Source of the DNA: Gemmatimonadota bacterium
Lineage (GTDB): Bacteria; Gemmatimonadota; Gemmatimonadetes; Longimicrobiales; Gaopeijiaceae
Length of the DNA stretch: 15,549 bases
Assembly: GCA_039587515.1 (NCBI GenBank)
Contig: JBDHII010000077.1
Span: 1-15,549 of the forward strand
Direction of reading: 5' to 3'
Shown: positions 1 to 15,549 of the stretch, one piece after another
Position numbering within the stretch: the first letter of the stretch is position 1
Layout: each line of letters begins with the position of its first letter
Notes under the pieces: generated by a model
What the model saw: only the letters and a program-made list of their open reading frames with translations
The model's database searches: none
What the model was told of the DNA's origin: nothing
Program-made: the position numbers and the translations under genes

Positions 1-382
1 CCGGCTTCTCGGCCCGGATCTTCAGGTGGAAGTCGTCGGCGACCAGATCGAGCGCCAGCGACTCCACGGAGAAGAGTGCGTACGCCAGCTGGGTCTCGTC
101 GCACTCGCCACGATTCCTGCGCTTGTCGAAGCTCAGCGTGTGCATGGCGTAGCGGAGGAGGGCGATCCGGTAGACGATCCAGTCGTCGCTCTCCTTGAGG
201 GAGAAGCAGCGTTGTCGGATGAGGCGAACGGCCGAGAGGATCTTTCGGAAGCGGAGATCCCACTTCGCGAACTTCAGCGTATCGGGGAGCTCGTCGGCTT
301 CGGACGGAATCCGCTGTGTGAGCAGGTACTCCTCGAAGACCCTGAGACGCGGCAGGTCGTCTGGGTCGAACGCCTTGCTCAT
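1..382 (-). CDS. Hypothetical protein, partial. Its N-terminus is at 382 and it runs off the left edge of the window.
   Basis: Hand translation of the reverse strand from an ATG at 382..380: MSKAFDPDDLPRLRVFEEYLLHQRIPSEADELPDTLKFAKWDLRFRKILSAVRLIRQRCFSLKESDD..., open to position 1. GC3-rich codon usage matches its neighbours. It starts 8 nt after the stop of the upstream APH-like gene. It is absent from the ORF track because no stop lies inside the window. I did not recognise a family. Confidence 0.45.
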   Translation of the reverse strand, partial: MSKAFDPDDLPRLRVFEEYLLTQRIPSEADELPDTLKFAKWDLRFRKILSAVRLIRQRCFSLKESDDWIVYRIALLRYAMHTLSFDKRRNRGECDETQLAYALFSVESLALDLVADDFHLKIRAEKP

Positions 383-390
383 GACGAACT

Positions 391-1830
391 TCACGTCGTT
401 CCGAGCTTGGCGAAGTCCAGTTCGAGAGGATGAACGCCGCTGTGGGTCCAGTCGATGAACCAGACGTTGTCGCCCTCGTCACAGATGACGTTCGCGAGGT
501 TCAGGTCGCCGTGTTGGAGGCAGGTCTCCGACTGGACCGAGTCGGGATTGCGCGTGACGAGCCGTACGAGACTCTCGAGCTGATCGAGATCCACGGGCTC
601 GACGGGCCCGCCCAGCTCCTCCACGTATCCCAGAATGAGCTCCCCGTTTTCGCGGAGCCATCGGACCTGCTGCTCGGACTGCAGCCCGAGGCCGCGGAAG
701 GGGGCGACGGGAGCCCGGTCCAGGGTGTTCCCGTAGAGCTTTCCGCAGAGCAGGTCGAGCGACTTCTCCAACCGGCTCAGAAAATGTTGGACGGAGGCCT
801 CTCCCGCGGCCGTCTCGAAGTGGTCCTGCAGCGTCGTGGGACGACCCTCCATGGCCGCCAGCTCCATGCCGACCCCGAGCAGCTCTCCCTCCGTGACGGG
901 ATAGCCGAACGTCGGCACGTGCTTGCCGAAGAAGTCCTTCACCTGATGGTACCCGTCCAACTCCCTGCGCATCTGGGAGAACGCGTCGATCTTGATCACC
1001 ATCGGCTCGGTCCGCGCGTCTCCCATCCAACCGTCGGCCAGGAAGAGAAGGCTGCCGCTGAAGCCGCCGGCCAGGGCCCGAAGGTGCGTGCGGGTCCAGT
1101 GCATGCAGATCATCTGCACGATCCGCTGCGCCTCGTCCGGCAGCTGTGCCTGCGCTTCCGGAGGCCCGATCTCGCAGGGCCGGGCAGCCTCGAGACCGGC
1201 CGCCGCCGGATCGACGTCCACCCAGCGGGCGGCTTCCTCGAGATCCAGGAGGACGCGCACCCCGGAGCGGGGAAGCGTGTGCCGGAGCGCGGCGAAATGC
1301 GCTTCCGATGTGGCGCTACCCACGAGATGGGGGCAGATCGCGACCCTCTCGAAACCCAGAACGCTCCTCAGGAAGGTCGCGACCGCCTGGACGCGCTTCT
1401 CGGTGTGGCAGCCGACGACGAGAAACGTCAGGTCCGCCTCACCCTTTTCGATGCTCCGGACCTCGGCTCCACTGACCTCCGACACGACCCGGAGGAAATC
1501 GCGCCAAGGAATCAGCCCGGGTGAGCAAGAGATGCTCGGCACGCCCTCGGCGAGCTCCTCGAGGGGTTCGACCCACTCGCTGAGCGTGCCGGCCGATTCG
1601 GAGTGCGCACCGGCGGACTCCGCCTCCTCTCGCAGGAGGATCAACCGTGTGCTCGCACCCGACTCGGCAGACGCCCGGATCAGGCGAGGGAGGGGCCCGT
1701 CCCCGTACGCCCGACCTCGACCCATGAGGCGGGCGATCTCCCGTGCGCCCAGATTCGACGGGAGCCCGTTGAACTGCTTCTCCGGGCTCAGCGTGGAACG
1801 GACCAGGCTGTCGGCGACGACGATGTTCAT
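391..1830 (-). CDS. Two-domain protein: an unidentified ~220-aa N-terminal domain plus a C-terminal APH/ChoK-fold phosphotransferase (aminoglycoside phosphotransferase / homoserine-kinase-II-like).
   Basis: ATG start at 1830. The C-terminal motifs are GGFSGSLLFLADG...VIKI (nucleotide-binding region), the Brenner motif HGDLNLANV (HGDxxxxN) and FIDWTHSG (the metal-binding D), which are diagnostic of the APH/ChoK kinase fold. The N-terminal half (MNIVVADSLV...LTFLVVGCHTEKRVQAVATFL...) did not match a family by eye. The stop at 391 is 8 nt before the next minus-strand ATG. Confidence 0.7.
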   Translation of the reverse strand: MNIVVADSLVRSTLSPEKQFNGLPSNLGAREIARLMGRGRAYGDGPLPRLIRASAESGASTRLILLREEAESAGAHSESAGTLSEWVEPLEELAEGVPSISCSPGLIPWRDFLRVVSEVSGAEVRSIEKGEADLTFLVVGCHTEKRVQAVATFLRSVLGFERVAICPHLVGSATSEAHFAALRHTLPRSGVRVLLDLEEAARWVDVDPAAAGLEAARPCEIGPPEAQAQLPDEAQRIVQMICMHWTRTHLRALAGGFSGSLLFLADGWMGDARTEPMVIKIDAFSQMRRELDGYHQVKDFFGKHVPTFGYPVTEGELLGVGMELAAMEGRPTTLQDHFETAAGEASVQHFLSRLEKSLDLLCGKLYGNTLDRAPVAPFRGLGLQSEQQVRWLRENGELILGYVEELGGPVEPVDLDQLESLVRLVTRNPDSVQSETCLQHGDLNLANVICDEGDNVWFIDWTHSGVHPLELDFAKLGTT

Positions 1831-1840
1831 GCGTTATGAC

Positions 1841-3151
1841 CTAGAGGATGCAGCCGTCCGACACCAGGTCGGCCAGCTTTTCGGACTTGTCAGACGAGAT
1901 ACGGCGGAGGACCTCTTTGAACTCCGGGTAATCCGCGCGCAGCCGATTGAAGGCCGTGCTCGGCAGGAAGAAGATGTCACAGTGACTCAAAGCGTACACC
2001 GAGCCGGTCCGGCGCTCCCCCAGCAACAGTGACAGGTCGCCGAAGTAGTCTCCTGCCTCGAATTCCCCGAAAGACTTTGTGTCGCCCTCACCCCTGATCG
2101 CAAGCCGGCCGCTACCGACGAAGTAGAGTCCGGTGGCCACCTCCCCCTCCCGCACGACGTAACTGCCGGGGACGAACACCTGGGGCTCGAGGTGCATGAG
2201 GAGCGCGTTGCGAAGCGGCTCATCGGCATGGGTGAAGAGGGGAACACGCTCCGTCAGGTCCCGGGTGAGATGGTAGAGGACGTCGAGGCGGATCGGGTCG
2301 GGCAGGTCCTCGAGAAACCGCTGGGTGCTCACCCCCCGGTGCCGATCCCAGAGGTACTCGTAGTAGGCCTGGACCTGGGCCTGCAGCTCGAGGGGAACGC
2401 CTCTGTTCTGCAGGTAGCGGTTCACGCCCTCGACGCGGTCCCAGAAGGTGGACTTCGCCGCGTCGATCGCGCGGACGAGCGAGGCGATGCTTCCGATGAT
2501 CAGCGCGTACATCGAGGCACCGACGATCATGACGACCAGCGTGAAGAGATACTCGGCGTTGCGCGATGGAGTGATGTCTCCGAATCCCACGGTCGTGGTC
2601 GTCACGAACCCCCAATAGAGCGAGCGAAGGTACTGGCTGCCGACGTCCAGCGACTCGATGCCCGCGAGAACCACCCAGGAGTCCGCCGGGAATCCCTCCA
2701 CGACCGCGACGAGAAACCACCCGCAGGCGATCCAGTGGATCAGGACGAAGACGCCCACGACGAGCTTCGTGATTCTCAGATAGCCGGTGTTCGTGGAGCG
2801 CAGTCGCTCCCAGCCCCGAAAGGCTCGGAAGAGTCGGCCGATGCGAAGGAGGCGATTGGTCCTGAGCAGGAGCGCGAGCGGGATCCCGCCCAACGTGGCC
2901 GCGGAGCCGAGGAAGAGGAGATCGATCGGAACGGTGCCCGCAACGTCTGTCCAGAAGCCCGAGCGGCGGTATCGCCGAGCGATGGCTTTACGGTCGTGGA
3001 CCTCGGCTCCCCCGGCTCGGAACGGCGTGCGAAAGCCGAGCCGAATGTCGATCAGAAAGGCGAGGTCCAGCAGGTAGACGATCAGGCTCCCGACGAGGCC
3101 GACCTGCCGAAAGAAGGCGATCTGGGCGGGCACCACGACGACCGTGGCCAA
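1841..3151 (-). CDS. Cyclic-nucleotide-gated K+ channel (6TM, CNG/HCN-like; SthK/LliK/MloK1 type).
   Basis: There is an S4-like arginine ladder (LLLRTNRLLRIGRLFRAFRGWERLR) and a K+ selectivity filter (TTTVGFGD). A C-linker follows with eukaryote-like CNG/HCN spacing (YYEYLWDRHRGVSTQRFLEDLPDPIRLDVLYHLTRDL...VPLF...QVFVPGSYVVREGEVATGLYFVGSGRLAI). The CNBD phosphate-binding cassette is present (FGEFEAGDYFGDLSLLLGERRTGSVYA). The start is TTG at 3151 with no SD. The frame stays open upstream but contains no other start codon. Confidence 0.85.
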   Translation of the reverse strand: MATVVVVPAQIAFFRQVGLVGSLIVYLLDLAFLIDIRLGFRTPFRAGGAEVHDRKAIARRYRRSGFWTDVAGTVPIDLLFLGSAATLGGIPLALLLRTNRLLRIGRLFRAFRGWERLRSTNTGYLRITKLVVGVFVLIHWIACGWFLVAVVEGFPADSWVVLAGIESLDVGSQYLRSLYWGFVTTTTVGFGDITPSRNAEYLFTLVVMIVGASMYALIIGSIASLVRAIDAAKSTFWDRVEGVNRYLQNRGVPLELQAQVQAYYEYLWDRHRGVSTQRFLEDLPDPIRLDVLYHLTRDLTERVPLFTHADEPLRNALLMHLEPQVFVPGSYVVREGEVATGLYFVGSGRLAIRGEGDTKSFGEFEAGDYFGDLSLLLGERRTGSVYALSHCDIFFLPSTAFNRLRADYPEFKEVLRRISSDKSEKLADLVSDGCIL

Positions 3152-3252
3152 GACCGCACCGGCGATGAAGAGGTCCCACCCGGCGCGAGATCTCGACCCC
3201 TCGAGGATCGGGGGGTTGGGACGAATCGGTGCCTCTGGGGCGACCTGCCCGC

Positions 3253-3585
3253 TCAGAAGCCCTCCAGCGCCTCGGCCTCGGAGGGGAAGACGGCGAAGAT
3301 CGTGCTGAACCCGGAGATCTCGAAGACTTCGGCCACCGTCTCGTTGAGGCCGCAGAGTCTCAGGTTTCCGCCGGTTCCCCGGAGCTTCTTGGCCGTGGCC
3401 AGCAGCACGCGGAGACCGGCGCTCGAGATGTAGTCGAGGTCGGTGAAGTCCACCAACACCTTCGCGACCCCCTGTGCGGCGAGGTCGTCGAGGCGCTCCT
3501 GTGCCTCGGGCGCGGTGTTGGTATCCAGGTTCCCCTCGACTTGCACGACGGTGACGCCGTCGGCCTCACGAAGTGAGATGTTCAC
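3253..3585 (-). CDS. Anti-sigma-factor antagonist (single STAS domain, RsbV/SpoIIAA-like).
   Basis: 110 aa. The motif ...LVDFTDLDYISSAGLRVLL... carries the phosphorylatable Ser context seen in SpoIIAA/RsbV. The GTG start at 3585 is preceded by a GAGGAGGA SD. GTGA overlaps the stop of the upstream PP2C-kinase gene. Confidence 0.85.
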   Translation of the reverse strand: MNISLREADGVTVVQVEGNLDTNTAPEAQERLDDLAAQGVAKVLVDFTDLDYISSAGLRVLLATAKKLRGTGGNLRLCGLNETVAEVFEISGFSTIFAVFPSEAEALEGF

Positions 3586-5279
3586 GCATCCTCCTCATCG
3601 GTTTCGATGCCAGAAAGGTATTTCACCAGGACCACCACGTTCCGGTCCGTACGTCGGGTGTAGGACACCTCGTCCATCAAGCTCTCGACGAGGTGGATGC
3701 CGAGACCGCCGATGTCGCGCTCGTCGATCTCCAGAGCGGTGTCCGGGCTCGCCCGCCCGAAGGGGTTGAACGGCTGCCCGTCGTCGGTCAGACGAACGGC
3801 GAGCCGATCCGACGAGAGCTCGATGTGGACGTCGATCACGTGCTCTTCGTCGTCGGTGTACGCATAGGAAATGACGTTGTTGAGCAAGTCGTCGAAGACG
3901 AGCTTCAAGCTTCGGCGGACCTTCTCCGGGAGGCCGTGCTCGGCCGAGAACGCTTCGAAGGCCTCGTTGACCCGGTCGATCTCCTCCAGACGGTTCGCGG
4001 CCTCGACGTGAAGCACGTGAATGTCCGCCGCCCCCCCGGCCCGCCCGACGAAGCGGACAGCGAGAACCGTCACGTCGTCCGCCTGCTCGGCCTCGGCCTG
4101 GAAGCGCCAGACGTCCTCGGTGGACGCCGCCACCATGTCCTCCACGGTCTCGAACGGCTTCGAGTCCAGGATCTCGACCAGACGGTCCTCTTCGTAGAGC
4201 GTGCCGTCCGGATCCATCGCCTCGGTCACGCCGTCCGTGTACAGGAAGACGAAGTCGCCCGACTCCAACTGGCCCTTGGACTCTCCGTAGACCAGCCCGT
4301 CGACCGCGCCGATCACCGGCCCGTGCCGCTTGTCGAGCCGGATGCTCTGACCGTCCGACCGCTTCAGGTACGGCGGGTTGTGGCCCGCGTTGGTGTAGAG
4401 GAACTCGCCGGTGCTCACATCCAGGATTCCGAGCCATAGCGTGACGAACATCGCCGAGTCGTTGTTCTGGGAGATCTCGTCGTTGACATGGGTCAGAATG
4501 CTCGCCGGGGAAAAGTCGTTCGTCGCCCGGGATTTGATCAGCGTCTTGGTGACGGCCATGAAGAGCGCGGCCGGGACGCCCTTCCCCGAAACGTCGCCCA
4601 CGCAAAAGCAGAATCGGTCTTCGTCGATCAGGAAGAAGTCGTAGAAGTCCCCGCCCACCTCCCTCGCCGGCTCCAGCGTGGCGAACACGGTGAAGTCGTT
4701 GCGGTGCGGGAACGGAGGGAACTCGAGTGGGAGCATGCTCATCTGAATGTCCCGCCCGATGTTCAGCTCGCTCTCCATGCGCTCCTTGGCCGTCGTCGTT
4801 CGACGCAGGTTGTCGAAAGACTCCTGCAGCTCGCGGTTCTTGACCGTGAGCTCGCCCATCAGCGCGTCGCGACTCTTCTCTTCCACCATCGCGCGCAAGG
4901 CCGCGAGCCGACGCTCCGACAGCGCCGCCTGATTCAGGCTGGCGAGATGCAAGCCGAGCCTGAGAGCGGGCTCTCCGTCCACGCGCACACGGTGCACGTT
5001 GTCGAAGAAGGCTGCCGCGAACTCCCCGTCGACCTCACGGTCGACGCCCACGAAATCGAGGACGAGTTCCGGCATCACCGCGTCCGGGAGGACCCGCACG
5101 TCGATGCGTCCCGCGTCCGACATGCGCTCCACGACTCTGTAGAGCTGTGAGGTCACCGAGGCGATTCGGCTCGCCAGCATTCGGTCCCCTGTCAGCTCCT
5201 CCAACACACGCTGGACCTTCCGGCGTGCGTCGGAAACGGAGCCGATCCCGCCCCCCGTGATCGTTCCGACGTCGATCAT
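3582..5279 (-). CDS. Three-part signalling protein: an unknown N-terminal domain (~150 aa), a PP2C phosphatase (SpoIIE/RsbU type) and a C-terminal RsbW/SpoIIAB-like GHKL serine kinase (anti-sigma-factor type).
   Basis: ATG at 5279. A coiled-coil lead-in (ELNIGRDIQMSMLP) precedes the PP2C metal-site motifs GGDFYDF, GDVSGKGVPAALFMA, YTDGVTEA and DDVTVLAV. The C-terminal HATPase_c motifs are NNVISYAY (N box), DDGQPFNP (D/G box) and GGLGIHLV (G box). ATGA overlaps the upstream gene and GTGA overlaps the downstream STAS gene. Confidence 0.85.
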   Translation of the reverse strand: MIDVGTITGGGIGSVSDARRKVQRVLEELTGDRMLASRIASVTSQLYRVVERMSDAGRIDVRVLPDAVMPELVLDFVGVDREVDGEFAAAFFDNVHRVRVDGEPALRLGLHLASLNQAALSERRLAALRAMVEEKSRDALMGELTVKNRELQESFDNLRRTTTAKERMESELNIGRDIQMSMLPLEFPPFPHRNDFTVFATLEPAREVGGDFYDFFLIDEDRFCFCVGDVSGKGVPAALFMAVTKTLIKSRATNDFSPASILTHVNDEISQNNDSAMFVTLWLGILDVSTGEFLYTNAGHNPPYLKRSDGQSIRLDKRHGPVIGAVDGLVYGESKGQLESGDFVFLYTDGVTEAMDPDGTLYEEDRLVEILDSKPFETVEDMVAASTEDVWRFQAEAEQADDVTVLAVRFVGRAGGAADIHVLHVEAANRLEEIDRVNEAFEAFSAEHGLPEKVRRSLKLVFDDLLNNVISYAYTDDEEHVIDVHIELSSDRLAVRLTDDGQPFNPFGRASPDTALEIDERDIGGLGIHLVESLMDEVSYTRRTDRNVVVLVKYLSGIETDEEDA

Positions 5280-6376
5280 CGCGTCTTGAAACGACAGACG
5301 ACCACGGTCGCGTCGTCGTGTCTCTTTCCGTATCGGCCCACGATCTTCTCGGCTACGGTTTCGGCCGACTGGTAGCGCAGCTGAGGGTAGTCGTCGAACG
5401 TCGTGCGGTCCGAGATGCCGTCCGTGTGAATGATCAGCACGTCTCCCTCGGTGAGCCGGGCTGAATCGACACGGACATTCTTGACCTGAGAGCCCACGGT
5501 GCCTGCCGTGGCCGTGAGCCGCAGGGCTCGCTCTCCCTCGAGTCGAAGGACCGTGTTCCCGACCGCGGCATAGCGTGTCGTTCCCGAAGACAGCTCGATC
5601 CAGCAGAGAGAGACGGCGGCGCCTACGGTCTCCCGAAGTCGCTCGTTCAGCTTCTTCATCAGGTGACCGAGATCCGAGGTGGGCTCGCGCCGCACGTACC
5701 GTGTCGCGGCCTTTGCCGCCCCGTTGGCCTCCCTTCCGTGGCCCAGGCCGTCGACCACCACGATGAGCACGCCGTCTTCCACTTCGGTGACCGCGACGCC
5801 GTCTCCGCTCACGAGCTCTCCGCGACAGGGCCGGTTCACGTACGCCACCTCGAGCGGCCGGCTCTCTGCATCACCGGCCGGAAAGAGCAGGTTGCCTCGA
5901 TCCGTTCCGCGTTCCGAGAAGGCCTCGCTCCCGGTGACGGCGGCGGGCAGCGAGACCCGCCTCGGAGGAGAGACGGATTCGAGCCACTTCTGCACGACCA
6001 CCGTCGTCCCCTCACCGGTCTTGGATTCGATCGAGAAGTCGTCGACCATCCGCCTGACCCCCGGCAACCCGAGGCCGAGCGTCCCGCTCGAGCTGAAGTG
6101 ATCTCGCAGGGCCTCCTCGACGTTCTCGATACCCGGCCCCCGATCGGCGACCGTGATCTGCATGCCGCGACGGCTGCCCGATTGCACCTCTTCGATCGTG
6201 ACGCGACCGAACTCGGCGTACTTGAGAATGTTTGTCGCCAGCTCCGACACGACGGTTCCGATCGAGCGACTCTGCAGCTCGTTGAACTCCATCTCGCGCG
6301 CGAACTGCGTTGCCGAAACCACGGCGTGGGTCACGTCCGGATCGGTCCGGATTCTTCGCACGGTTCTACTCGGCAT
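5276..6376 (-). CDS. Fusion protein: an RsbT-like serine kinase (N-terminal) joined to an RsbX-like PP2C phosphatase (C-terminal).
   Basis: The N-terminal ~135 aa align by eye to B. subtilis RsbT: SELATNILKYA...TIEEVQSGSRRGMQITVADRGPGIEN...GLGLPGVRRMVDDFSIESKTGEGTTVVVQKWL. The C-terminal half aligns to RsbX: VSGDGVAV...VVVDGLGHGREAN...AAVGNTV...DVLIIHTDGIS...DDATVVVC. The start I chose is the ATG at 6376, which overlaps the end of the RsbS gene by 11 nt (gATGccgagTAG). The Arg-rich extension in the ORF track (start 6532) looks out-of-frame and is probably not translated. Confidence 0.8.
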   Translation of the reverse strand: MPSRTVRRIRTDPDVTHAVVSATQFAREMEFNELQSRSIGTVVSELATNILKYAEFGRVTIEEVQSGSRRGMQITVADRGPGIENVEEALRDHFSSSGTLGLGLPGVRRMVDDFSIESKTGEGTTVVVQKWLESVSPPRRVSLPAAVTGSEAFSERGTDRGNLLFPAGDAESRPLEVAYVNRPCRGELVSGDGVAVTEVEDGVLIVVVDGLGHGREANGAAKAATRYVRREPTSDLGHLMKKLNERLRETVGAAVSLCWIELSSGTTRYAAVGNTVLRLEGERALRLTATAGTVGSQVKNVRVDSARLTEGDVLIIHTDGISDRTTFDDYPQLRYQSAETVAEKIVGRYGKRHDDATVVVCRFKTR

Positions 6377-6839
6377 CGTCCTCGTCGACCGACGTCGCCT
6401 CAGTGGGCGCCCCCGCCTCGAGCTCGGTATCCGCTTCAAGGTCGGACTCCCCCTCGCCCGCGGGCTCCGTACGGCGCAGCTCCGCCATGCGTGCGAAGGC
6501 ATCGTCGAGCGTCGCGGTGGCCTCCACACCACGCGTATCCGCTCCCAGGTCGATCAGGGCCGAGACCACGCCGGGCTGGAGGCCGGATACGACGGTCACG
6601 GCGCCGAGGAGCCGTGCCATCCGCATGGTGTCGCGAAGCGCCTGAAACTCGACCGAGTCCATCACCGTCACGCCCGACAGATCCAGAATGACACCGCGAG
6701 CTCCCGAAGCGCGGACGAACTCGAGCAGCTCGTTGCGGAAGGCGCTGAGAATCCGGTCGTCCAGATCCACCTGGATCGACGCGACCACGCACTCCTGGGC
6801 CAGCTGGAGCGGGATCTTCGACGCTTCCTCCGTACTCAT
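6366..6839 (-). CDS. rsbS: RsbS-like STAS protein (stressosome core antagonist) with an acidic C-terminal tail.
   Basis: GVILDLSGVTVMDSVEFQAL...LLGAVTVVSGLQPGVVSALIDLG aligns with the B. subtilis RsbS segment VVIDLTSVDMIDSFIAKVL...GIQPAVAVTLIELG and conserves the phospho-Ser. ATG at 6839. The start lies 2 nt after the rsbR stop. Confidence 0.85.
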   Translation of the reverse strand: MSTEEASKIPLQLAQECVVASIQVDLDDRILSAFRNELLEFVRASGARGVILDLSGVTVMDSVEFQALRDTMRMARLLGAVTVVSGLQPGVVSALIDLGADTRGVEATATLDDAFARMAELRRTEPAGEGESDLEADTELEAGAPTEATSVDEDDAE

Positions 6840-6841
6840 CT

Positions 6842-7753
6842 TCAGCGCGCGCCGCTTCCCTTTCGTCCGATCGTCTGAACCGCGTCGGCCAGCGCGTCGC
6901 GCATCGTCGCCGTCGTCTTCACCTCACCCACGTCGATCCCGAGGTCGACGATCGTCTGGGCGATGGCCGGCGAGACTCCGGAGATCGTCGTCTCACAGCC
7001 CATGAGCTTGGTCGCCCGGGTGATCTTGATGAGGTGGTTCGCCACGGCCGTATCCACGACTCCAACCCCGCTGATGTCGAGAATGAAGACGCGGGCCTGC
7101 GACTCGGCGATCTTGCCGAGCGTGGCGTTCATGATGTCCCGAGACCGCTTCGAATCGATGATTCCGACGATCGGCAGGAACAGGAGGCTCTCCCAGATCT
7201 GCGTCACCGGCGTCGACATCTCCATGAGCGACCGGGACTGGGCGGTCAGCGTCTGCTCGACGAGGTGATTGTAGGTGTCGACGACGATGGCCGTGTCGAG
7301 ATGCAAGAGCTTGATGACGGCATCGAGCGTGGGAGCCCGATCAGCATCCGCGAAATCCCCCTCACGGATGACCATGCTGAACAGCTCCTGAAACATGTTC
7401 ATCCCGGCGAAGTACGTGTTCAGCGGCAGTCCGATGCGGGCATGCGCCTCTCCGACGAGCCGGCGCCGCTCGACGTATTCCGCATCGACCGTCCCCGCCA
7501 TGAAGGCCTCCCAGTAGCCCTGTTGCAGGGATTGGACGCGCTTCAGCGTCTCGGGATCCGCGAAGAACTCGTCGTAGTCGGGGAGCTTGGCGAGCCACTC
7601 GTACCACTTGTCCACAAGCTCGTCCATTCGGGCCAAGGCCTGCTCCCCGAAGATACGAATCCGCTCCAGGCCTTCATCGTCGAGGCGATACAGCTCCAGG
7701 AGCGCCCTGTGATCGACATGATGGTCGCCCGTCGTTGCGTAGTGACCGGCCAT
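6842..7753 (-). CDS. rsbR: RsbR-like stressosome sensor: an N-terminal globin-coupled sensor (protoglobin-type) domain plus a C-terminal STAS domain.
   Basis: The C-terminus VFILDISGVGVVDTAVANHLIKITRATKLMGCETTISGVSPAIAQTIVDLGIDV is near-colinear with B. subtilis RsbRA (GVPVVDTMVAHHI...GIRPEIAQTIVNLGIEL), including the Thr phospho-sites. The N-terminal domain shows globin-sensor features (YWEAF..., VGEAHARIGLPLNTYFAG with a candidate proximal His). The start is the ATG at 7753 behind an AGGAGG SD (AGGAGGCGAGCTTTCAATG). The ORF-track extension to 8011 is Arg/Trp-rich out-of-frame junk. Confidence 0.8.
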   Translation of the reverse strand: MAGHYATTGDHHVDHRALLELYRLDDEGLERIRIFGEQALARMDELVDKWYEWLAKLPDYDEFFADPETLKRVQSLQQGYWEAFMAGTVDAEYVERRRLVGEAHARIGLPLNTYFAGMNMFQELFSMVIREGDFADADRAPTLDAVIKLLHLDTAIVVDTYNHLVEQTLTAQSRSLMEMSTPVTQIWESLLFLPIVGIIDSKRSRDIMNATLGKIAESQARVFILDISGVGVVDTAVANHLIKITRATKLMGCETTISGVSPAIAQTIVDLGIDVGEVKTTATMRDALADAVQTIGRKGSGAR

Positions 7754-7805
7754 TGAAAGCTCGCCTCCTGTGATGAAAGCCCCCGCCTCTGGCGGCAGGG
7801 TATCC

Positions 7806-9704
7806 TCAATTCTCGTGTTCGACTGCGATCTCGATGGCATCGCGAAGCGTGCGCGCCGTGACGATGCCGTGAATGTCCACGTTGCTCTCCGCCATCCGTG
7901 CGGCCATCTCCGGCCGCACCCCGGATATGATCGCCCGGGCCCCCAACAAGCCGGCCGAGCGCGCGACCTTGAGAAGCCCCTGGGCGACATCGTCGTCCAG
8001 GTTGGGCACACCCGTCAGATCCAGGATCGCGAACCGCGCACCCTTCTCGTGCAGCTGACTCGTCAGCGACTGGCGAAGCTGCTCACAGCGGGCCGTGTCG
8101 AGCTCGCCCACGAGAGGGAGCACGACCACGTCGTCGTGAATCGGGATGAGCGGGGTCGAGAGCGCTTCGATCGAGCGGTTTTGCCGATCGATCAGCTCTC
8201 GAAGCGAGACGCGCATCGCCTCGAAGCTGCCAGCCAGCTCCCCGATCTCGTCACCCCGATCGACTTCGACCTGGGCTTCGAGGTCGCCGCTCGCCAGTTG
8301 ACTCGCCGTGACGGAGAGCGCTCGGATCGGGCGCGTCAGATTTCCTGCGAACCAGACTGCGAGCGCACCGAGGAGCGGAAGAAGGAGCGCGACCCACAGG
8401 AGCATGCGATTGCGCTGAGCGACGACCGGCGAGAGCGCCTCCGCGGCGTCGATCTCACTCATCAAAACCCAATCCAGGTCTGGAATGCTCAGGGGTCGGA
8501 AGCTCGAGAACACCTCGACGTCCCGGTAGTCCGGAAAGCGGGCCACGCCCGTCTCGCCGCCGAGCGCGAGCTCCGTACCGCGGGTCCGGACGGGCTGGAG
8601 GCCTACGGCGCTCCCCTGCGCCTCGATGGACCGAACCGTTGCCGGAGGCACACCCGCCTCACCGATCGCCGTGAGATACGCCTCGACGTCCTCCACCAGG
8701 AACCTCGACTCGGTCCTCAGCCGGTAGTCGGGGCCTACGAGGTAGGACTCGCCGGACTCACCGAGCCCGGTCGCCTGCCAAGCCGCCCCGCTCGTCATCA
8801 CGTCGTTGATGCGGTCCAACGGAAGCTGGAAAACCAGAACGCCCAGGAGCTCGCCGTCCTGCATCACGGGTGAGGCGATGAAAGAAGCTTGGGCACCGTA
8901 GGAAGGAGCGTACGGCTCGAAGTCTTCGAGCCGCGTGAAAGCGGCGCTTCCGGCGGCCAGCGCAGCGCGGTAGACCGAAGCGAGGTTGGATTCTCGGTAC
9001 GGACCCGCCTCGAGCGTCGTGCCGAAGTCGACCTCTTTGAAAACCGAGTAGACGATGCGGTGCGTCTGCGCATCGACCAGGAAGACGTCGTAGTAGCCGA
9101 AGCGTTCCAGGAAGCTCCGGAGCAGCGGGTGATAGCGCCCATGCACCGCGTCGTACCGCGTGCCCGCTTCGGCACGGTCCAGCAGGTGCTTGGAGCCCAC
9201 AGCGAAGGGGTTCGAGCTCACGTAGAGGTATTGGAGTAGACGCCCCAGTCCGTCCGATGGCCAATATTCCGAGAGCGGGCCGGCATCGTCCGAATTGGCC
9301 GAGAGCCTCGGAAGAAACTCGTCCTGGTAGTAGAGCCTCAGGCCGAGGTCGAGGTCACTCGCCGACGGCCCGGAGGCCAGAAGCTCGTTCTCCAGCGTTC
9401 GCGCCGCGGCAGTAAACTCGCGGAGCGCCTCCACGACCATGAGGTTCTCGGACTGGGTGACCACCTGGTCGCGGATCGTCTCGAAGTAGCCCTCGATCTG
9501 CCGGCCCTTGAGCTCCCGGACCGACGTCAGTAGATCGAGGGCCTGCTGCTCGGAGGTGGAGACGCCGAGGCGGTAGGCCACGGCAGCCATCGTCCCGACC
9601 GAGATGATCGTTACGATCGCCAGCACCGAGAGGACGCGCAGGCGGATCGAGAGATCCCTCAGACCCTGGCTCGATGCGCCGGCTCGCTCAGACTCTGGTG
9701 ACAC
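7806..9704 (-). CDS. Membrane-anchored sensor: TM1, a ~380-aa periplasmic Cache-like (double PAS-like) domain, TM2, a HAMP domain and a C-terminal RsbR/RsbS-type STAS domain.
   Basis: The hydrophobic segments are VLSVLAIVTIISVGTMAAVAY and MLLWVALLLPLLGALAVWFAG. HAMP is indicated by LTRPIRALSVTASQLASGDLEAQVEVDRGDEIGELAGSFEAMRVSL. The STAS motif is FAILDLTGVPNLDDDVAQGL...AIISGVRPEMAARMAES, which is stressosome-type but has Asp in place of the phosphorylatable Ser/Thr. The GTG start at 9704 overlaps the upstream small ORF by 17 nt. Confidence 0.75.
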   Translation of the reverse strand: MSPESERAGASSQGLRDLSIRLRVLSVLAIVTIISVGTMAAVAYRLGVSTSEQQALDLLTSVRELKGRQIEGYFETIRDQVVTQSENLMVVEALREFTAAARTLENELLASGPSASDLDLGLRLYYQDEFLPRLSANSDDAGPLSEYWPSDGLGRLLQYLYVSSNPFAVGSKHLLDRAEAGTRYDAVHGRYHPLLRSFLERFGYYDVFLVDAQTHRIVYSVFKEVDFGTTLEAGPYRESNLASVYRAALAAGSAAFTRLEDFEPYAPSYGAQASFIASPVMQDGELLGVLVFQLPLDRINDVMTSGAAWQATGLGESGESYLVGPDYRLRTESRFLVEDVEAYLTAIGEAGVPPATVRSIEAQGSAVGLQPVRTRGTELALGGETGVARFPDYRDVEVFSSFRPLSIPDLDWVLMSEIDAAEALSPVVAQRNRMLLWVALLLPLLGALAVWFAGNLTRPIRALSVTASQLASGDLEAQVEVDRGDEIGELAGSFEAMRVSLRELIDRQNRSIEALSTPLIPIHDDVVVLPLVGELDTARCEQLRQSLTSQLHEKGARFAILDLTGVPNLDDDVAQGLLKVARSAGLLGARAIISGVRPEMAARMAESNVDIHGIVTARTLRDAIEIAVEHEN

Positions 9705-10083
9705 GCACGCTTCCGGTTGGAAGGGTCACGTACCAGACCGACTCCGTGATGACGGATTCGACCGGATAGACGAGCCCTCCCTGGTCGAGCGCGTCCCCGA
9801 GCCGCATCGCTACGGAGATCCGGCCCTCCTCCACCCACTGGTTGTCCGCCTGGACCGTGAAAGCCAGTCCGGGACCGATCTGGGCCGCGAGAGAGGTGTG
9901 ACCCCCTTCATAGACATCCACCACCGCCTCGGACGGATCCGGATTGGCGCTGAGGACCCATGCGCCGGACGTCTCCTCGTGCGTCAGGAACTCCTCACGC
10001 GTCTCCCGATAGAGGACCGAGTCGGGACCGAGTCCGCCGAGCTCCAATGTCTCTCGCAACGCCTTCGCGGTCGCATCGTCCAT
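9688..10083 (-). CDS. Hypothetical protein (131 aa).
   Basis: ATG at 10083 with a GGAGGAGAAGTG-ATG SD. MDDATAKALRETLELGG...VRVTRV. GC3-rich. Its stop overlaps the GTG start of the Cache-HAMP-STAS gene (GTGTCACCAGAGTCTGA). I found no recognisable motif. Confidence 0.45.
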   Translation of the reverse strand: MDDATAKALRETLELGGLGPDSVLYRETREEFLTHEETSGAWVLSANPDPSEAVVDVYEGGHTSLAAQIGPGLAFTVQADNQWVEEGRISVAMRLGDALDQGGLVYPVESVITESVWYVTLPTGSVRVTRV

Positions 10084-10158
10084 CACTTCTCCTCCCACGC
10101 GAGTTTACCGGAGTCTGAGTCTGACCCCAGGGCGAAGTCTCCGCAATCACCCGATCGC

Positions 10159-11178
10159 TCAGAGCTCCTTGGGGATCTCGGCGGTCGACGTGGACTCGCC
10201 TCCGCGCGCCATGCGCTCGAAGTCGACGCCGGTAGCCGTCTTCATCTGCTCGATCATCGAAACGGCACTCCCCGTGAGGTTGCGAACGTAGTTCGGCAGC
10301 CCCTCGCCGCCCTGCTCCCCCCCTCCGTCGAGGATCGTGAGCTTGTCCACGCGCAGGTTGTCCGCTACCACGCGCGTGACCTTCTCGATCAGGTCCGGGA
10401 ACATGTGGATGAGGAAGAGCTCGTGGGTCTTGCCCTCGTCCCATTCCGCCCTCATCAGCTGGACGGCGTCGGCCGTGGCCTTCCCCTGCTCCCGGATGCG
10501 GGCCGCTTCTCCTTCAGCCCGAAGCCGCTCCGCCTCCGCCATGGCCGTCGCGGGGATCACCGTGTCGGCCTCATGCCTCCGCTTGCTCAACTCGGCCCGG
10601 ATGGACTCGAGCTCGACCTCGCGCTCGACGCGGGCGATCTGCCCGGCGACCTGGGCGCGCTCGCGTGCCTCGTTCTCGGACGCTTTGAGGTTGGCCCGCT
10701 CGACCTCCAGCGCGTTTTCCTTCTGGATGACCAGCTGCTCGGCGGCGATCTCCGCCTCCCGCCCGACGCGACGCTGCTCGGCCGACACCTCCCTCGCCTG
10801 AGCTTCCGCCTCCGCCTCCGCGATCTGAGCGTCGCGGTGCACCTCGGCATTACGCTTGCGTCCGATGGCCTGCAGGTAGCCCGCCTCGTCCGAGAGGTCG
10901 TGGATCTGGAAGAAGTCCAGCACGATGCCGAGGCCGGCGAGCTCCTCACGCGCACGCTCCGCCACTTCCTGGGCCAGCTCGAGCCGGCGCTCATTGGCCT
11001 CTTCCGGTCGGACGCCCGCGATCACGCCGCGCAACGCACCCTCCAGCACCTGCTGCGCCGTCTTGTCGATGGCCTCTACGCCCTTGCCGAGGAACCGCTC
11101 GATGCCCGCCTCGAGCCCCTGCTCCTCCCGACCGGCGAGCTTCACGTTCGCACGGCCCTCGATGTCGACCGGGATCAT
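10159..11178 (-). CDS. Flotillin-family protein, C-terminal portion (the end of the SPFH domain plus Ala/Glu-rich coiled-coil repeats).
   Basis: IERFLGK...EGALRGVIAGVRPEEANERR..LAQEVAERAREELAGLGIVLDFFQIHDLSDEAGYLQAIGRKRNAEVHRDAQIAEAEAEAQA... matches the flotillin (FloT/YqiK) SPFH end and EA-repeat region. It begins at an ATG that overlaps (ATGA) the stop of the 66-aa N-terminal fragment. It is probably one gene interrupted by a frameshift (see findings). Confidence 0.75.
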   Translation of the reverse strand: MIPVDIEGRANVKLAGREEQGLEAGIERFLGKGVEAIDKTAQQVLEGALRGVIAGVRPEEANERRLELAQEVAERAREELAGLGIVLDFFQIHDLSDEAGYLQAIGRKRNAEVHRDAQIAEAEAEAQAREVSAEQRRVGREAEIAAEQLVIQKENALEVERANLKASENEARERAQVAGQIARVEREVELESIRAELSKRRHEADTVIPATAMAEAERLRAEGEAARIREQGKATADAVQLMRAEWDEGKTHELFLIHMFPDLIEKVTRVVADNLRVDKLTILDGGGEQGGEGLPNYVRNLTGSAVSMIEQMKTATGVDFERMARGGESTSTAEIPKEL

Positions 11179-11375
11179 CCCCAGAAGCCCCGACCACCCC
11201 GGATCAGCCGATAGCCGACGGTCGTGCCGTCCTTGGCCTGACGCTTCCGGCCCGAAATGATCACGACCTCGTTGGGCTGGCAGATCACGATGTTGGCCTT
11301 GATGAAGATCACCAGGGCCAGAACGGCCAGCGCCCCCACACCAAGGTAGATCCCGATAAGCTGTGCTTGATCCAT
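11175..11375 (-). CDS. Flotillin N-terminal fragment (a TM anchor plus the start of the SPFH domain), 66 aa.
   Basis: ATG at 11375 with a GAAGGAA SD, 19 nt after the glnA stop. LIGIYLGVGALAVLALVIFI (TM) is followed by IVICQPNEVVIISGRK...GYRLIRGGRGFWG, the canonical flotillin N-terminus. It ends at a TGA embedded in ATGA. Confidence 0.6.
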   Translation of the reverse strand: MDQAQLIGIYLGVGALAVLALVIFIKANIVICQPNEVVIISGRKRQAKDGTTVGYRLIRGGRGFWG

Positions 11376-11394
11376 GATGGTTCCTTCGGCCGCG

Positions 11395-12831
11395 CTACGC
11401 GTTGAAGTACAGAGCGAACTCCCCGGGGTGAGGCCGGAGGCGCACGTAGTCGATCTCGTTCTTTCGCTTGTAGTCGATCCAGGTTTCGATCAGGTCTTCA
11501 GTGAAAACGCCGTCCCGGACCAGGAAGTCGTAATCCGCTTCGAGCGCCGAGATCGCCTCGTCCAGGGTCCCCGGAGTGCGCTCGATCTCCCTTCCTCCCG
11601 AGCCCGCCGCAAGCTCGTAGATGTCTTCGTCCACGGGGTCGGCAGGCTCCAGCCCACGCCGAATCCCGTCGATTCCGGCGCACATGATCGCCGCGAAGCT
11701 GAGATAGGGGTTGCACGACGGATCTGGCGTGCGGAACTCGATCCGCTTCGACTTCGGACCCCCGGTCATCGTCGGGATGCGGATGCACGCGCTCCGGTTC
11801 CGTCCCGAATAGAGCAGGTTCATCGGGGCCTCGTAGCCCGGTACGAGCCTCCGATAGGAGTTCGTCGTCGGACAGCAGATCCCACAGAGAGCTCGGGCGT
11901 GCTCCAGTAGCCCCCCGATGAAGTGGACCGCCAGCGGGCTCAGGTCACCGTAGGTGCCCGCCTGGTAGAACACGTTCTTCCCCTCTTTCGAGAGGCTGAT
12001 GTTGTGGTGCATGCCCGAGCCGTTTTCCTGAAGGAGAGGCTTGGGCATGAAAGTGGCCGTCTTCCCGTACCGGGCCACCACGTTCTTGACCACGTACTTG
12101 TACATGATCGAGGCGTCGGCCTGGCTCAGCAGCGGACCGAACCGGAAGCCGATCTCGCACTGGCCCGCAGCACCCACCTCGTGATGGTGCAGCTCCGGCT
12201 GTAGGCCGACCCGCTTGAGCACGTGGGAGATCTTGGAGCGGAGGTTGTTGTACTGATCGATCGGTGGCGCCGAGAAGTACGCGCCACGCTGCGCGGCTCG
12301 GTGTCCCAGATTCGCGCTGTCACCCTTCTCGCCCGTCGCCCAGGACGCCGCGGAGCTGTTCAGGAAGAAGTACCCGTGCTGGGTGGCCTGATCGAAGCGG
12401 ACCTCGTCGAACACGAAAAACTCGATCTCGGGGCCCAGGTAGGCCGTGTCGGCGATCCCGAGCGAGCGCACGAGCTGCTCGGCCCGACGTGCGACCGAAC
12501 GCGGATCGCGCGAGAAGGTGTAGCGCCCGTTCGGGTCGACGATGTCACAGAAGACCGACAGTGCCGGATCGTCGAAGAAGGGATCCTCGAAGACCGAAGA
12601 CGCGTCGGGAATCAGGAGCATGTCGCTCTGGTTGATCCTCGTGAAGCCGCGGACCGAGGAGCCGTCGAAGGCCATGCCGTTGCGGAACAGGGCCTCGTCC
12701 ACCAGCTCGGCCGGCAGCGTGAGGTGCTGAAGCGTTCCGAAGAGATCCACGAACTTCAGGTCCAGGAACTGGATCTCGCGCTCGCCGATCATGCGGACGA
12801 GGTCGCGCGGGCTGGTTGGATGCCTGGTCAT
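11395..12831 (-). CDS. glnA: Glutamine synthetase, type I.
   Basis: 478 aa. The GS-I signatures are present, including GSGMHHNISL, NPY..., and the N-terminal beta-grasp and catalytic-domain layout. ATG at 12831 behind a GAGGA SD that overlaps the glnK stop. Confidence 0.95.
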   Translation of the reverse strand: MTRHPTSPRDLVRMIGEREIQFLDLKFVDLFGTLQHLTLPAELVDEALFRNGMAFDGSSVRGFTRINQSDMLLIPDASSVFEDPFFDDPALSVFCDIVDPNGRYTFSRDPRSVARRAEQLVRSLGIADTAYLGPEIEFFVFDEVRFDQATQHGYFFLNSSAASWATGEKGDSANLGHRAAQRGAYFSAPPIDQYNNLRSKISHVLKRVGLQPELHHHEVGAAGQCEIGFRFGPLLSQADASIMYKYVVKNVVARYGKTATFMPKPLLQENGSGMHHNISLSKEGKNVFYQAGTYGDLSPLAVHFIGGLLEHARALCGICCPTTNSYRRLVPGYEAPMNLLYSGRNRSACIRIPTMTGGPKSKRIEFRTPDPSCNPYLSFAAIMCAGIDGIRRGLEPADPVDEDIYELAAGSGGREIERTPGTLDEAISALEADYDFLVRDGVFTEDLIETWIDYKRKNEIDYVRLRPHPGEFALYFNA

Positions 12832-12839
12832 CGAGGTCC

Positions 12840-13175
12840 TCAGTAGAGGGCCCGGGAGCCGCGCTCGCCGGTCCAGACAGTGACCACGTCCTGAAGCTCC
12901 AGAACGAAGATCTTACCCGAGCCACCGCTGTCCATGCAGCCCCTCGAGATCGCCTCTATCGCTCGCTCGAGGTTCGCGTCGTTGACGGCGACCTCGAGGC
13001 GAATCCGCTGAAAGAGAGAGACCTCCTTCTTCACGCCCCGGTACGTCTGCTGCTCGGTCCGAGAGGCAGTGCCCATGACGGAGGTTGCCGTCATGTGACG
13101 GACTTCGGTGTCGAACAGCGCCTGCTTGACGGAAGGAAGCTGCTCAGGCTTGATCAGCGCGACGATCATCTTCAT
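12840..13175 (-). CDS. glnK: Nitrogen regulatory protein PII (GlnK/NrgB-like).
   Basis: 111 aa. MKMIVALIKP..., a T-loop ending ...TYRGVKKEV (the B. subtilis NrgB-like YRGVKIE type), and GSGKIFV (B-loop, G[DS]GKIFV). ATG with a GGAGA SD, 18 nt after the amtB stop. Confidence 0.9.
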   Translation of the reverse strand: MKMIVALIKPEQLPSVKQALFDTEVRHMTATSVMGTASRTEQQTYRGVKKEVSLFQRIRLEVAVNDANLERAIEAISRGCMDSGGSGKIFVLELQDVVTVWTGERGSRALY

Positions 13176-13193
13176 GAGAAGGTCTCCACGCCT

Positions 13194-14504
13194 CTAGTCG
13201 GTGGTGAAGATCTGGAACCCGCCGTACGACTCGATTCCGTGCTCGTCGATGTCGAGGCCGCGCAGCTCGGTCTCCTTCGAGACGCGCAGGCCCAGAACGG
13301 AGTCGATCGACTTGAACACGACCCACATGGCCAGAACCGTGAAGCCCAGGCAGGCGATGACGCCCAGCGTCTGGGTGCCCAGCGGTCCGAAGCCACCCCC
13401 CATGAAGAGCCCGTCGCTCGTCGCTCCGAAGGCCTCCCGGCCCCAGAGCCCCACGGCCAGCGTTCCCCAGATTCCGCAGATCCCGTGGACCGCCACCGCC
13501 CCGACCGGATCATCGACCCGAATCGCGTCGATCCATGCGATTCCGTATACGCAGAGGATACCGGCGATGGCCCCGATCCAGAGCGCTGCTCCAGGGCTGA
13601 CGGCGGCACAGGGCGCCGTGATGCCGACGAGTCCGGCCAGAGCCCCGTTGAGGGCGAGAAGCAGGTCCGGCTTCTCGTACTTGATCCAGCTGACCACCAT
13701 CGCCGCGACTGCCCCGATCGAGGGCGCGAGCGTCGTGTTGATCGCGACCCGCGCGACCACGTCCGGCTCTCCCATCCCCAGCGTCGAGCCGGCGTTGAAG
13801 CCGTACCACCCGAACCAGAGGATGAAGACACCGAGCGAAGCCAGCGGGAGGCTGTGCCCTCCAATGGCGTTGGGTGATCCGTCCGCGTTGAACTTTCCGA
13901 TACGCGGACCGAGAACCCACGCACCGACCAGGCCGGTCGCACCTCCGACGGCGTGTACGACCGTCGAGCCGGCGAAATCGTGAAAGCCCAGCCCGCTGAG
14001 CCAGCCGCCTCCCCACACCCAGTGACCGACGATCGGATAGATGAAGGCGGAGAGGATGAAGGAGTAGGCGAGGTACGAGGTGAACTTCATCCGCTCTGCG
14101 ACCGCACCCGCTACGATCGTGGCCGCCGCACCCGCGAATACCGCCTGGAACAGCCAGAACACTTCGACCGGCAGGCCCTCCACGGGTGACTCCACCCCCA
14201 CCAGGAACCACCCTTCAGTTCCGAAGAGCAGCCCCTCCGACCCGTACATGATGGCGTATCCGAAGACGAAGTAGGCCAGAGCGGCGAAGCAGAAGTCCAG
14301 GAGGTTCTTCATCAGAACGTTCCCGGCGTTCTTGGTCCGCACGAGGCCGGCCTCGAGCACGCTGAACCCGGCCTGCATGAAGAAGACGAGGATCGCGGCC
14401 AGCAGAATCCACAGCGTGCTCACGCTGTCGAACCCGCTCGCCTCCTGAACTGCTGGCAGGGCTGGATTCAAGTCGAAGAATCCCACACGAAAGGCAAGAG
14501 CCAT
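13194..14504 (-). CDS. amtB: Ammonium transporter (Amt family).
   Basis: 436 aa and 11-12 TM. The conserved Amt motifs include DFAGSTVVHAVGG and HG..G........; ATG at 14504. Confidence 0.95.
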   Translation of the reverse strand: MALAFRVGFFDLNPALPAVQEASGFDSVSTLWILLAAILVFFMQAGFSVLEAGLVRTKNAGNVLMKNLLDFCFAALAYFVFGYAIMYGSEGLLFGTEGWFLVGVESPVEGLPVEVFWLFQAVFAGAAATIVAGAVAERMKFTSYLAYSFILSAFIYPIVGHWVWGGGWLSGLGFHDFAGSTVVHAVGGATGLVGAWVLGPRIGKFNADGSPNAIGGHSLPLASLGVFILWFGWYGFNAGSTLGMGEPDVVARVAINTTLAPSIGAVAAMVVSWIKYEKPDLLLALNGALAGLVGITAPCAAVSPGAALWIGAIAGILCVYGIAWIDAIRVDDPVGAVAVHGICGIWGTLAVGLWGREAFGATSDGLFMGGGFGPLGTQTLGVIACLGFTVLAMWVVFKSIDSVLGLRVSKETELRGLDIDEHGIESYGGFQIFTTD

Positions 14505-14631
14505 GTCGACCGATCGGTTGTTTTCAGGTTAGTGGGGACTCCCCCCGGGGGGGGGCAGACTAGCCCACGCGGCGTGCCACATCAAGTTCAGTCGGAGACC
14601 CCGAGCACGGGGAGTGCAATCCGACCCCGTC
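14505..14631 (-). promoter_or_regulatory. Intergenic region upstream of amtB-glnK-glnA. It presumably holds the promoter and nitrogen-regulatory sites, which I did not resolve.
   Basis: This is the only long (127-nt) non-coding gap on the amtB side. I see a weak sigma70-like candidate on the minus strand (TTGATG-N17-TAGTCT) and no convincing sigma54, NtcA or GlnR box. Confidence 0.3.
14541..14555. repeat. C6G9 homopolymer palindrome (CCCCCCGGGGGGGGG) in the amtB upstream region.
   Basis: Read directly from the sequence. It is self-complementary and is flanked by GGGGACT, which can pair with the C-run. A hairpin-capable element CCCCGAGCACGGGG lies nearby at 14599-14612. Confidence 0.6.
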
Positions 14632-15459
14632 TCAGCCGTCCCAGGGCACGCGATAGAGCGAAACCGGCTCAGGAAAGCCTTTCAGCTCCGCCGTGCCACA
14701 GACCTCGAACGGGAGGTTCTTGCCGAGGCAGAGCTCCCGAACGACGCCGGCCGCCAGGATCTCCCCGCTCTCGGCCTCGTCACAGACCCGGGCTGCGAGG
14801 TTCACCACCGAGCCGAAGATGTCGCTGCCGCGAGAGACGGGCTCGCCTGCACTCAGTCCGATGCGGATGTGGAGCGCATGCTCGGGATGGGCCTCCCGAT
14901 GATCGGCGAACGCACGCTGCGTGTCGCGGGCGCAGGCCACGGCCGCCGTGGCATCGGCGAAGGAAGCGATGGCGCCATCTCCCGTGTGCTTCACCTTGCG
15001 TCCGTGATGCCGATGAATCTGCCCGCGCAGCAGGTGATCGTGTGCCTCCATCAGCTCCATCATCTCGTGGTCGCCGAGCTCCTGCACCAGCGCCGTGGAC
15101 CCCACGAGGTCGGTGAACATGAGGGTTCGGAAGGCGGAGACAGGCTCGCCCATCGACCCGATCGCAGCGCCCAGGTCGTCGAAGCTCCCGCCGCCGAGGA
15201 AGGCGGCCACGAGCTCGTCCTCGACGCTGATGATCTCGTCCGCCACGAGCCCGTGCGCCTTGCGATGAACCGCGTGACAGGCCTCCTCGTTCGGCGCCTC
15301 CACCAAGCAGCACACCGTACCGCGCTTCTCGTCGAACCAGTACTTGAGGTACTTGACGCCGTGGGCTTCCTGGGCCTCCAGATCGGCGATGTGCCCCTCA
15401 CGGATGGATTCCGGCGTGGCACCTTCCAGGTTGCGATGGATGTCGAGAAAAAGCGGCAC
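14632..15459 (-). CDS. Class III adenylate/guanylate cyclase with an N-terminal DUF4242-like (SCO4226-type) domain.
   Basis: A GTG start at 15459 gives MPLFLDIHR..., the canonical DUF4242 N-terminus, behind an AAGGGAGGA SD. The ORF track's upstream start at 15528 is probably over-extended. The cyclase motifs are FTDLVGSTAL, HTGDGAIASF, RIGLSAGEPV and GSVVNLAARV. Confidence 0.8.
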   Translation of the reverse strand: MPLFLDIHRNLEGATPESIREGHIADLEAQEAHGVKYLKYWFDEKRGTVCCLVEAPNEEACHAVHRKAHGLVADEIISVEDELVAAFLGGGSFDDLGAAIGSMGEPVSAFRTLMFTDLVGSTALVQELGDHEMMELMEAHDHLLRGQIHRHHGRKVKHTGDGAIASFADATAAVACARDTQRAFADHREAHPEHALHIRIGLSAGEPVSRGSDIFGSVVNLAARVCDEAESGEILAAGVVRELCLGKNLPFEVCGTAELKGFPEPVSLYRVPWDG

Positions 15460-15549
15460 GAATCCTCCCTTGATGTTTGGGCGTCGAGGATCATGGTCAG
15501 GGGCGATGCCAAGATCAAGGCGAGGCACGGCACGGGCGACTGGCCGGCA

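Follow-up and report, generated by a model that had tools for sequence, protein, structure and literature searches.

Kinases of the APH clan, such as maltokinase Mak, glucosamine kinase, APH(3') and MTR kinase, adopt a bilobal fold bearing a Gly-rich loop, a Lys, a Glu, an H-x-D-x4-N catalytic loop and a metal-binding Asp. The canonical Nudix box has the form REUXEE. RILGEE mutants of NUDT9 are inactive, and human TRPM2, whose NUDT9-H domain carries RILRQE, is likewise inactive, yet binds ADPR (PMC6461439). In NrtR, by comparison, a Nudix domain governs a DNA-binding domain. Partner-switching modules of the RsbU/V/W type, including those of Bacillus sigma-B and Vibrio SypE/SypA, are built from an RsbV-like STAS protein with an ISSAGL Ser, a PP2C phosphatase and an RsbW-like kinase. 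The locus described here, from a Gemmatimonadota bacterium, encodes a protein in which an APH-type kinase is attached to apparent pseudo-enzyme domains and is placed at the end of a partner-switching operon. The reading that we favor, at a probability of roughly 0.55, is that of a single frameshifted three-domain gene whose kinase would act as a ligand-gated output of partner switching. The anatomy of the gene and its protein is solid, while the mechanism is inferred solely from which domains are present and how the genes are arranged.

The window analyzed is an entire contig of 15,549 bp, with no further sequence to its left, and the gene of interest, together with the operon of which it is the last visible member, lies on its minus strand. 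Comparison of a fused 610-aa translation with its homologues shows positions 1..1830 to hold the first ~70% of a gene for an isochorismatase-like domain, a TCAD9-APH kinase and a NUDT9-like domain. The sequence-only reading had instead proposed three separate genes acting as a module, for a channel, a kinase and a protein of unknown function. The mechanical calling of reading frames favors that count, in that a 479-aa frame with an ATG start is present at 391..1830, it closes with a TGA (393..391), an ATG follows 8 nt on at 382, and the 479-aa product is held in the database as protein P0001. The stop and the ATG are where they were said to be, but there is no separate downstream gene, as three-frame translation shows its frame to be open already 5' of the TGA. 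In seven relatives (L001, L007-L011 and L055) the DNA reads CTCGAGAAC where the window has CTCG-GAAC, and in longer context AAGCTCGAGAACGACGTGAAG against AAGCTCG-GAACGACGTGAAG. A single A is missing between window bases 402 and 401, the contig reading CTCGGAAC at this site, and the one-nucleotide deletion (401..402) creates the false stop. When the missing base is put back, both frames yield one protein, and the two reading frames are one gene, represented here by its first ~610 codons; what was taken for a third gene encodes this kinase's C-lobe, shifted out of frame.

Single proteins of ~860 aa cover 100% of the frame-corrected 610-aa product, at 55-75% identity. The product's TCAD9 score rises to 90.9 bits from 61.1 bits for the 479-aa frame, and the profile, which runs across the break, is now matched to its end (429/429). 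The 133 codons beyond the frameshift run on without a stop, and their identity to the orthologue P0002 is 83.5%, against 80.5% for the kinase part that precedes the shift. In none of 67 loci does an orthologue occur as two separate genes, and no full-length homologue is split at the break; the arrangement of three genes is scarcely credible. An error of sequencing or assembly is the likeliest origin of the deletion, since a second conserved gene on the contig, the SPFH gene, is likewise frameshifted, within 11170..11230; a genuine mutation that inactivated the gene very recently is also possible. The last ~250 aa of the protein, with the NUDT9-like domain, are missing because the contig ends. 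The correction removes an annotation artefact, the 479-aa fragment that stands in databases as a protein.

The kinase domain occupies 403..1155 before the frameshift, as delimited by the Pfam TCAD9 and APH matches and motif positions, and 1..400 after it (NDVKFVMSKAF...HLKIRAEKP). The earlier assignment of the C-terminal half of the 479-aa frame to the APH/ChoK-type kinases is borne out by scores above the cut-offs for both APH (PF01636; 37.6 against 23.2 bits) and TCAD9 (PF19974; cut-off 40 bits), and by the nearest solved folds, namely maltokinase (4u94; E 4.5e-8), glucosamine kinase, APH(3'), MTR kinase and aminopropanol kinase. The Gly-rich loop GGFSGS (1068..1051), the VIKID segment with Lys280 (999..985) and the MRRE segment with Glu290 (972..949) precede the two motifs first noted from the sequence, the catalytic loop HGDLNLAN (aa 440-447, with H440, D442 and N447; 513..490) and FIDW (aa 458-461; 459..448), which presents the metal-binding Asp (D460). 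Scoring of the six catalytic residues (K, E, H, D, N and D) finds each of them invariant in 48/48 orthologues, and the enzyme is predicted from these residues to be catalytically intact. Lanthipeptide kinases are also among the nearest solved folds; the fold neighbors include the peptide kinases TvaE and LxmK, and a protein or peptide substrate is possible on that account. The TCAD9 profile is matched mainly over the C-terminal third of the kinase, at 61-91 bits compared to 188 bits in a paralogue that shares the isochorismatase-like and TCAD9 core and carries a DSP-PTPase where the NUDT9-like domain would be. Unlike other APH/TCAD9 kinases, the enzyme is flanked by isochorismatase-like and NUDT9-like domains. 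The structure model of the full-length protein is of moderate quality (pLDDT 75, pTM 0.53).

The N-terminal domain (aa 1-225; 1156..1830), which the sequence-only reading could not place, displays the three-layer α/β/α fold of the isochorismatases and nicotinamidases. At the level of profiles the resemblance is faint, with no Pfam match for these residues at E <= 0.1, in contrast to the isochorismatase/cysteine-hydrolase family proper, and a best value of E 0.27 in a PDB profile search; the cut-off for isochorismatase (PF00857) is reached only by paralogues (34.8 and 27.6 bits). In PncA nicotinamidase and YcaC the catalytic Cys completes an Asp-Lys-Cys triad, whereas the window has an Arg at this position (Arg146, within GCHTEKR; 1413..1393). 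Across the orthologues the catalytic position of the G-x-x-T-x-x-C motif is Arg in 42/48, Met in three, and His, Gln or Glu in one each, and Cys in none (0/48). Distant members keep the metal-binding D-x-H...H segment; the clade of the window has a variable acidic loop in its stead. The domain is thus predicted to be an isochorismatase/nicotinamidase fold minus its catalytic Cys, and non-catalytic.

The third domain is known from relatives of the window's protein. Its presence in the window's own gene is predicted from 75%-identical orthologues, the contig ending at residue ~610; P0002 and nearly all other ~860-aa homologues carry it, while a few homologues of ~610-620 aa (P0028 and P0076), which may be truncated calls, do not. 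The C-terminal ~250 aa of the orthologues match NUDT9 (1q33; E 2e-23) and TRPM2 (E 4e-20 to 1e-14) in PDB profile searches (the corresponding Pfam families being PF25969 NUDT9_N and PF00293 NUDIX). The alignment with NUDT9 includes the N-terminal cap (NUDT9_N), and the orthologue motif RQTDHAW(V/I)E parallels PRNTDNAWME of NUDT9. The canonical box with its Mg-binding glutamates is absent from the orthologues, which have R(V/I)(L/M)xxE, with the same losses as human TRPM2 and a change equivalent to the RIL substitution of the inactive NUDT9 mutants. The first Nudix-box Glu, a Mg-binding residue at position 2, is found in 0/48 orthologues, being V, I, A, L, T or S instead, and the second (position 5) in 4/48; the third (position 6) is kept as Glu or Asp in 35/48, and the Gx5E/Arg feature in 47/48. 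The domain is apparently disabled, as is NUDT9-H of human TRPM2, although residual hydrolase activity is possible because the third Glu is so often kept. Binding of ADPR, established for TRPM2, is a prediction for the bacterial domain, which is joined to a kinase, whereas that of TRPM2 is joined to a channel, NUDT9 stands alone and that of NrtR is attached to a DNA-binding domain.

The gene immediately upstream (1841..3151) encodes the channel noted earlier from the sequence, a cNMP-gated K+ channel with Pfam matches to Ion_trans (87 bits), cNMP_binding (63 bits) and Ion_trans_2, a TVGFGD filter (2593..2576) and a cNMP-binding FGD...RRTGS segment (2044..2000). Its TAG (1843..1841) lies 10 nt before the kinase ATG at 1830, and the tight coupling of the two genes also stands, their adjacency recurring in 18/52 eligible relatives. 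Farther upstream on the same strand are an RsbV-type single-domain STAS protein of 110 aa with a DYISSAGL phosphorylatable-Ser motif (3253..3585; STAS 90 bits) and a protein that joins a PP2C (SpoIIE) phosphatase to an RsbW-like HATPase_c_2 kinase (3582..5279; SpoIIE 183 bits, HATPase_c_2 88 bits), a fusion also known from SypE. A co-directional sensor layer identified by Pfam follows (5276..9704), comprised of a HATPase_c-SpoIIE protein (5276..6532), an RsbS-like STAS (6366..6839), a protoglobin-STAS (about 6842..7723) and a dCache-HAMP-STAS (7806..9704), of which the STAS sensors recall RsbR/RsbS. The co-directional order thus runs from dCache and protoglobin STAS sensors through PP2C/RsbW-type fusions and the RsbV-like STAS to the channel and the kinase, and the order of the sensor layer is repeated in L001, L007-L009 and others. 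The set expected of partner switching is encoded here in full: a STAS antagonist bearing the phosphorylatable Ser, a PP2C phosphatase and an RsbW-like kinase. In contrast to modules of the sigma-B type, the window holds no sigma factor gene, and what is conserved downstream is the kinase, an IMPase-family phosphatase and often a K+ channel. A scan of 1..4000 returned no promoter-like or terminator-like sites, which is merely consistent with one operon.

Comparison across relatives redraws the unit that had been proposed from the window. The steadiest neighbor of the kinase gene is the gene for an IMPase-family phosphatase, directly downstream in 43/52 eligible relatives and located at 10715-11539 in L001; its product retains the GEES, DPIDGT and WDxxAG motifs and scores far under all NCBIfam equivalog cut-offs (HisN 87 against 275, CysQ 66 against 229). 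Second in rank, at about 80%, is the pair formed by the STAS (31/40 loci) and SpoIIE-HATPase (33/40) orthologues. The channel is present in some loci only, as an insert seen mostly in Gemmatimonadota. Of the trio whose co-occurrence was at issue, the channel directly 5' of the kinase recurs in part, and the split downstream gene in none of the 67 loci. One natural fusion (P0157), with an RsbW-like HATPase_c_2 domain on the N-terminus of the kinase protein, is the sole and indirect support for the predicted binding of the RsbW-like domain to the output protein. An apparent kinase-IMPase fusion (P0144; 1228 aa) was rejected on BLASTP evidence of Arg-rich, out-of-frame junk between its parts, and is read as two neighboring frameshifted genes wrongly called as one read-through product. 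An adenylate cyclase gene in the window (14632..15528) was considered as a conserved supplier of the channel ligand and set aside, having no match in any of 73 related loci.

The family occurs in 67 genomes of about 12 phyla, all MAGs from uncultured organisms, many of them apparently from marine or sediment metagenomes. The homologue search gave ~400 hits. No characterized member was found, no curated NCBIfam family matched the kinase protein, and full-text searches returned no literature on this three-domain architecture, TCAD9 appearing only in lists of kinase-like families. These proteins form a conserved, uncharacterized three-domain bacterial family with a stable gene neighborhood.

In the mechanism proposed, the kinase would be an output of the partner-switching cascade. 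Its activity would be set by a NAD-derived nucleotide, ADP-ribose or similar, binding to the two pseudo-enzyme domains, by the RsbW-like and STAS partners, or by both together. The kinase may phosphorylate a hydroxyl of a small metabolite, perhaps the nucleotide or sugar that the NUDT9-like domain binds, and the neighboring IMPase-family enzyme would take that phosphate off again, while the K+ channel, where present, would give the operon a second output in parallel, gated by cyclic nucleotides. The same neighborhood might be read as that of a Ser/Thr protein kinase belonging to the partner-switching pathway and acting on the STAS protein, on the K+ channel or on some other protein, with the IMPase functionally unrelated. 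The peptide kinases among the fold neighbors would suit such an enzyme, but its catalytic loop, HGDLNxxN, lacks the Lys of the HRDLKxxN protein kinases, and the PxELDFAKLE segment after IDW is of the APH/ChoK type. The best Foldseek matches are sugar kinases, and the most conserved neighbor is a phosphatase of small-molecule type rather than the STAS gene, which makes a protein kinase unlikely. It is a decidedly unlikely reading, too, that the flanking domains are catalytic with altered chemistry, in an enzyme of NAD/ADP-ribose salvage or of osmolyte (inositol or sugar-phosphate) metabolism whose signaling neighbors are incidental. The nicotinamidase, ADPR pyrophosphatase and IMPase/NADP-phosphatase-type folds do point to NAD or sugar-phosphate metabolism, as do the JGI name 'ADP-ribose pyrophosphatase' given to homologues, the retained third Nudix Glu and Gx5E/Arg, and the nicotinamidase-like D-x-H...H segment of the more distant members. 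Set against these are the nucleophilic Cys missing in all members, the Mg-binding Glu missing in 48/48, a change that inactivates NUDT9 (PMC6461439), the lack of any NCBIfam equivalog match, and a linkage to STAS and PP2C-RsbW genes kept across about 12 phyla.

The TCAD9 match above its cut-off raises a further alternative, in which the protein belongs to an anti-phage or biological-conflict system, in line with the name 'ternary complex associated domain'. NAD- and ADPR-related domains are common in defense systems. Active APH-superfamily kinases have been described as rare effectors in conflict systems (Kaur et al. 2020, PMC7159879). However, neither the kinase protein nor the IMPase nor the paralogue matched anything in PADLOC, and the vWA, MoxR and STAND genes of the vWA-MoxR 'ternary' setting in which TCAD9 was named are absent from the window and from L001 and L005. 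Across phyla the orthologues share 50-75% identity and keep a stable synteny that includes GlnA, Amt, P-II and SPFH genes, a pattern typical of housekeeping signaling and not of fast-evolving defense islands; a conflict-system role is very improbable. Returning to the ligand-gated partner-switching output, its fullest form is offered tentatively and is itself rather doubtful. It supposes a new bacterial signaling enzyme, in which a NAD-derived nucleotide, ADP-ribose or another, would allosterically control an APH-type kinase via dead NUDT9-like and dead nicotinamidase-like domains. The enzyme would provide a sigma-factor-independent output of stressosome-like partner switching, would join with the IMPase in a cycle that phosphorylates and dephosphorylates a small messenger, and would be co-regulated with the cyclic-nucleotide-gated K+ channel and ammonium-assimilation genes.

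For annotation, the label 'ADP-ribose pyrophosphatase' of the JGI type sits on a Nudix box without the Mg-binding Glu that NUDT9 needs. If the pseudo-enzyme domains are ligand sensors, the family would be a bacterial case in which NAD/ADP-ribose status feeds a kinase, and partner-switching cascades without a sigma factor would gain a concrete output. That an apparently dead NUDT9 domain recurs beside a gene for an ion channel is a parallel to TRPM2, and may be relevant to the origin of its sensor module; if the proposal is true, the bacterial domain would parallel, and conceivably precede, the NUDT9-H ligand sensor of TRPM2 channels.

Every long, database-supported open reading frame in the window is on the minus strand, and at the window's left end a sequence-only reading had placed a three-gene module of a channel, an APH-fold kinase and a gene of unrecognized function. 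Its coordinates, motifs and spacings were correct, as the 479-aa kinase frame was recovered at 391..1830 (minus; ending ...HGDLNLANVICDEGDNVWFIDWTHSGVHPLELDFAKLGTT*), the K+ channel frame (1841..3151, minus) stops 10 nt before the kinase ATG, and the kinase TGA is followed 8 nt on by another ATG. The channel carries Ion_trans and cNMP_binding domains with a TVGFGD filter (Pfam and motif check), and the kinase frame belongs to the APH clan, with the TCAD9 (61 bits) and APH (38 bits) profiles of Pfam both above cut-off, as had been proposed. The separate downstream gene, however, dissolves into a frameshift artefact: one A is missing, and the supposed gene encodes the C-lobe of the same kinase.

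The frame of this downstream stretch is open well 5' of the TGA, and the predicted join, ...LDFAKL(E)NDVKFVMSKAF..., is matched exactly by LDFAKLENDVKFVMSKDF in the closest homologues among the matches listed. At the DNA level, seven relatives have AAGCTCGAGAACGACGTGAAG where the window reads AAGCTCG-GAACGACGTGAAG, placing the missing A between bases 402 and 401. A homologue search with the frame-corrected 610-aa product returned 399 matches, and among the best 120 of these, which were listed, single proteins of ~860 aa cover it by 100% at 55-75% identity. Correction also carries the TCAD9 match to the last position of the profile and raises it from 61 to 91 bits. The 133 post-shift codons contain no stop and are as conserved as the remaining kinase, with 83.5% identity to the orthologue P0002 compared to 80.5% for the rest. 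By these comparisons the kinase protein is encoded by one gene, of which window 1..1830 is a part; to the anatomy of the system as a whole we assign a probability of about 0.9. Since the window is the entire contig of 15,549 nt (P0001, the database entry of the 479-aa product), the gene runs off the contig end.

A second conserved gene, for SPFH/flotillin (10159..11444, minus), is also split, with its N-terminal part in frame -2, the remainder in frame -1 and the change near 11181..11220; three relatives (L007, L009 and L010) have it unbroken, at about 510-545 aa. The kinase frameshift may be a very recent real mutation, but two indels in 15.5 kb suggest sequencing or assembly errors rather than two pseudogenes.

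The N-terminal domain (aa 1-225) has no Pfam match; its fold, supposedly unknown, can be identified as isochorismatase-like. A phmmer search with this domain matched only 106 clusters among 1.84 billion cluster representatives, nearly all sharing the architecture of the kinase protein. A paralogue directly following the orthologue in one related locus (L005:10615-12924, plus), and found downstream of the kinase gene in another (L069), combines Isochorismatase (Pfam, 34.8 bits) and TCAD9 (188 bits) with a DSP-PTPase of the Tc-R-P, PTP-SAK and PTP-NADK families, and its N-domain aligns with that of the window over 201 aa (E 2e-5). This composition indicates that the Iso-like and TCAD9 core takes varied C-terminal phosphate- or nucleotide-handling domains. 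Although the fold is shared, the N-domain lies outside the isochorismatase family by sequence profile and by its catalytic Cys: the nucleophile of G-x-x-T-x-x-C is Arg in the window (GCHTEKR), and the position is not Cys in any of the 48 orthologues, nor anywhere in the wider alignment. The nicotinamidase-like RDxHDP...GxH segment is kept in more distant members and replaced by a variable acidic loop in the window's clade. Given both losses, we infer a pseudo-enzyme or ligand-binding domain.

The C-terminal domain lies outside the window and is known from the orthologues, where precomputed Pfam matches assign it to NUDT9_N and NUDIX. A profile of 26 orthologues matched human NUDT9 (1q33; E 2e-23) and the NUDT9-H domains of TRPM2 (E 4e-20 to 1e-14), each over ~230 residues. 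The domain is thus alike to NUDT9, yet its Nudix box, R(V/I)(L/M)xx(E/D), departs from it: none of the orthologues (0/48) has the first Glu, and 4/48 have the second. An RILGEE-bearing NUDT9 is inactive, and in human TRPM2 (RILRQE) ADPR is bound without hydrolysis (PMC6461439). As a statement of activity, the name 'ADP-ribose pyrophosphatase' given by JGI is therefore probably mistaken, and a nucleotide-binding module is more likely. Both domains flanking the kinase have lost canonical catalytic residues.

The kinase gene is the last of a co-directional minus-strand array encoding, in order of transcription, an SCO4226-like domain with adenylate cyclase, Amt, P-II, GlnA, SPFH, dCache-HAMP-STAS, protoglobin-STAS, an RsbS-like STAS, HATPase-SpoIIE, SpoIIE-HATPase_c_2, an RsbV-like STAS (DYISSAGL), the cNMP-gated K+ channel and the kinase. 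A scan of window 1..4000 found no promoter- or terminator-like sites, and no sigma factor gene is present in the window. The dCache-HAMP-STAS, protoglobin-STAS (which may sense gas or redox state), 157-aa RsbS-like STAS and two PP2C/HATPase fusions of opposite domain order form a stressosome-like sensor set (5276..9704, minus). Here, the mechanical ORFs 6842..8011 (389 aa, compared to 293 in orthologues) and 5276..6532 (418 aa, compared to 367) probably have true starts further downstream. The class III adenylate/guanylate cyclase (14632..15528, minus), with its N-terminal SCO4226-like (nickel-responsive protein-like) domain, is on the same strand as the channel and could supply its ligand; it has no homologue in any of 73 related loci.

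Neighbours were scored in 67 loci from species-representative genomes, all MAGs (27 Gemmatimonadota, 10 Gammaproteobacteria, 7 Acidobacteriota, 4 each of Planctomycetota, Myxococcota and Bacteroidota, and others). The kinase gene shows conserved linkage to an IMPase-family gene, found within 400 nt downstream on the same strand in 43/52 loci and anywhere in 47/52, and to the partner-switching pair of STAS (31/40) and SpoIIE-HATPase (33/40), both counted at any position in the locus. The IMPase retains the GEES, DPIDGT and WDxxAG motifs and matches none of the curated subfamilies. Linkage to the cNMP-gated K+ channel is optional yet recurrent: it directly precedes the kinase in 18/52 loci (14 Gemmatimonadota, 2 Planctomycetota, 1 Acidimicrobiia and 1 unclassified), and in 13 loci without a channel a STAS gene does so. 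The unknown gene of the proposed trio vanishes, and the unit grows larger. In the close relative L001, the IMPase gene after the kinase is followed by a gene (11536-12822, plus) whose 428-aa product carries TrkA_N (RCK/NAD-binding) domains; such a protein occurs in this place in 15/41 relatives and, with the K+ channel, hints at a K+ homeostasis theme. The Amt / P-II / GlnA / SPFH block (11395..14504, minus) adjoins the partner-switching and kinase genes and recurs in L005, L010, L046, L049, L051 and L060-L065, reaching Acidobacteriota, Planctomycetota, Bacteroidota and Gammaproteobacteria (at any position in the locus, GlnA in 19/40, Amt in 16/40 and SPFH in 21/40). The signalling module is thus linked to ammonium assimilation, and the link is conserved.

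The preferred scheme would make the kinase an output of a partner-switching cascade. The kinase protein may be a binding target of the RsbW-like domain, with the STAS protein possibly relieving this binding, by analogy to RsbW-sigma pairs and from P0157, a 1014-aa homologue in which an RsbW-like HATPase_c_2 domain is cleanly fused to the N-terminus of a protein with all three domains (Iso-like, TCAD9 and NUDT9). The role of the NUDT9-like and nicotinamidase-like domains would be to sense, or to present, ADP-ribose or another nucleotide derived from NAD, and the kinase would phosphorylate a small hydroxyl-bearing metabolite, with the IMPase reversing this step. As a whole, the scheme is tentative and less likely than not. 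Its rivals hold that the protein is a protein kinase, a true metabolic enzyme or part of a defence system.

By its motifs (GGFSGS, VxKID, MRRE, HGDLNxxN and IDW), whose catalytic K, E, H, D, N and D do not vary among the orthologues (48/48), the protein is an active APH-type kinase. Among solved structures it lies closest to maltokinase, glucosamine kinase, APH(3')-Ia, MTR kinase, aminopropanol kinase, N-acetylhexosamine kinase and ChoK-like proteins, along with the lanthipeptide kinases TvaE and LxmK, and with such mixed neighbours the fold leaves a small-molecule or a peptide substrate undecided. A role in defence would accord with the active APH-superfamily kinases that Kaur et al. (2020; PMC7159879) describe as rare conflict-system effectors, presumably those later named TCAD9 by Pfam, a name absent from that paper; TCAD9 is also entered as a kinase-like family in KINtaro. 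The protein belongs to APH/TCAD9 by profile and catalytic residues, but its context differs from the one that gave TCAD9 its name.

The original observation is real, with one third of it mis-parsed; the true unit exceeds the trio and, viewed as a signalling family yet to be characterised, is of greater interest. No NCBIfam model, PADLOC model or paper in the literature searched describes the Iso-like / TCAD9 / NUDT9 architecture, an uncharacterised yet widespread domain combination rather than a new fold or principle. Demonstrated ADPR-gated kinase signalling would raise the interest of the family.

Follow-up and report, generated by a model that had tools for sequence, protein, structure and literature searches.

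A gene for a CNBD-family, six-TM K+ channel was found directly downstream of, and co-oriented with, the gene for a single-domain STAS protein of a partner-switching operon in a 15,549-nt contig from a Gemmatimonadota bacterium (the whole stretch analyzed, hereafter the window), and the linkage of the two recurs in five phyla. The best explanation as a whole, given a probability of about 0.45, places the channel as an effector under the partner switch, with the phosphorylation state of the STAS protein controlling the channel.

The operon around the channel

The genes are listed in their order on the minus strand, running from the sensors through the partner switch and the channel to the enzyme gene at the contig end.

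7806..9704, minus strand: dCache-HAMP-STAS protein, RsbR-like (Pfam)
6842..8011, minus strand: protoglobin-STAS protein, haem-type RsbR-like sensor (Pfam)
6366..6839, minus strand: RsbS-like STAS protein, 157 aa (Pfam)
5276..6532, minus strand: HATPase_c_2 kinase fused to PP2C, RsbT-like and RsbX-like (HATPase_c_2 49 bits, SpoIIE 48 bits)
3582..5279, minus strand: 565-aa protein with an N-terminal input region, a PP2C (SpoIIE) domain and a GHKL serine kinase (HATPase_c_2)
3253..3585, minus strand: single-domain STAS protein of RsbV/SpoIIAA/HsbA type, 110 aa (Pfam STAS 90 bits, TIGR00377 96.7 bits)
1841..3256, minus strand: CNBD-family 6-TM K+ channel gene, 471 codons if the start is CTG 3256-3254
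1..1830, minus strand: isochorismatase-like and TCAD9/APH-type kinase gene, with a frameshift near 400, truncated at the contig end

The true start of the 5276..6532 gene is probably downstream of 6532 (the L001 orthologue has 379 aa), and that of the protoglobin-STAS gene probably near 7750 (L001 orthologue, 303 aa). Full-length orthologues of the kinase gene have ~856 aa and add a NUDT9-like NUDIX domain. At least two frameshifts were found in neighboring genes of the contig, and local gene decay is therefore possible.

The profile matches of the 110-aa protein bear out the RsbV-like STAS protein that the first-pass annotation had placed upstream of the channel. Its Ser55 (codon 3423-3421) aligns with the phospho-serine of SpoIIAA (SpoIIAA motif DSSGLG) in PDB matches to SpoIIAA and RsbV and is invariant among aligned orthologues, which are unusually conserved across phyla (44-87% identity). 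The 565-aa protein matched SpoIIE at 182.8 bits and HATPase_c_2 at 87.7 bits, with PP2C metal-site and kinase N/G1/G2-box motifs present, and its PDB matches were the Pseudomonas aeruginosa response regulator/PP2C chain 3EQ2, Rv1364c and RsbW; the Pseudomonas RssB model was its best NCBIfam match. Judged by these domains, it is an RsbU and RsbW fusion with an HsbR-like core.

Among the components that define a partner switch, the window holds a STAS antagonist with a phospho-acceptor-type serine, a SpoIIE phosphatase and a GHKL kinase, and its cluster has no cognate sigma factor or other known target. Of those that define a stressosome, it holds predicted RsbR-type sensor-STAS proteins and an RsbS-type STAS-only scaffold adjoining an RsbT-type kinase. 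No sigma factor domain was detected in the scanned ORFs of the window or in the called genes of L001 (21 kb), L054, L057, L059 and L061, and no sigma or anti-sigma-target gene turned up in any inspected cluster. A class III cyclase at 15528-14632 was considered as a conserved local source of ligand and rejected, as two homologues (72-73% identity) lie in unrelated contexts.

The closest described systems are HptB-HsbR-HsbA(-HsbD) of Pseudomonas aeruginosa and RsbU/RsbV/RsbW of Bacillus, in which a PP2C phosphatase and a GHKL kinase likewise act on a serine-bearing STAS protein. The likeness extends to the Woeseiaceae locus L021, where the PP2C-kinase has the HsbR architecture (REC-SpoIIE-HATPase_c_2) and stands behind a hybrid kinase with an Hpt domain. 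The window differs from both in having no sigma factor, FlgM or diguanylate cyclase, and an ion channel in the output position, and its input is a stressosome-like module in place of a phosphorelay. In the haem/O2 stressosomes of Vibrio brasiliensis and V. vulnificus (PMC4976288, PMC10436020, PMC9237108), a globin-type RsbR, RsbS and RsbT serve an output other than SigB; the cluster continues into VvD1-D2, which is presumed to be the output module and carries a PAS domain in VvD1 (PMC9237108); elsewhere it is termed a two-component system (PMC10014275). The window shares the protoglobin-STAS, RsbS-like and RsbT-like proteins, but a second stage (PP2C-kinase and STAS) and the channel come next, the RsbT part is fused to a PP2C domain, unlike in Vibrio and Bacillus, and a dCache-HAMP-STAS paralogue is added relative to Vibrio.

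The STAS-channel junction

3253..3265, minus strand: STAS-channel junction GGAGGGCTTCTGA, an SD-like GGAGG followed by CTG 3256-3254, which overlaps the STAS stop TGA 3255-3253
3170..3208, minus strand: conserved N-terminal motif ILEGSRSRAGWDL, start of S1, placed by homologue alignment inside the supposed intergenic gap

The first-pass annotation had the channel begin 101 nt downstream of the RsbV-like gene; that the channel is co-oriented and the next gene was correct, but the gap encodes the conserved N-terminus of the channel. The channel frame is open through 3152-3252 and back into the STAS gene, and the coding sequence of the channel extends to the STAS stop codon. Translated, the stretch 3152-3252 gives PPILEGSRSRAGWDLFIAGAVL; in 17 homologues this sequence has its aligned counterpart in the conserved N-terminus and the start of S1, and both the Ion_trans match, beginning at residue 27, and the HCN1 alignment, beginning at residue 24, reach into it. 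Annotated starts lie at TTG 3151 (JGI, 436 aa) and GTG 3136 (NCBI, 431 aa), and there is no in-frame ATG, GTG or TTG ahead of TTG 3151 in the window. On this alignment evidence, the 101-nt gap results from miscalled start codons.

The likely start of the channel, as read from the junction, is CTG 3256-3254, overlapping the STAS stop as CTGA, with GGAGG 4 nt upstream of it, and the two genes probably overlap, at a spacing of -4 nt. In model bacteria, translation initiates poorly at CTG. The homologous junction reads TTGA in L001 and L006 and CTGA in L003, L004, L005, L007, L008 and L009; ahead of the WD motif, a canonical in-frame start is missing from the window, L005 and L009. In the complete Gemmatimonadales genome CP070829.1 the junction is TTGA, and the STAS and channel genes are called at 9672-10004 and 10001-11413. 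The 471-codon frame of the window is 81% identical to the homologue P0002. Because the probable start is a CTG within a CTGA stop/start overlap, the N-terminus of the channel is truncated in the annotation of several genomes, a systematic error that the comparison exposes.

The overlap continues a chain along the minus strand (ATGA at 5279/5276, GTGA at 3585/3582, where the STAS start overlaps the stop of the gene before it, and CTGA at 3256/3253), after which a 10-nt spacer separates the channel stop (1843-1841) from the kinase gene ATG at 1830, the position at which the first-pass annotation had placed the kinase gene. Read-through into the channel, earlier called plausible, is strengthened by the likely -4 nt spacing, and judged from this layout co-transcription of STAS and channel is more plausible than was first thought.

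The palindrome reported in the gap, CCTCGAGG, is indeed present at 3199-3206, but it is coding sequence, within the codons for I-L-E-G of ILEGSRSRAGWDL, and its frequency is not significant (3 occurrences in the window against 1.2 expected; 3 reached in 27/200 shuffles). Since it lies in conserved ILEG codons and is not over-represented, it was rejected as a regulatory site. In agreement with the absence of a terminator noted earlier, a consensus scan of the junction found no terminator-like or sigma-70-like site; its predicted RNA folding was not unusual (z = -0.17), and Rfam gave no match to a known RNA family. On these three results, every such element (structured RNA, terminator, promoter, known RNA family) was rejected for the junction. 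A STAS-channel fusion by -1 frameshifting was rejected by inspection, GGGCTTCTGA having no slippery heptamer. The channel frame meets no stop anywhere in the STAS gene, but at 65% GC long alternative open frames are to be expected.

Domain make-up of the channel

2798..2878, minus strand: S4 voltage-sensor helix LALLLRTNRLLRIGRLFRAFRGWERLR, residues 127-153 counted from CTG 3256
2576..2602, minus strand: pore signature TTTTVGFGD, K+ selectivity filter
1874..2464, minus strand: C-linker and CNBD, residues ~265-461, aligned to SthK 4D7S and full-length SthK
2044-1997, minus strand: phosphate-binding cassette (PBC) FGDLSLLLGERRTGSV, inside the CNBD

The channel ORF is intact, with its stop at 1843-1841 on the minus strand, and its predicted product is, on profile and structure matches, an intact subunit of a SthK/HCN/CNG-type tetrameric K+ channel. 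The Pfam scan proposed in the first-pass annotation returned Ion_trans (96.1 bits, cut-off 25), Ion_trans_2 and cNMP_binding (62.9 bits). Ion_trans spans residues 27-261 and profile positions 4-233 of 241, so that the six-TM voltage-sensor and pore module is present, and cNMP_binding covers residues 359-442. The full arginine ladder claimed for S4 was recovered, with Arg at every third position of LALLLRTNRLLRIGRLFRAFRGWERLR (6, 9, 12, 15, 18 and 21) and two more at 25 and 27. The TVGFGD filter was located within TTTTVGFGD at nt 2602-2576; across relatives of the channel the filter is TVGYGD or TVGFGD.

The assignment to CNG/HCN/SthK-type channels with a C-linker, as opposed to the MloK1 type, was upheld by Pfam, PDB matches and the ungapped SthK alignment. 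Whole-channel PDB matches were SthK (1.2e-62), CNGA1/A3 (~1e-61), HCN1 (~3e-60) and LliK (4e-54), and MloK1 was absent from the 60 best. Residues 265-461 align without gaps to residues 1-197 of the SthK C-linker/CNBD construct 4D7S (E 3.7e-37), and the stretch of ~97 residues that separates Ion_trans (ending at 261) from cNMP_binding (starting at 359) pairs with the SthK C-linker; by this alignment, a C-linker of the ~80-residue type is present between S6 and the CNBD.

Comparison of the CNBD residues with SthK, also proposed earlier, gave a divided answer, with the Arg-Thr of the PBC kept but its Gly-Glu replaced by Gly-Asp. The channel sequence GERRTGSV aligns with RAPRTATV of SthK, and the CNBD as aligned retains the phosphate-contacting Arg-Thr: the Arg is invariant in 40 aligned subfamily members, and the next residue is Thr in 38, Ser in L015 and Asn in the outlying L044. 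The Gly-Glu position of the PBC, Gly-Asp in the window channel, holds D, N, F, H or E across the subfamily. In PKA, CAP and HCN the PBC Gly-Glu touches the ribose 2'-OH.

SthK (6CJQ and others) and LliK (5V4S) share with the window channel the 6-TM arrangement, a T-x-G-Y/F-G-D filter, a full C-linker and a C-terminal CNBD, and SthK is the best match of solved structure over 358 residues, which include the C-linker and the PBC Arg-Thr. The prokaryotic members in which the C-linker is intact are SthK and LliK, and MloK1 of Mesorhizobium loti, likewise a prokaryotic 6-TM K+ channel that ends in a CNBD, has no C-linker (PMC6093708). The window channel has six regular Arg and two more in S4 against four basic residues in SthK (PMC6093708), and, unlike SthK and LliK, it has a C-terminal tail (...KLA.LV..GCIL) conserved in its subfamily and a partner-switching operon context. 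HCN1, CNGA1/A3, KCNH and plant AKT1/GORK show the same domain order and align from S1 to the CNBD C-helix (for HCN1, residues 142-594 with 24-461 of the window channel); relative to these eukaryotic channels, the window channel has no HCN domain, PAS/eag domain or ankyrin repeats and is a bacterial operon gene, and its strict K+ filter sets it apart from CNG channels.

Recurrence of the linkage and readings of the pairing

Recurrence of the channel-Rsb linkage in other genomes, on which the first-pass annotation had made its proposal depend, was found in 22/39 informative species genomes with the channel subfamily, in which STAS/PP2C/kinase genes lie within ~7 kb of the channel; the linked genomes, phylogenetically non-independent and almost all MAGs, span Gemmatimonadota (13/13), Gammaproteobacteria, Planctomycetota, Kiritimatiellales and Bacteroidota. 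In 16 of the 39 the STAS gene directly precedes the channel on the same strand; it is adjacent and divergent in three linked genomes, and within 5 kb of the channel in two; in one more, the whole Rsb operon is divergent and abuts the channel, with its STAS gene ~6.6 kb away. Further independent metagenome contigs also carry the linkage, and it is kept at 40-68% channel identity in two gene orientations. The trio of PP2C/kinase, STAS and channel is constant while the sensors vary (stressosome, PAS, SBP-PAS, His-Asp phosphorelay with REC, free globin). In L059/L060 the STAS gene still adjoins the channel though the PP2C/kinase gene is on the opposite strand, and in the decayed locus L068 STAS and the kinase remain along with 53 aa of the channel.

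In 17/39 genomes, channels of this subfamily that are alike in PBC, filter and C-terminal motifs occur with no STAS gene nearby. Among close STAS relatives with enough downstream sequence, the channel follows only 6/16, and the PP2C/kinase and STAS cassette stands without a channel in 10/16. No residue signature beyond clade-level differences separated channel-linked from unlinked STAS proteins, and none was seen in S4, filter, PBC or C-terminus between STAS-linked and unlinked channels. Downstream, Gemmatimonadota share a conserved gene order (channel, kinase/NUDIX, Inositol_P, TrkA_N), and it is kept through Inositol_P in the planctomycetotal L029, where a TrkA_N gene was not detected. In Bacteroidota a TCAD9 kinase fused to a phosphatase comes after the channel, in L090 and L068 an isochorismatase-TCAD9 gene directly follows STAS, and in the linked gammaproteobacterial clade a Na/Pi cotransporter, not a kinase, follows the channel.

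Partner switches and stressosomes are known chiefly as sigma-factor regulators, with a few outputs that are enzymes. On the reading of the channel as an effector of the switch, its translation would be coupled to STAS termination from the CTG or TTG within (C/T)TGA, and the fused phosphatase/kinase would set STAS phosphorylation on haem-ligand, extracellular-ligand or other signals. STAS phosphorylation would then control the channel; in the simplest case, STAS would bind the cytosolic C-linker/CNBD ring in a phosphorylation-dependent manner. Cyclic nucleotide and voltage would be additional inputs, and the outcome would be a stress-gated K+ flux or change in membrane potential, instead of or besides sigma-factor release. 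Such binding would parallel that of HsbA to the cyclase HsbD in Pseudomonas, a precedent for a STAS protein with a non-sigma effector encoded nearby (PMC5085249); a haem-RsbR stressosome with a non-sigma output also has precedent (PMC4976288, PMC9237108). We infer that the STAS protein may gate the channel directly. The narrower proposal that STAS is a dedicated phosphorylation-dependent gating subunit, through which the switch would turn oxygen/haem, ligand or nitrogen-status signals directly into altered K+ conductance and membrane potential, is doubtful at present.

Mere co-expression, in which the PP2C-kinase/STAS pair switches a sigma factor encoded elsewhere, as HsbR/HsbA act on RpoS, and the channel, serving under the same stress as just another operon or regulon member, makes no contact with STAS, is somewhat unlikely but deserves serious weight. 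The kinase domain is RsbW-like, and PMC6482189 describes regulation of RpoS by HsbR-HsbA and HsbR-type kinase domains that can serve as anti-sigma factors where the sigma factor is unlinked, which leaves room for a transcriptional output; the cassettes without channel, the channels without cassette and the lack of a distinguishing signature in channel-linked STAS proteins agree with this. Against it, the STAS-channel adjacency with stop/start overlap survives relocation of the PP2C/kinase gene, proximity is kept through co-oriented and divergent rearrangements in five phyla, and no sigma or anti-sigma-target genes were detected in the inspected clusters. It is unlikely that the switch instead targets the downstream enzyme (isochorismatase-like/TCAD9/NUDT9-type NUDIX, with the IMPase-family phosphatase and the membrane TrkA_N protein coming next), this enzyme set making or destroying a nucleotide ligand read by the CNBD. 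The conserved downstream order, the TCAD9 kinase-phosphatase fusion of Bacteroidota and the isochorismatase-TCAD9 gene after STAS in L090 and L068 favor it, as does a NUDIX part most similar to human NUDT9 and the NUDT9-H ligand domain of TRPM2, and the replacement of the PBC glutamate by D, N, F or H is compatible with a non-standard ligand; however, the cotransporter takes the place of the kinase in the gammaproteobacterial clade, and the PBC Arg-Thr is canonical for cyclic nucleotides.

Conserved linkage carries no directional information, and with its arginine-rich S4 the channel could plausibly sense voltage, so that K+ flux or membrane potential, sensed or set by the channel, might feed the phosphatase/kinase and thereby set STAS phosphorylation. 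This is improbable, as dedicated sensors (protoglobin, dCache, PAS, SBP, REC) already stand upstream of the PP2C domain, and the channel after STAS occupies the output-gene position of the canonical rsb operon, in which sigB comes after rsbV-rsbW. That the adjacency reflects chance or hitch-hiking on a transferred island, or that the window channel is a decaying pseudogene without a start codon, is very improbable. The evidence is all comparative, two neighboring genes are frameshifted and no canonical start codon lies upstream of S1, but the 471-codon frame is intact at 81% identity to its homologue, and the CTGA junction is common to six other genomes, two of them also without a canonical start; chance and hitch-hiking are already contradicted because the linkage recurs, at 40-68% channel identity in five phyla and both orientations.

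The conserved, apparently translationally coupled pairing suggests that a stress phospho-switch can drive ion conductance, and it offers a testable clue to the role of CNG/HCN-like channels in bacteria; to our knowledge, the cellular role of SthK, LliK and MloK1, workhorses of structural biophysics, has not been established. Were STAS gating true, it would be a non-transcriptional, excitability-type output of the stressosome/partner-switch machinery. It would also be the first physiological role, and the STAS protein the first protein regulator, assigned to prokaryotic CNBD channels. YugO of Bacillus subtilis biofilms, a K+ channel that opens under metabolic (nitrogen/glutamate) stress, is analogous in function only; it is of the 2-TM type and gated through a fused TrkA/RCK domain, with no partner switch, and its gating apparatus is not homologous to that of the window channel. 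A full-text search of a library covering a minority of subscription journals brought up no paper in which CNG or K+ channels are linked to partner switching, STAS proteins or stressosomes.

The comparison names further genes for testing: the TCAD9 kinase/NUDT9-like enzyme, the IMPase-family protein, the TrkA_N membrane protein and amt-glnK-glnA. Clusters adjoin amt-glnK-glnA in four phyla, and Urechidicola vernalis (P050) is a cultured carrier of the linkage.

Gene layout and the STAS-channel junction

The window is a complete contig of 15,549 nt (65% G+C), present in NCBI and JGI, with Gemmatimonadota and Longimicrobiales MAGs as closest relatives. Nearly all of its real genes lie on the minus strand:

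15528-14632, minus, SCO4226-like (DUF4242) plus class III adenylate/guanylate cyclase
14504-13194, minus, Amt
13175-12840, minus, P-II
12831-11395, minus, GlnA
11375-10162, minus, Band_7/SPFH, frameshifted
10098-9688, minus, 133-136-aa protein, no significant Pfam family
9704-7806, minus, dCache-HAMP-STAS
up to 8011, end 6842, minus, protoglobin-STAS
6839-6366, minus, RsbS-like STAS protein
up to 6532, end 5276, minus, HATPase_c_2 plus SpoIIE
5279-3582, minus, SpoIIE plus HATPase_c_2
3585-3253, minus, STAS protein, 110 aa
end 1841, minus, channel
1830 to contig end, minus, APH/TCAD9-type kinase

A 101-nt intergenic gap (3152-3252) between STAS and channel, reported in the first-pass annotation, is the only part of that observation that fails, as the stretch is coding. 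Read back from 1841, the channel frame stays open to 3252 and beyond, across the STAS gene. The 101 nt themselves code for PPILEGSRSRAGWDLFIAGAVL, a stretch that matches the N-terminal motif I-x-E-x-S-R-x-R-x-x-W-D-L conserved in 17 homologues (identity as low as 51%). They are also spanned by the alignment to HCN1 (from channel residue 24, equal to HCN1 residue 142) and by the Pfam match to Ion_trans, which begins at residue 27 counted from CTG 3256. The palindrome described there lies within I-L-E-G codons and is not over-represented, and the junction RNA has no unusual structure; the reported lack of a terminator was borne out, with no terminator-like, promoter-like or Rfam element found at the junction.

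Public gene calls shorten the channel because no canonical start precedes S1: to 436 aa (TTG 3151, JGI) and 431 aa (GTG 3136, NCBI) in the window, and to 423 and 442 aa in the relatives L005 and L009 (L-numbers denote relative loci). These two window starts correspond to residues 36 and 41 and would cut off the beginning of the conserved transmembrane module, read as the first half of S1. No ATG, GTG or TTG lies in the channel frame ahead of TTG 3151, and no canonical start precedes the WD motif in the window, L005 or L009. The only in-frame candidates are CTG 3256-3254, ATT 3226-3224 and ATC 3208-3206, of which CTG 3256 overlaps the STAS stop as CTGA, with GGAGG 4 nt upstream, inside the codons for the STAS C-terminal residues L-E-G-F. 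The corresponding junction of CP070829.1 (locus L001), a complete Gemmatimonadales genome, is TTGA, its TTG serving as the annotated channel start. L006 also has TTGA, and CTGA is found in L003, L004, L005, L007, L008 and L009, so that the CTG overlap is common to seven genomes; in the STAS frame the change between T and C is silent (Phe TTT/TTC). It was concluded that the channel coding sequence extends to the stop codon of STAS. Its translation most likely starts at (C/T)TG, coupled to termination of the STAS gene, with CTG as putative initiator. The genes are packed as an operon, with 4-nt overlaps also at the junctions upstream (ATGA 5279/5276, GTGA 3585/3582).

This 15.5-kb contig carries two indels within conserved neighbouring genes. 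The kinase gene (1-1830, minus) has a frameshift near 400, where one missing base changes ...FAKLENDVKFV... to ...FAKLGTT*; the alignment of the 856-aa orthologue from L001 switches there, running in frame -1 as far as 403 and in frame -3 between 400 and 2. Either the assembly is wrong at this point or the gene is decaying. The Band_7/SPFH gene (10162-11375, minus) is broken near 11181, its L001 orthologue aligning in two frames.

Identity of the channel

The gene encodes a CNBD-family K+ channel, in which the S4 ladder, filter, C-linker and CNBD originally described were all recovered. A Pfam scan returned Ion_trans (96 bits), Ion_trans_2 and cNMP_binding (63 bits); S4 has six arginines, one every third position, plus two more, and the pore signature is TTTTVGFGD. 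In a search against all PDB sequences the top match was SthK (E 1.2e-62), followed by CNGA1/A3, HCN1/3/4, LliK, TAX-4, KCNH and plant AKT1/GORK, and MloK1, which lacks a C-linker (PMC6093708), was absent among the best 60 matches. The alignment with SthK is ungapped throughout the C-linker, and 4D7S, a construct of the SthK C-linker/CNBD alone, aligns over its full length (1-197 versus channel 265-461). The protein extends the SthK/LliK-type group of prokaryotic CNBD K+ channels by a new member whose S4 is more HCN- or Kv-like. When the ligand-contacting residues were compared with SthK, the Arg-Thr pair of the phosphate-binding cassette was found to be kept (GERRTGSV versus RAPRTATV), whereas the canonical Gly-Glu is replaced by Gly-Asp (D/N/F/H/E across the subfamily), so a cyclic-nucleotide ligand is likely but not certain.

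Recurrence of the linkage

A channel-alignment scan, one genome per species, gave 43 loci with a channel homologue (31-68% identity), almost all on MAG or metagenome contigs; neighbours were detected by tblastn with the cluster proteins of the window and L001, and 39 loci were informative. The proposed linkage recurs in other genomes, with 17 of the 39 lacking a nearby STAS gene (Deltaproteobacteria, Chromatiaceae, Competibacteraceae, cyanobacteria and others). STAS was directly upstream and co-oriented at 16/39 (listed as ten Gemmatimonadota, five Gammaproteobacteria including Woeseiaceae and Chromatiales, one Planctomycetota and one Kiritimatiellales), adjacent but divergent at three, and 1.6-4.4 kb upstream at two, both Bacteroidota; at one further locus the whole Rsb operon was divergent from the channel. 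All 13 informative Gemmatimonadota loci are linked. L068 still has STAS and the kinase, together with what is left of the channel, 53 residues of its C-terminus. In a rough NJ tree most of the unlinked loci share one clade, and the linked loci, whose genomes are phylogenetically non-independent, are spread over several. Metagenome contigs found via exact proteins added further linked cases and one unlinked case, Poribacteria.

From the STAS side, a metagenome scan with an alignment of STAS orthologues yielded sixteen relatives at least 50% identical and with at least 1.3 kb of downstream sequence; a channel follows in six, and the others have varied downstream genes, mostly without a Pfam family. 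Both scans together therefore indicate that the PP2C/kinase plus STAS cassette extends beyond loci with the channel, and that the channel subfamily likewise extends beyond loci with the cassette. Their pairing is conserved and recurrent but facultative, which fits a regulator with an exchangeable effector. No residue signature separating linked from unlinked STAS proteins or channels was found.

Partner switch, inputs and possible output

Among solved structures the STAS protein matches SpoIIAA and RsbV, with Ser55 aligned to the SpoIIAA phospho-serine, and its orthologues across phyla (44-87% identity) keep the equivalent serine invariantly. In the 565-aa protein the PP2C and the GHKL motifs are both complete, and it matches the P. 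aeruginosa response-regulator/PP2C chain 3EQ2 (RssB being the name from the best-scoring NCBIfam model for this match), Rv1364c and RsbW. Across linked loci this core is constant and the input side variable: a stressosome module in the window, L001 and L057, multi-PAS-SpoIIE-HATPase_c_2 in L059 and L060, SBP_bac_3-PAS-SpoIIE-HATPase_c_2 in L054 and L061, and in L021 a hybrid histidine kinase, a REC protein and REC-SpoIIE-HATPase_c_2, the HsbR architecture. Urechidicola vernalis (L041) has HATPase_c_2, STAS, truncated globin and SpoIIE as separate genes.

The system is a partner switch, stressosome-fed in the window, whose operon has an ion channel in the position expected of a sigma factor or enzyme. 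We place at roughly 0.45 the probability of a model in which sensors would set the phosphatase/kinase balance and thereby the phosphorylation state of Ser55, and STAS in one of these states would bind and modulate the channel, with cyclic nucleotide and voltage as presumed additional inputs. As precedents, HsbA binds the diguanylate cyclase HsbD, encoded nearby (PMC5085249), and Vibrio globin-RsbR stressosomes have non-sigma outputs (PMC4976288, PMC9237108). The genes might instead be co-expressed without contact, the true target being an unlinked sigma factor, which we regard as rather unlikely. In favour of this reading, RpoS is under HsbR-HsbA control (PMC6482189); against it, no sigma-factor gene was found in the window or any inspected cluster, and in L059 and L060 STAS stands directly before the channel although the PP2C-kinase gene is on the other strand.

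That the cascade acts on the TCAD9-kinase/NUDT9-like enzymes encoded downstream, with a nucleotide read by the CNBD, appears improbable; in its favour, L090 (just under 1.3 kb downstream, outside the sixteen) has an isochorismatase-TCAD9 gene directly after STAS. We give little credence to the channel as an input to the cascade, and still less to adjacency by chance or a pseudogene. A full-text literature search found no partner-switch/channel pairing, and neither a review of STAS-only proteins nor a stressosome paper mentions one; the pairing is apparently undescribed, and since much subscription literature is outside the reach of this search, an earlier description may exist.

Globin-type sensors recur in two phyla, as protoglobin-STAS (window 6842-8011) and as a free truncated globin (L041:8419-8778) whose gene sits between those for STAS and PP2C, which hints at O2, NO or redox state as a common input. 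Amt, often with glnK (P-II) and glnA, lies within 10 kb of STAS-linked channels in the window (14504-11395, minus, with P-II and GlnA), L001, L004, L007/L059, L010, L011, L019, L021, L029, L041 and L042 (Gemmatimonadota, Woeseiaceae, Planctomycetota, Bacteroidota), and of none of the unlinked channels. In L059/L060 the PAS-PP2C-kinase gene is first in an apparent operon with amt-glnK-glnA-Band_7, and a Bestrophin_2-family (anion channel) gene is last in this divergent operon (L059:1-404, L060:1-251; one Gemmatimonadota lineage). This neighbourhood suggests a tie to ammonium or nitrogen status. The class III cyclase gene (14632-15528), 11 kb upstream of the channel on the same strand, shows that the organism can make a cyclic nucleotide; its proximity is probably not conserved, because homologues at 72-73% identity occur in unrelated contexts.

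The protein after the channel (window 1-1830; L001:11423-13993; L041:11354-13672) combines isochorismatase-like and TCAD9/APH kinase domains with a variable third domain, either a NUDT9-like NUDIX (best PDB matches human NUDT9 and the TRPM2 NUDT9-H ligand domain) or, in Bacteroidota, a dual-specificity phosphatase. An IMPase/CysQ-family protein and then a membrane protein with TrkA_N domains follow, and together these proteins resemble a nucleotide- or NAD-related module next to an ion channel. A protein of ~133 aa also recurs (window 9688-10098, minus; L001:3136-3537; L041:13684-14079), its sole Pfam match being a borderline AvrPphF-ORF-2 (25.0 bits, equal to the curated cut-off). Its gene precedes those for the sensors in Gemmatimonadota; in Urechidicola, at 30% identity, it follows the kinase gene.

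Follow-up and report, generated by a model that had tools for sequence, protein, structure and literature searches.

What does a stressosome control when its genes are joined to a complete partner switch and no sigma factor gene lies nearby? The question is raised by a block of genes on the minus strand at positions 3253–10098 of the window, by which we mean the whole stretch of DNA analysed, an entire contig of 15,549 bp. The block encodes, in order, a dCache-HAMP-STAS protein, a globin-STAS protein (RsbR), RsbS, an RsbT-RsbX fusion, an output enzyme in which PP2C and RsbW-type domains follow a further N-terminal domain, and RsbV; the genes are translationally coupled, and catalytic motifs and phospho-acceptor residues are intact. 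Domains were called with Pfam and the calls repeated with NCBIfam, and every assignment in a preliminary description of this DNA was reproduced, as was its view that all the Rsb activities are present though repackaged (an RsbR/S/T/X set plus PP2C, RsbW and RsbV, with intact motifs). The genes are co-directional, as it had stated (the contig has 14 genes, every one on the minus strand). Its count of nine is reached only by adding the channel and kinase genes discussed below, as the interval to which it referred holds seven open reading frames (ORFs), and the overlaps of 2–17 nt that it reported exist at four junctions (17, 11, 4 and 4 nt), but there is a 2-nt gap between the globin gene and rsbS, and about 52 nt separate the Cache and globin genes (assuming that the latter starts at the ATG at 7753). 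The evidence thus supports a complete stressosome set, RsbR/S/T/X, plus a PP2C/RsbW/RsbV partner switch, with two sensory inputs and two enzyme fusions. Our preferred reading, to which we would give a probability of about 0.5, is that a Vibrio-type stressosome with a membrane co-sensor feeds this terminal switch through an RsbT-like pseudokinase, and that the output concerns ion transport or nitrogen physiology and not a sigma factor of the same operon.

The globin-coupled RsbR (6842–7753, minus strand) combines a sensor globin (7268–7708; Protoglobin 7e-28, 98 bits) with a STAS domain (6899–7207; 4e-12), and aligns end to end with the stressosome RsbR of Vibrio vulnificus (7O0I_B, E 4e-98). 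Both phospho-threonines expected of an RsbR, with its variable N-terminal sensor and C-terminal STAS domain, are present, the first being found in 20/20 aligned orthologues and the second in 19/20. The distal haem position is occupied by Tyr51 and the proximal one by His104, each aligned with a conserved residue of Vibrio RsbR. The two are 53 residues apart, as are Tyr70 and His123 in HemAT. With His F8 and Tyr B10 in place, the protein has the sequence features of a globin-coupled sensor of the oxygen type, and is predicted to bind haem.

Immediately before it in the block lies a gene for a membrane-anchored RsbR paralogue (7806–9704, minus strand), in which two hydrophobic, putatively transmembrane, segments flank a periplasmic dCache_1 domain (8466–9104; 1e-12) and are followed by HAMP (8196–8354; 4e-17) and STAS (7875–8150; 5e-13) domains. 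The two positions corresponding to the phospho-threonines of RsbR are occupied by D and R, and none of eight orthologues has Ser or Thr at the first of them, so this paralogue is predicted to be non-phosphorylatable. Its gene is upstream of that for globin RsbR in eight related loci (L001–L005, L008, L025 and L086); in L014 it occupies another place in the cluster. The start of the Cache gene is overlapped for 17 nt by a 136-aa ORF (9688–10098, minus strand) taken from the ORF list, the only Pfam match of which is borderline (AvrPphF-ORF-2, 25 bits against a cutoff of 25); kept at 62–64% in L001 and L025, and missing from L003, it appears to be an optional accessory gene.

RsbS (6366–6839, minus strand), a STAS scaffold protein whose C-terminal tail is acidic, has as its top PDB matches RsbS of Bacillus subtilis, Listeria and Vibrio (2e-18 to 2e-16), and its Ser62 aligns with the phospho-acceptor serine that was mutated to Ala in 9O4R. 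The next gene overlaps rsbS by 11 nt and encodes the RsbT-RsbX fusion (5276–6376, minus strand). The RsbT half, a GHKL Ser/Thr kinase (5987–6331; HATPase_c_2, 6e-13), has intact N, G1 and G2 boxes (SELATN, DRGPGI, GLGLPG), as a functional RsbT should, and the RsbX half (5288–5776; SpoIIE, 1e-12) has intact PP2C metal motifs and is closest to the Moorella stressosome phosphatase MtX (3ZT9, 2e-20), followed by RsbX itself (3W40, 1e-9). The small PP2C feedback phosphatase that ordinarily follows rsbT is therefore present here as an RsbT fusion. About 150 cluster representatives of 320–390 aa cover the whole RsbT-RsbX query, which is thus a member of a large, widespread family; together with fused orthologues in many loci, they show that the fusions are real and not artefacts of assembly. 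Formation of a pseudo-icosahedral STAS core of ~1.8 MDa, sequestering RsbT, may be predicted from the homology of these subunits to those of solved complexes.

How might such a core act on the output enzyme? This 565-aa protein (3582–5279, minus strand) has a PP2C/SpoIIE phosphatase domain (residues 219–410, 4050–4625; SpoIIE, 9e-54) and an RsbW-type kinase domain (residues 429–553, 3621–3995; HATPase_c_2, 8e-25) that matches RsbW and SpoIIAB models, with the catalytic motifs of both domains, as of all four enzyme domains of the block (RsbT, RsbX, PP2C and RsbW), intact. Residues 1–218 have no Pfam match, and neither Response_reg nor the RsbU_N four-helix bundle that would bind RsbT was found there. 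The preliminary description had correctly recognized the fusion and left its first domain as unknown, but the domain can be identified: residues 1–140 (4860–5279) have the fold of RsbT and homology to it, and have lost the ATP-binding boxes. We suggest that this domain, which we call psiRsbT, is a previously unrecognized dead copy of the stressosome's own kinase, and predict it to be a pseudokinase. In the remainder of the protein (3582–4871), a helical linker (4737–4871) homologous to that of RssB precedes the phosphatase; the full-length model has a pLDDT of 86.9, with low confidence for both linker helices. The nearest solved two-domain relative is Rv1364c (3KE6; Foldseek E 2e-20, phmmer 1e-14), then RssB and SiaA. 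The start of the RsbV gene (3253–3585, minus strand) overlaps the stop codon of the output-enzyme gene by 4 nt. RsbV is a single-domain STAS protein (STAS, 1e-25; TIGR00377, ant_ant_sig, 97 bits) in which Ser55 aligns with the phospho-serine of SpoIIAA. The locus thus has the essentials of a partner switch (RsbV with a phospho-serine, and an RsbW kinase), in the form known for HsbR and CrsR, that is, PP2C and then RsbW-type HATPase_c_2 in one protein with a STAS gene adjoining.

The distribution of psiRsbT is informative about its likely role. It was found in 22 of 94 related loci, each time directly after the RsbT(-X) gene: hmmsearch detected an RsbT-domain gene immediately upstream in 20 of the 22, and in the other two the sequence ends inside the upstream RsbT-RsbX gene. 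None of the 72 loci without psiRsbT has RsbT. In this set psiRsbT and the stressosome show strict co-occurrence.

From this, RsbT's two classical jobs would seem to have been divided between two paralogues. Catalytic RsbT, tied to RsbX, would write and erase phosphates on the STAS core, and psiRsbT would stand in for the N-domain of RsbU and, as the receiver, link the output enzyme with the stressosome. We put at about even the chance that psiRsbT does so by binding released RsbT-RsbX, a scheme that would keep the canonical logic; that psiRsbT itself docks, like RsbT, on the STAS domains of RsbS and RsbR is a somewhat less probable alternative. In both cases the helical linker would transmit the event and turn on the PP2C dimer, and so set the ratio of RsbV to RsbV-P against the fused RsbW kinase. 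Activation of RsbU via a coiled-coil linker has been proposed (PMC12143880), and the low-confidence, RssB-homologous linker fits that model. The last step is the most speculative: the target of RsbV, or of the RsbW domain titrated by it, might lie in membrane ion transport and nitrogen physiology and not be a dedicated sigma factor. Homology, phyletic pattern and synteny are the grounds on which we propose both this target and the partner of psiRsbT.

Several elements of this system have been described elsewhere: sigma-less stressosomes, globin stressosomes and PP2C-kinase fusions are all already known, so the earlier remark that this is not a textbook architecture was overstated, the more so given Rv1364c and the large RsbT-RsbX family. 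Rv1364c of Mycobacterium tuberculosis is a SigF-linked protein whose single chain includes the STAS domain as well. It resembles the output enzyme in joining PP2C and RsbW, but has a PAS input and no stressosome. Sigma-less rsbRSTX modules with haem-globin RsbR are known in Vibrio (PMC9237108, PMC4976288). The 'minimal' stressosome of V. vulnificus and V. brasiliensis (7O0I) shares with the present block its haem-globin RsbR, the gene order of RsbS, RsbT and RsbX, and the lack of sigB, of an RsbU-type N-domain and of any sigma gene. In Vibrio, however, RsbT and RsbX are separate, there is no RsbR paralogue and no RsbV or RsbW, and a two-component pair located downstream (D1/D2) is presumed to be the output, whereas here RsbT and RsbX are fused, there is a dCache-HAMP-STAS paralogue besides, and psiRsbT-PP2C-RsbW with RsbV forms the output. 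All the enzymatic and antagonist activities of the SigB pathway of B. subtilis and Listeria, and its phospho-acceptor residues, are also present (STAS co-antagonists, RsbT, RsbX, an RsbU-like PP2C with a helical linker, RsbV and RsbW), but sigB is absent, the four-helix N-domain of RsbU has given way to an RsbT-like pseudokinase, RsbU and RsbW form one polypeptide, as do RsbT and RsbX, and the RsbR globin is of the haem type, in contrast to the non-haem globin of those organisms. Moorella thermoacetica (MtR/MtS/MtT/MtX), whose MtX heads the PDB matches of the RsbX half, provides a sigma-less stressosome with a non-sigma output, a diguanylate cyclase (3ZT9; cited in PMC4976288 and PMC12143880); the output protein, acted on by RsbT, has RsbU_N and GGDEF domains, neither of which occurs here.

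Could the switch nevertheless serve a sigma factor in the conventional way, the C-terminal RsbW being an anti-sigma factor for an unlinked sigma and RsbV its antagonist, with the transport genes unrelated or merely co-expressed? Pfam and NCBIfam revealed no sigma factor among the 14 genes of the contig, in agreement with the preliminary description, and the cognate gene that a SigB-type switch has in its operon is therefore lacking. As the window is the entire contig, the possibility of a sigB gene just outside it was addressed in relatives, and none was found in the flanks of L025, L081–L086 and L090–L093 (8–10 kb where read). The lack of a linked sigma gene, from which the preliminary description drew its suggestion of an output that is not transcriptional, or not via SigB, does not decide the type of output, because CrsR, the fused PP2C-kinase of the Shewanella CrsR–CrsA pair (a phosphatase/kinase and STAS module of the same type), acts on an unlinked RpoS, as does HsbR–HsbA. 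The latter, again a fused PP2C-kinase with a STAS partner acting on the unlinked sigma factor RpoS, has the same PP2C-HATPase_c_2 plus STAS layout as the present module and Rv1364c (PMC6482189), and a sister protein in L016 has the exact REC-PP2C-kinase layout of HsbR. In general, the operons of HsbR–HsbA (Pseudomonas) and SypE–SypA (Vibrio fischeri; PMC6482189, PMC5085249, PMC10120452), and that of CrsR–CrsA, resemble this block in having PP2C and an RsbW-type kinase in one protein, an adjacent STAS gene and no sigma gene, although their input comes from a phosphorelay through a REC domain, rather than from a pseudokinase tied to a stressosome. The RsbW domain, with all its kinase motifs and its matches to RsbW and SpoIIAB models, would suit an anti-sigma factor, and in L086 the six-gene core has no channel, Amt or transporter beside it. 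An unlinked sigma factor is thus a serious rival, even if on balance a somewhat unlikely one: it leaves unexplained both the Amt fusions and the recurrent, rearranged linkage to channel, transporter and Amt genes in several phyla, though these could reflect inputs.

The neighbouring genes are the basis for the output that we prefer. Downstream of RsbV are an ion channel gene and a kinase gene, as described earlier, although the kinase proved to be a frameshifted fragment of a larger protein. The channel (1841–3151, minus strand; Ion_trans 1e-24, cNMP_binding 2e-17), a six-TM cyclic-nucleotide-binding (CNG) K+ channel with a TVGFGD filter, is a candidate output or co-effector; a homologue follows RsbV in L001, L011, L016, L018 and L019, and is nearby in L004, L008, L014 and L026. 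Conversely, three of four independently sampled channel homologues adjoin the same Rsb cluster in convergent arrangement (L090, L092 and L093), the fourth, from Poribacteria, having no Rsb genes beside it. The kinase (1–1830, ORF 391–1830, minus strand; TCAD9 1.5e-16, and APH) has orthologues of 857–862 aa that also carry NUDT9_N and NUDIX domains, and is itself disrupted by a 1-nt deletion at 401/402 in the DNA alignment and truncated by the contig end. Upstream of the block (10159–15528, all minus strand; Pfam and NCBIfam) are a flotillin remnant (10159–11178, with an 82-nt deletion near 11184), GlnA (11395–12831), PII/GlnK (12840–13175), Amt (13194–14504), and an SCO4226-like protein with a class III cyclase (14632–15528). 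If the lesions are real, neither kinase-NUDT9 nor flotillin can be an essential output on this contig. The Amt-PII-GlnA-flotillin genes are syntenic with the Rsb cluster in seven loci (L003, L004, L005, L008, L014, L025 and L026); the preliminary description had missed them as part of the conserved neighbourhood. The recurring neighbours of this PP2C-RsbW and RsbV subfamily are accordingly the CNG K+ channel, the kinase-NUDT9 enzyme, an Na/Pi cotransporter (which replaces the channel in Halieaceae) and amt-glnK-glnA, and this conserved synteny, with the Amt-fused sister proteins, makes a role linked to ion transport or nitrogen plausible.

It might be argued that the core has no functional tie to the transport and nitrogen genes, shared ancestry or transfer as an island being all that keeps these separate modules side by side, and that the switch has some other unlinked target such as a diguanylate cyclase or a biosynthetic enzyme (compare HsbA–HsbD and SypA; STAS proteins with non-sigma targets are documented: PMC5085249, PMC8256260). 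Many of the loci come from the same few lineages (Gemmatimonadota, Halieaceae), and the gene after RsbV varies (CNG channel, Na/Pi cotransporter, kinase-NUDT9, Amt, a 270-aa protein, or nothing). The five- or six-gene core does recur, with translational coupling kept, in Gemmatimonadota, Halieaceae, and Bacteroidetes- and Deltaproteobacteria-labelled MAGs, though as the relatives are mostly MAGs, their taxonomic labels, and part of any argument from independent lineages, are soft. Against co-travelling modules, which we consider distinctly improbable, the linkage survives both rearrangement (co-directional in the window, convergent in L090, L092 and L093, divergent in L004 and L026) and replacement of the input domain, and in two phyla the nearest PP2C-RsbW homologues have Amt covalently joined to them. 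That the cluster belongs to a biological-conflict or defence system, as the TCAD9 ('ternary complex associated') match of the kinase and weak PADLOC matches of the channel's cNMP-binding domain to Pycsar-type effectors might hint, is very improbable, since the PADLOC matches span only that generic domain and there are none for kinase-NUDT9, the Rsb proteins, flotillin or the 136-aa ORF, the context is one of housekeeping nitrogen assimilation, and GC content is uniform across the contig.

The preferred reading, of a switch directed at ion or nitrogen physiology, places its output by synteny, and could be taken further, to a stressosome that bypasses RNA polymerase altogether. The psiRsbT enzyme would then be captured and released on the stressosome, and the phosphostate of the terminal STAS protein would directly gate or otherwise regulate membrane ion transport, with the CNG K+ channel as target in this lineage and the Na/Pi cotransporter in Halieaceae. 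We regard this extension as rather doubtful. If true, it would couple the sensing of O2 and a periplasmic ligand to ammonium and potassium homeostasis, with sister lineages driving the same switch through a phosphatase-kinase that has an Amt ammonium receptor joined to it; ion channels would then be under the control of a partner switch that works post-translationally, and ammonium receptors would gain a new class. The recurrent ammonium-uptake and K+-channel neighbours in any case give a testable candidate output for sigma-less stressosomes.

The sister proteins themselves suggest that PP2C-RsbW with RsbV is a terminal module with swappable inputs (an Amt ammonium-receptor fusion, REC, SBP or a stressosome). 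A neighbour-joining tree without support values groups the window's PP2C-RsbW with proteins having N-terminal Amt-PAS (L010, L011 and L019, confirmed with Pfam), REC (L016, as in HsbR-type modules) and SBP-PAS (L026). Neighbours of the transporter kind (CNG channel, Na/Pi cotransporter, Amt) cluster in this clade, several members of which show RsbV alone, and are nearly absent from more distant PP2C-RsbW loci. The N1/N2 ammonium-receptor (AmR) signature QX6EX15NX2D[F/T]X54-60TX2[S/T] (PMC11152129) is matched in full by the fused Amt of L011 and L019 and by the Amt of L016; the window's Amt has Q44...E51...N67xxDF, with TIVA in place of Txx[S/T], and differs from Ks-Amt5 and Sd-Amt1 both in this last element and in being a separate gene. 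A description of an Amt-PAS-PP2C-RsbW fusion was not found in the literature searched. Ks-Amt5 (Amt-histidine kinase) and Sd-Amt1 (Amt-HAMP-GGDEF) similarly combine an Amt bearing the N1/N2 signature with a cytoplasmic transducer (PMC5764959, PMC11152129), the transducer in the sister loci being PAS-PP2C-RsbW instead of a histidine kinase or GGDEF domain.

All 14 genes of the window, which is a complete contig, has a uniform GC content of 63-68% and finds its nearest relatives in Gemmatimonadota MAGs (73-76% protein identity), lie on the minus strand. The preliminary description of the Rsb cluster is confirmed with small corrections: every domain that it named is backed by Pfam and NCBIfam, the nine genes that it counted in this interval are seven ORFs, and its account of mostly overlapping junctions (2-17 nt) is borne out by overlaps of 17, 11, 4 and 4 nt, and has to be amended for one 2-nt gap and one gap of about 52 nt. 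Scans of the window gave no promoters, four terminator-like sites (fewer than the shuffle expectation) and no Rfam family; operon boundaries are here based on gene spacing only.

The cluster shows every sequence-testable feature of a stressosome module, lacks two features of a SigB-type switch (RsbU_N and a linked sigma gene), and lacks one of the HsbR/CrsR type (a REC input). The globin RsbR (Protoglobin-STAS, 6842-7753) can be aligned over its full length with RsbR from the Vibrio vulnificus stressosome structure (7O0I_B, E 4e-98), and in the alignment it keeps the haem positions Tyr51 (distal) and His104 (proximal) together with both RsbR phospho-threonines, the first of which is found in 20/20 and the second in 19/20 aligned orthologues. 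RsbS (STAS, 6366-6839), with Ser62 at the phospho-acceptor position, is nearest to the RsbS proteins of Bacillus, Listeria and Vibrio. The dCache-HAMP-STAS protein (7806-9704), the STAS region of which matches the YtvA family model, has Asp at the first phospho site (Glu, Asp, Lys, Leu or Pro in orthologues, never Ser or Thr) and Arg at the second, and is therefore a non-phosphorylatable co-sensor. Catalytic motifs are kept in all four catalytic domains of the cluster. In the RsbT-RsbX fusion (HATPase_c_2-SpoIIE, 5276-6376) these are SELATN, DRGPGI and GLGLPG for RsbT, and DGLGHG, TDGISD and HDDATV for the phosphatase half, which is specifically RsbX-like (best solved relatives the Moorella stressosome phosphatase 3ZT9, 2e-20, and B. 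subtilis RsbX, 1e-9). The 565-aa output enzyme (unknown-SpoIIE-HATPase_c_2, 3582-5279) retains GGDFYD, GDVSGKG, TDGVTEA and DDVTV in its PP2C domain and LLNNVISYA, DDGQPF and GGLGIH in its RsbW domain, and Ser55 of the RsbV protein (STAS, 3253-3585) aligns with the phospho-serine of SpoIIAA.

Parts list, active sites and acceptor residues are thus intact, and no sigma factor is linked. None is encoded on the 15,549-bp window, nor in the examined flanks of relatives (drawn from the 94 loci compared, to which the L numbers refer), which covered about 10 kb downstream in L025, about 10 kb to either side in L081-L086 and about 8 kb in L090-L093. The absence of a sigma factor from and beside the block, to which the preliminary description had drawn attention, therefore holds for the window and the examined flanks, including a check on the relatives for a sigB gene just outside.

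Two features of the cluster's proteins and ORFs may be mentioned here. RsbS ends in a strongly acidic, low-complexity C-terminal tail of about 38 residues (about 120-157; window 6366-6480, minus strand), which is absent from the RsbS of solved stressosomes; the RsbT-RsbX gene begins within the stretch that encodes it. The 136-aa ORF (9688-10098), which overlaps the start of the Cache gene by 17 nt, is kept in L001 and L025 and missing from L003, and its sole match, to the type III effector family AvrPphF-ORF-2, is borderline, with a score of 25 bits where the cutoff is also 25.

Residues 1-140 of the output enzyme, here termed psiRsbT, match nothing in Pfam, NCBIfam or PDB sequences. An AlphaFold2 model from 23 homologues is confident (pLDDT 90.4, pTM 0.86), and HHalign profile-profile comparison relates the domain to the RsbT half of the adjacent RsbT-RsbX fusion (94% probability, E 1.2e-7, 75 columns). 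In the profile alignment Arg stands in place of the RsbT N-box Asn (SELarN), the G1 box is lost within the aligned region, and the G2 box is absent from the family consensus; by sequence, psiRsbT is a lid-less, RsbT-derived pseudokinase. Its origin as a duplicate of the RsbW domain in the same polypeptide is ruled out by HHalign (1%, a relationship that is not detectable, vs 94% to RsbT), and its identity with the RsbU_N four-helix bundle by the lack of a Pfam match and a differing fold. The full-length enzyme, whose nearest solved two-domain relative is Rv1364c, was modelled at pLDDT 86.9 and pTM 0.64, the lowest-confidence part being the pair of helices (residues 137-181) between psiRsbT and the phosphatase, a region homologous to the RssB linker.

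A word-indexed search with the N-domain as query gave a single match, and full-length homologues were taken instead. The psiRsbT HMM was found in 22 of the 94 loci; an RsbT-type kinase gene lies directly upstream in 20 of these, and in the remaining two the contig ends inside such a gene. None of the 72 loci without psiRsbT has an RsbT domain, so that psiRsbT is strictly coupled to stressosome genes. The RsbT-RsbX fusion is likewise real and common: an exhaustive search of 1.84 billion representatives gave 539 matches at E<=1e-30, and most of the best 150 of these are 320-390 aa long and cover both halves of the query. L008 and L014 encode RsbT and RsbX separately, in different frames; most other loci have the fusion. 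Conservation of gene order, which the preliminary description had proposed as a check, extends to several phyla with the tight junctions kept: the five-gene core of globin- (or PAS-) RsbR, RsbS, RsbT-RsbX, psiRsbT-PP2C-RsbW and RsbV recurs in Gemmatimonadota, Halieaceae genomes, a Bacteroidetes MAG, a Deltaproteobacteria MAG and many metagenome contigs (nearly all the relatives compared being MAGs or metagenome contigs). The Cache-HAMP-STAS gene accompanies the core in L001-L005, L008, L014, L025 and L086, the last of which is a bare six-gene core.

How might the signal leave such a stressosome? The globin RsbR would sense O2-type ligands, as that of V. brasiliensis does (PMC4976288), and RsbS and RsbR would be phosphorylated by RsbT and reset by RsbX. 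A duplication may have split the two roles of RsbT, leaving a catalytic copy tethered to RsbX and a dead copy as receiver on the output enzyme. We put the probability that psiRsbT pairs with released RsbT-RsbX at about 0.5; that it docks instead on the STAS core is somewhat less probable. In either case the output PP2C would be switched on by dimerisation through the helical linker, a means of activation demonstrated in RsbU and suggested for phosphatases that carry other N-domains (PMC12143880), and the balance between the fused PP2C and RsbW would set the phosphorylation of RsbV. The last and weakest step is the target of RsbV, for which we favour an ion-transport or nitrogen-linked function on the basis of synteny and Amt fusions. 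In HsbR-HsbA-type systems the target is an unlinked sigma factor (PMC6482189), and if this were so here, what remains would be a known pathway with its domains newly arranged; we consider this less likely, though a serious rival. A role in defence is rejected, the PADLOC matches being generic to cNMP domains.

In an NJ tree of the PP2C-RsbW core (calculated without support values), the window protein falls in a clade where transporter neighbours concentrate, such neighbours being almost absent beside more distant PP2C-RsbW + STAS pairs, and within this clade the input end is swappable. Loci with a stressosome always have the psiRsbT-PP2C-RsbW form. Amt-PAS(-GAF)-PP2C-RsbW fusions of about 1,016-1,141 aa, with a full ammonium transporter domain, occur in one Kiloniellales and two Acidimicrobiia MAGs (L011 7103-10153; L019 5318-8371; L010 70-3495, cut by the contig edge); RsbV is the next gene in all three, accompanied by a cyclic nucleotide-binding (CNG) channel gene in L011 and L019. 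A Pseudomonadales MAG has REC-PP2C-RsbW fed by a dCache-HAMP hybrid kinase, and a Gemmatimonadota MAG (L026) has SBP_bac_3-PAS-PP2C-RsbW in the amt-glnK-glnA-flotillin / channel / kinase setting that the stressosome-linked versions also have. The published N1/N2 signature of ammonium receptors (PMC11152129) is present in the fused Amt of L011 and L019 and in the adjacent Amt of L016; the Amt of the window (13194-14504), encoded upstream of PII (12840-13175) and GlnA (11395-12831), lacks only its last element.

The gene that follows RsbV is also variable. It encodes a CNG K+ channel in the window (Ion_trans + cNMP_binding, 1841-3151), L001, L011, L016, L018 and L019; a Na/Pi cotransporter in every locus of the Halieaceae type (L016 has one too, behind the channel); a kinase-NUDT9 protein in L003 and L025; Amt in L004 and L005; and a conserved Pfam-less protein of about 270 aa in L010, L013, L021, L024 and L086. 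With such varied arrangements and swapped inputs, the linkage thus outlasts rearrangement and input replacement; it is not universal, as the bare core of L086 illustrates. A metagenome scan with the channel protein gave three loci only; in the reciprocal test, which rests on four context look-ups, three of four sampled channel homologues (48-50% identity) belong to a trio of channel, kinase-NUDT9 and inositol-phosphatase-family genes convergent with RsbT-RsbX, psiRsbT-PP2C-RsbW and RsbV, and the fourth, from Poribacteria, is without Rsb genes. Taken together, the Amt fusions and the repeated linkage to the CNG K+ channel, kinase-NUDT9, Na/Pi cotransporter and amt-glnK-glnA point to control of ion/nitrogen homeostasis.

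Sigma-less rsbRSTX modules and haem-globin RsbR (PMC9237108, PMC4976288), PP2C-kinase fusions (3KE6; PMC6482189) and a non-sigma stressosome output (Moorella) have been described before. In the literature searched, we found no description of an RsbT-derived pseudokinase receiver, of two bifunctional kinase/phosphatase proteins around one stressosome, of an Amt-phosphatase/kinase receptor, or of a recurrent link of the terminal cassette to Amt receptors and cNMP-binding transporters. The question addressed is what stressosomes outside Firmicutes act upon, and how their signal exits where there is no RsbU_N-bearing partner or SigB; in the Vibrio papers the downstream partner of RsbT is stated to be unknown (PMC9237108, PMC4976288). 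The structural answer would be that a dead kinase domain, joined to the output phosphatase-kinase, has apparently received a copy of RsbT's messenger function, which predicts a specific protein-protein contact; the physiological one lies in the fusion of the same PP2C-RsbW/RsbV cassette to ammonium-receptor-type Amt domains in other phyla.

Several individual loci deserve mention. In L016, a SulP-STAS-cNMP_binding transporter is encoded upstream (1097-3307) and the Na/Pi cotransporter after the CNG channel (13014-14702), and there are therefore three cNMP-/STAS-related transport proteins around one partner switch. A Bacteroidetes-labelled MAG (L008, 9285-11427, minus strand) has a string of stand-alone RsbW, RsbV and CNG channel genes on the strand opposite to its stressosome cluster, a small indication that the channel goes with the kinase/antagonist pair. 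Sister PP2C-RsbW/RsbV pairs adjoin genes for a GlnE adenylyltransferase (L009, 6670-9663) and a Glu_synthase-domain protein (L012, 11875-13485, minus strand), and these nitrogen-assimilation genes reinforce the nitrogen link. In L092 (12909-14462, minus strand) and L093 (12903-14486, minus strand) a GAF-SpoIIE phosphatase gene directly follows RsbV; this would be a second, stressosome-independent input to the same STAS protein, resembling the RsbP energy branch of B. subtilis. The protein of about 270 aa (L021 6689-7504; L024 3330-4154; L010 3935-4738; L013 11699-12580; L086 12060-12875, minus strand) is missing from the window; its versions in a Xanthomonadales MAG and in L086 share 66% identity. 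Class III nucleotidyl-cyclase-like motifs (FMSVDLAGST, KVIGDEIIF, GPDVDTGFRLA) can be made out in it by eye, and direct comparison gave no similarity to the N-terminus of kinase-NUDT9. Upstream of amt in the window, an SCO4226-like (nickel-responsive) domain is fused to a class III adenylate/guanylate cyclase (14632-15528), a fusion not seen in related loci; the cyclase may supply the ligand of the cNMP-binding channel encoded at the opposite end of the contig.

Finally, two accessory genes of the contig are broken, its Rsb core being intact. Compared with L003 and L025, the flotillin gene (10159-11390) has lost 82 nt internally near 11184, and its first 66 or so codons are out of frame with a 339-aa remnant ORF (10159-11178). 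The TCAD9/APH kinase gene (391-1830) has a 1-nt deletion between 401 and 402 (AAGCTCG-GAACG, compared with AAGCTCGAGAACG in L001 and L025), through which the kinase ends early, the frame running on to base 1. Either the assembly is wrong at these two sites or non-essential neighbours are decaying. Intact kinase orthologues have 857-862 aa and C-terminal NUDT9_N and NUDIX domains, a region akin to human NUDT9 as well as the NUDT9H domain found in TRPM2 channels. That a hydrolase of the ADP-ribose type should adjoin a ligand-gated channel is a curious parallel.

Follow-up and report, generated by a model that had tools for sequence, protein, structure and literature searches.

Genes of the operon and domains of the target

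The window, as the whole stretch of DNA analysed is called here, is the 15,549-nt contig JBDHII010000077.1 (assembly GCA_039587515.1) of a Gemmatimonadota bacterium. Its minus strand carries genes in the order RsbR(dCache) - RsbR(globin) - RsbS - RsbT::RsbX - target - STAS. The target, a protein of 565 aa read from an ATG-initiated, intact ORF (3582-5279, minus strand) with zero internal stops, is, judged by its sequence and that of its neighbors, the gene that closes a stressosome operon and encodes its output enzyme. The features are as follows.

7806..9704, minus strand: dCache-HAMP-STAS protein, a second, membrane-type RsbR-like sensor and the first gene of the operon (Pfam dCache_1, HAMP and STAS)
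6842..7753, minus strand: globin-coupled RsbR, protoglobin plus STAS (Pfam Protoglobin E 7.1e-28, STAS E 3.6e-12); inferred start 7753 in an ORF that reaches 8011
6366..6839, minus strand: RsbS-like single STAS protein (Pfam STAS E 6.3e-09)
5276..6376, minus strand: RsbT-RsbX fusion, an active-looking GHKL kinase and then PP2C (Pfam HATPase_c_2 E 6.3e-13, SpoIIE E 1.3e-12); inferred start near 6376 in the ORF 5276-6532
4875..5279, minus strand: target aa 1-135, predicted pseudo-RsbT N-domain (topology beta-alpha-alpha-beta-beta-(short alpha)-beta-beta-alpha)
4695..4874, minus strand: target aa ~136-195, helical linker (motif K-x-R-D-E-L...KN-x-EL-QES...AKERMESELNIGRDIQ)
4044..4694, minus strand: target aa ~196-412, SpoIIE/RsbU-type PP2C phosphatase domain (Pfam SpoIIE E 8.9e-54)
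3618..4019, minus strand: target aa ~421-554, predicted RsbW/SpoIIAB-type GHKL serine kinase or anti-sigma-like domain (Pfam HATPase_c_2 E 7.9e-25)
3253..3585, minus strand: single-domain STAS protein, RsbV/SpoIIAA/HsbA-like (Pfam STAS E 1e-25, NCBIfam ant_ant_sig E 6.6e-28)

The target ATG at 5279 shares bases with the TGA of the RsbT-RsbX gene (ATGA overlap), and the GTG start of the downstream STAS gene shares bases with the target TGA (GTGA overlap). The ATGA coupling, together with more than 100 collinear homologues (550-575 aa) that align with the target end to end and nearly gapless, N-terminus included, excludes a mis-called start and also a frameshift, the artefact that the first-pass annotation had entertained. 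That annotation also described the upstream gene as a fusion in the opposite domain order, and Pfam indeed places HATPase_c_2 before SpoIIE there, the reverse of the target, which identifies it as an RsbT-RsbX fusion; its N-box, G1 and G2 are intact in an alignment with RsbT. The RsbS-like gene occurs at the equivalent position in four other loci. The downstream STAS protein, which carries a Y-I-S-S-A-G motif, presumably serves the target's PP2C and kinase domains as both substrate and partner. An equivalent STAS gene also follows the target orthologue of locus L008, and at a further orthologue (L057) it is a homologue of the dCache-HAMP-STAS gene that lies directly 3′.

Within the target the order of phosphatase, RsbW-type kinase and then separate STAS gene was read correctly at the first pass, as borne out by Pfam, whose matches extend over aa 219-410 (SpoIIE/PP2C) and aa 429-553 (HATPase_c_2), and by the GTGA overlap. 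The PP2C domain scores 182.8 bits against PF07228 (gathering score 25) with 191 of the 192 profile positions covered, and the motifs GGDFYD, GDVSGKG, TDG and DD, along with the metal-binding aspartates D211 and D214 (GGDFYD), D229 (GDVSGKG), D349 (TDG) and D401/D402, are invariant in 61 homologues. Foldseek matches it to the PP2C domains of RssB, SiaA, SpoIIE and RsbX. The C-terminal domain is predicted to be a GHKL kinase of the RsbW/SpoIIAB type in which all of N-box Asn, G1 and G2 are present: it scores 87.7 bits against PF13581 (gathering score 27.4) and matches RsbW of NCBIfam (E 3.4e-14), N468, D499 and G524-G525-L526-G527 are invariant, G501 is nearly invariant, and hhalign aligns the whole domain, including G1 and G2, with RsbT (Prob 96.4%). 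The likeness to Rv1364c pointed out earlier holds up as well, for a Foldseek search with the full-length model ranks the RsbU and RsbW domains of that protein (3ke6) first (E 1.4e-20). Pfam finds no Response_reg (REC) domain in the target, and the NCBIfam match to RssB (Pseudomonas) covers only aa 130-367 and falls far under the cut-off.

The linker ahead of the phosphatase is strongly conserved across 109 homologues. In the full-length model it forms helices at 137-160 and 164-181 with a lower pLDDT, 59-77, as a monomer, and it presumably forms a coiled coil in the dimer. In those homologues of the N-terminal domain that are histidine kinases, HisKA begins at about aa 167-182, immediately past the linker. 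The way that linker helices 137-181 run into HisKA is consistent with the mechanism demonstrated for RsbU, which works through a coiled-coil linker (PMC12143880).

The N-terminal domain and its relation to RsbT

Pfam assigns nothing to aa 1-218 of the target, and NCBIfam matches start only at about aa 130. PF13581 is without match to the single N-domain sequence. Profiles for PAS, GAF and RsbU_N (PF08673) are likewise without match in the N-terminus, RsbU_N being negative at E up to 10 for 48 members with a tool that does find genuine cases of it in other loci, and with the fold also wrong these three identities are rejected. The statement made from the sequence at the first pass, that this region does not resemble RsbU_N, thus stands. 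Its accompanying guess of a degenerate GHKL-like domain was right and can be sharpened to a kinase-dead paralogue of RsbT by profile comparison, fold and motif loss. The alternative suggestion of a novel module is borne out in that the domain lacks annotation, but its fold is not new.

The AF2 model of aa 1-140 (pLDDT 92) is a beta-alpha-alpha-beta-beta-beta-beta sandwich, and the predicted fold is that of GHKL (Bergerat) proteins of the RsbW/RsbT subclass. Comparison of the N-domain profile with that of RsbT by hhalign gives Prob 97.1% and E 7e-11 over 78 columns, with the homology spanning beta1-alpha1-alpha2-beta2-beta3. The N-domain HMM matches RsbT ORFs in dozens of loci, at up to 55 bits, and in Bacillus-type loci RsbT is the sole ORF that it matches. 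An origin as a duplicate of the target's own C-terminal kinase was considered and is rejected, hhalign of the N-domain profile with that kinase domain giving Prob 0.5%. Other matches of the N-domain profile in PDB and Pfam (CNK E 0.027, Wzz E 0.1 and various DUFs) are at chance level and were set aside.

What RsbT and the N-domain share is fold, detectable sequence homology, the alpha1 arginines and the S-E-x-x-R part of the N-box helix (S44, E45, R48). Among 271 members the equivalent of the N-box Asn, position 49, is L, A, S, R or V and never a conserved Asn, and positions 75-80, equivalent to G1 (DxGxG), are unconserved. The beta3-beta4 gap of the AF2 model has only 16 residues (78-93), against about 36 from the G1 Asp to MDDF in RsbT; low-scoring HMM fragments likewise put the N-domain some 19 residues shorter than RsbT at G1/lid/G2, and the lid/G2 segment seems to have been lost. 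Because neither the N-box Asn nor G1 is conserved, the domain is predicted to be without kinase activity, and from the motifs we infer that ATP binding has been lost too. Taken at the level of sequence, aa 1-135 of the target is a duplicated, catalytically dead RsbT paralogue.

Conservation in the N-domain lies elsewhere. R19 is kept in 263 of the 271 members, R38 in 259, K21 in 257 and R48 in 252, and S44 in all 267 that are ungapped there. The best-conserved surface is the RsbT-like basic alpha1/alpha2 face (R19, K21, R23, R38, R48), in which R19 and R23 align with R19 and R23 of RsbT. R19, R23 and N24 of RsbT are implicated in binding RsbU (PMC12143880).

Distribution of the domain and its place behind stressosome genes

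A word-indexed protein search was too insensitive to recover the family, the N-domain alone returning one fragment and a 48-sequence alignment two, but an exhaustive HMM search with the N-domain yielded 761 cluster representatives. Among the 150 representatives listed the domain is at about residue 1 in all but a few. In 73 members of at least 380 aa, HisKA is found in 56, SpoIIE in 13, HATPase_c_2 in 9 and a cyclase domain in 1; ten further architectures were seen individually. The domain is therefore a widespread N-terminal module, mostly on histidine kinases, and not peculiar to the target. Identity to the N-domain of the window drops to 23% among members. No description of it was found in the literature (open-access papers and bioRxiv), and it is new as an unannotated domain, not as a fold.

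Linkage to stressosome genes was assessed in 80 RsbT loci gathered by RsbT, independently of the N-domain, of which 73 had enough downstream DNA. The N-domain is present in 22 of these 73, which is not an unbiased frequency because the 80 loci are those most similar to the RsbT of the window. In all 22 the N-domain gene is on the same strand, 587-977 nt past the RsbT domain with one RsbX gene between, and in none does the N-domain occur a second time elsewhere in the locus. Counting from rsbT, the N-domain gene is thus the second gene along, or the next one if T and X are fused, as they are ahead of N-domain genes in the window and six other loci including L008. In the window the target, and in L008 its orthologue, was confirmed as the immediate 3′ neighbor, in the same orientation, of rsbR-rsbS-rsbT(-rsbX), and when loci were approached from the N-domain side the genes for six members each lay directly 3′ of R-S-T-X with 4-nt overlaps. 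Two others were not seen beside RST genes: the 10.7-kb contig of P0184 bears none, and P0136 adjoins SiaB/SiaC-like genes, its upstream gene being cut off.

Six of the ten N-domain-negative RSTX loci checked have RsbU_N in that slot instead, attached to outputs of the same kinds. RsbU_N (PF08673) is the RsbT-binding N-domain of RsbU, and occurs also on stressosome-linked histidine kinases and GGDEF proteins (PMC12143880; PMC9237108). It shares with the N-domain the slot after RST or RSTX, the N-terminal position and a helical linker behind, and the two are attached to the same effectors, PP2C, histidine kinase and, in one case, diguanylate cyclase (PMC12143880; PMC9237108). Yet RsbU_N is an RsbT-binding (four-helix) helical bundle, and the N-domain is predicted to be an alpha/beta GHKL sandwich, an unrelated fold. 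From RsbT itself the N-domain differs in always being N-terminal to a linker and effector, whereas RsbT is free-standing.

Candidate partners of the domain and comparison with known systems

The reading given a moderate degree of confidence here is that the pseudo-RsbT domain couples the output enzyme to the stressosome by docking to its STAS core, tuning PP2C against kinase via the linker. As input domain it would fill the role that RsbU_N has in Bacillus-type systems, and would sit above the conserved helical (coiled-coil) linker, through which the activity of the attached dimeric effector would be set. It may bind RsbT's own partners, the STAS domains of the RsbS/RsbR core, a proposal held with modest confidence; the preference for the STAS core over RsbT as partner is drawn solely from the conserved surface and the homology. 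Phosphorylation and dephosphorylation of the core by RsbT::RsbX would alter docking of the output protein, and altered docking would, through the linker, shift the balance between PP2C and the RsbW-like kinase. By analogy with HsbR/HsbA and CrsR/CrsA, these two domains would control whether the downstream STAS protein is phosphorylated, and that protein would then switch partners. The vacated ATP pocket (S44, E45 and R48, near the basic R19, K21 and R38) could read STAS Ser/Thr phosphorylation, either by release upon phosphorylation or as a reader of phospho-STAS.

That the N-domain is instead a functional analogue of RsbU_N with RsbT for its partner, in this operon as one half of RsbT::RsbX, is possible though on balance unlikely; docking onto the RsbT-like domain of the upstream fusion is what the first-pass annotation had suggested checking. 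A GHKL-GHKL heterodimer like the SpoIIAB/RsbW homodimer might then form, with the linker stiffened and the phosphatase activated. The target is translationally coupled to rsbT::rsbX, and the interchange with RsbU_N in operon slot, N-terminal position and output types argues equally well for RsbT as the partner, since RsbU_N is a known RsbT binder. It counts in the same direction that pseudokinases often pair with active paralogues. RsbU_N is, moreover, the established receptor of RsbT and acts through a linker (PMC12143880). However, the conserved basic alpha1/alpha2 face resembles, and does not complement, RsbT's own binding face, the frequent fusion of RsbT to RsbX just ahead of N-domain genes suits a resident modifying enzyme no less well than a diffusible messenger, and in V. 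vulnificus an interaction between RsbT and D1, a divergent member, went undetected (PMC9237108).

An N-domain that receives no signal, a relic of duplication that merely dimerizes or serves as scaffold, would hold two chains above the linker and leave control to other factors, such as the C-terminal kinase or the supply of substrate. The predicted loss of catalysis would suit it, domains of the RsbW/SpoIIAB type are dimeric, and all the attached effectors (histidine kinases, PP2C, cyclases, GGDEF) act as dimers (PMC12143880). This is considered improbable, as an invariant Ser44 and near-invariant surface Arg/Lys in members down to 23% identity would not be expected of such a relic, nor would restriction to the gene right after rsbX (22 of 22) or alternation with the signal-receiving RsbU_N. 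It is very hard to credit that the N-domain is a dead second RsbW which binds, non-catalytically, its own RsbV-like STAS protein or a sigma factor, for histidine kinases make up about three quarters of the N-domain proteins, and in the five loci of this kind that were inspected the kinase is never followed by an RsbV-like STAS gene. No ORF of the window has a sigma-factor match in Pfam, and in sequence the N-domain is homologous to RsbT rather than to the RsbW-like domain.

Stressosomes are present in many phyla and, to our knowledge, the mechanism of their signal output outside Bacillus and Listeria is known to nobody. The kinase-dead RsbT domain is a concrete candidate for the missing coupling element between stressosome and outputs, because it heads proteins without RsbU_N, in RsbU_N's slot and on its effectors. 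It provides a sequence signature for spotting stressosome outputs in genomes and, in R19, K21, R38, S44 and R48, specific residues for mutation, and adds an example of what may be a pseudokinase recruited as a signaling adaptor. Should docking to the STAS core prove true, it would represent a new wiring by which a single stress sensor reaches histidine kinases, phosphatases and nucleotide cyclases, and a new pseudokinase domain family with more than 700 sequence clusters. A wider and more tentative extension is that in stressosomes whose outputs lack RsbU_N, including those of Vibrio, RsbT is no released messenger and a dead RsbT copy docks the RsbR/RsbS STAS core. Most outputs of globin-type RSTX modules are without RsbU_N, and an interaction of VvRsbT with VvD1 went undetected (PMC9237108). 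Phenotypes of V. vulnificus DeltaRSTX and DeltaD1 are on record (PMC10014275). The Vibrio D1 N-terminus matches the N-domain HMM weakly (E 0.058), and it is the profile-profile comparison (hhalign Prob 94%, E 1e-7) that alone makes the putative relationship convincing.

Among characterized proteins, HsbR/HsbA of Pseudomonas aeruginosa and CrsR/CrsA of Shewanella oneidensis resemble the target in having PP2C and then an RsbW-like domain in one chain, and, as with the STAS gene adjacent to the target, their substrate and partner is a STAS anti-sigma antagonist made as a protein of its own (PMC6482189). The input of HsbR and CrsR is a phospho-accepting REC domain fed by a phosphorelay, and that of the target a pseudo-RsbT domain proposed to be fed by the stressosome; the N-domain could account for how a stressosome drives a phosphatase-kinase switch of the HsbR/CrsR kind that has no receiver domain. 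The end points of those systems (RpoS, FlgM and HsbD) are known, and in the present case none is identifiable. Rv1364c of Mycobacterium tuberculosis (PDB 3ke6), unlike the target, is not encoded behind an RsbRSTX module. A parallel to SiaA/SiaB/SiaC of Pseudomonas aeruginosa is seen in many cyanobacterial and metagenomic members with N-domain and PP2C, whose genes are followed by a DUF6272 (SiaB-like) gene, the unfused counterpart of the target's set of phosphatase, kinase and substrate. The N-terminus of SiaA itself is of the transmembrane/HAMP type, and the kinase and substrate that go with SiaA are from families other than RsbW and STAS. At one locus (L004) a SiaC gene is also found 3′ of the N-domain-PP2C gene.

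The fusion protein and its operon

The 565-aa protein that joins a PP2C phosphatase to a kinase is encoded within a compact minus-strand operon of six genes in the window, headed by a gene for a dCache-HAMP-STAS protein. The operon and three other ORFs of the window are as follows.

7806-9704, minus: dCache-HAMP-STAS protein, membrane-type RsbR-like sensor; first gene of the operon
6842 to about 7753, minus: protoglobin-STAS protein, a globin-coupled RsbR
6366-6839, minus: RsbS-like single-STAS protein
5276 to about 6376, minus: RsbT-type kinase fused to an RsbX-like PP2C (RsbT::RsbX)
3582-5279, minus: the PP2C-kinase fusion, 565 aa
3253-3585, minus: STAS protein of 110 aa, anti-sigma-antagonist family
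1841-3151, minus: cyclic-nucleotide-gated ion channel (Ion_trans + cNMP_binding), shortly after the operon's last gene
391-1830, minus: APH/TCAD9 kinase-like ORF, after the channel gene
14632-15528, minus: SCO4226-like/adenylate-cyclase protein, at the far end of the window

The start codon of the PP2C-kinase gene shares bases with the RsbT::RsbX stop codon (ATGA) and the start of the downstream STAS gene shares bases with the PP2C-kinase stop codon (GTGA), the latter confirming an overlap noted in the first-pass annotation. The nearest sequences to the window's RsbT, at 65-67% identity, are from Gemmatimonadota MAGs. The channel, APH/TCAD9 and adenylate cyclase ORFs look unrelated to the operon, as do the other window ORFs tested, for a glutamine synthetase, an ammonium transporter and an SPFH protein, and there is no sigma-factor match among the remaining window ORFs tested.

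The Pfam match to SpoIIE/PP2C spans aa 219-410 (E 8.9e-54) and that to HATPase_c_2 spans aa 429-553 (E 7.9e-25), and neither Pfam nor NCBIfam assigns a domain before about aa 130, so that the layout first read by eye, an unassigned N-terminus followed by PP2C and an RsbW-type kinase, is borne out. Over 100 homologues (550-575 aa, 50-77% identity) span the full protein, N-terminus included, essentially gap-free, which rules out a wrong start codon as well as a frameshift, the latter named at first pass as a possible source of artefact. The PP2C metal-binding aspartates are invariant in homologues (n=61), as are the N-box Asn N468, G1 D499 and G2 G524-G527 of the C-terminal kinase (n=61), and judged by sequence both enzymes appear active. 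The full-length AF2 model (pLDDT 87.5, pTM 0.65) has four blocks: the N-domain (aa 1-133), two helices (137-160 and 164-181) of lower confidence as a monomer, PP2C (aa 196-410) and kinase (aa 421-554). Its top solved-structure match is 3ke6, the RsbU and RsbW domains of Rv1364c (Foldseek E 1.4e-20), the protein with which the fusion had initially been compared.

The N-domain and its relation to RsbT

The N-domain had no significant Pfam match in any of the 48 N-termini of its alignment, each scanned at E up to 10, and its profile had none among PDB sequences. The AF2 model from that alignment is confident (pLDDT 92, pTM 0.88), with the topology beta1-alpha1-alpha2-beta2-beta3-(short helix)-beta4-beta5-alpha, and the fold comparison returned B. 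subtilis RsbW (6m36_A, 13.3), UsfX (8ih8_C, 12.0), SpoIIAB (1l0o_A, 11.6), the RsbW domain of Rv1364c (3ke6_B, 11.4) and SiaB (6kko_B, 9.2). The domain is homologous to RsbT: in profile-profile comparison with 94 RsbT ORFs, its residues 6-83 align on RsbT 9-86 (Prob 97.1%, E 7e-11), and against the fusion's own C-terminal RsbW-like domain there is no similarity (Prob 0.5%), while as a control the RsbT profile and that C-terminal domain match each other (Prob 96.4%). The tentative first-pass suggestion of a GHKL-like N-terminus was right. The N-domain HMM also matches RsbT ORFs in dozens of loci, with up to 55 bits when broadened, and it lists no ORF other than RsbT in Bacillus-type loci. The archaeal Candidatus Methanoperedens nitroreducens has two tandem RsbT-like ORFs (L086, 7561-7971 and 7920-8948), the upstream one, of 137 aa, with an unusually high N-domain score (55 bits, HMM positions 3-81) and the second a 343-aa fusion; this locus might represent an intermediate stage between RsbT and the N-domain.

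Conserved ATP-binding motifs are absent from the N-domain. Among 271 members, position 49 (window numbering), aligned with the Mg/ATP-binding Asn of RsbT, is L, A, S, R or V, and positions 75-80, aligned with G1, are unconserved. Between beta3 and beta4 the model has only 16 residues, as against about 36 from the G1 Asp to the MDDF motif in RsbT, which suggests that lid and G2 box have been deleted; weak second HMM fragments agree, 5 HMM positions in them covering about 24 residues of RsbT. Kept in the 271 members are L4 and G5 in strand beta1; E17, A18, R19 (263/271), K21 (257/271) and R23 in helix alpha1; D32, A36, T37, R38 (259/271), A40, T41, S44 (267/267 ungapped), E/Q45 and R48 (252/271) in helix alpha2; F91-F92-D93; and R137 and L140 at the start of the conserved helical linker. 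R19 and R23 align with the same-numbered residues of RsbT, which, like N24, are implicated in RsbU binding and lie buried between RsbT and RsbU in the modelled complex (PMC12143880). For the N-domain the prediction is a kinase that is dead but retains RsbT's partner face.

The domain is modular. Searched exhaustively with HMMER, 1.84 billion representative proteins gave 761 matches at E up to 1e-3 and 286 at E up to 1e-10, in proteins from fragments up to 1,153 aa, with the domain at about residue 1 in all but a few of the 150 matches listed. Ten members scanned singly continue as HisKA-HATPase_c-REC-REC with or without Hpt, GAF-histidine kinase, PAS-histidine kinase, PAS-GAF-GGDEF-HD or PP2C alone. 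In 73 additional members, all 380 aa or longer, Pfam detected HATPase_c in 59, HisKA in 56, REC in 27, SpoIIE in 13, HATPase_c_2 in 9, Hpt in 9 and a nucleotide cyclase in 1; the PP2C-kinase layout is thus a minority form, and most members are hybrid histidine kinases.

Position behind the stressosome genes

Contigs of N-domain proteins with differing outputs were looked up in a forward test. Directly after RsbR-RsbS-RsbT-RsbX (RSTX) or RsbT::RsbX come the genes for P0127, P0132, P0140, P0158, P0239 and the orthologue P0090, each with a 4-nt start/stop overlap, and the RsbR partner is usually globin-coupled (PAS-STAS in L007). A PP2C C-terminus precedes the P0138 gene; for P0136 and P0166 the upstream DNA is cut off, leaving them uninformative. 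The one clear case away from a stressosome cluster is P0184 (N-domain-PAS-GAF-GGDEF-HD, L002 2788-5955), whose 10.7-kb contig has no RST genes.

The reverse test, independent of the N-domain, took 80 RsbT loci from one-genome-per-species contigs with a six-sequence RsbT alignment as query. The N-domain HMM matched in 22 of the 73 with at least 1.2 kb downstream, and the position is strict: every match is on the RsbT strand and starts 587-977 nt past the RsbT domain, that is, one RsbX gene on, with none elsewhere in these loci (up to 16 kb). Ten RSTX loci lacking a strong match were inspected. In six, RsbU_N, the RsbT-binding domain of RsbU, heads the protein in the same slot, N-domain and RsbU_N being mutually exclusive, and the effectors are of the same kinds (HisKA_3 or HisKA kinases, GGDEF, PAS-GAF-kinase); in two the cluster ends after RsbX; the remaining loci, Labrenzia and Vibrio, carry divergent N-domain-like N-termini. 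That of the Vibrio hybrid kinase D1, the presumed stressosome output there, matches the N-domain profile over 119 columns (hhalign Prob 94%, E 1e-7) and is missed by a plain HMM search (E 0.058). In its N-terminal ~126 residues (L071 8957-12115, Vibrio mimicus; L063 3995-4921, Vibrio sp.) the linker motif ELWQEKGRDEL falls within the alignment and the alpha2 signature is degenerate.

The RsbT::RsbX fusion occurs in the window (5276-6376, minus) and in at least six other loci (L001, L008, L009, L011, L013, L014); the gene after it starts with the N-domain in every such case seen, and the sampled RsbU_N-type and Bacillus-type loci have no such fusion. The N-domain family is an unannotated, RsbT-derived pseudokinase domain that marks stressosome outputs and alternates with RsbU_N.

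Possible routes from stressosome to effector

A published proposal treats RsbU_N and its coiled-coil linker as an interchangeable unit that puts PP2C phosphatases, histidine kinases and diguanylate cyclases under the control of RsbT (PMC12143880), and in globin-type RSTX modules some downstream proteins carry RsbU_N (Heinz et al., PMC9237108). The N-domain family is a variation on a known signalling logic and no new kind of system. In open-access full texts, no account was found of these output proteins carrying an N-terminal RsbT-like or pseudokinase domain. The downstream partner of Vibrio RsbT was stated to be unknown (Jia et al., PMC4976288), and the family speaks to an explicitly stated gap in the field in a directly testable way.

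The pseudo-RsbT domain would be the input through which the stressosome controls the effector, its signal passing via the linker in the manner of RsbU_N. What it binds may be RsbT itself, again as RsbU_N does, and the exchangeability of the two domains speaks for this alternative. Binding to RsbT's own partners, the STAS domains of the RsbS/RsbR core, is modestly favoured because it is the RsbT-like basic alpha1/alpha2 face that is conserved on the surface, with a remnant of the active-site helix (S44, E45, R48), because RsbT::RsbX fusion is frequent just ahead of N-domain genes, and because in Vibrio an interaction of VvRsbT with VvD1 was undetected, transient phosphorylation being suggested instead (Heinz et al., PMC9237108). 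With STAS-core docking, the output enzyme would sit on the stressosome and respond to phosphorylation of the core by RsbT and RsbX. Downstream, the window's fusion should behave like HsbR or CrsR (PMC6482189), the state of its input deciding whether PP2C or the RsbW-like kinase prevails; this balance would set phosphorylation of the adjacent STAS protein, which would then switch partners, and the kinase domain is a possible anti-sigma factor.

Eight cyanobacterial loci (L016, L018, L020-L023, L029, L030) and the metagenomic L004 and L091 have RSTX, then an N-domain-PP2C gene (~400-445 aa), then a ~200-aa gene, which is DUF6272 (SiaB-like) in the loci scanned (L016, L004, L091) and in L004 is additionally followed by SiaC; RSTX with N-domain-PP2C and SiaB-like genes links stressosomes to a SiaABC-type partner switch. 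Class III adenylate/guanylate cyclases headed by the N-domain stand right behind RSTX in Labrenzia alba (L026, 8940-9953; N-domain shortened and divergent, hhalign Prob 96.6%) and a Hyphomicrobiales MAG (L044, 4568-5581), and cAMP/cGMP synthesis may therefore be a further stressosome output. The dCache-HAMP-STAS homologue of a Deltaproteobacteria MAG (L057, 10674-12530) directly follows the orthologue of the PP2C-kinase gene in place of the small STAS gene, and because of this placement the dCache-HAMP-STAS protein may serve the PP2C-kinase as a substrate or partner, instead of or besides being a stressosome subunit.

Follow-up and report, generated by a model that had tools for sequence, protein, structure and literature searches.

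A stressosome kinase of RsbT type and a phosphatase of RsbX type are encoded as one polypeptide in a globin-coupled module from a Gemmatimonadota bacterium

In Bacillus, the operon rsbRSTUVW-sigB-rsbX encodes RsbT and RsbX as separate proteins, and their genes lie at opposite ends of the operon. Transcription of rsbX in Bacillus is described as being under positive control by sigma-B (PMC9237128). Outside Bacillales, the usual order given in PMC9237108 is rsbR-S-T-X: X is placed right after T and is not fused to it. In the VV2_0073-0076 module of Vibrio vulnificus (Heinz et al. 2022, PMC9237108; Jia et al. 2016, PMC4976288), each of T and X is a protein of its own, and X is termed a 'single domain PP2C' (PMC9237108). 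A kinase and a phosphatase for one STAS substrate are combined in one polypeptide in HsbR from Pseudomonas aeruginosa and CrsR from Shewanella oneidensis, according to PMC6482189. Rv1364c from Mycobacterium tuberculosis (PDB 3ke6) is a PP2C-kinase fusion, and a mycobacterial rsbUW fusion is named in PMC8115616. In these proteins the PP2C domain precedes the kinase, the RsbW-type kinase also serves as an anti-sigma factor, the N terminus usually carries an input domain (REC, PAS), and the substrates are RsbV-type proteins and not the stressosome core. In the literature searched, a description of an RsbT-RsbX fusion was not found.

We analysed a stretch of 15,549 nucleotides from a Gemmatimonadota bacterium (hereafter, the window). 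It contains a gene, here called T-X, which encodes an RsbT-like kinase and an RsbX-like PP2C phosphatase in one reading frame. The minus strand is the coding strand of T-X; the original prediction had not given a strand. In order of transcription, the cluster is composed of the following features.

7806..9704, minus strand: the first gene of the cluster, a dCache-HAMP-STAS protein of 632 aa, second RsbR-type co-antagonist (Pfam dCache_1, HAMP and STAS).
6842..7753, minus strand: globin-coupled RsbR, about 303 aa from the ATG at 7753 (Pfam Protoglobin and STAS).
6366..6839, minus strand: RsbS-like single STAS protein, 157 aa, with an acidic C-terminal tail (Pfam STAS).
5276..6376, minus strand: T-X, a single ORF of 366 aa with its stop codon at 5276-5278, identified by Pfam, by sequence and fold matches in the PDB and by continuous GC3.
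5978..6376, minus strand: T domain of T-X (aa 1-133), with the N-box (E45/N49), G1 (D78-G80-G82) and G2 (G101-L-G-L-P105).
5861..5977, minus strand: inter-domain linker of T-X (aa 134-172); aa 136-149 are predicted to be disordered, and aa 149-172 form a short helix and strand before the PP2C core.
5279..5860, minus strand: X domain of T-X (aa 173-366), a small PP2C with G191-D192, D209-x-x-G212-H213-G214, D319-G320 and D354-D355.
3582..5279, minus strand: fusion of a PP2C (SpoIIE, E 8.9e-54) and an RsbW-like kinase (HATPase_c_2, E 7.9e-25), 565 aa, the output candidate.
3253..3585, minus strand: RsbV-like anti-sigma-factor antagonist, 110 aa (Pfam STAS, E 1e-25; TIGR00377, E 6.6e-28).

Translation of 5276-6376 on the minus strand gave no internal stop over 366 codons. 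The ATG of T-X is at 6376-6374 and the stop codon (TAG) of rsbS is at 6368-6366; the two genes thus share the 11 nt from 6366 to 6376. A GTG codon is located upstream at 6532. Because the homologues in the family alignment begin at the same Met, the start at 6376 is favoured over this GTG. In the frame of T-X, GC3 is 0.73-0.90 throughout the gene, including the linker and the junction. Pfam assigned HATPase_c_2 to aa 16-130 (E 4.4e-13) and SpoIIE to aa 201-363 (E 8.9e-13). The original prediction that kinase and phosphatase form a single polypeptide without a stop between the halves therefore agrees with the translation, and the predicted overlap of 11 nt between the T-X start and the RsbS stop proved to be exact.

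The T domain is collinear with RsbT. Alignment of aa 1-132 of T-X with aa 1-132 of Bacillus subtilis RsbT was gap-free with 41% identity (E 4e-34); the RsbT reference sequence was confirmed by exact look-up. In contrast, the identity to RsbW was only 25% (E 0.002), and SpoIIAB was matched with an E value of 1e-5 by sequence and a TM of about 0.77 by fold. Thus, the full-length T domain is nearer to RsbT than to the paralogous RsbW and SpoIIAB kinases. It possesses the GHKL motifs N-box (E...N), G1 (DxGxG) and G2 (GxGxxG), and the gene is placed directly after rsbR and rsbS, as is characteristic of rsbT. From these features, we assign the N-terminal half as an RsbT-type switch kinase of the GHKL superfamily. 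RsbT is a free-standing single-domain protein of ~133 aa. Because T-X has 366 aa with a C-terminal PP2C domain, it is a fusion variant and not canonical RsbT.

The best PDB sequence matches of the X domain were Moorella thermoacetica MtX (3zt9; Quin et al. 2012; E 2.1e-20, 30% identity) and RsbX (3w40; E 1.3e-9), and SpoIIE ranked below both. The fold comparison gave the same order: TM 0.91 and rmsd 1.9 A for 3zt9, and TM 0.85 and rmsd 3.2 A for 3w40 (TM normalised to the target). MtX is the nearest solved structure; it is free-standing, with 193 aa in the solved chain, whereas the X domain is fused. GD192, D209xxGHG, TD319G and D354D355 of the X domain align with GD, DGLG, TDG and DD of RsbX and MtX. 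In PPM enzymes, these acidic motifs are the metal ligands. The minimal PP2C fold is nearest to RsbX and MtX, not to RsbU or SpoIIE, and X is encoded directly downstream of T, as is rsbX after rsbT, here as an in-frame fusion. On the basis of these matches, the C-terminal half is assigned as an RsbX/MtX-type PP2C phosphatase. The original prediction had placed RsbT in the N-terminal half and RsbX in the C-terminal half, and both assignments are borne out by the comparisons.

In the structural model of T-X, pLDDT fell under 50 in two places only, the ATP lid (aa 93-100) and aa 136-149, and the helix and strand at aa 149-172 were modelled with moderate-to-high confidence. The orientation of the T and X domains is not fixed, because pTM was 0.60 in spite of a mean pLDDT of 88. 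Across the homologues, the linker is 14 to 66 aa long, and its sequence is poorly conserved.

We compared T-X with 39 homologues, which have 32-68% identity to the window protein. In the kinase half, E45, N49, D78, G80, G82 and G101-P105 were invariant; in the phosphatase half, G191, D192, D209, G212, H213, G214, D319, G320, D354 and D355 were invariant. Both catalytic halves, whose integrity had been in question, thus appear intact. The invariance across such diverse sequences shows that the ATP-binding motifs of the kinase and the acidic motifs of the phosphatase are evidently under strict purifying selection.

The neighbouring genes resemble those of known stressosome modules. The window RsbR matched V. 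vulnificus RsbR (7o0i_B) with an E value of 4.2e-98, and the Thr pair of its acceptor motifs (VVDT and AQT) is conserved, including in alignments to Listeria RsbR. The window RsbS matched B. subtilis RsbS (6jhk; E 1.9e-18), with ...VMDS... aligned to ...MIDS..., and also matched 6qcm and 7o0i_a. Ser62 of this protein aligns with the residue that we take to be the phospho-acceptor Ser59 of B. subtilis RsbS. Judged from these alignments, the Ser of RsbS and the two Thr residues of RsbR that are phospho-acceptors in studied systems are present. A globin-RsbR with a STAS domain followed by a single-STAS RsbS is the arrangement of the V. vulnificus-type module, and the gene content places T-X in a predicted globin-coupled rsbR-S-T-X stressosome module of this type. 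The gene order and the four functions are shared with the V. vulnificus module. The window differs in that T and X form one chain, and it adds a membrane dCache-HAMP-STAS RsbR paralogue, the gene for which is syntenic in Gemmatimonadota loci.

Downstream, the ATG of the 565-aa gene overlaps the stop codon of T-X (ATGA), and the start of the RsbV-like gene, which is also syntenic, overlaps the stop of the preceding gene by 4 nt. The C-terminal half of the 565-aa protein matches RsbW (E 2e-12) and not RsbT. RsbU_N is the known docking site of free RsbT. In the 565-aa protein, the N-terminal ~200 aa of which have no domain assignment, RsbU_N was not found at E <= 0.01, and it was present in only one of the 76 proteins encoded downstream of T-X in related loci. 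Of the 76 genes after T-X, 33 encode a HisKA kinase and 31 a SpoIIE phosphatase; the PP2C and RsbW-like fusion type follows T-X at 28 of the 76 loci. PP2C phosphatases and two-component kinases are among the downstream types given for unfused RSTX modules in PMC9237108. No sigma-factor gene was identified among the larger ORFs of the window, and a scan of the operon for promoters and terminators gave nothing above the shuffled expectation.

The T-X fusion is widespread. A genome scan with a single-protein query yielded no confirmed relative; a query with the family alignment yielded related loci. The HATPase_c_2-SpoIIE domain order near rsbS is found in one reading frame at 78 of 80 genome loci. 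Nearly all of the 80 loci have a STAS-domain RsbR gene upstream of T-X, and most have a recognisable RsbS gene between them. Among the database homologues listed, at least 118 of 120 contain the kinase domain and SpoIIE within 320-390 aa. The carriers belong to Gemmatimonadota, Acidobacteriota, cyanobacteria, Planctomycetota, Acidimicrobiia and Proteobacteria, and they include cultured isolates of Aeromonas (for example, Aeromonas salmonicida), Iodobacter, Roseateles and Polynucleobacter. A protein identical to the window T-X (P0001) comes from an independent assembly source. In one related locus from a metagenome-assembled genome (L034), the frame is broken in the linker. In a Thermodesulfobacteriota locus (L077), a standalone rsbT gene immediately precedes T-X, and this T-X keeps all the ATP-binding and PP2C acidic motifs. 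Present in many bacterial phyla, the fusion is a frequent form of an already known signalling module, and not a new kind of system.

Among the 150 closest RsbT cluster representatives, 35 (about a quarter) are fusions and 107 are standalone proteins, mostly of about 130-145 aa. When ranked by similarity, T domains from fused and unfused proteins are intermixed. A neighbour-joining tree was built from 146 T domains; on it, the fused state required 20 changes as compared with ~32 in label shuffles, which suggests that the fused state is clustered yet not monophyletic. Because this tree is based on 129 columns and carries no support values, we draw no firm conclusion on one or many origins. The simplest route to the fusion would be that neighbouring rsbT and rsbX genes lost the stop codon that separated them: because X sits directly after T outside Bacillales, one lost stop codon suffices.

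As compared with B. subtilis, RsbT is collinear with the T domain, the fold and motifs of RsbX (3w40) are shared with the X domain, and the substrate residues are conserved. In contrast to the separately encoded B. subtilis proteins, T and X of the window are co-translated at 1:1. The contrast with Bacillus in the original prediction stands insofar as the two genes are separate there and at opposite operon ends; the fusion is less exotic than this contrast implied, since X directly after T is usual outside Bacillales. Because the two enzymes are fused, kinase and phosphatase are produced in equal amounts, as had been predicted; this is a trivial consequence of the fusion. The label 'feedback' for the phosphatase does not hold, since nothing in the window ties X to the output of the pathway, and X is just co-translated with T. 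The idea that a linked kinase and phosphatase act as a futile cycle or timer goes beyond the sequence but is plausible.

We consider it probable that T-X acts as a tethered pair, in which a kinase and its co-made phosphatase reset the stressosome locally while the output passes through the T domain. The kinase and phosphatase activities, the substrate choice and the release are assigned from homology. The T domain would dock on the STAS core of RsbR and RsbS. Upon a change of signal, be it in the heme globin (O2 or ligand state) or in the input from the dCache-HAMP RsbR paralogue, the T domain would phosphorylate Ser62 of RsbS and the Thr residues of RsbR. The X domain, fixed at 1:1 with T and kept near the complex by roughly 17 disordered residues that serve as a flexible tether, would strip the same phosphates. 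Because X would remove the phosphates locally, the activation would be short-lived, and the complex would reset itself without a separately regulated phosphatase. The output would most likely still pass from the T domain to the product of the following gene, namely the PP2C/RsbW-like fusion with its RsbV partner in the window and a hybrid histidine kinase in other lineages. The contact between T and this output protein is only putative, because RsbU_N was not detected in the downstream PP2C/RsbW protein. A simple local reset also meets the difficulty that a T domain which has to leave the complex for signalling would take the tethered X along. Furthermore, because L077 has a separate rsbT, the main kinase in some lineages may be a protein other than the fusion.

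T-X might instead remain on the STAS core as a bifunctional switch without release, so that the sensors set whether its net activity is that of a kinase or of a phosphatase, and the phosphorylation state of RsbS and RsbR is the output. HsbR and CrsR offer a parallel, since a single chain holds the two opposing activities toward the same STAS substrates and an input domain sets their balance (PMC6482189). RsbU_N is missing from 75 of the 76 downstream proteins, and in the account of Heinz et al. (PMC9237108) an interaction between V. vulnificus RsbT and the downstream protein was not found. However, T-X itself has no regulatory domain, and its T domain is collinear with RsbT, which in Bacillus acts by release (PMC9237108). 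Moreover, because fused and unfused T domains interleave, a fundamentally different mechanism is argued against, and we regard this switch as unlikely. It is very unlikely that T-X is a non-catalytic adaptor, in which T merely docks X on the stressosome or X merely binds phospho-STAS: given the standalone rsbT of L077, that lineage would have no need of a second active kinase, but none of the ATP-binding and PP2C acidic motifs varies in the 39 diverse homologues, and all are kept even in the T-X of L077.

Both Pfam domains are generic, and the RsbV-like gene is located 1.7 kb downstream. T-X could accordingly be read as an RsbW/RsbU-type partner-switch enzyme acting on RsbV, not as a stressosome T/X pair. 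This reading is extremely unlikely: the RsbT match far exceeds that to RsbW (E 4e-34 vs 0.002), the nearest PP2C is MtX/RsbX and not RsbU or SpoIIE, and T-X comes after rsbR-rsbS in nearly all 80 loci, both where there is an RsbV gene and where there is none. Furthermore, a separate RsbU/RsbW-type fusion already adjoins RsbV. In domain order (kinase, then PP2C) and kinase type (RsbT), T-X departs from HsbR, CrsR, Rv1364c and RsbUW, although 3ke6 was matched in the fold search; it is the neighbouring 565-aa protein (3582-5279) that is of their type. The chance that a lost stop or frameshift in the assembly or sequencing merged two genes is almost negligible. The window is apparently metagenome-derived and the frame break of L034 falls in the linker, but GC3 shows no break at the junction, the same fusion occurs in more than 100 database proteins, and P0001 is identical. 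Because 78 of 80 independent genome loci, including those of isolates from four genera, carry the same single-frame T-X, we conclude from these sequences that the fusion is genuine and not an assembly artefact. The artefact, pseudo-enzyme and RsbW/RsbU readings were rejected on the evidence of the loci, the invariant motifs and the RsbT and MtX matches.

A wider idea, which we put forward as doubtful, is that T-X may mark a distinct mode of the stressosome: one sensor-toggled bifunctional enzyme would stay on the STAS core and reset itself or pulse without release of free RsbT, and the fusion would have been repeatedly gained or lost as a selectable mode. In database entries, the current labels of T-X proteins are generic ('anti-sigma regulatory factor', 'ATP-binding SpoIIE family protein phosphatase' and 'histidine kinase') and could become RsbT-RsbX fusion. 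The reset of the stressosome and the attenuation of RsbT release under continued stress are described as poorly understood (PMC9237128). The natural T-X fusion is a ready-made test of whether phosphatase proximity and fixed stoichiometry set the duration of the signal, and it also bears on whether RsbT must leave the complex at all. Aeromonas salmonicida and Iodobacter are cultured carriers of the fusion, which may be genetically tractable.

T-X, the gene for an RsbT-like kinase (T, aa 1-133) joined to an RsbX-like PP2C phosphatase (X, aa 173-366), is the fourth gene of an operon in the window:

7806-9704, minus strand: gene 1, dCache-HAMP-STAS protein (RsbR paralogue)
6842-7753, minus strand: gene 2, protoglobin-STAS RsbR
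6366-6839, minus strand: gene 3, RsbS
5276-6376, minus strand: gene 4, T-X, 366 codons then a stop
3582-5279, minus strand: gene 5, SpoIIE phosphatase plus RsbW-like kinase
3253-3585, minus strand: gene 6, RsbV-like STAS protein

Translation of 5276-6376 gave no internal stop, and the single 366-aa reading frame of the original prediction was thus confirmed. The 11-nt overlap with rsbS was also correct: the T-X ATG is at 6376-6374 and the TAG of the upstream gene is at 6368-6366. The longest possible ORF begins with GTG at 6532. Because the start of all aligned homologues coincides with the 6376 Met, we regard the 366-aa form as the right one. The GC3 in this frame is 0.73-0.90 along the entire gene, also between the two domains. 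Downstream, the T-X stop codon and the ATG of gene 5 overlap in ATGA (5276-5279), and gene 5 in turn runs 4 nt into gene 6. Such close spacing points to a single transcription unit whose genes may be translationally coupled.

The Pfam domains of T-X are HATPase_c_2 (aa 16-130, E 4.4e-13) and SpoIIE (aa 201-363, E 8.9e-13). Because these models are generic, we compared T-X with RsbT and RsbW of B. subtilis themselves, using reference sequences that exactly match the entries so named. The N-terminal half aligned with RsbT from residue 1-132 to 1-132 without gaps (41% identity, E 4e-34), as against 25% over 114 columns (E 0.002) for RsbW. As a reciprocal control, we used the 565-aa protein encoded by the adjacent gene 5; its kinase domain matched RsbW (E 2e-12) and gave no match to RsbT. 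For the C-terminal half, the best solved relative by sequence was 3zt9 (E 2.1e-20), which is MtX, the RsbX homologue of Moorella thermoacetica, followed by B. subtilis RsbX (3w40, E 1.3e-9); SpoIIE ranked below both. With 39 homologues as input, AlphaFold gave a model of mean pLDDT 88.4, which was compared with the PDB by Foldseek. The same two structures ranked first (3zt9, TM 0.91 to target, rmsd 1.9 Å) and second (3w40, TM 0.85), and the best fold match of the N-domain was SpoIIAB (TM approximately 0.77). Thus, the assignment of the halves as RsbT-type and RsbX-type holds.

Catalytic motifs were inspected in an alignment of the window protein and 38 homologues (32-68% identical to it). E45 and N49 (N-box), D78, G80 and G82 (G1 box) and G101-L-G-L-P105 (G2 box) are invariant in all 39 sequences, as are the four acidic PP2C motifs (G191-D192; D209/G212/H213/G214; D319-G320; D354-D355); at the aligned positions of the latter, RsbX and MtX have GD, DGLG, TDG and DD. 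We take the GHKL residues to bind ATP and the acidic motifs to bind metal, as in GHKL and PPM enzymes. Judged from this invariance, the catalytic residues appear to be intact in both halves, and neither half looks like a pseudo-enzyme. T-X joins RsbT to RsbX with the motifs of both preserved; the homology of both halves, these motifs and the position next to rsbS support the structural interpretation originally proposed.

Between W131 and R182, the homologues are poorly conserved and differ in length, with 14-66 residues (median 50). In the model, pLDDT falls below 50 only at the ATP lid (aa 93-100) and at aa 136-149; aa 149-172 form a helix and a strand of moderate-to-high confidence before the conserved phosphatase core. 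Because the pTM is only 0.60 though the domains are confident, the relative orientation of T and X is not fixed.

A search of 5.8 billion proteins gave 216 matches, and a kinase domain plus SpoIIE was found in at least 118 proteins (118 of the 120 matches listed), nearly all of 320-390 aa. One match repeats the T-X sequence exactly, although its assembly source is independent. Annotation labels are generic ("anti-sigma regulatory factor", "ATP-binding SpoIIE family protein phosphatase", "histidine kinase"). We also scanned one genome per species (185,579 species) with the family alignment and obtained 438 confirmed matches, some of which may be unfused because the scan patterns lie within the T domain. 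Among the best 80 of these 438, one reading frame spans both domains in 78 loci. The two exceptions are L012, which runs off its contig, and L034 (Gemmatimonadota MAG, 3248-4266), whose frame changes in the linker (aa ~184/202), either through an assembly error or because the gene has naturally split or decayed into a pseudogene. The single-frame loci, the listed proteins and the independent identical protein make an assembly artefact in T-X very unlikely. The fusion is widespread, and the rarity implied by the original prediction is wrong.

Among the hosts of the best 80 loci, the closest to the window are Gemmatimonadota (62-69% identity), the phylum to which the window itself very probably belongs. 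The others include Acidobacteriota, Myxococcales, Halieaceae, cyanobacteria, Ignavibacteria, Caldithrix, Nitrospina, Phycisphaerae, Acidimicrobiia, Caulobacteraceae and many Betaproteobacteria and Gammaproteobacteria; these last include isolates of Aeromonas salmonicida, A. sobria, A. dhakensis, Iodobacter, Roseateles and Polynucleobacter. One Acidimicrobiia MAG (L047) carries two separate RsbS/T-X-type modules on the same contig in opposite orientations (391-1835 and 6912-9059).

By tblastn, the order globin-RsbR, RsbS, T-X is shared by the great majority of the 80 loci. In Aeromonas and a few others, an RsbR with PAS domains replaces the globin RsbR. Therefore, the fusion is not tied to the globin sensor. 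Among 76 loci, the gene directly after T-X encodes a HisKA kinase in 33 and a SpoIIE phosphatase in 31; receiver domains occur in 30, Hpt in 25, RsbU_N only once, and HATPase_c_2, the signature of a window-like fusion of phosphatase and RsbW-like kinase, in 28. These gene types are among those that Heinz et al. list for unfused globin-coupled rsbRSTX modules (PMC9237108).

In the window, the globin RsbR matches RsbR of the V. vulnificus oxygen-sensing stressosome (7o0i_B, E 4.2e-98); when it is aligned with Listeria RsbR, the two phospho-acceptor Thr motifs of the latter fall on its VVDT and AQT. The window RsbS matches RsbS of B. subtilis, Listeria, Vibrio and Moorella; its Ser62 aligns with the MIDS serine of the B. 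subtilis protein, presumably Ser59. T-X sits in a complete stressosome module with conserved acceptor residues. The membrane dCache-HAMP-STAS paralogue has Asp (LDDD) and Arg (AAR) at the two Thr positions. T is probably unable to phosphorylate this paralogue, which may act as a mimic of a constitutively phosphorylated subunit. RsbS ends in a strongly acidic tail of approximately 38 residues (aa ~120-157; 6366-6480, minus strand; …EGESDLEADTELEAGAPTEATSVDEDDAE), absent from the 115-123-aa RsbS chains in the PDB, and its last codons overlap the T-X start.

The 3582-5279 protein contains SpoIIE (E 8.9e-54) and RsbW-like HATPase_c_2 (E 7.9e-25) domains; its N-terminal ~200 aa gave no Pfam match, RsbU_N included. 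Because it is itself a PP2C-kinase fusion, both kinase/phosphatase pairs of the pathway are fused, in opposite orders. None of the larger window ORFs scanned was identified as a sigma-factor gene. Directly after the RsbV gene lies a cyclic-nucleotide-gated ion channel (Ion_trans plus cNMP_binding; 1841-3151, minus strand), a position kept in several Gemmatimonadota loci (L001, L005, L007, L008, L025 and L029). Elsewhere, 14632-15528 (minus strand) encodes an adenylate/guanylate cyclase domain protein, and 391-1830 (minus strand) is a 479-aa ORF with weak C-terminal matches to TCAD9 and an APH/choline-kinase-like phosphotransferase fold; no domain could be assigned to its remaining part.

The T domain alone was searched against 1.84 billion cluster representatives, and the nearest 150 were classified: 107 are T-only proteins, mostly of ~130-145 aa, some of which may be truncated fragments; 35 are T-X fusions, five are T-T tandems (P0158, P0170, P0256, P0263, P0292) and three are RsbS-RsbT (STAS plus kinase) fusions (P0179, P0201, P0249). 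Stressosome components seem to fuse in several combinations. Fused and unfused forms interleave in similarity order, and in a rough, weak neighbour-joining tree the fused state needs 20 changes, as against ~32 with shuffled labels, a pattern that several events of fusion or fission could produce. In L077 (8007-9388), a Thermodesulfobacteriota MAG locus, a standalone 130-aa rsbT directly precedes a T-X fusion whose T domain retains the ATP-binding motifs, and an RsbU_N-PAS-HisKA-REC kinase follows.

In Bacillus, rsbX is encoded at the distal end of its operon and is positively controlled by sigma-B at the transcriptional level (PMC9237128), and in rsbRSTX modules rsbX directly follows rsbT, X being described as a "single domain PP2C type phosphatase" (PMC9237108). 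Because rsbX already adjoins rsbT there, the fusion is one small step past an existing coupling. Among partner-switching proteins, it is an established design to unite kinase and phosphatase of a common STAS substrate in one polypeptide, as in the REC-PP2C-kinase chains HsbR and CrsR (PMC6482189), Rv1364c (3ke6, matched in our Foldseek search) and mycobacterial RsbUW (PMC8115616). Those proteins, in contrast to T-X, have the opposite domain order, an RsbW-type kinase and RsbV-type antagonist targets. We found no description of the T-X order combined with a stressosome-level RsbT-type kinase in the literature searched, which did not extend to the 2005 RsbRST-module paper.

We propose that T would dock on the STAS core and, upon a change of sensor state, phosphorylate RsbS and RsbR. 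X, made 1:1 with T and kept near the complex by a flexible tether, would strip the phosphates locally, and activation would be transient and self-resetting; output would run via T to the next-encoded protein. The "futile cycle" or "timer" originally suggested is a reasonable description of what the putative tether could produce. This scheme meets a difficulty if signalling requires T to dissociate, because X then leaves too. For this reason, we considered that T-X might instead be a bound bifunctional enzyme toggled by the sensor, as in HsbR and CrsR (PMC6482189); we think this improbable. The T-X fusion is of value mainly for the natural experiment on stressosome reset that it offers in cultured bacteria.

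Follow-up and report, generated by a model that had tools for sequence, protein, structure and literature searches.

The window analyzed here is a stretch of 15,549 nucleotides from a Gemmatimonadota contig. Its minus strand carries an open reading frame of 632 amino acids at positions 7806..9704 (stop codon included), exactly where the earlier note had reported it. According to the ORF list and Pfam, the encoded protein has the layout TM-dCache-TM-HAMP-STAS, and we consider it to be a probable membrane-integral paralogue of RsbR. The identical 632-residue protein is present in public collections under the annotation 'anti-anti-sigma regulatory factor/HAMP domain-containing protein', and more than 100 full-length homologues have 43-72% identity to it.

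All other genes of the module lie downstream on the same minus strand. A gap of 52 nt separates the membrane protein gene from that of a soluble protoglobin-STAS protein (6842..7753; Pfam Protoglobin and STAS), a canonical globin-coupled RsbR, for whose STAS type the best PDB relative is Vibrio vulnificus RsbR (7o0i). It is followed by RsbS (6366..6839), which consists of one STAS domain whose 'VMDS' motif supplies the Ser at the S59 position, and which matched Bacillus subtilis RsbS (1.9e-18) and Listeria RsbS (9e-18) without gaps in a phmmer search of the PDB. The next gene (5276..6376) encodes an RsbT::RsbX fusion consisting of a GHKL Ser/Thr kinase (aa 16-130) and a PP2C phosphatase (aa 200-363) by Pfam HATPase_c_2 and SpoIIE; its PDB matches were Moorella RsbX 3zt9 (2e-20), B. 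subtilis RsbX 3w40 (1e-9) and SpoIIAB (1e-5). The two halves are separate genes in two related loci (L082 and L083). The output protein (3582..5279) has an N-terminal region without assigned family, a PP2C (SpoIIE) domain and an RsbW-like HATPase_c_2 domain (Pfam, NCBIfam). Its NCBIfam matches were RsbW, SiaA and RssB, and Pfam detected no recognizable RsbU_N domain at its N-terminus. Its presumed substrate is an RsbV/SpoIIAA-like single-domain STAS protein (3253..3585; Pfam STAS, E 1e-25) with the canonical phospho-Ser motif 'DYISSAG'. The membrane protein is therefore encoded together with rsbS and rsbT, as RsbR-family proteins are. Upstream of it lies an SPFH/Band_7 membrane-scaffold gene, which is also found in 6 of 14 related loci.

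Protein layout and membrane topology

The 632-residue protein has only two hydrophobic segments and no catalytic domain. TM1 (about aa 22-45; 9570..9641, minus strand as for all features below) is covered by 19-residue Kyte-Doolittle windows above 1.6 that begin at residues 17-30. Three K/R residues precede it and none stands just behind it, and in the AlphaFold2 model it is part of a single unbroken helix of residues 20-85. TM2 (about aa 430-452; 8349..8417) corresponds to a Kyte-Doolittle peak with windows starting at 432-439, and its modeled helix (425-471) continues into the HAMP domain. Because the K/R residues sit on the N-terminal and post-TM2 sides, residues 46-429 (8418..9569) are predicted to face the periplasm. 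Directly behind TM2 lies the 53-residue two-helix unit of a HAMP domain (aa 451-503; 8196..8354; Pfam PF00672, E 4e-17, profile positions 1-53 of 53). A helical linker (aa 504-518; 8151..8195) with the RsbR-type junction 'ALSTPLIPI' then leads to an RsbR-type STAS domain (aa 519-632; 7809..8150), of which residues 519-610 match Pfam STAS (E 5e-13). The AlphaFold2 model, built from a 36-sequence alignment, has a mean pLDDT of 87. Pfam, hydropathy, the model and Foldseek all agree with the layout and the periplasmic domain that the earlier note had put forward, and the Cache family it suspected there was identified by Pfam as dCache_1.

The periplasmic sensor

The Pfam dCache_1 match (PF02743) spans residues 201-413, with 48.2 bits against a cut-off of 45, and covers profile positions 65-236 only. 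In the model the periplasmic domain has pLDDT values largely above 90, and a Foldseek search with this middle region returned the dCache sensor domains of PctA, PctB, PctC, DctB, Mlp24 and McpH, with probability 1.00 for PctA, DctB and Mlp24. By sequence, the periplasmic domain gave no match in the PDB even at E <= 1, so that its placement rests on the fold search. The profile score, the double PAS-like fold and the position between two TM helices all correspond to dCache_1 membership.

No other part of the protein is as well conserved as this domain, which has 40-50% identity across phyla. About 25 polar residues are invariant in 71 sequences from many phyla, among them H188, H192, K223, E224, D226 and D261. 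The amino-acid pocket of the dCache_1AA type, as Gumerov et al. are said to have defined it in 2022, consists of an R-x-W-Y motif and a downstream Asp, which contact the carboxyl and amino groups of the amino acid. The equivalent stretch of our protein reads 'GPYRESNLASVY' and lacks the Trp, judged by inspection and not by superposing the pockets; a PctA-type amino-acid ligand is thus not supported. In 64 other species, close homologues of the sensor occur in fusions with SpoIIE/PP2C (26 species) or MCPsignal (24 species). The domain also serves as input of adenylate cyclases and histidine kinases, besides chemoreceptors and PP2C phosphatases. It is an unusually conserved sensor module with at least five output types across bacteria.

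RsbR-type identity of the STAS domain and linker

We compared the STAS domain together with its preceding helix to the PDB using phmmer. RsbR proteins matched with E-values of 6e-20 to 7e-18, YtvA (entry 2mwg) with 7e-16, RsbS with 1e-11 and SpoIIAA with 5e-4, the best solved relative being V. vulnificus RsbR (7o0i, 6e-20). Foldseek paired the C-terminus with B. subtilis RsbS 6jhk (TM 0.89-0.90, rmsd 1.5 A) and also with YtvA and Listeria innocua RsbR. The best NCBIfam match of the C-terminus was the C-terminal part of YtvA_fam, and residues 407-502 matched SiaA. The phmmer ranking and Foldseek thus bear out an RsbR/RsbS-type STAS domain, as had been claimed, and place it closest to that of RsbR. 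The linker points in the same direction: it aligns to the linker helix of Listeria RsbR (residues 143-165) and to that of V. vulnificus RsbR, and 'IEALSTPLIPI' aligns ungapped to 'LQELSAPLLPI' of the former and 'LLAMSTPVTMI' of the latter. The junction '(A/E)LS(T/A)P(L/V)(I/L)P', a feature of the RsbR family, is accordingly present. The spacing between HAMP and STAS is fixed: counted from E486 to P530, 109 of 110 homologues have 45 residues.

RsbR-family proteins carry a cytoplasmic N-terminal turret (non-haem globin, haem globin or LOV), whereas the N-terminus here is TM-dCache-TM-HAMP. The membrane sensor in place of the cytoplasmic turret is what is new in this RsbR-family protein. The SpoIIAA/RsbV type, a single STAS domain on whose conserved phospho-Ser a cognate kinase and a PP2C act, does not fit a protein that is multidomain and membrane-bound, has Asp at the Ser position and is only weakly similar to SpoIIAA.

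Phospho-acceptor positions

Residue identities at the phospho-sites were checked against PMC9237128 and PMC3019169. The motif NLDDD corresponds to residues 568-572, and its middle D, Asp571 (codon at 7992..7994), aligns without gaps in HMMER alignments to the RsbS phospho-Ser (Ser59) and to the Thr of RsbR 'VVDT', i.e. Thr205 of B. subtilis RsbRA, which is Thr209 of Listeria RsbR (PMC9237128). The earlier note had equated NLDDD with both RsbS Ser59 and RsbR Thr171. The former holds, including the lack of a Ser/Thr there. The latter does not, because the Thr171 equivalent (Listeria Thr175) is Thr537 (codon at 8094..8096 by alignment numbering and translation), where the stretch 'GTIDTERAK' aligns to 'GELDTARCE'. 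In the four-way alignment of the STAS domains of the window, column 571 reads D/T/S/S; the protoglobin-RsbR has Ser in the T171 column and Thr in the T205 column.

Among 111 full-length homologues, column 571 contains E (39), P (18), A (16), D (12), S (6), T (3) and others, so that Ser/Thr is found in 9 of the 111, an acidic residue in 51 (46%) and Pro or Ala in 31%. The lack of the T205/T209 acceptor is shared with the accepted RsbR-family members YtvA and Lmo0799, and when we took the query and its 147 nearest RsbR-type STAS representatives together, 53 of the 148 had no Ser/Thr in the T205 column. Acidic residues at the acceptor sites also have a published precedent in YtvA E168/E202 and Listeria Lmo0799 E197 (PMC3019169), and are therefore not new. 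Judged from these sequences, the conserved family trait is the loss of the acceptor and not a fixed negative charge: phospho-mimicry is not what has been selected, since the residue is acidic in only 46% and Pro/Ala in 31%. Hence, of the earlier description as 'phospho-mimetic or non-phosphorylatable', the second half stands and the fixed charge does not. Although a phosphorylatable Thr is present at the T171 position, its functional use is doubtful because column 537 lacks conservation: of the 111 homologues, 1 has Thr and 3 have Ser. A role of the protein as a phosphorylatable antagonist of the PP2C::kinase output was ruled out by the Asp at the Ser position and by the separate RsbV-like gene.

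Conservation of the gene neighborhood

The protoglobin-RsbR gene adjoins the dCache-HAMP-STAS gene in all 14 related loci, and RsbS comes next in 13 of them, the 14th contig stopping inside rsbR. RsbT/RsbX and an output follow wherever the contig reaches. By their labels, the 14 loci cover six or more groups at phylum or class level (Longimicrobiales/Gemmatimonadota, Acidobacteriota, Ignavibacteria, Chromatiales, Deltaproteobacteria, Planctomycetota). The loci are not phylogenetically independent, 6 of them being labeled Gemmatimonadota or Longimicrobiales. The genes keep the same order and orientation and are separated by short gaps or overlap. The core of dCache-HAMP-STAS, RsbR, RsbS, RsbT and RsbX is constant. 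The output varies by locus and may be a PP2C::HATPase or a hybrid histidine kinase (L082, L083); an RsbV-like single STAS gene is present in 9 of the 14.

Where the same sensor is joined to another output domain (49 loci, each 12 kb or longer), neither RsbR nor RsbS was ever found beside it. The adjacency is therefore not a property of the sensor as opposed to its STAS output, and the co-occurrence with RsbR and RsbS is strict and output-specific. This synteny supports the link to the stressosome that had been suggested from the window. There is also a Rosetta-stone link: sensor and HAMP are fused straight to PP2C::HATPase, with an RsbV-like gene adjoining, at L011, L013, L038, L045 and L059, and such a fusion also occurs in P0110. 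Other genes that recur near the STAS-type loci are amtB-glnK-glnA, SPFH, a TCAD9 kinase-like gene and ion-channel genes; neighbors other than RsbR/RsbS are present in 4 to 9 of the 14 loci.

The TM-dCache-TM-HAMP-STAS architecture comprises more than 100 clusters. We also observed other membrane sensors with an RsbR-type STAS domain, namely HK-sensor-STAS, short sensor-HAMP-STAS, HAMP-PAS-STAS and a second dCache type. The class of membrane RsbR-type STAS proteins appears broad.

Proposed role and alternative explanations

The stressosome core of RsbR and RsbS has a mass of about 1.5-1.8 MDa and binds RsbT. It is a pseudo-icosahedral 60-mer in which the RsbR turrets point in every direction. 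Our favored reading, to which we assign a probability of roughly 60%, is that the protein is a membrane-integral, non-phosphorylatable RsbR paralogue, a sensor 'co-antagonist' that feeds a periplasmic signal into a mixed stressosome. From homology and synteny we infer that it co-assembles with RsbS and the globin-RsbR. A small ligand would bind the periplasmic double-Cache of the dimer, and the signal would pass through TM2, the HAMP four-helix bundle and the rigid linker helix of fixed length to the STAS dimer, in parallel to the way a globin or LOV 'turret' is coupled to STAS in RsbR or YtvA. The STAS dimer would occupy RsbR positions on the membrane-facing side of the mixed core, with globin-RsbR and RsbS forming the rest, and would influence whether RsbT, the kinase half of RsbT::RsbX, is captured or released. 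Freed RsbT would then turn on the partner switch of the PP2C::kinase and the RsbV-like protein, a step that we infer for an output protein without recognizable RsbU_N. Because residue 571 is Asp, the feedback site is closed to phosphorylation by RsbT and to resetting by RsbX, and we propose that the protein is an input-only modulator like YtvA. It would also tether the complex to the inner membrane. We mapped Q217, E220, T254 and R264, the Listeria RsbR residues that were mutated as a set for the RsbR-RsbS interface (PMC6614362), to columns 579, 582, 616 and 626. The Listeria residue is retained in column 616 only, where most homologues have Thr/Ser; columns 579 and 582 are mainly Arg/Lys, and 626 is variable. 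This mapping was uninformative for the family.

The geometry of the core speaks against this reading, as membrane-embedded subunits could fill one face only; the assembly may have another geometry, or the protein may stay outside any closed core. One can instead imagine a free membrane dimer or small oligomer outside the core, whose STAS domain sequesters RsbT::RsbX or the RsbW-like domain until ligand frees it, in parallel to a soluble globin-RsbR/RsbS stressosome. A closed icosahedral shell is indeed hard to square with the membrane topology, isolated STAS domains bind GHKL kinases in every partner-switching system, and the sensors fused straight to PP2C::HATPase can drive output without a stressosome. 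In addition, YtvA was apparently unable to build a stressosome with RsbS alone in vitro (PMC3944199). However, STAS and linker are specifically RsbR-like and not RsbS- or RsbV-like, and the soluble RsbR that always adjoins the gene, with RsbS wherever the contig reaches that far, is the pattern expected of a subunit that requires partners; a STAS domain with D571 is also argued against as the main sink for RsbT. We regard such a separate antagonist as unlikely, yet as deserving some weight.

The earlier note had stressed a scaffolding role, in which a phospho-mimetic or non-phosphorylatable protein could recruit the stressosome to the membrane. A passive anchor of this kind would work mainly through a constitutively phospho-mimetic STAS domain, and its periplasmic domain would have little signaling use. 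This would agree with the Asp at the S59/T205 position, with the need of Listeria for the membrane tether Prli42 (PMC6614362) and with the SPFH/Band_7 gene upstream, which recurs in 6 of the 14 related loci. It undersells the protein, however. The periplasmic domain with its some 25 invariant polar residues is the best-conserved part and is the input of chemoreceptors, phosphatases, cyclases and kinases elsewhere, and the invariant HAMP-STAS spacing is expected for signal transmission; both point to a signaling receptor rather than a passive anchor, which we consider very improbable, and less than half of the homologues are acidic at column 571. Even lower we rate an independent HAMP-STAS regulator, e.g. 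of the SPFH protein, a cNMP-gated channel or the nitrogen-assimilation genes, for which the adjacency to the RsbR/RsbS/RsbT genes has no meaning. STAS domains do have other roles, such as in SLC26 transporters, and amtB-glnK-glnA, SPFH, TCAD9 and ion-channel genes recur nearby. But these reach only 4 to 9 of the 14 loci, as opposed to 14 and 13 for globin-RsbR and RsbS; the module genes keep their order and orientation and are closely spaced or overlap (the gap in the window is 52 nt), and the STAS domain is of RsbR type. We would hardly expect this explanation to be correct.

Significance

The questions of what stressosomes sense, and by which route a signal reaches their STAS core, have stood for a long time. 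A 2025 study describes RsbR proteins as only assumed to sense stress, and the ligands that activate RsbR in the model Gram-positive systems are still being sought (PMC11821858). Since its gene always adjoins a complete stressosome gene set, the membrane RsbR paralogue probably links the stressosome directly to a chemical signal from outside the cell. An RsbR paralogue with a classical periplasmic ligand-binding domain and HAMP would offer a tractable stressosome input: ligands could be screened on the isolated soluble sensor domain, and the HAMP/chemoreceptor toolkit could be applied to signaling. As the conserved sensor feeds at least five output types, its ligand, once identified, would annotate hundreds of receptors at once. 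The protein also poses the structural problem of how a closed pseudo-icosahedral shell would accommodate membrane-embedded subunits.

Tentatively, and with the odds against it, the picture may extend to stressosomes of Gemmatimonadota, Planctomycetota, Ignavibacteria and other groups. These would be membrane-embedded receptor complexes instead of particles free in the cytoplasm, combining dCache-HAMP-RsbR and haem-globin RsbR in one STAS core that integrates a periplasmic ligand with O2/NO and has a sigma-factor-independent output. If so, the shared core would require a polarized, open or otherwise non-icosahedral assembly, and the output could possibly be ion flux (cNMP-gated channel, TCAD9) or ammonium assimilation (amtB-glnK-glnA). 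Our full-text literature search found no paper describing membrane-bound or HAMP-linked RsbR or a Cache-HAMP-STAS class, although a brief earlier mention in stressosome surveys is possible.

Comparison with known systems

The closest parallels are YtvA of B. subtilis and RsbL/Lmo0799 of Listeria monocytogenes, in which an RsbR-type STAS domain also stands behind a signaling helix, the sensor is not a globin, and canonical RsbR and RsbS coexist. All three are acidic at the T205 position (YtvA E202, Lmo0799 E197, here D571; PMC3019169). YtvA is a soluble protein whose LOV domain is cytoplasmic, whereas the protein described here is predicted to be a receptor integral to the membrane, with HAMP and a periplasmic dCache domain of 384 aa. 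YtvA is acidic at both sites, while T537 is kept here at the T171 position and mostly not in the homologues. Moreover, ytvA lies away from the rsb operon, and the present gene is the first of its module. YtvA, without both Thr acceptors, is reportedly a permanent component of the stressosome.

The neighbors in the window constitute a globin-coupled stressosome system of the RSTX-module type (V. vulnificus, V. brasiliensis; 7o0i), with a protoglobin-STAS RsbR, RsbS, RsbT, RsbX and a variable output, for which PP2C types have been described (PMC9237108). The described modules have one soluble RsbR; the window adds a second, membrane-integral paralogue upstream and joins RsbT and RsbX in one polypeptide. 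Prli42 ties the Listeria stressosome to the cytoplasmic membrane and has been proposed to relay envelope signals (PMC6614362); a connection to this membrane is proposed here as well. Prli42 is a separate mini-protein of the 31-residue class that contacts the RsbR turret but lacks a sensor domain, whereas here the RsbR paralogue itself includes the membrane span and a complete periplasmic receptor in one covalent chain.

The periplasmic fold and the TM-dCache-TM-HAMP layout are common to dCache_1 chemoreceptors (PctA/B/C, Mlp24, McpH) and the kinase DctB. Compared to these, the sensor is about 100 residues longer, has no sequence-level relative in the PDB and ends in STAS as output; by inspection, it lacks the R-x-W-Y amino-acid-binding motif of the PctA-type pocket. 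The same general plan, a periplasmic sensor and HAMP controlling a partner switch, is seen in the sensor-HAMP-PP2C proteins Chlamydia RsbU and Pseudomonas aeruginosa SiaA. These phosphatases act enzymatically on an RsbV-like substrate. The present protein lacks a catalytic domain, and the non-phosphorylatable STAS domain of RsbR type at its end puts it upstream of an RsbS/RsbT layer.

Domain structure and topology

A 632-codon minus-strand ORF at positions 7806-9704, exactly where the earlier note had placed it, encodes the protein. An identical protein is present in public collections, with 'anti-anti-sigma regulatory factor/HAMP domain-containing protein' as its sole annotation. Pfam assigned dCache_1 to residues 201-413 with 48.2 bits (cut-off 45), HAMP to residues 451-503 (E 4e-17) and STAS to residues 519-610 (E 5e-13). 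A hydropathy scan gave only two candidate membrane spans, at about 22-45 and 430-452, with basic residues on the N-terminal and post-TM2 sides, which places residues 46-429 in the periplasm and HAMP-STAS in the cytoplasm. The AlphaFold2 model, for which an alignment of 36 homologues was used as input, has a mean pLDDT of 87 (mostly above 90 in the sensor domain) and consists of a long helix continuing TM1, two alpha/beta modules, TM2 leading into HAMP, a further long helix and a STAS fold with five strands. In a Foldseek comparison with the PDB, the middle region matched the double-Cache ligand-binding domains of PctA/B/C, DctB, Mlp24 and McpH, while the C-terminus matched B. subtilis RsbS (TM 0.89-0.90, rmsd 1.5 Å) and also full-length YtvA and L. 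innocua RsbR. The TM-Cache-TM-HAMP-STAS structure that the earlier note had proposed is therefore borne out, far beyond chance, by Pfam, hydropathy, AlphaFold2 and Foldseek, including the two flanking spans and the Cache family of the periplasmic region.

STAS type and phosphorylation sites

We used the last 134 residues to search all PDB chains by sequence. V. vulnificus RsbR ranked highest (E 6e-20), followed by Listeria/Bacillus-type RsbR (E 2e-19 to 7e-18), YtvA (E 7e-16), RsbS (E about 1e-11) and SpoIIAA (E 5e-4). The alignments were ungapped, started in the pre-STAS helix and took in the RsbR-typical junction 'ALSTPLIPI'. With RsbR leading this ranking and the C-terminus matching the RsbS fold, the domain is of the RsbR/RsbS type, as had been proposed.

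The stressosome core is built from the STAS domains of RsbR and RsbS, which hold RsbT. In B. subtilis RsbRA, T171 is phosphorylated constitutively and T205 under extreme stress, damping signalling; RsbX removes the phosphates of T205 and of S59 in RsbS. D571, the middle Asp of NLDDD, aligned without gaps with the Thr of RsbR 'VVDT', which is Listeria T209 in chain numbering. The identity of T209 is confirmed by a quoted mutagenic sequence, and the residue is equated with B. subtilis T205 (PMC9237128). The same column is marked by the PDB phosphosite mutants 9o4h ('VVDE') and 9o4r (RsbS, 'FIDA'), and RsbS of the window aligns without gaps with B. subtilis RsbS, so that the Ser of 'VMDS' matches S59. 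Among the four STAS domains of the window, this column reads Asp in the membrane protein, Thr in the globin-RsbR and Ser in both RsbS and the RsbV-like protein. In the T171 column (Listeria T175), 'GTIDTERAK' faces 'GELDTARCE', which gives Thr537. The earlier note was thus right that Asp occupies the S59-equivalent position, but it was mistaken in equating that position with RsbR Thr171 as well, whose equivalent is Thr537.

More than 100 full-length homologue clusters share the architecture at 43-72% identity. In 111 homologues, the 571 column holds Glu (39), Pro (18), Ala (16), Asp (12), Ser (6), His (4), Thr (3) and others, so that 9 homologues have Ser/Thr and 51 have an acidic residue. The negative charge, which had been described as fixed, is frequent but not fixed. 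At the 537 column, Pro (28), Glu (24), Gln (14), Arg (11), Ala (10) and Asp (10) are most frequent, with Ser in three homologues and Thr in the window protein only. Judged from these two columns, both RsbT target sites are lost in the family as a whole. By an exhaustive HMMER search (E <= 1e-10) we also collected RsbR-type STAS proteins, 6,827 cluster representatives in all. When the query was aligned with the 147 nearest of these, the T205 column held Thr/Ser in 95 of 148 sequences, the remainder being Ala (22), Glu (13), Pro (5), Asp (3) and others. Acceptor loss has precedents in YtvA, which has E168/E202 at the T171/T205 positions as proposed phosphorylation mimics, and in Listeria Lmo0799, which has E197 at the acceptor position (PMC3019169).

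Stressosome module and synteny

The gene is followed after 52 nt, on the same strand, by a protoglobin-STAS gene (6842-7753) encoding a canonical RsbR of the globin-coupled kind, with both sites occupied by Ser/Thr. The module continues on the minus strand with RsbS (6366-6839), a fusion of an RsbT-like kinase with an RsbX-like PP2C (5276-6376; best PDB matches Moorella RsbX 3zt9 and B. subtilis RsbX 3w40), a PP2C::RsbW-like output protein (3582-5279) and an RsbV-like STAS protein with 'DYISSAG' (3253-3585). The N-terminal ~220 residues of the output protein (aa about 1-218, 3582-4240, minus strand) matched no Pfam family and no RsbU_N, the RsbT docking site in B. subtilis. The 366-aa RsbT::RsbX fusion has its GHKL kinase at aa 16-130 and its PP2C at aa 200-363. 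It is kept in the related loci L001-L007, L081, L084 and L085, and loci L082 and L083 encode kinase and phosphatase separately (132 and 212 aa). Joining a kinase to the phosphatase that provides its feedback is, to our knowledge, uncommon among stressosome modules.

We compared 80 loci encoding sensor relatives, together with 5 in which the STAS-type homologue is more distant. A globin-RsbR adjoins the homologue in all 14 STAS-type loci and RsbS is present in 13, the remaining contig stopping inside rsbR, whereas RsbR/RsbS was found near the sensor in none of the 49 loci (>= 12 kb) with other outputs. The association with rsbR-rsbS, which the earlier note had suggested checking, is therefore specific to the STAS output. 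The 14 loci are labelled Longimicrobiales/Gemmatimonadota, Acidobacteriota, Ignavibacteria, Chromatiales, Deltaproteobacteria and Planctomycetota. In L082 and L083 a hybrid histidine kinase replaces the PP2C::kinase output, and the core of dCache-HAMP-STAS, RsbR, RsbS, RsbT and RsbX is kept.

Directly upstream of the module lie amtB (13194-14504), glnK/P-II (12840-13175) and glnA (11395-12831) and then an SPFH/Band_7 gene (10159-11178), all on the minus strand. Nitrogen-assimilation/SPFH genes adjoin 6-7 of the 14 STAS-type loci (L001, L002, L004, L006, L007, L081, L085; Gemmatimonadota, Ignavibacteria, Planctomycetota) versus 0-1 of the 49 other-output loci. A functional link of the module to ammonium/nitrogen status or to membrane microdomains is possible. 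A 136-aa ORF (9688-10098, minus strand) overlaps the start of the membrane protein gene by 17 nt and has a threshold-level Pfam match to AvrPphF-ORF-2 (E 2e-5, 25 bits). It recurs, conserved, in L001 (70% identity, same position) and in L002 (45% identity, elsewhere). Downstream of the module, the minus strand carries the gene of a cyclic-nucleotide-gated ion channel at 1841-3151 and that of a TCAD9/APH kinase-like protein at 391-1830. TCAD9 genes occur in 9 of the 14 STAS-type loci versus none of the 49 others, and in L083 the domain is fused with Na+/H+ exchanger, TrkA_N and NUDT9_N domains. Since no sigma factor is encoded within the window, the partner switch could ultimately act on the channel and TCAD9 proteins. 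At the window edge, one gene (14632-15528, minus strand) joins an SCO4226-like domain to a class III adenylate/guanylate cyclase; this gene is absent from the 14 related STAS-type loci. The cyclase and the cNMP-gated channel hint at a cAMP branch.

Periplasmic sensor

A relative of the sensor (8418-9569, minus strand) occurs in at least 583 of the scanned species genomes. The periplasmic domain and HAMP are exceptionally well conserved, at 40-50% identity between phyla, and about 25 polar residues are invariant, among them K172, Y184, H188, H192, D206, Y219, K223, E224, D226, D261, Y265, S268, E319, R330, R334, Y393 and R394. A sequence search of the PDB returned no relatives of the sensor. 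H188-x3-H192 and the Asp/Glu cluster might form a metal or cation site. The sensor is reused as a module: in 64 other species it is fused to SpoIIE/PP2C (26), an MCP signalling domain (24), adenylate cyclase (7) or histidine kinase (5-7). In the loci L011, L013, L038, L045 and L059 and in the homologous protein P0110, the sensor is joined directly to the PP2C::HATPase type of the module's output protein, with an RsbV-like gene beside the fusion. These Rosetta-stone fusions indicate that sensor information reaches the PP2C::HATPase partner switch with or without a stressosome layer. Between E486 in the HAMP AS2 motif and P530 at the first STAS strand, 109 of 110 homologues keep a spacing of 45 residues, as expected if a continuous helix carries the signal.

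Proposed role and alternative readings

We infer, with a probability of roughly 0.6, that the protein is a ligand-relaying receptor in a mixed stressosome core that modulates RsbT and is exempt from feedback at position 571. A dimeric receptor would pass its ligand state via TM2, HAMP and the linker helix into the STAS dimer, which would stand in for RsbR where a core shared with globin-RsbR and RsbS faces the membrane. It would thereby tune RsbT capture or release, and position 571 would escape RsbT/RsbX feedback. The soluble RsbR partner, always needed in the 14 loci, fits membrane subunits that fill only some positions of a core. Negative charge at S59 lowers RsbT affinity (PMC3944199, PMC6614362). 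YtvA, without both Thr acceptors, acts only positively; with RsbS alone it apparently forms no stressosome in vitro, and it is reportedly permanently incorporated into the stressosome (PMC3944199).

The leading alternative is that the protein stays a stand-alone membrane STAS dimer, binding RsbT or the output kinase outside any core. We regard this as unlikely, though a serious contender. A purely passive membrane anchor agrees poorly with the conservation of the sensor and the invariant coupling length, and is improbable. Still less credible is a coincidental adjacency of gene and module, which is contradicted by the contrast of 14/14 with 0/49 loci. The receptor in a mixed core, as preferred here, would give stressosomes, whose signals are notoriously elusive, a defined and screenable input, and it poses a real structural puzzle for stressosome specialists.

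Comparison with known systems

In our full-text literature search no paper on a membrane-integral or HAMP-linked RsbR was found, and a passing mention in older stressosome surveys is possible; the dCache-HAMP-STAS domain combination is already listed in databases. The protein shares STAS type, linker and operon context with the RsbR family. The T171 Thr is present only in the window ortholog (T537), the T205 Thr is missing as in YtvA and about a third of the nearest relatives, and there is no cytoplasmic turret. The nearest representatives include other membrane-anchored RsbR-type STAS architectures (HK-sensor-TM-STAS, short sensor-HAMP-STAS, sensor-HAMP-PAS-STAS and a different dCache-HAMP-STAS), and the protein thus belongs to a wider unstudied class. 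Single proteins with such other extracytoplasmic sensors (HK_sensor_dom_bact, short+HAMP, HAMP-PAS, different dCache_1) are P0152, P0172, P0176, P0182, P0195 and P0260; Thr of the T205 column is kept in P0182, P0195 and P0260 and missing from the other membrane-anchored ones.

RSTX modules with a globin-coupled RsbR and variable output have been described in Vibrio and other Gram-negative bacteria (PMC9237108). The window module matches the Vibrio type and adds a membrane RsbR paralogue at the front. This paralogue would be functionally like YtvA/RsbL, i.e. an accessory, non-phosphorylatable RsbR paralogue that brings a new input, and it would join this role to a membrane link such as that of Prli42 in Listeria.
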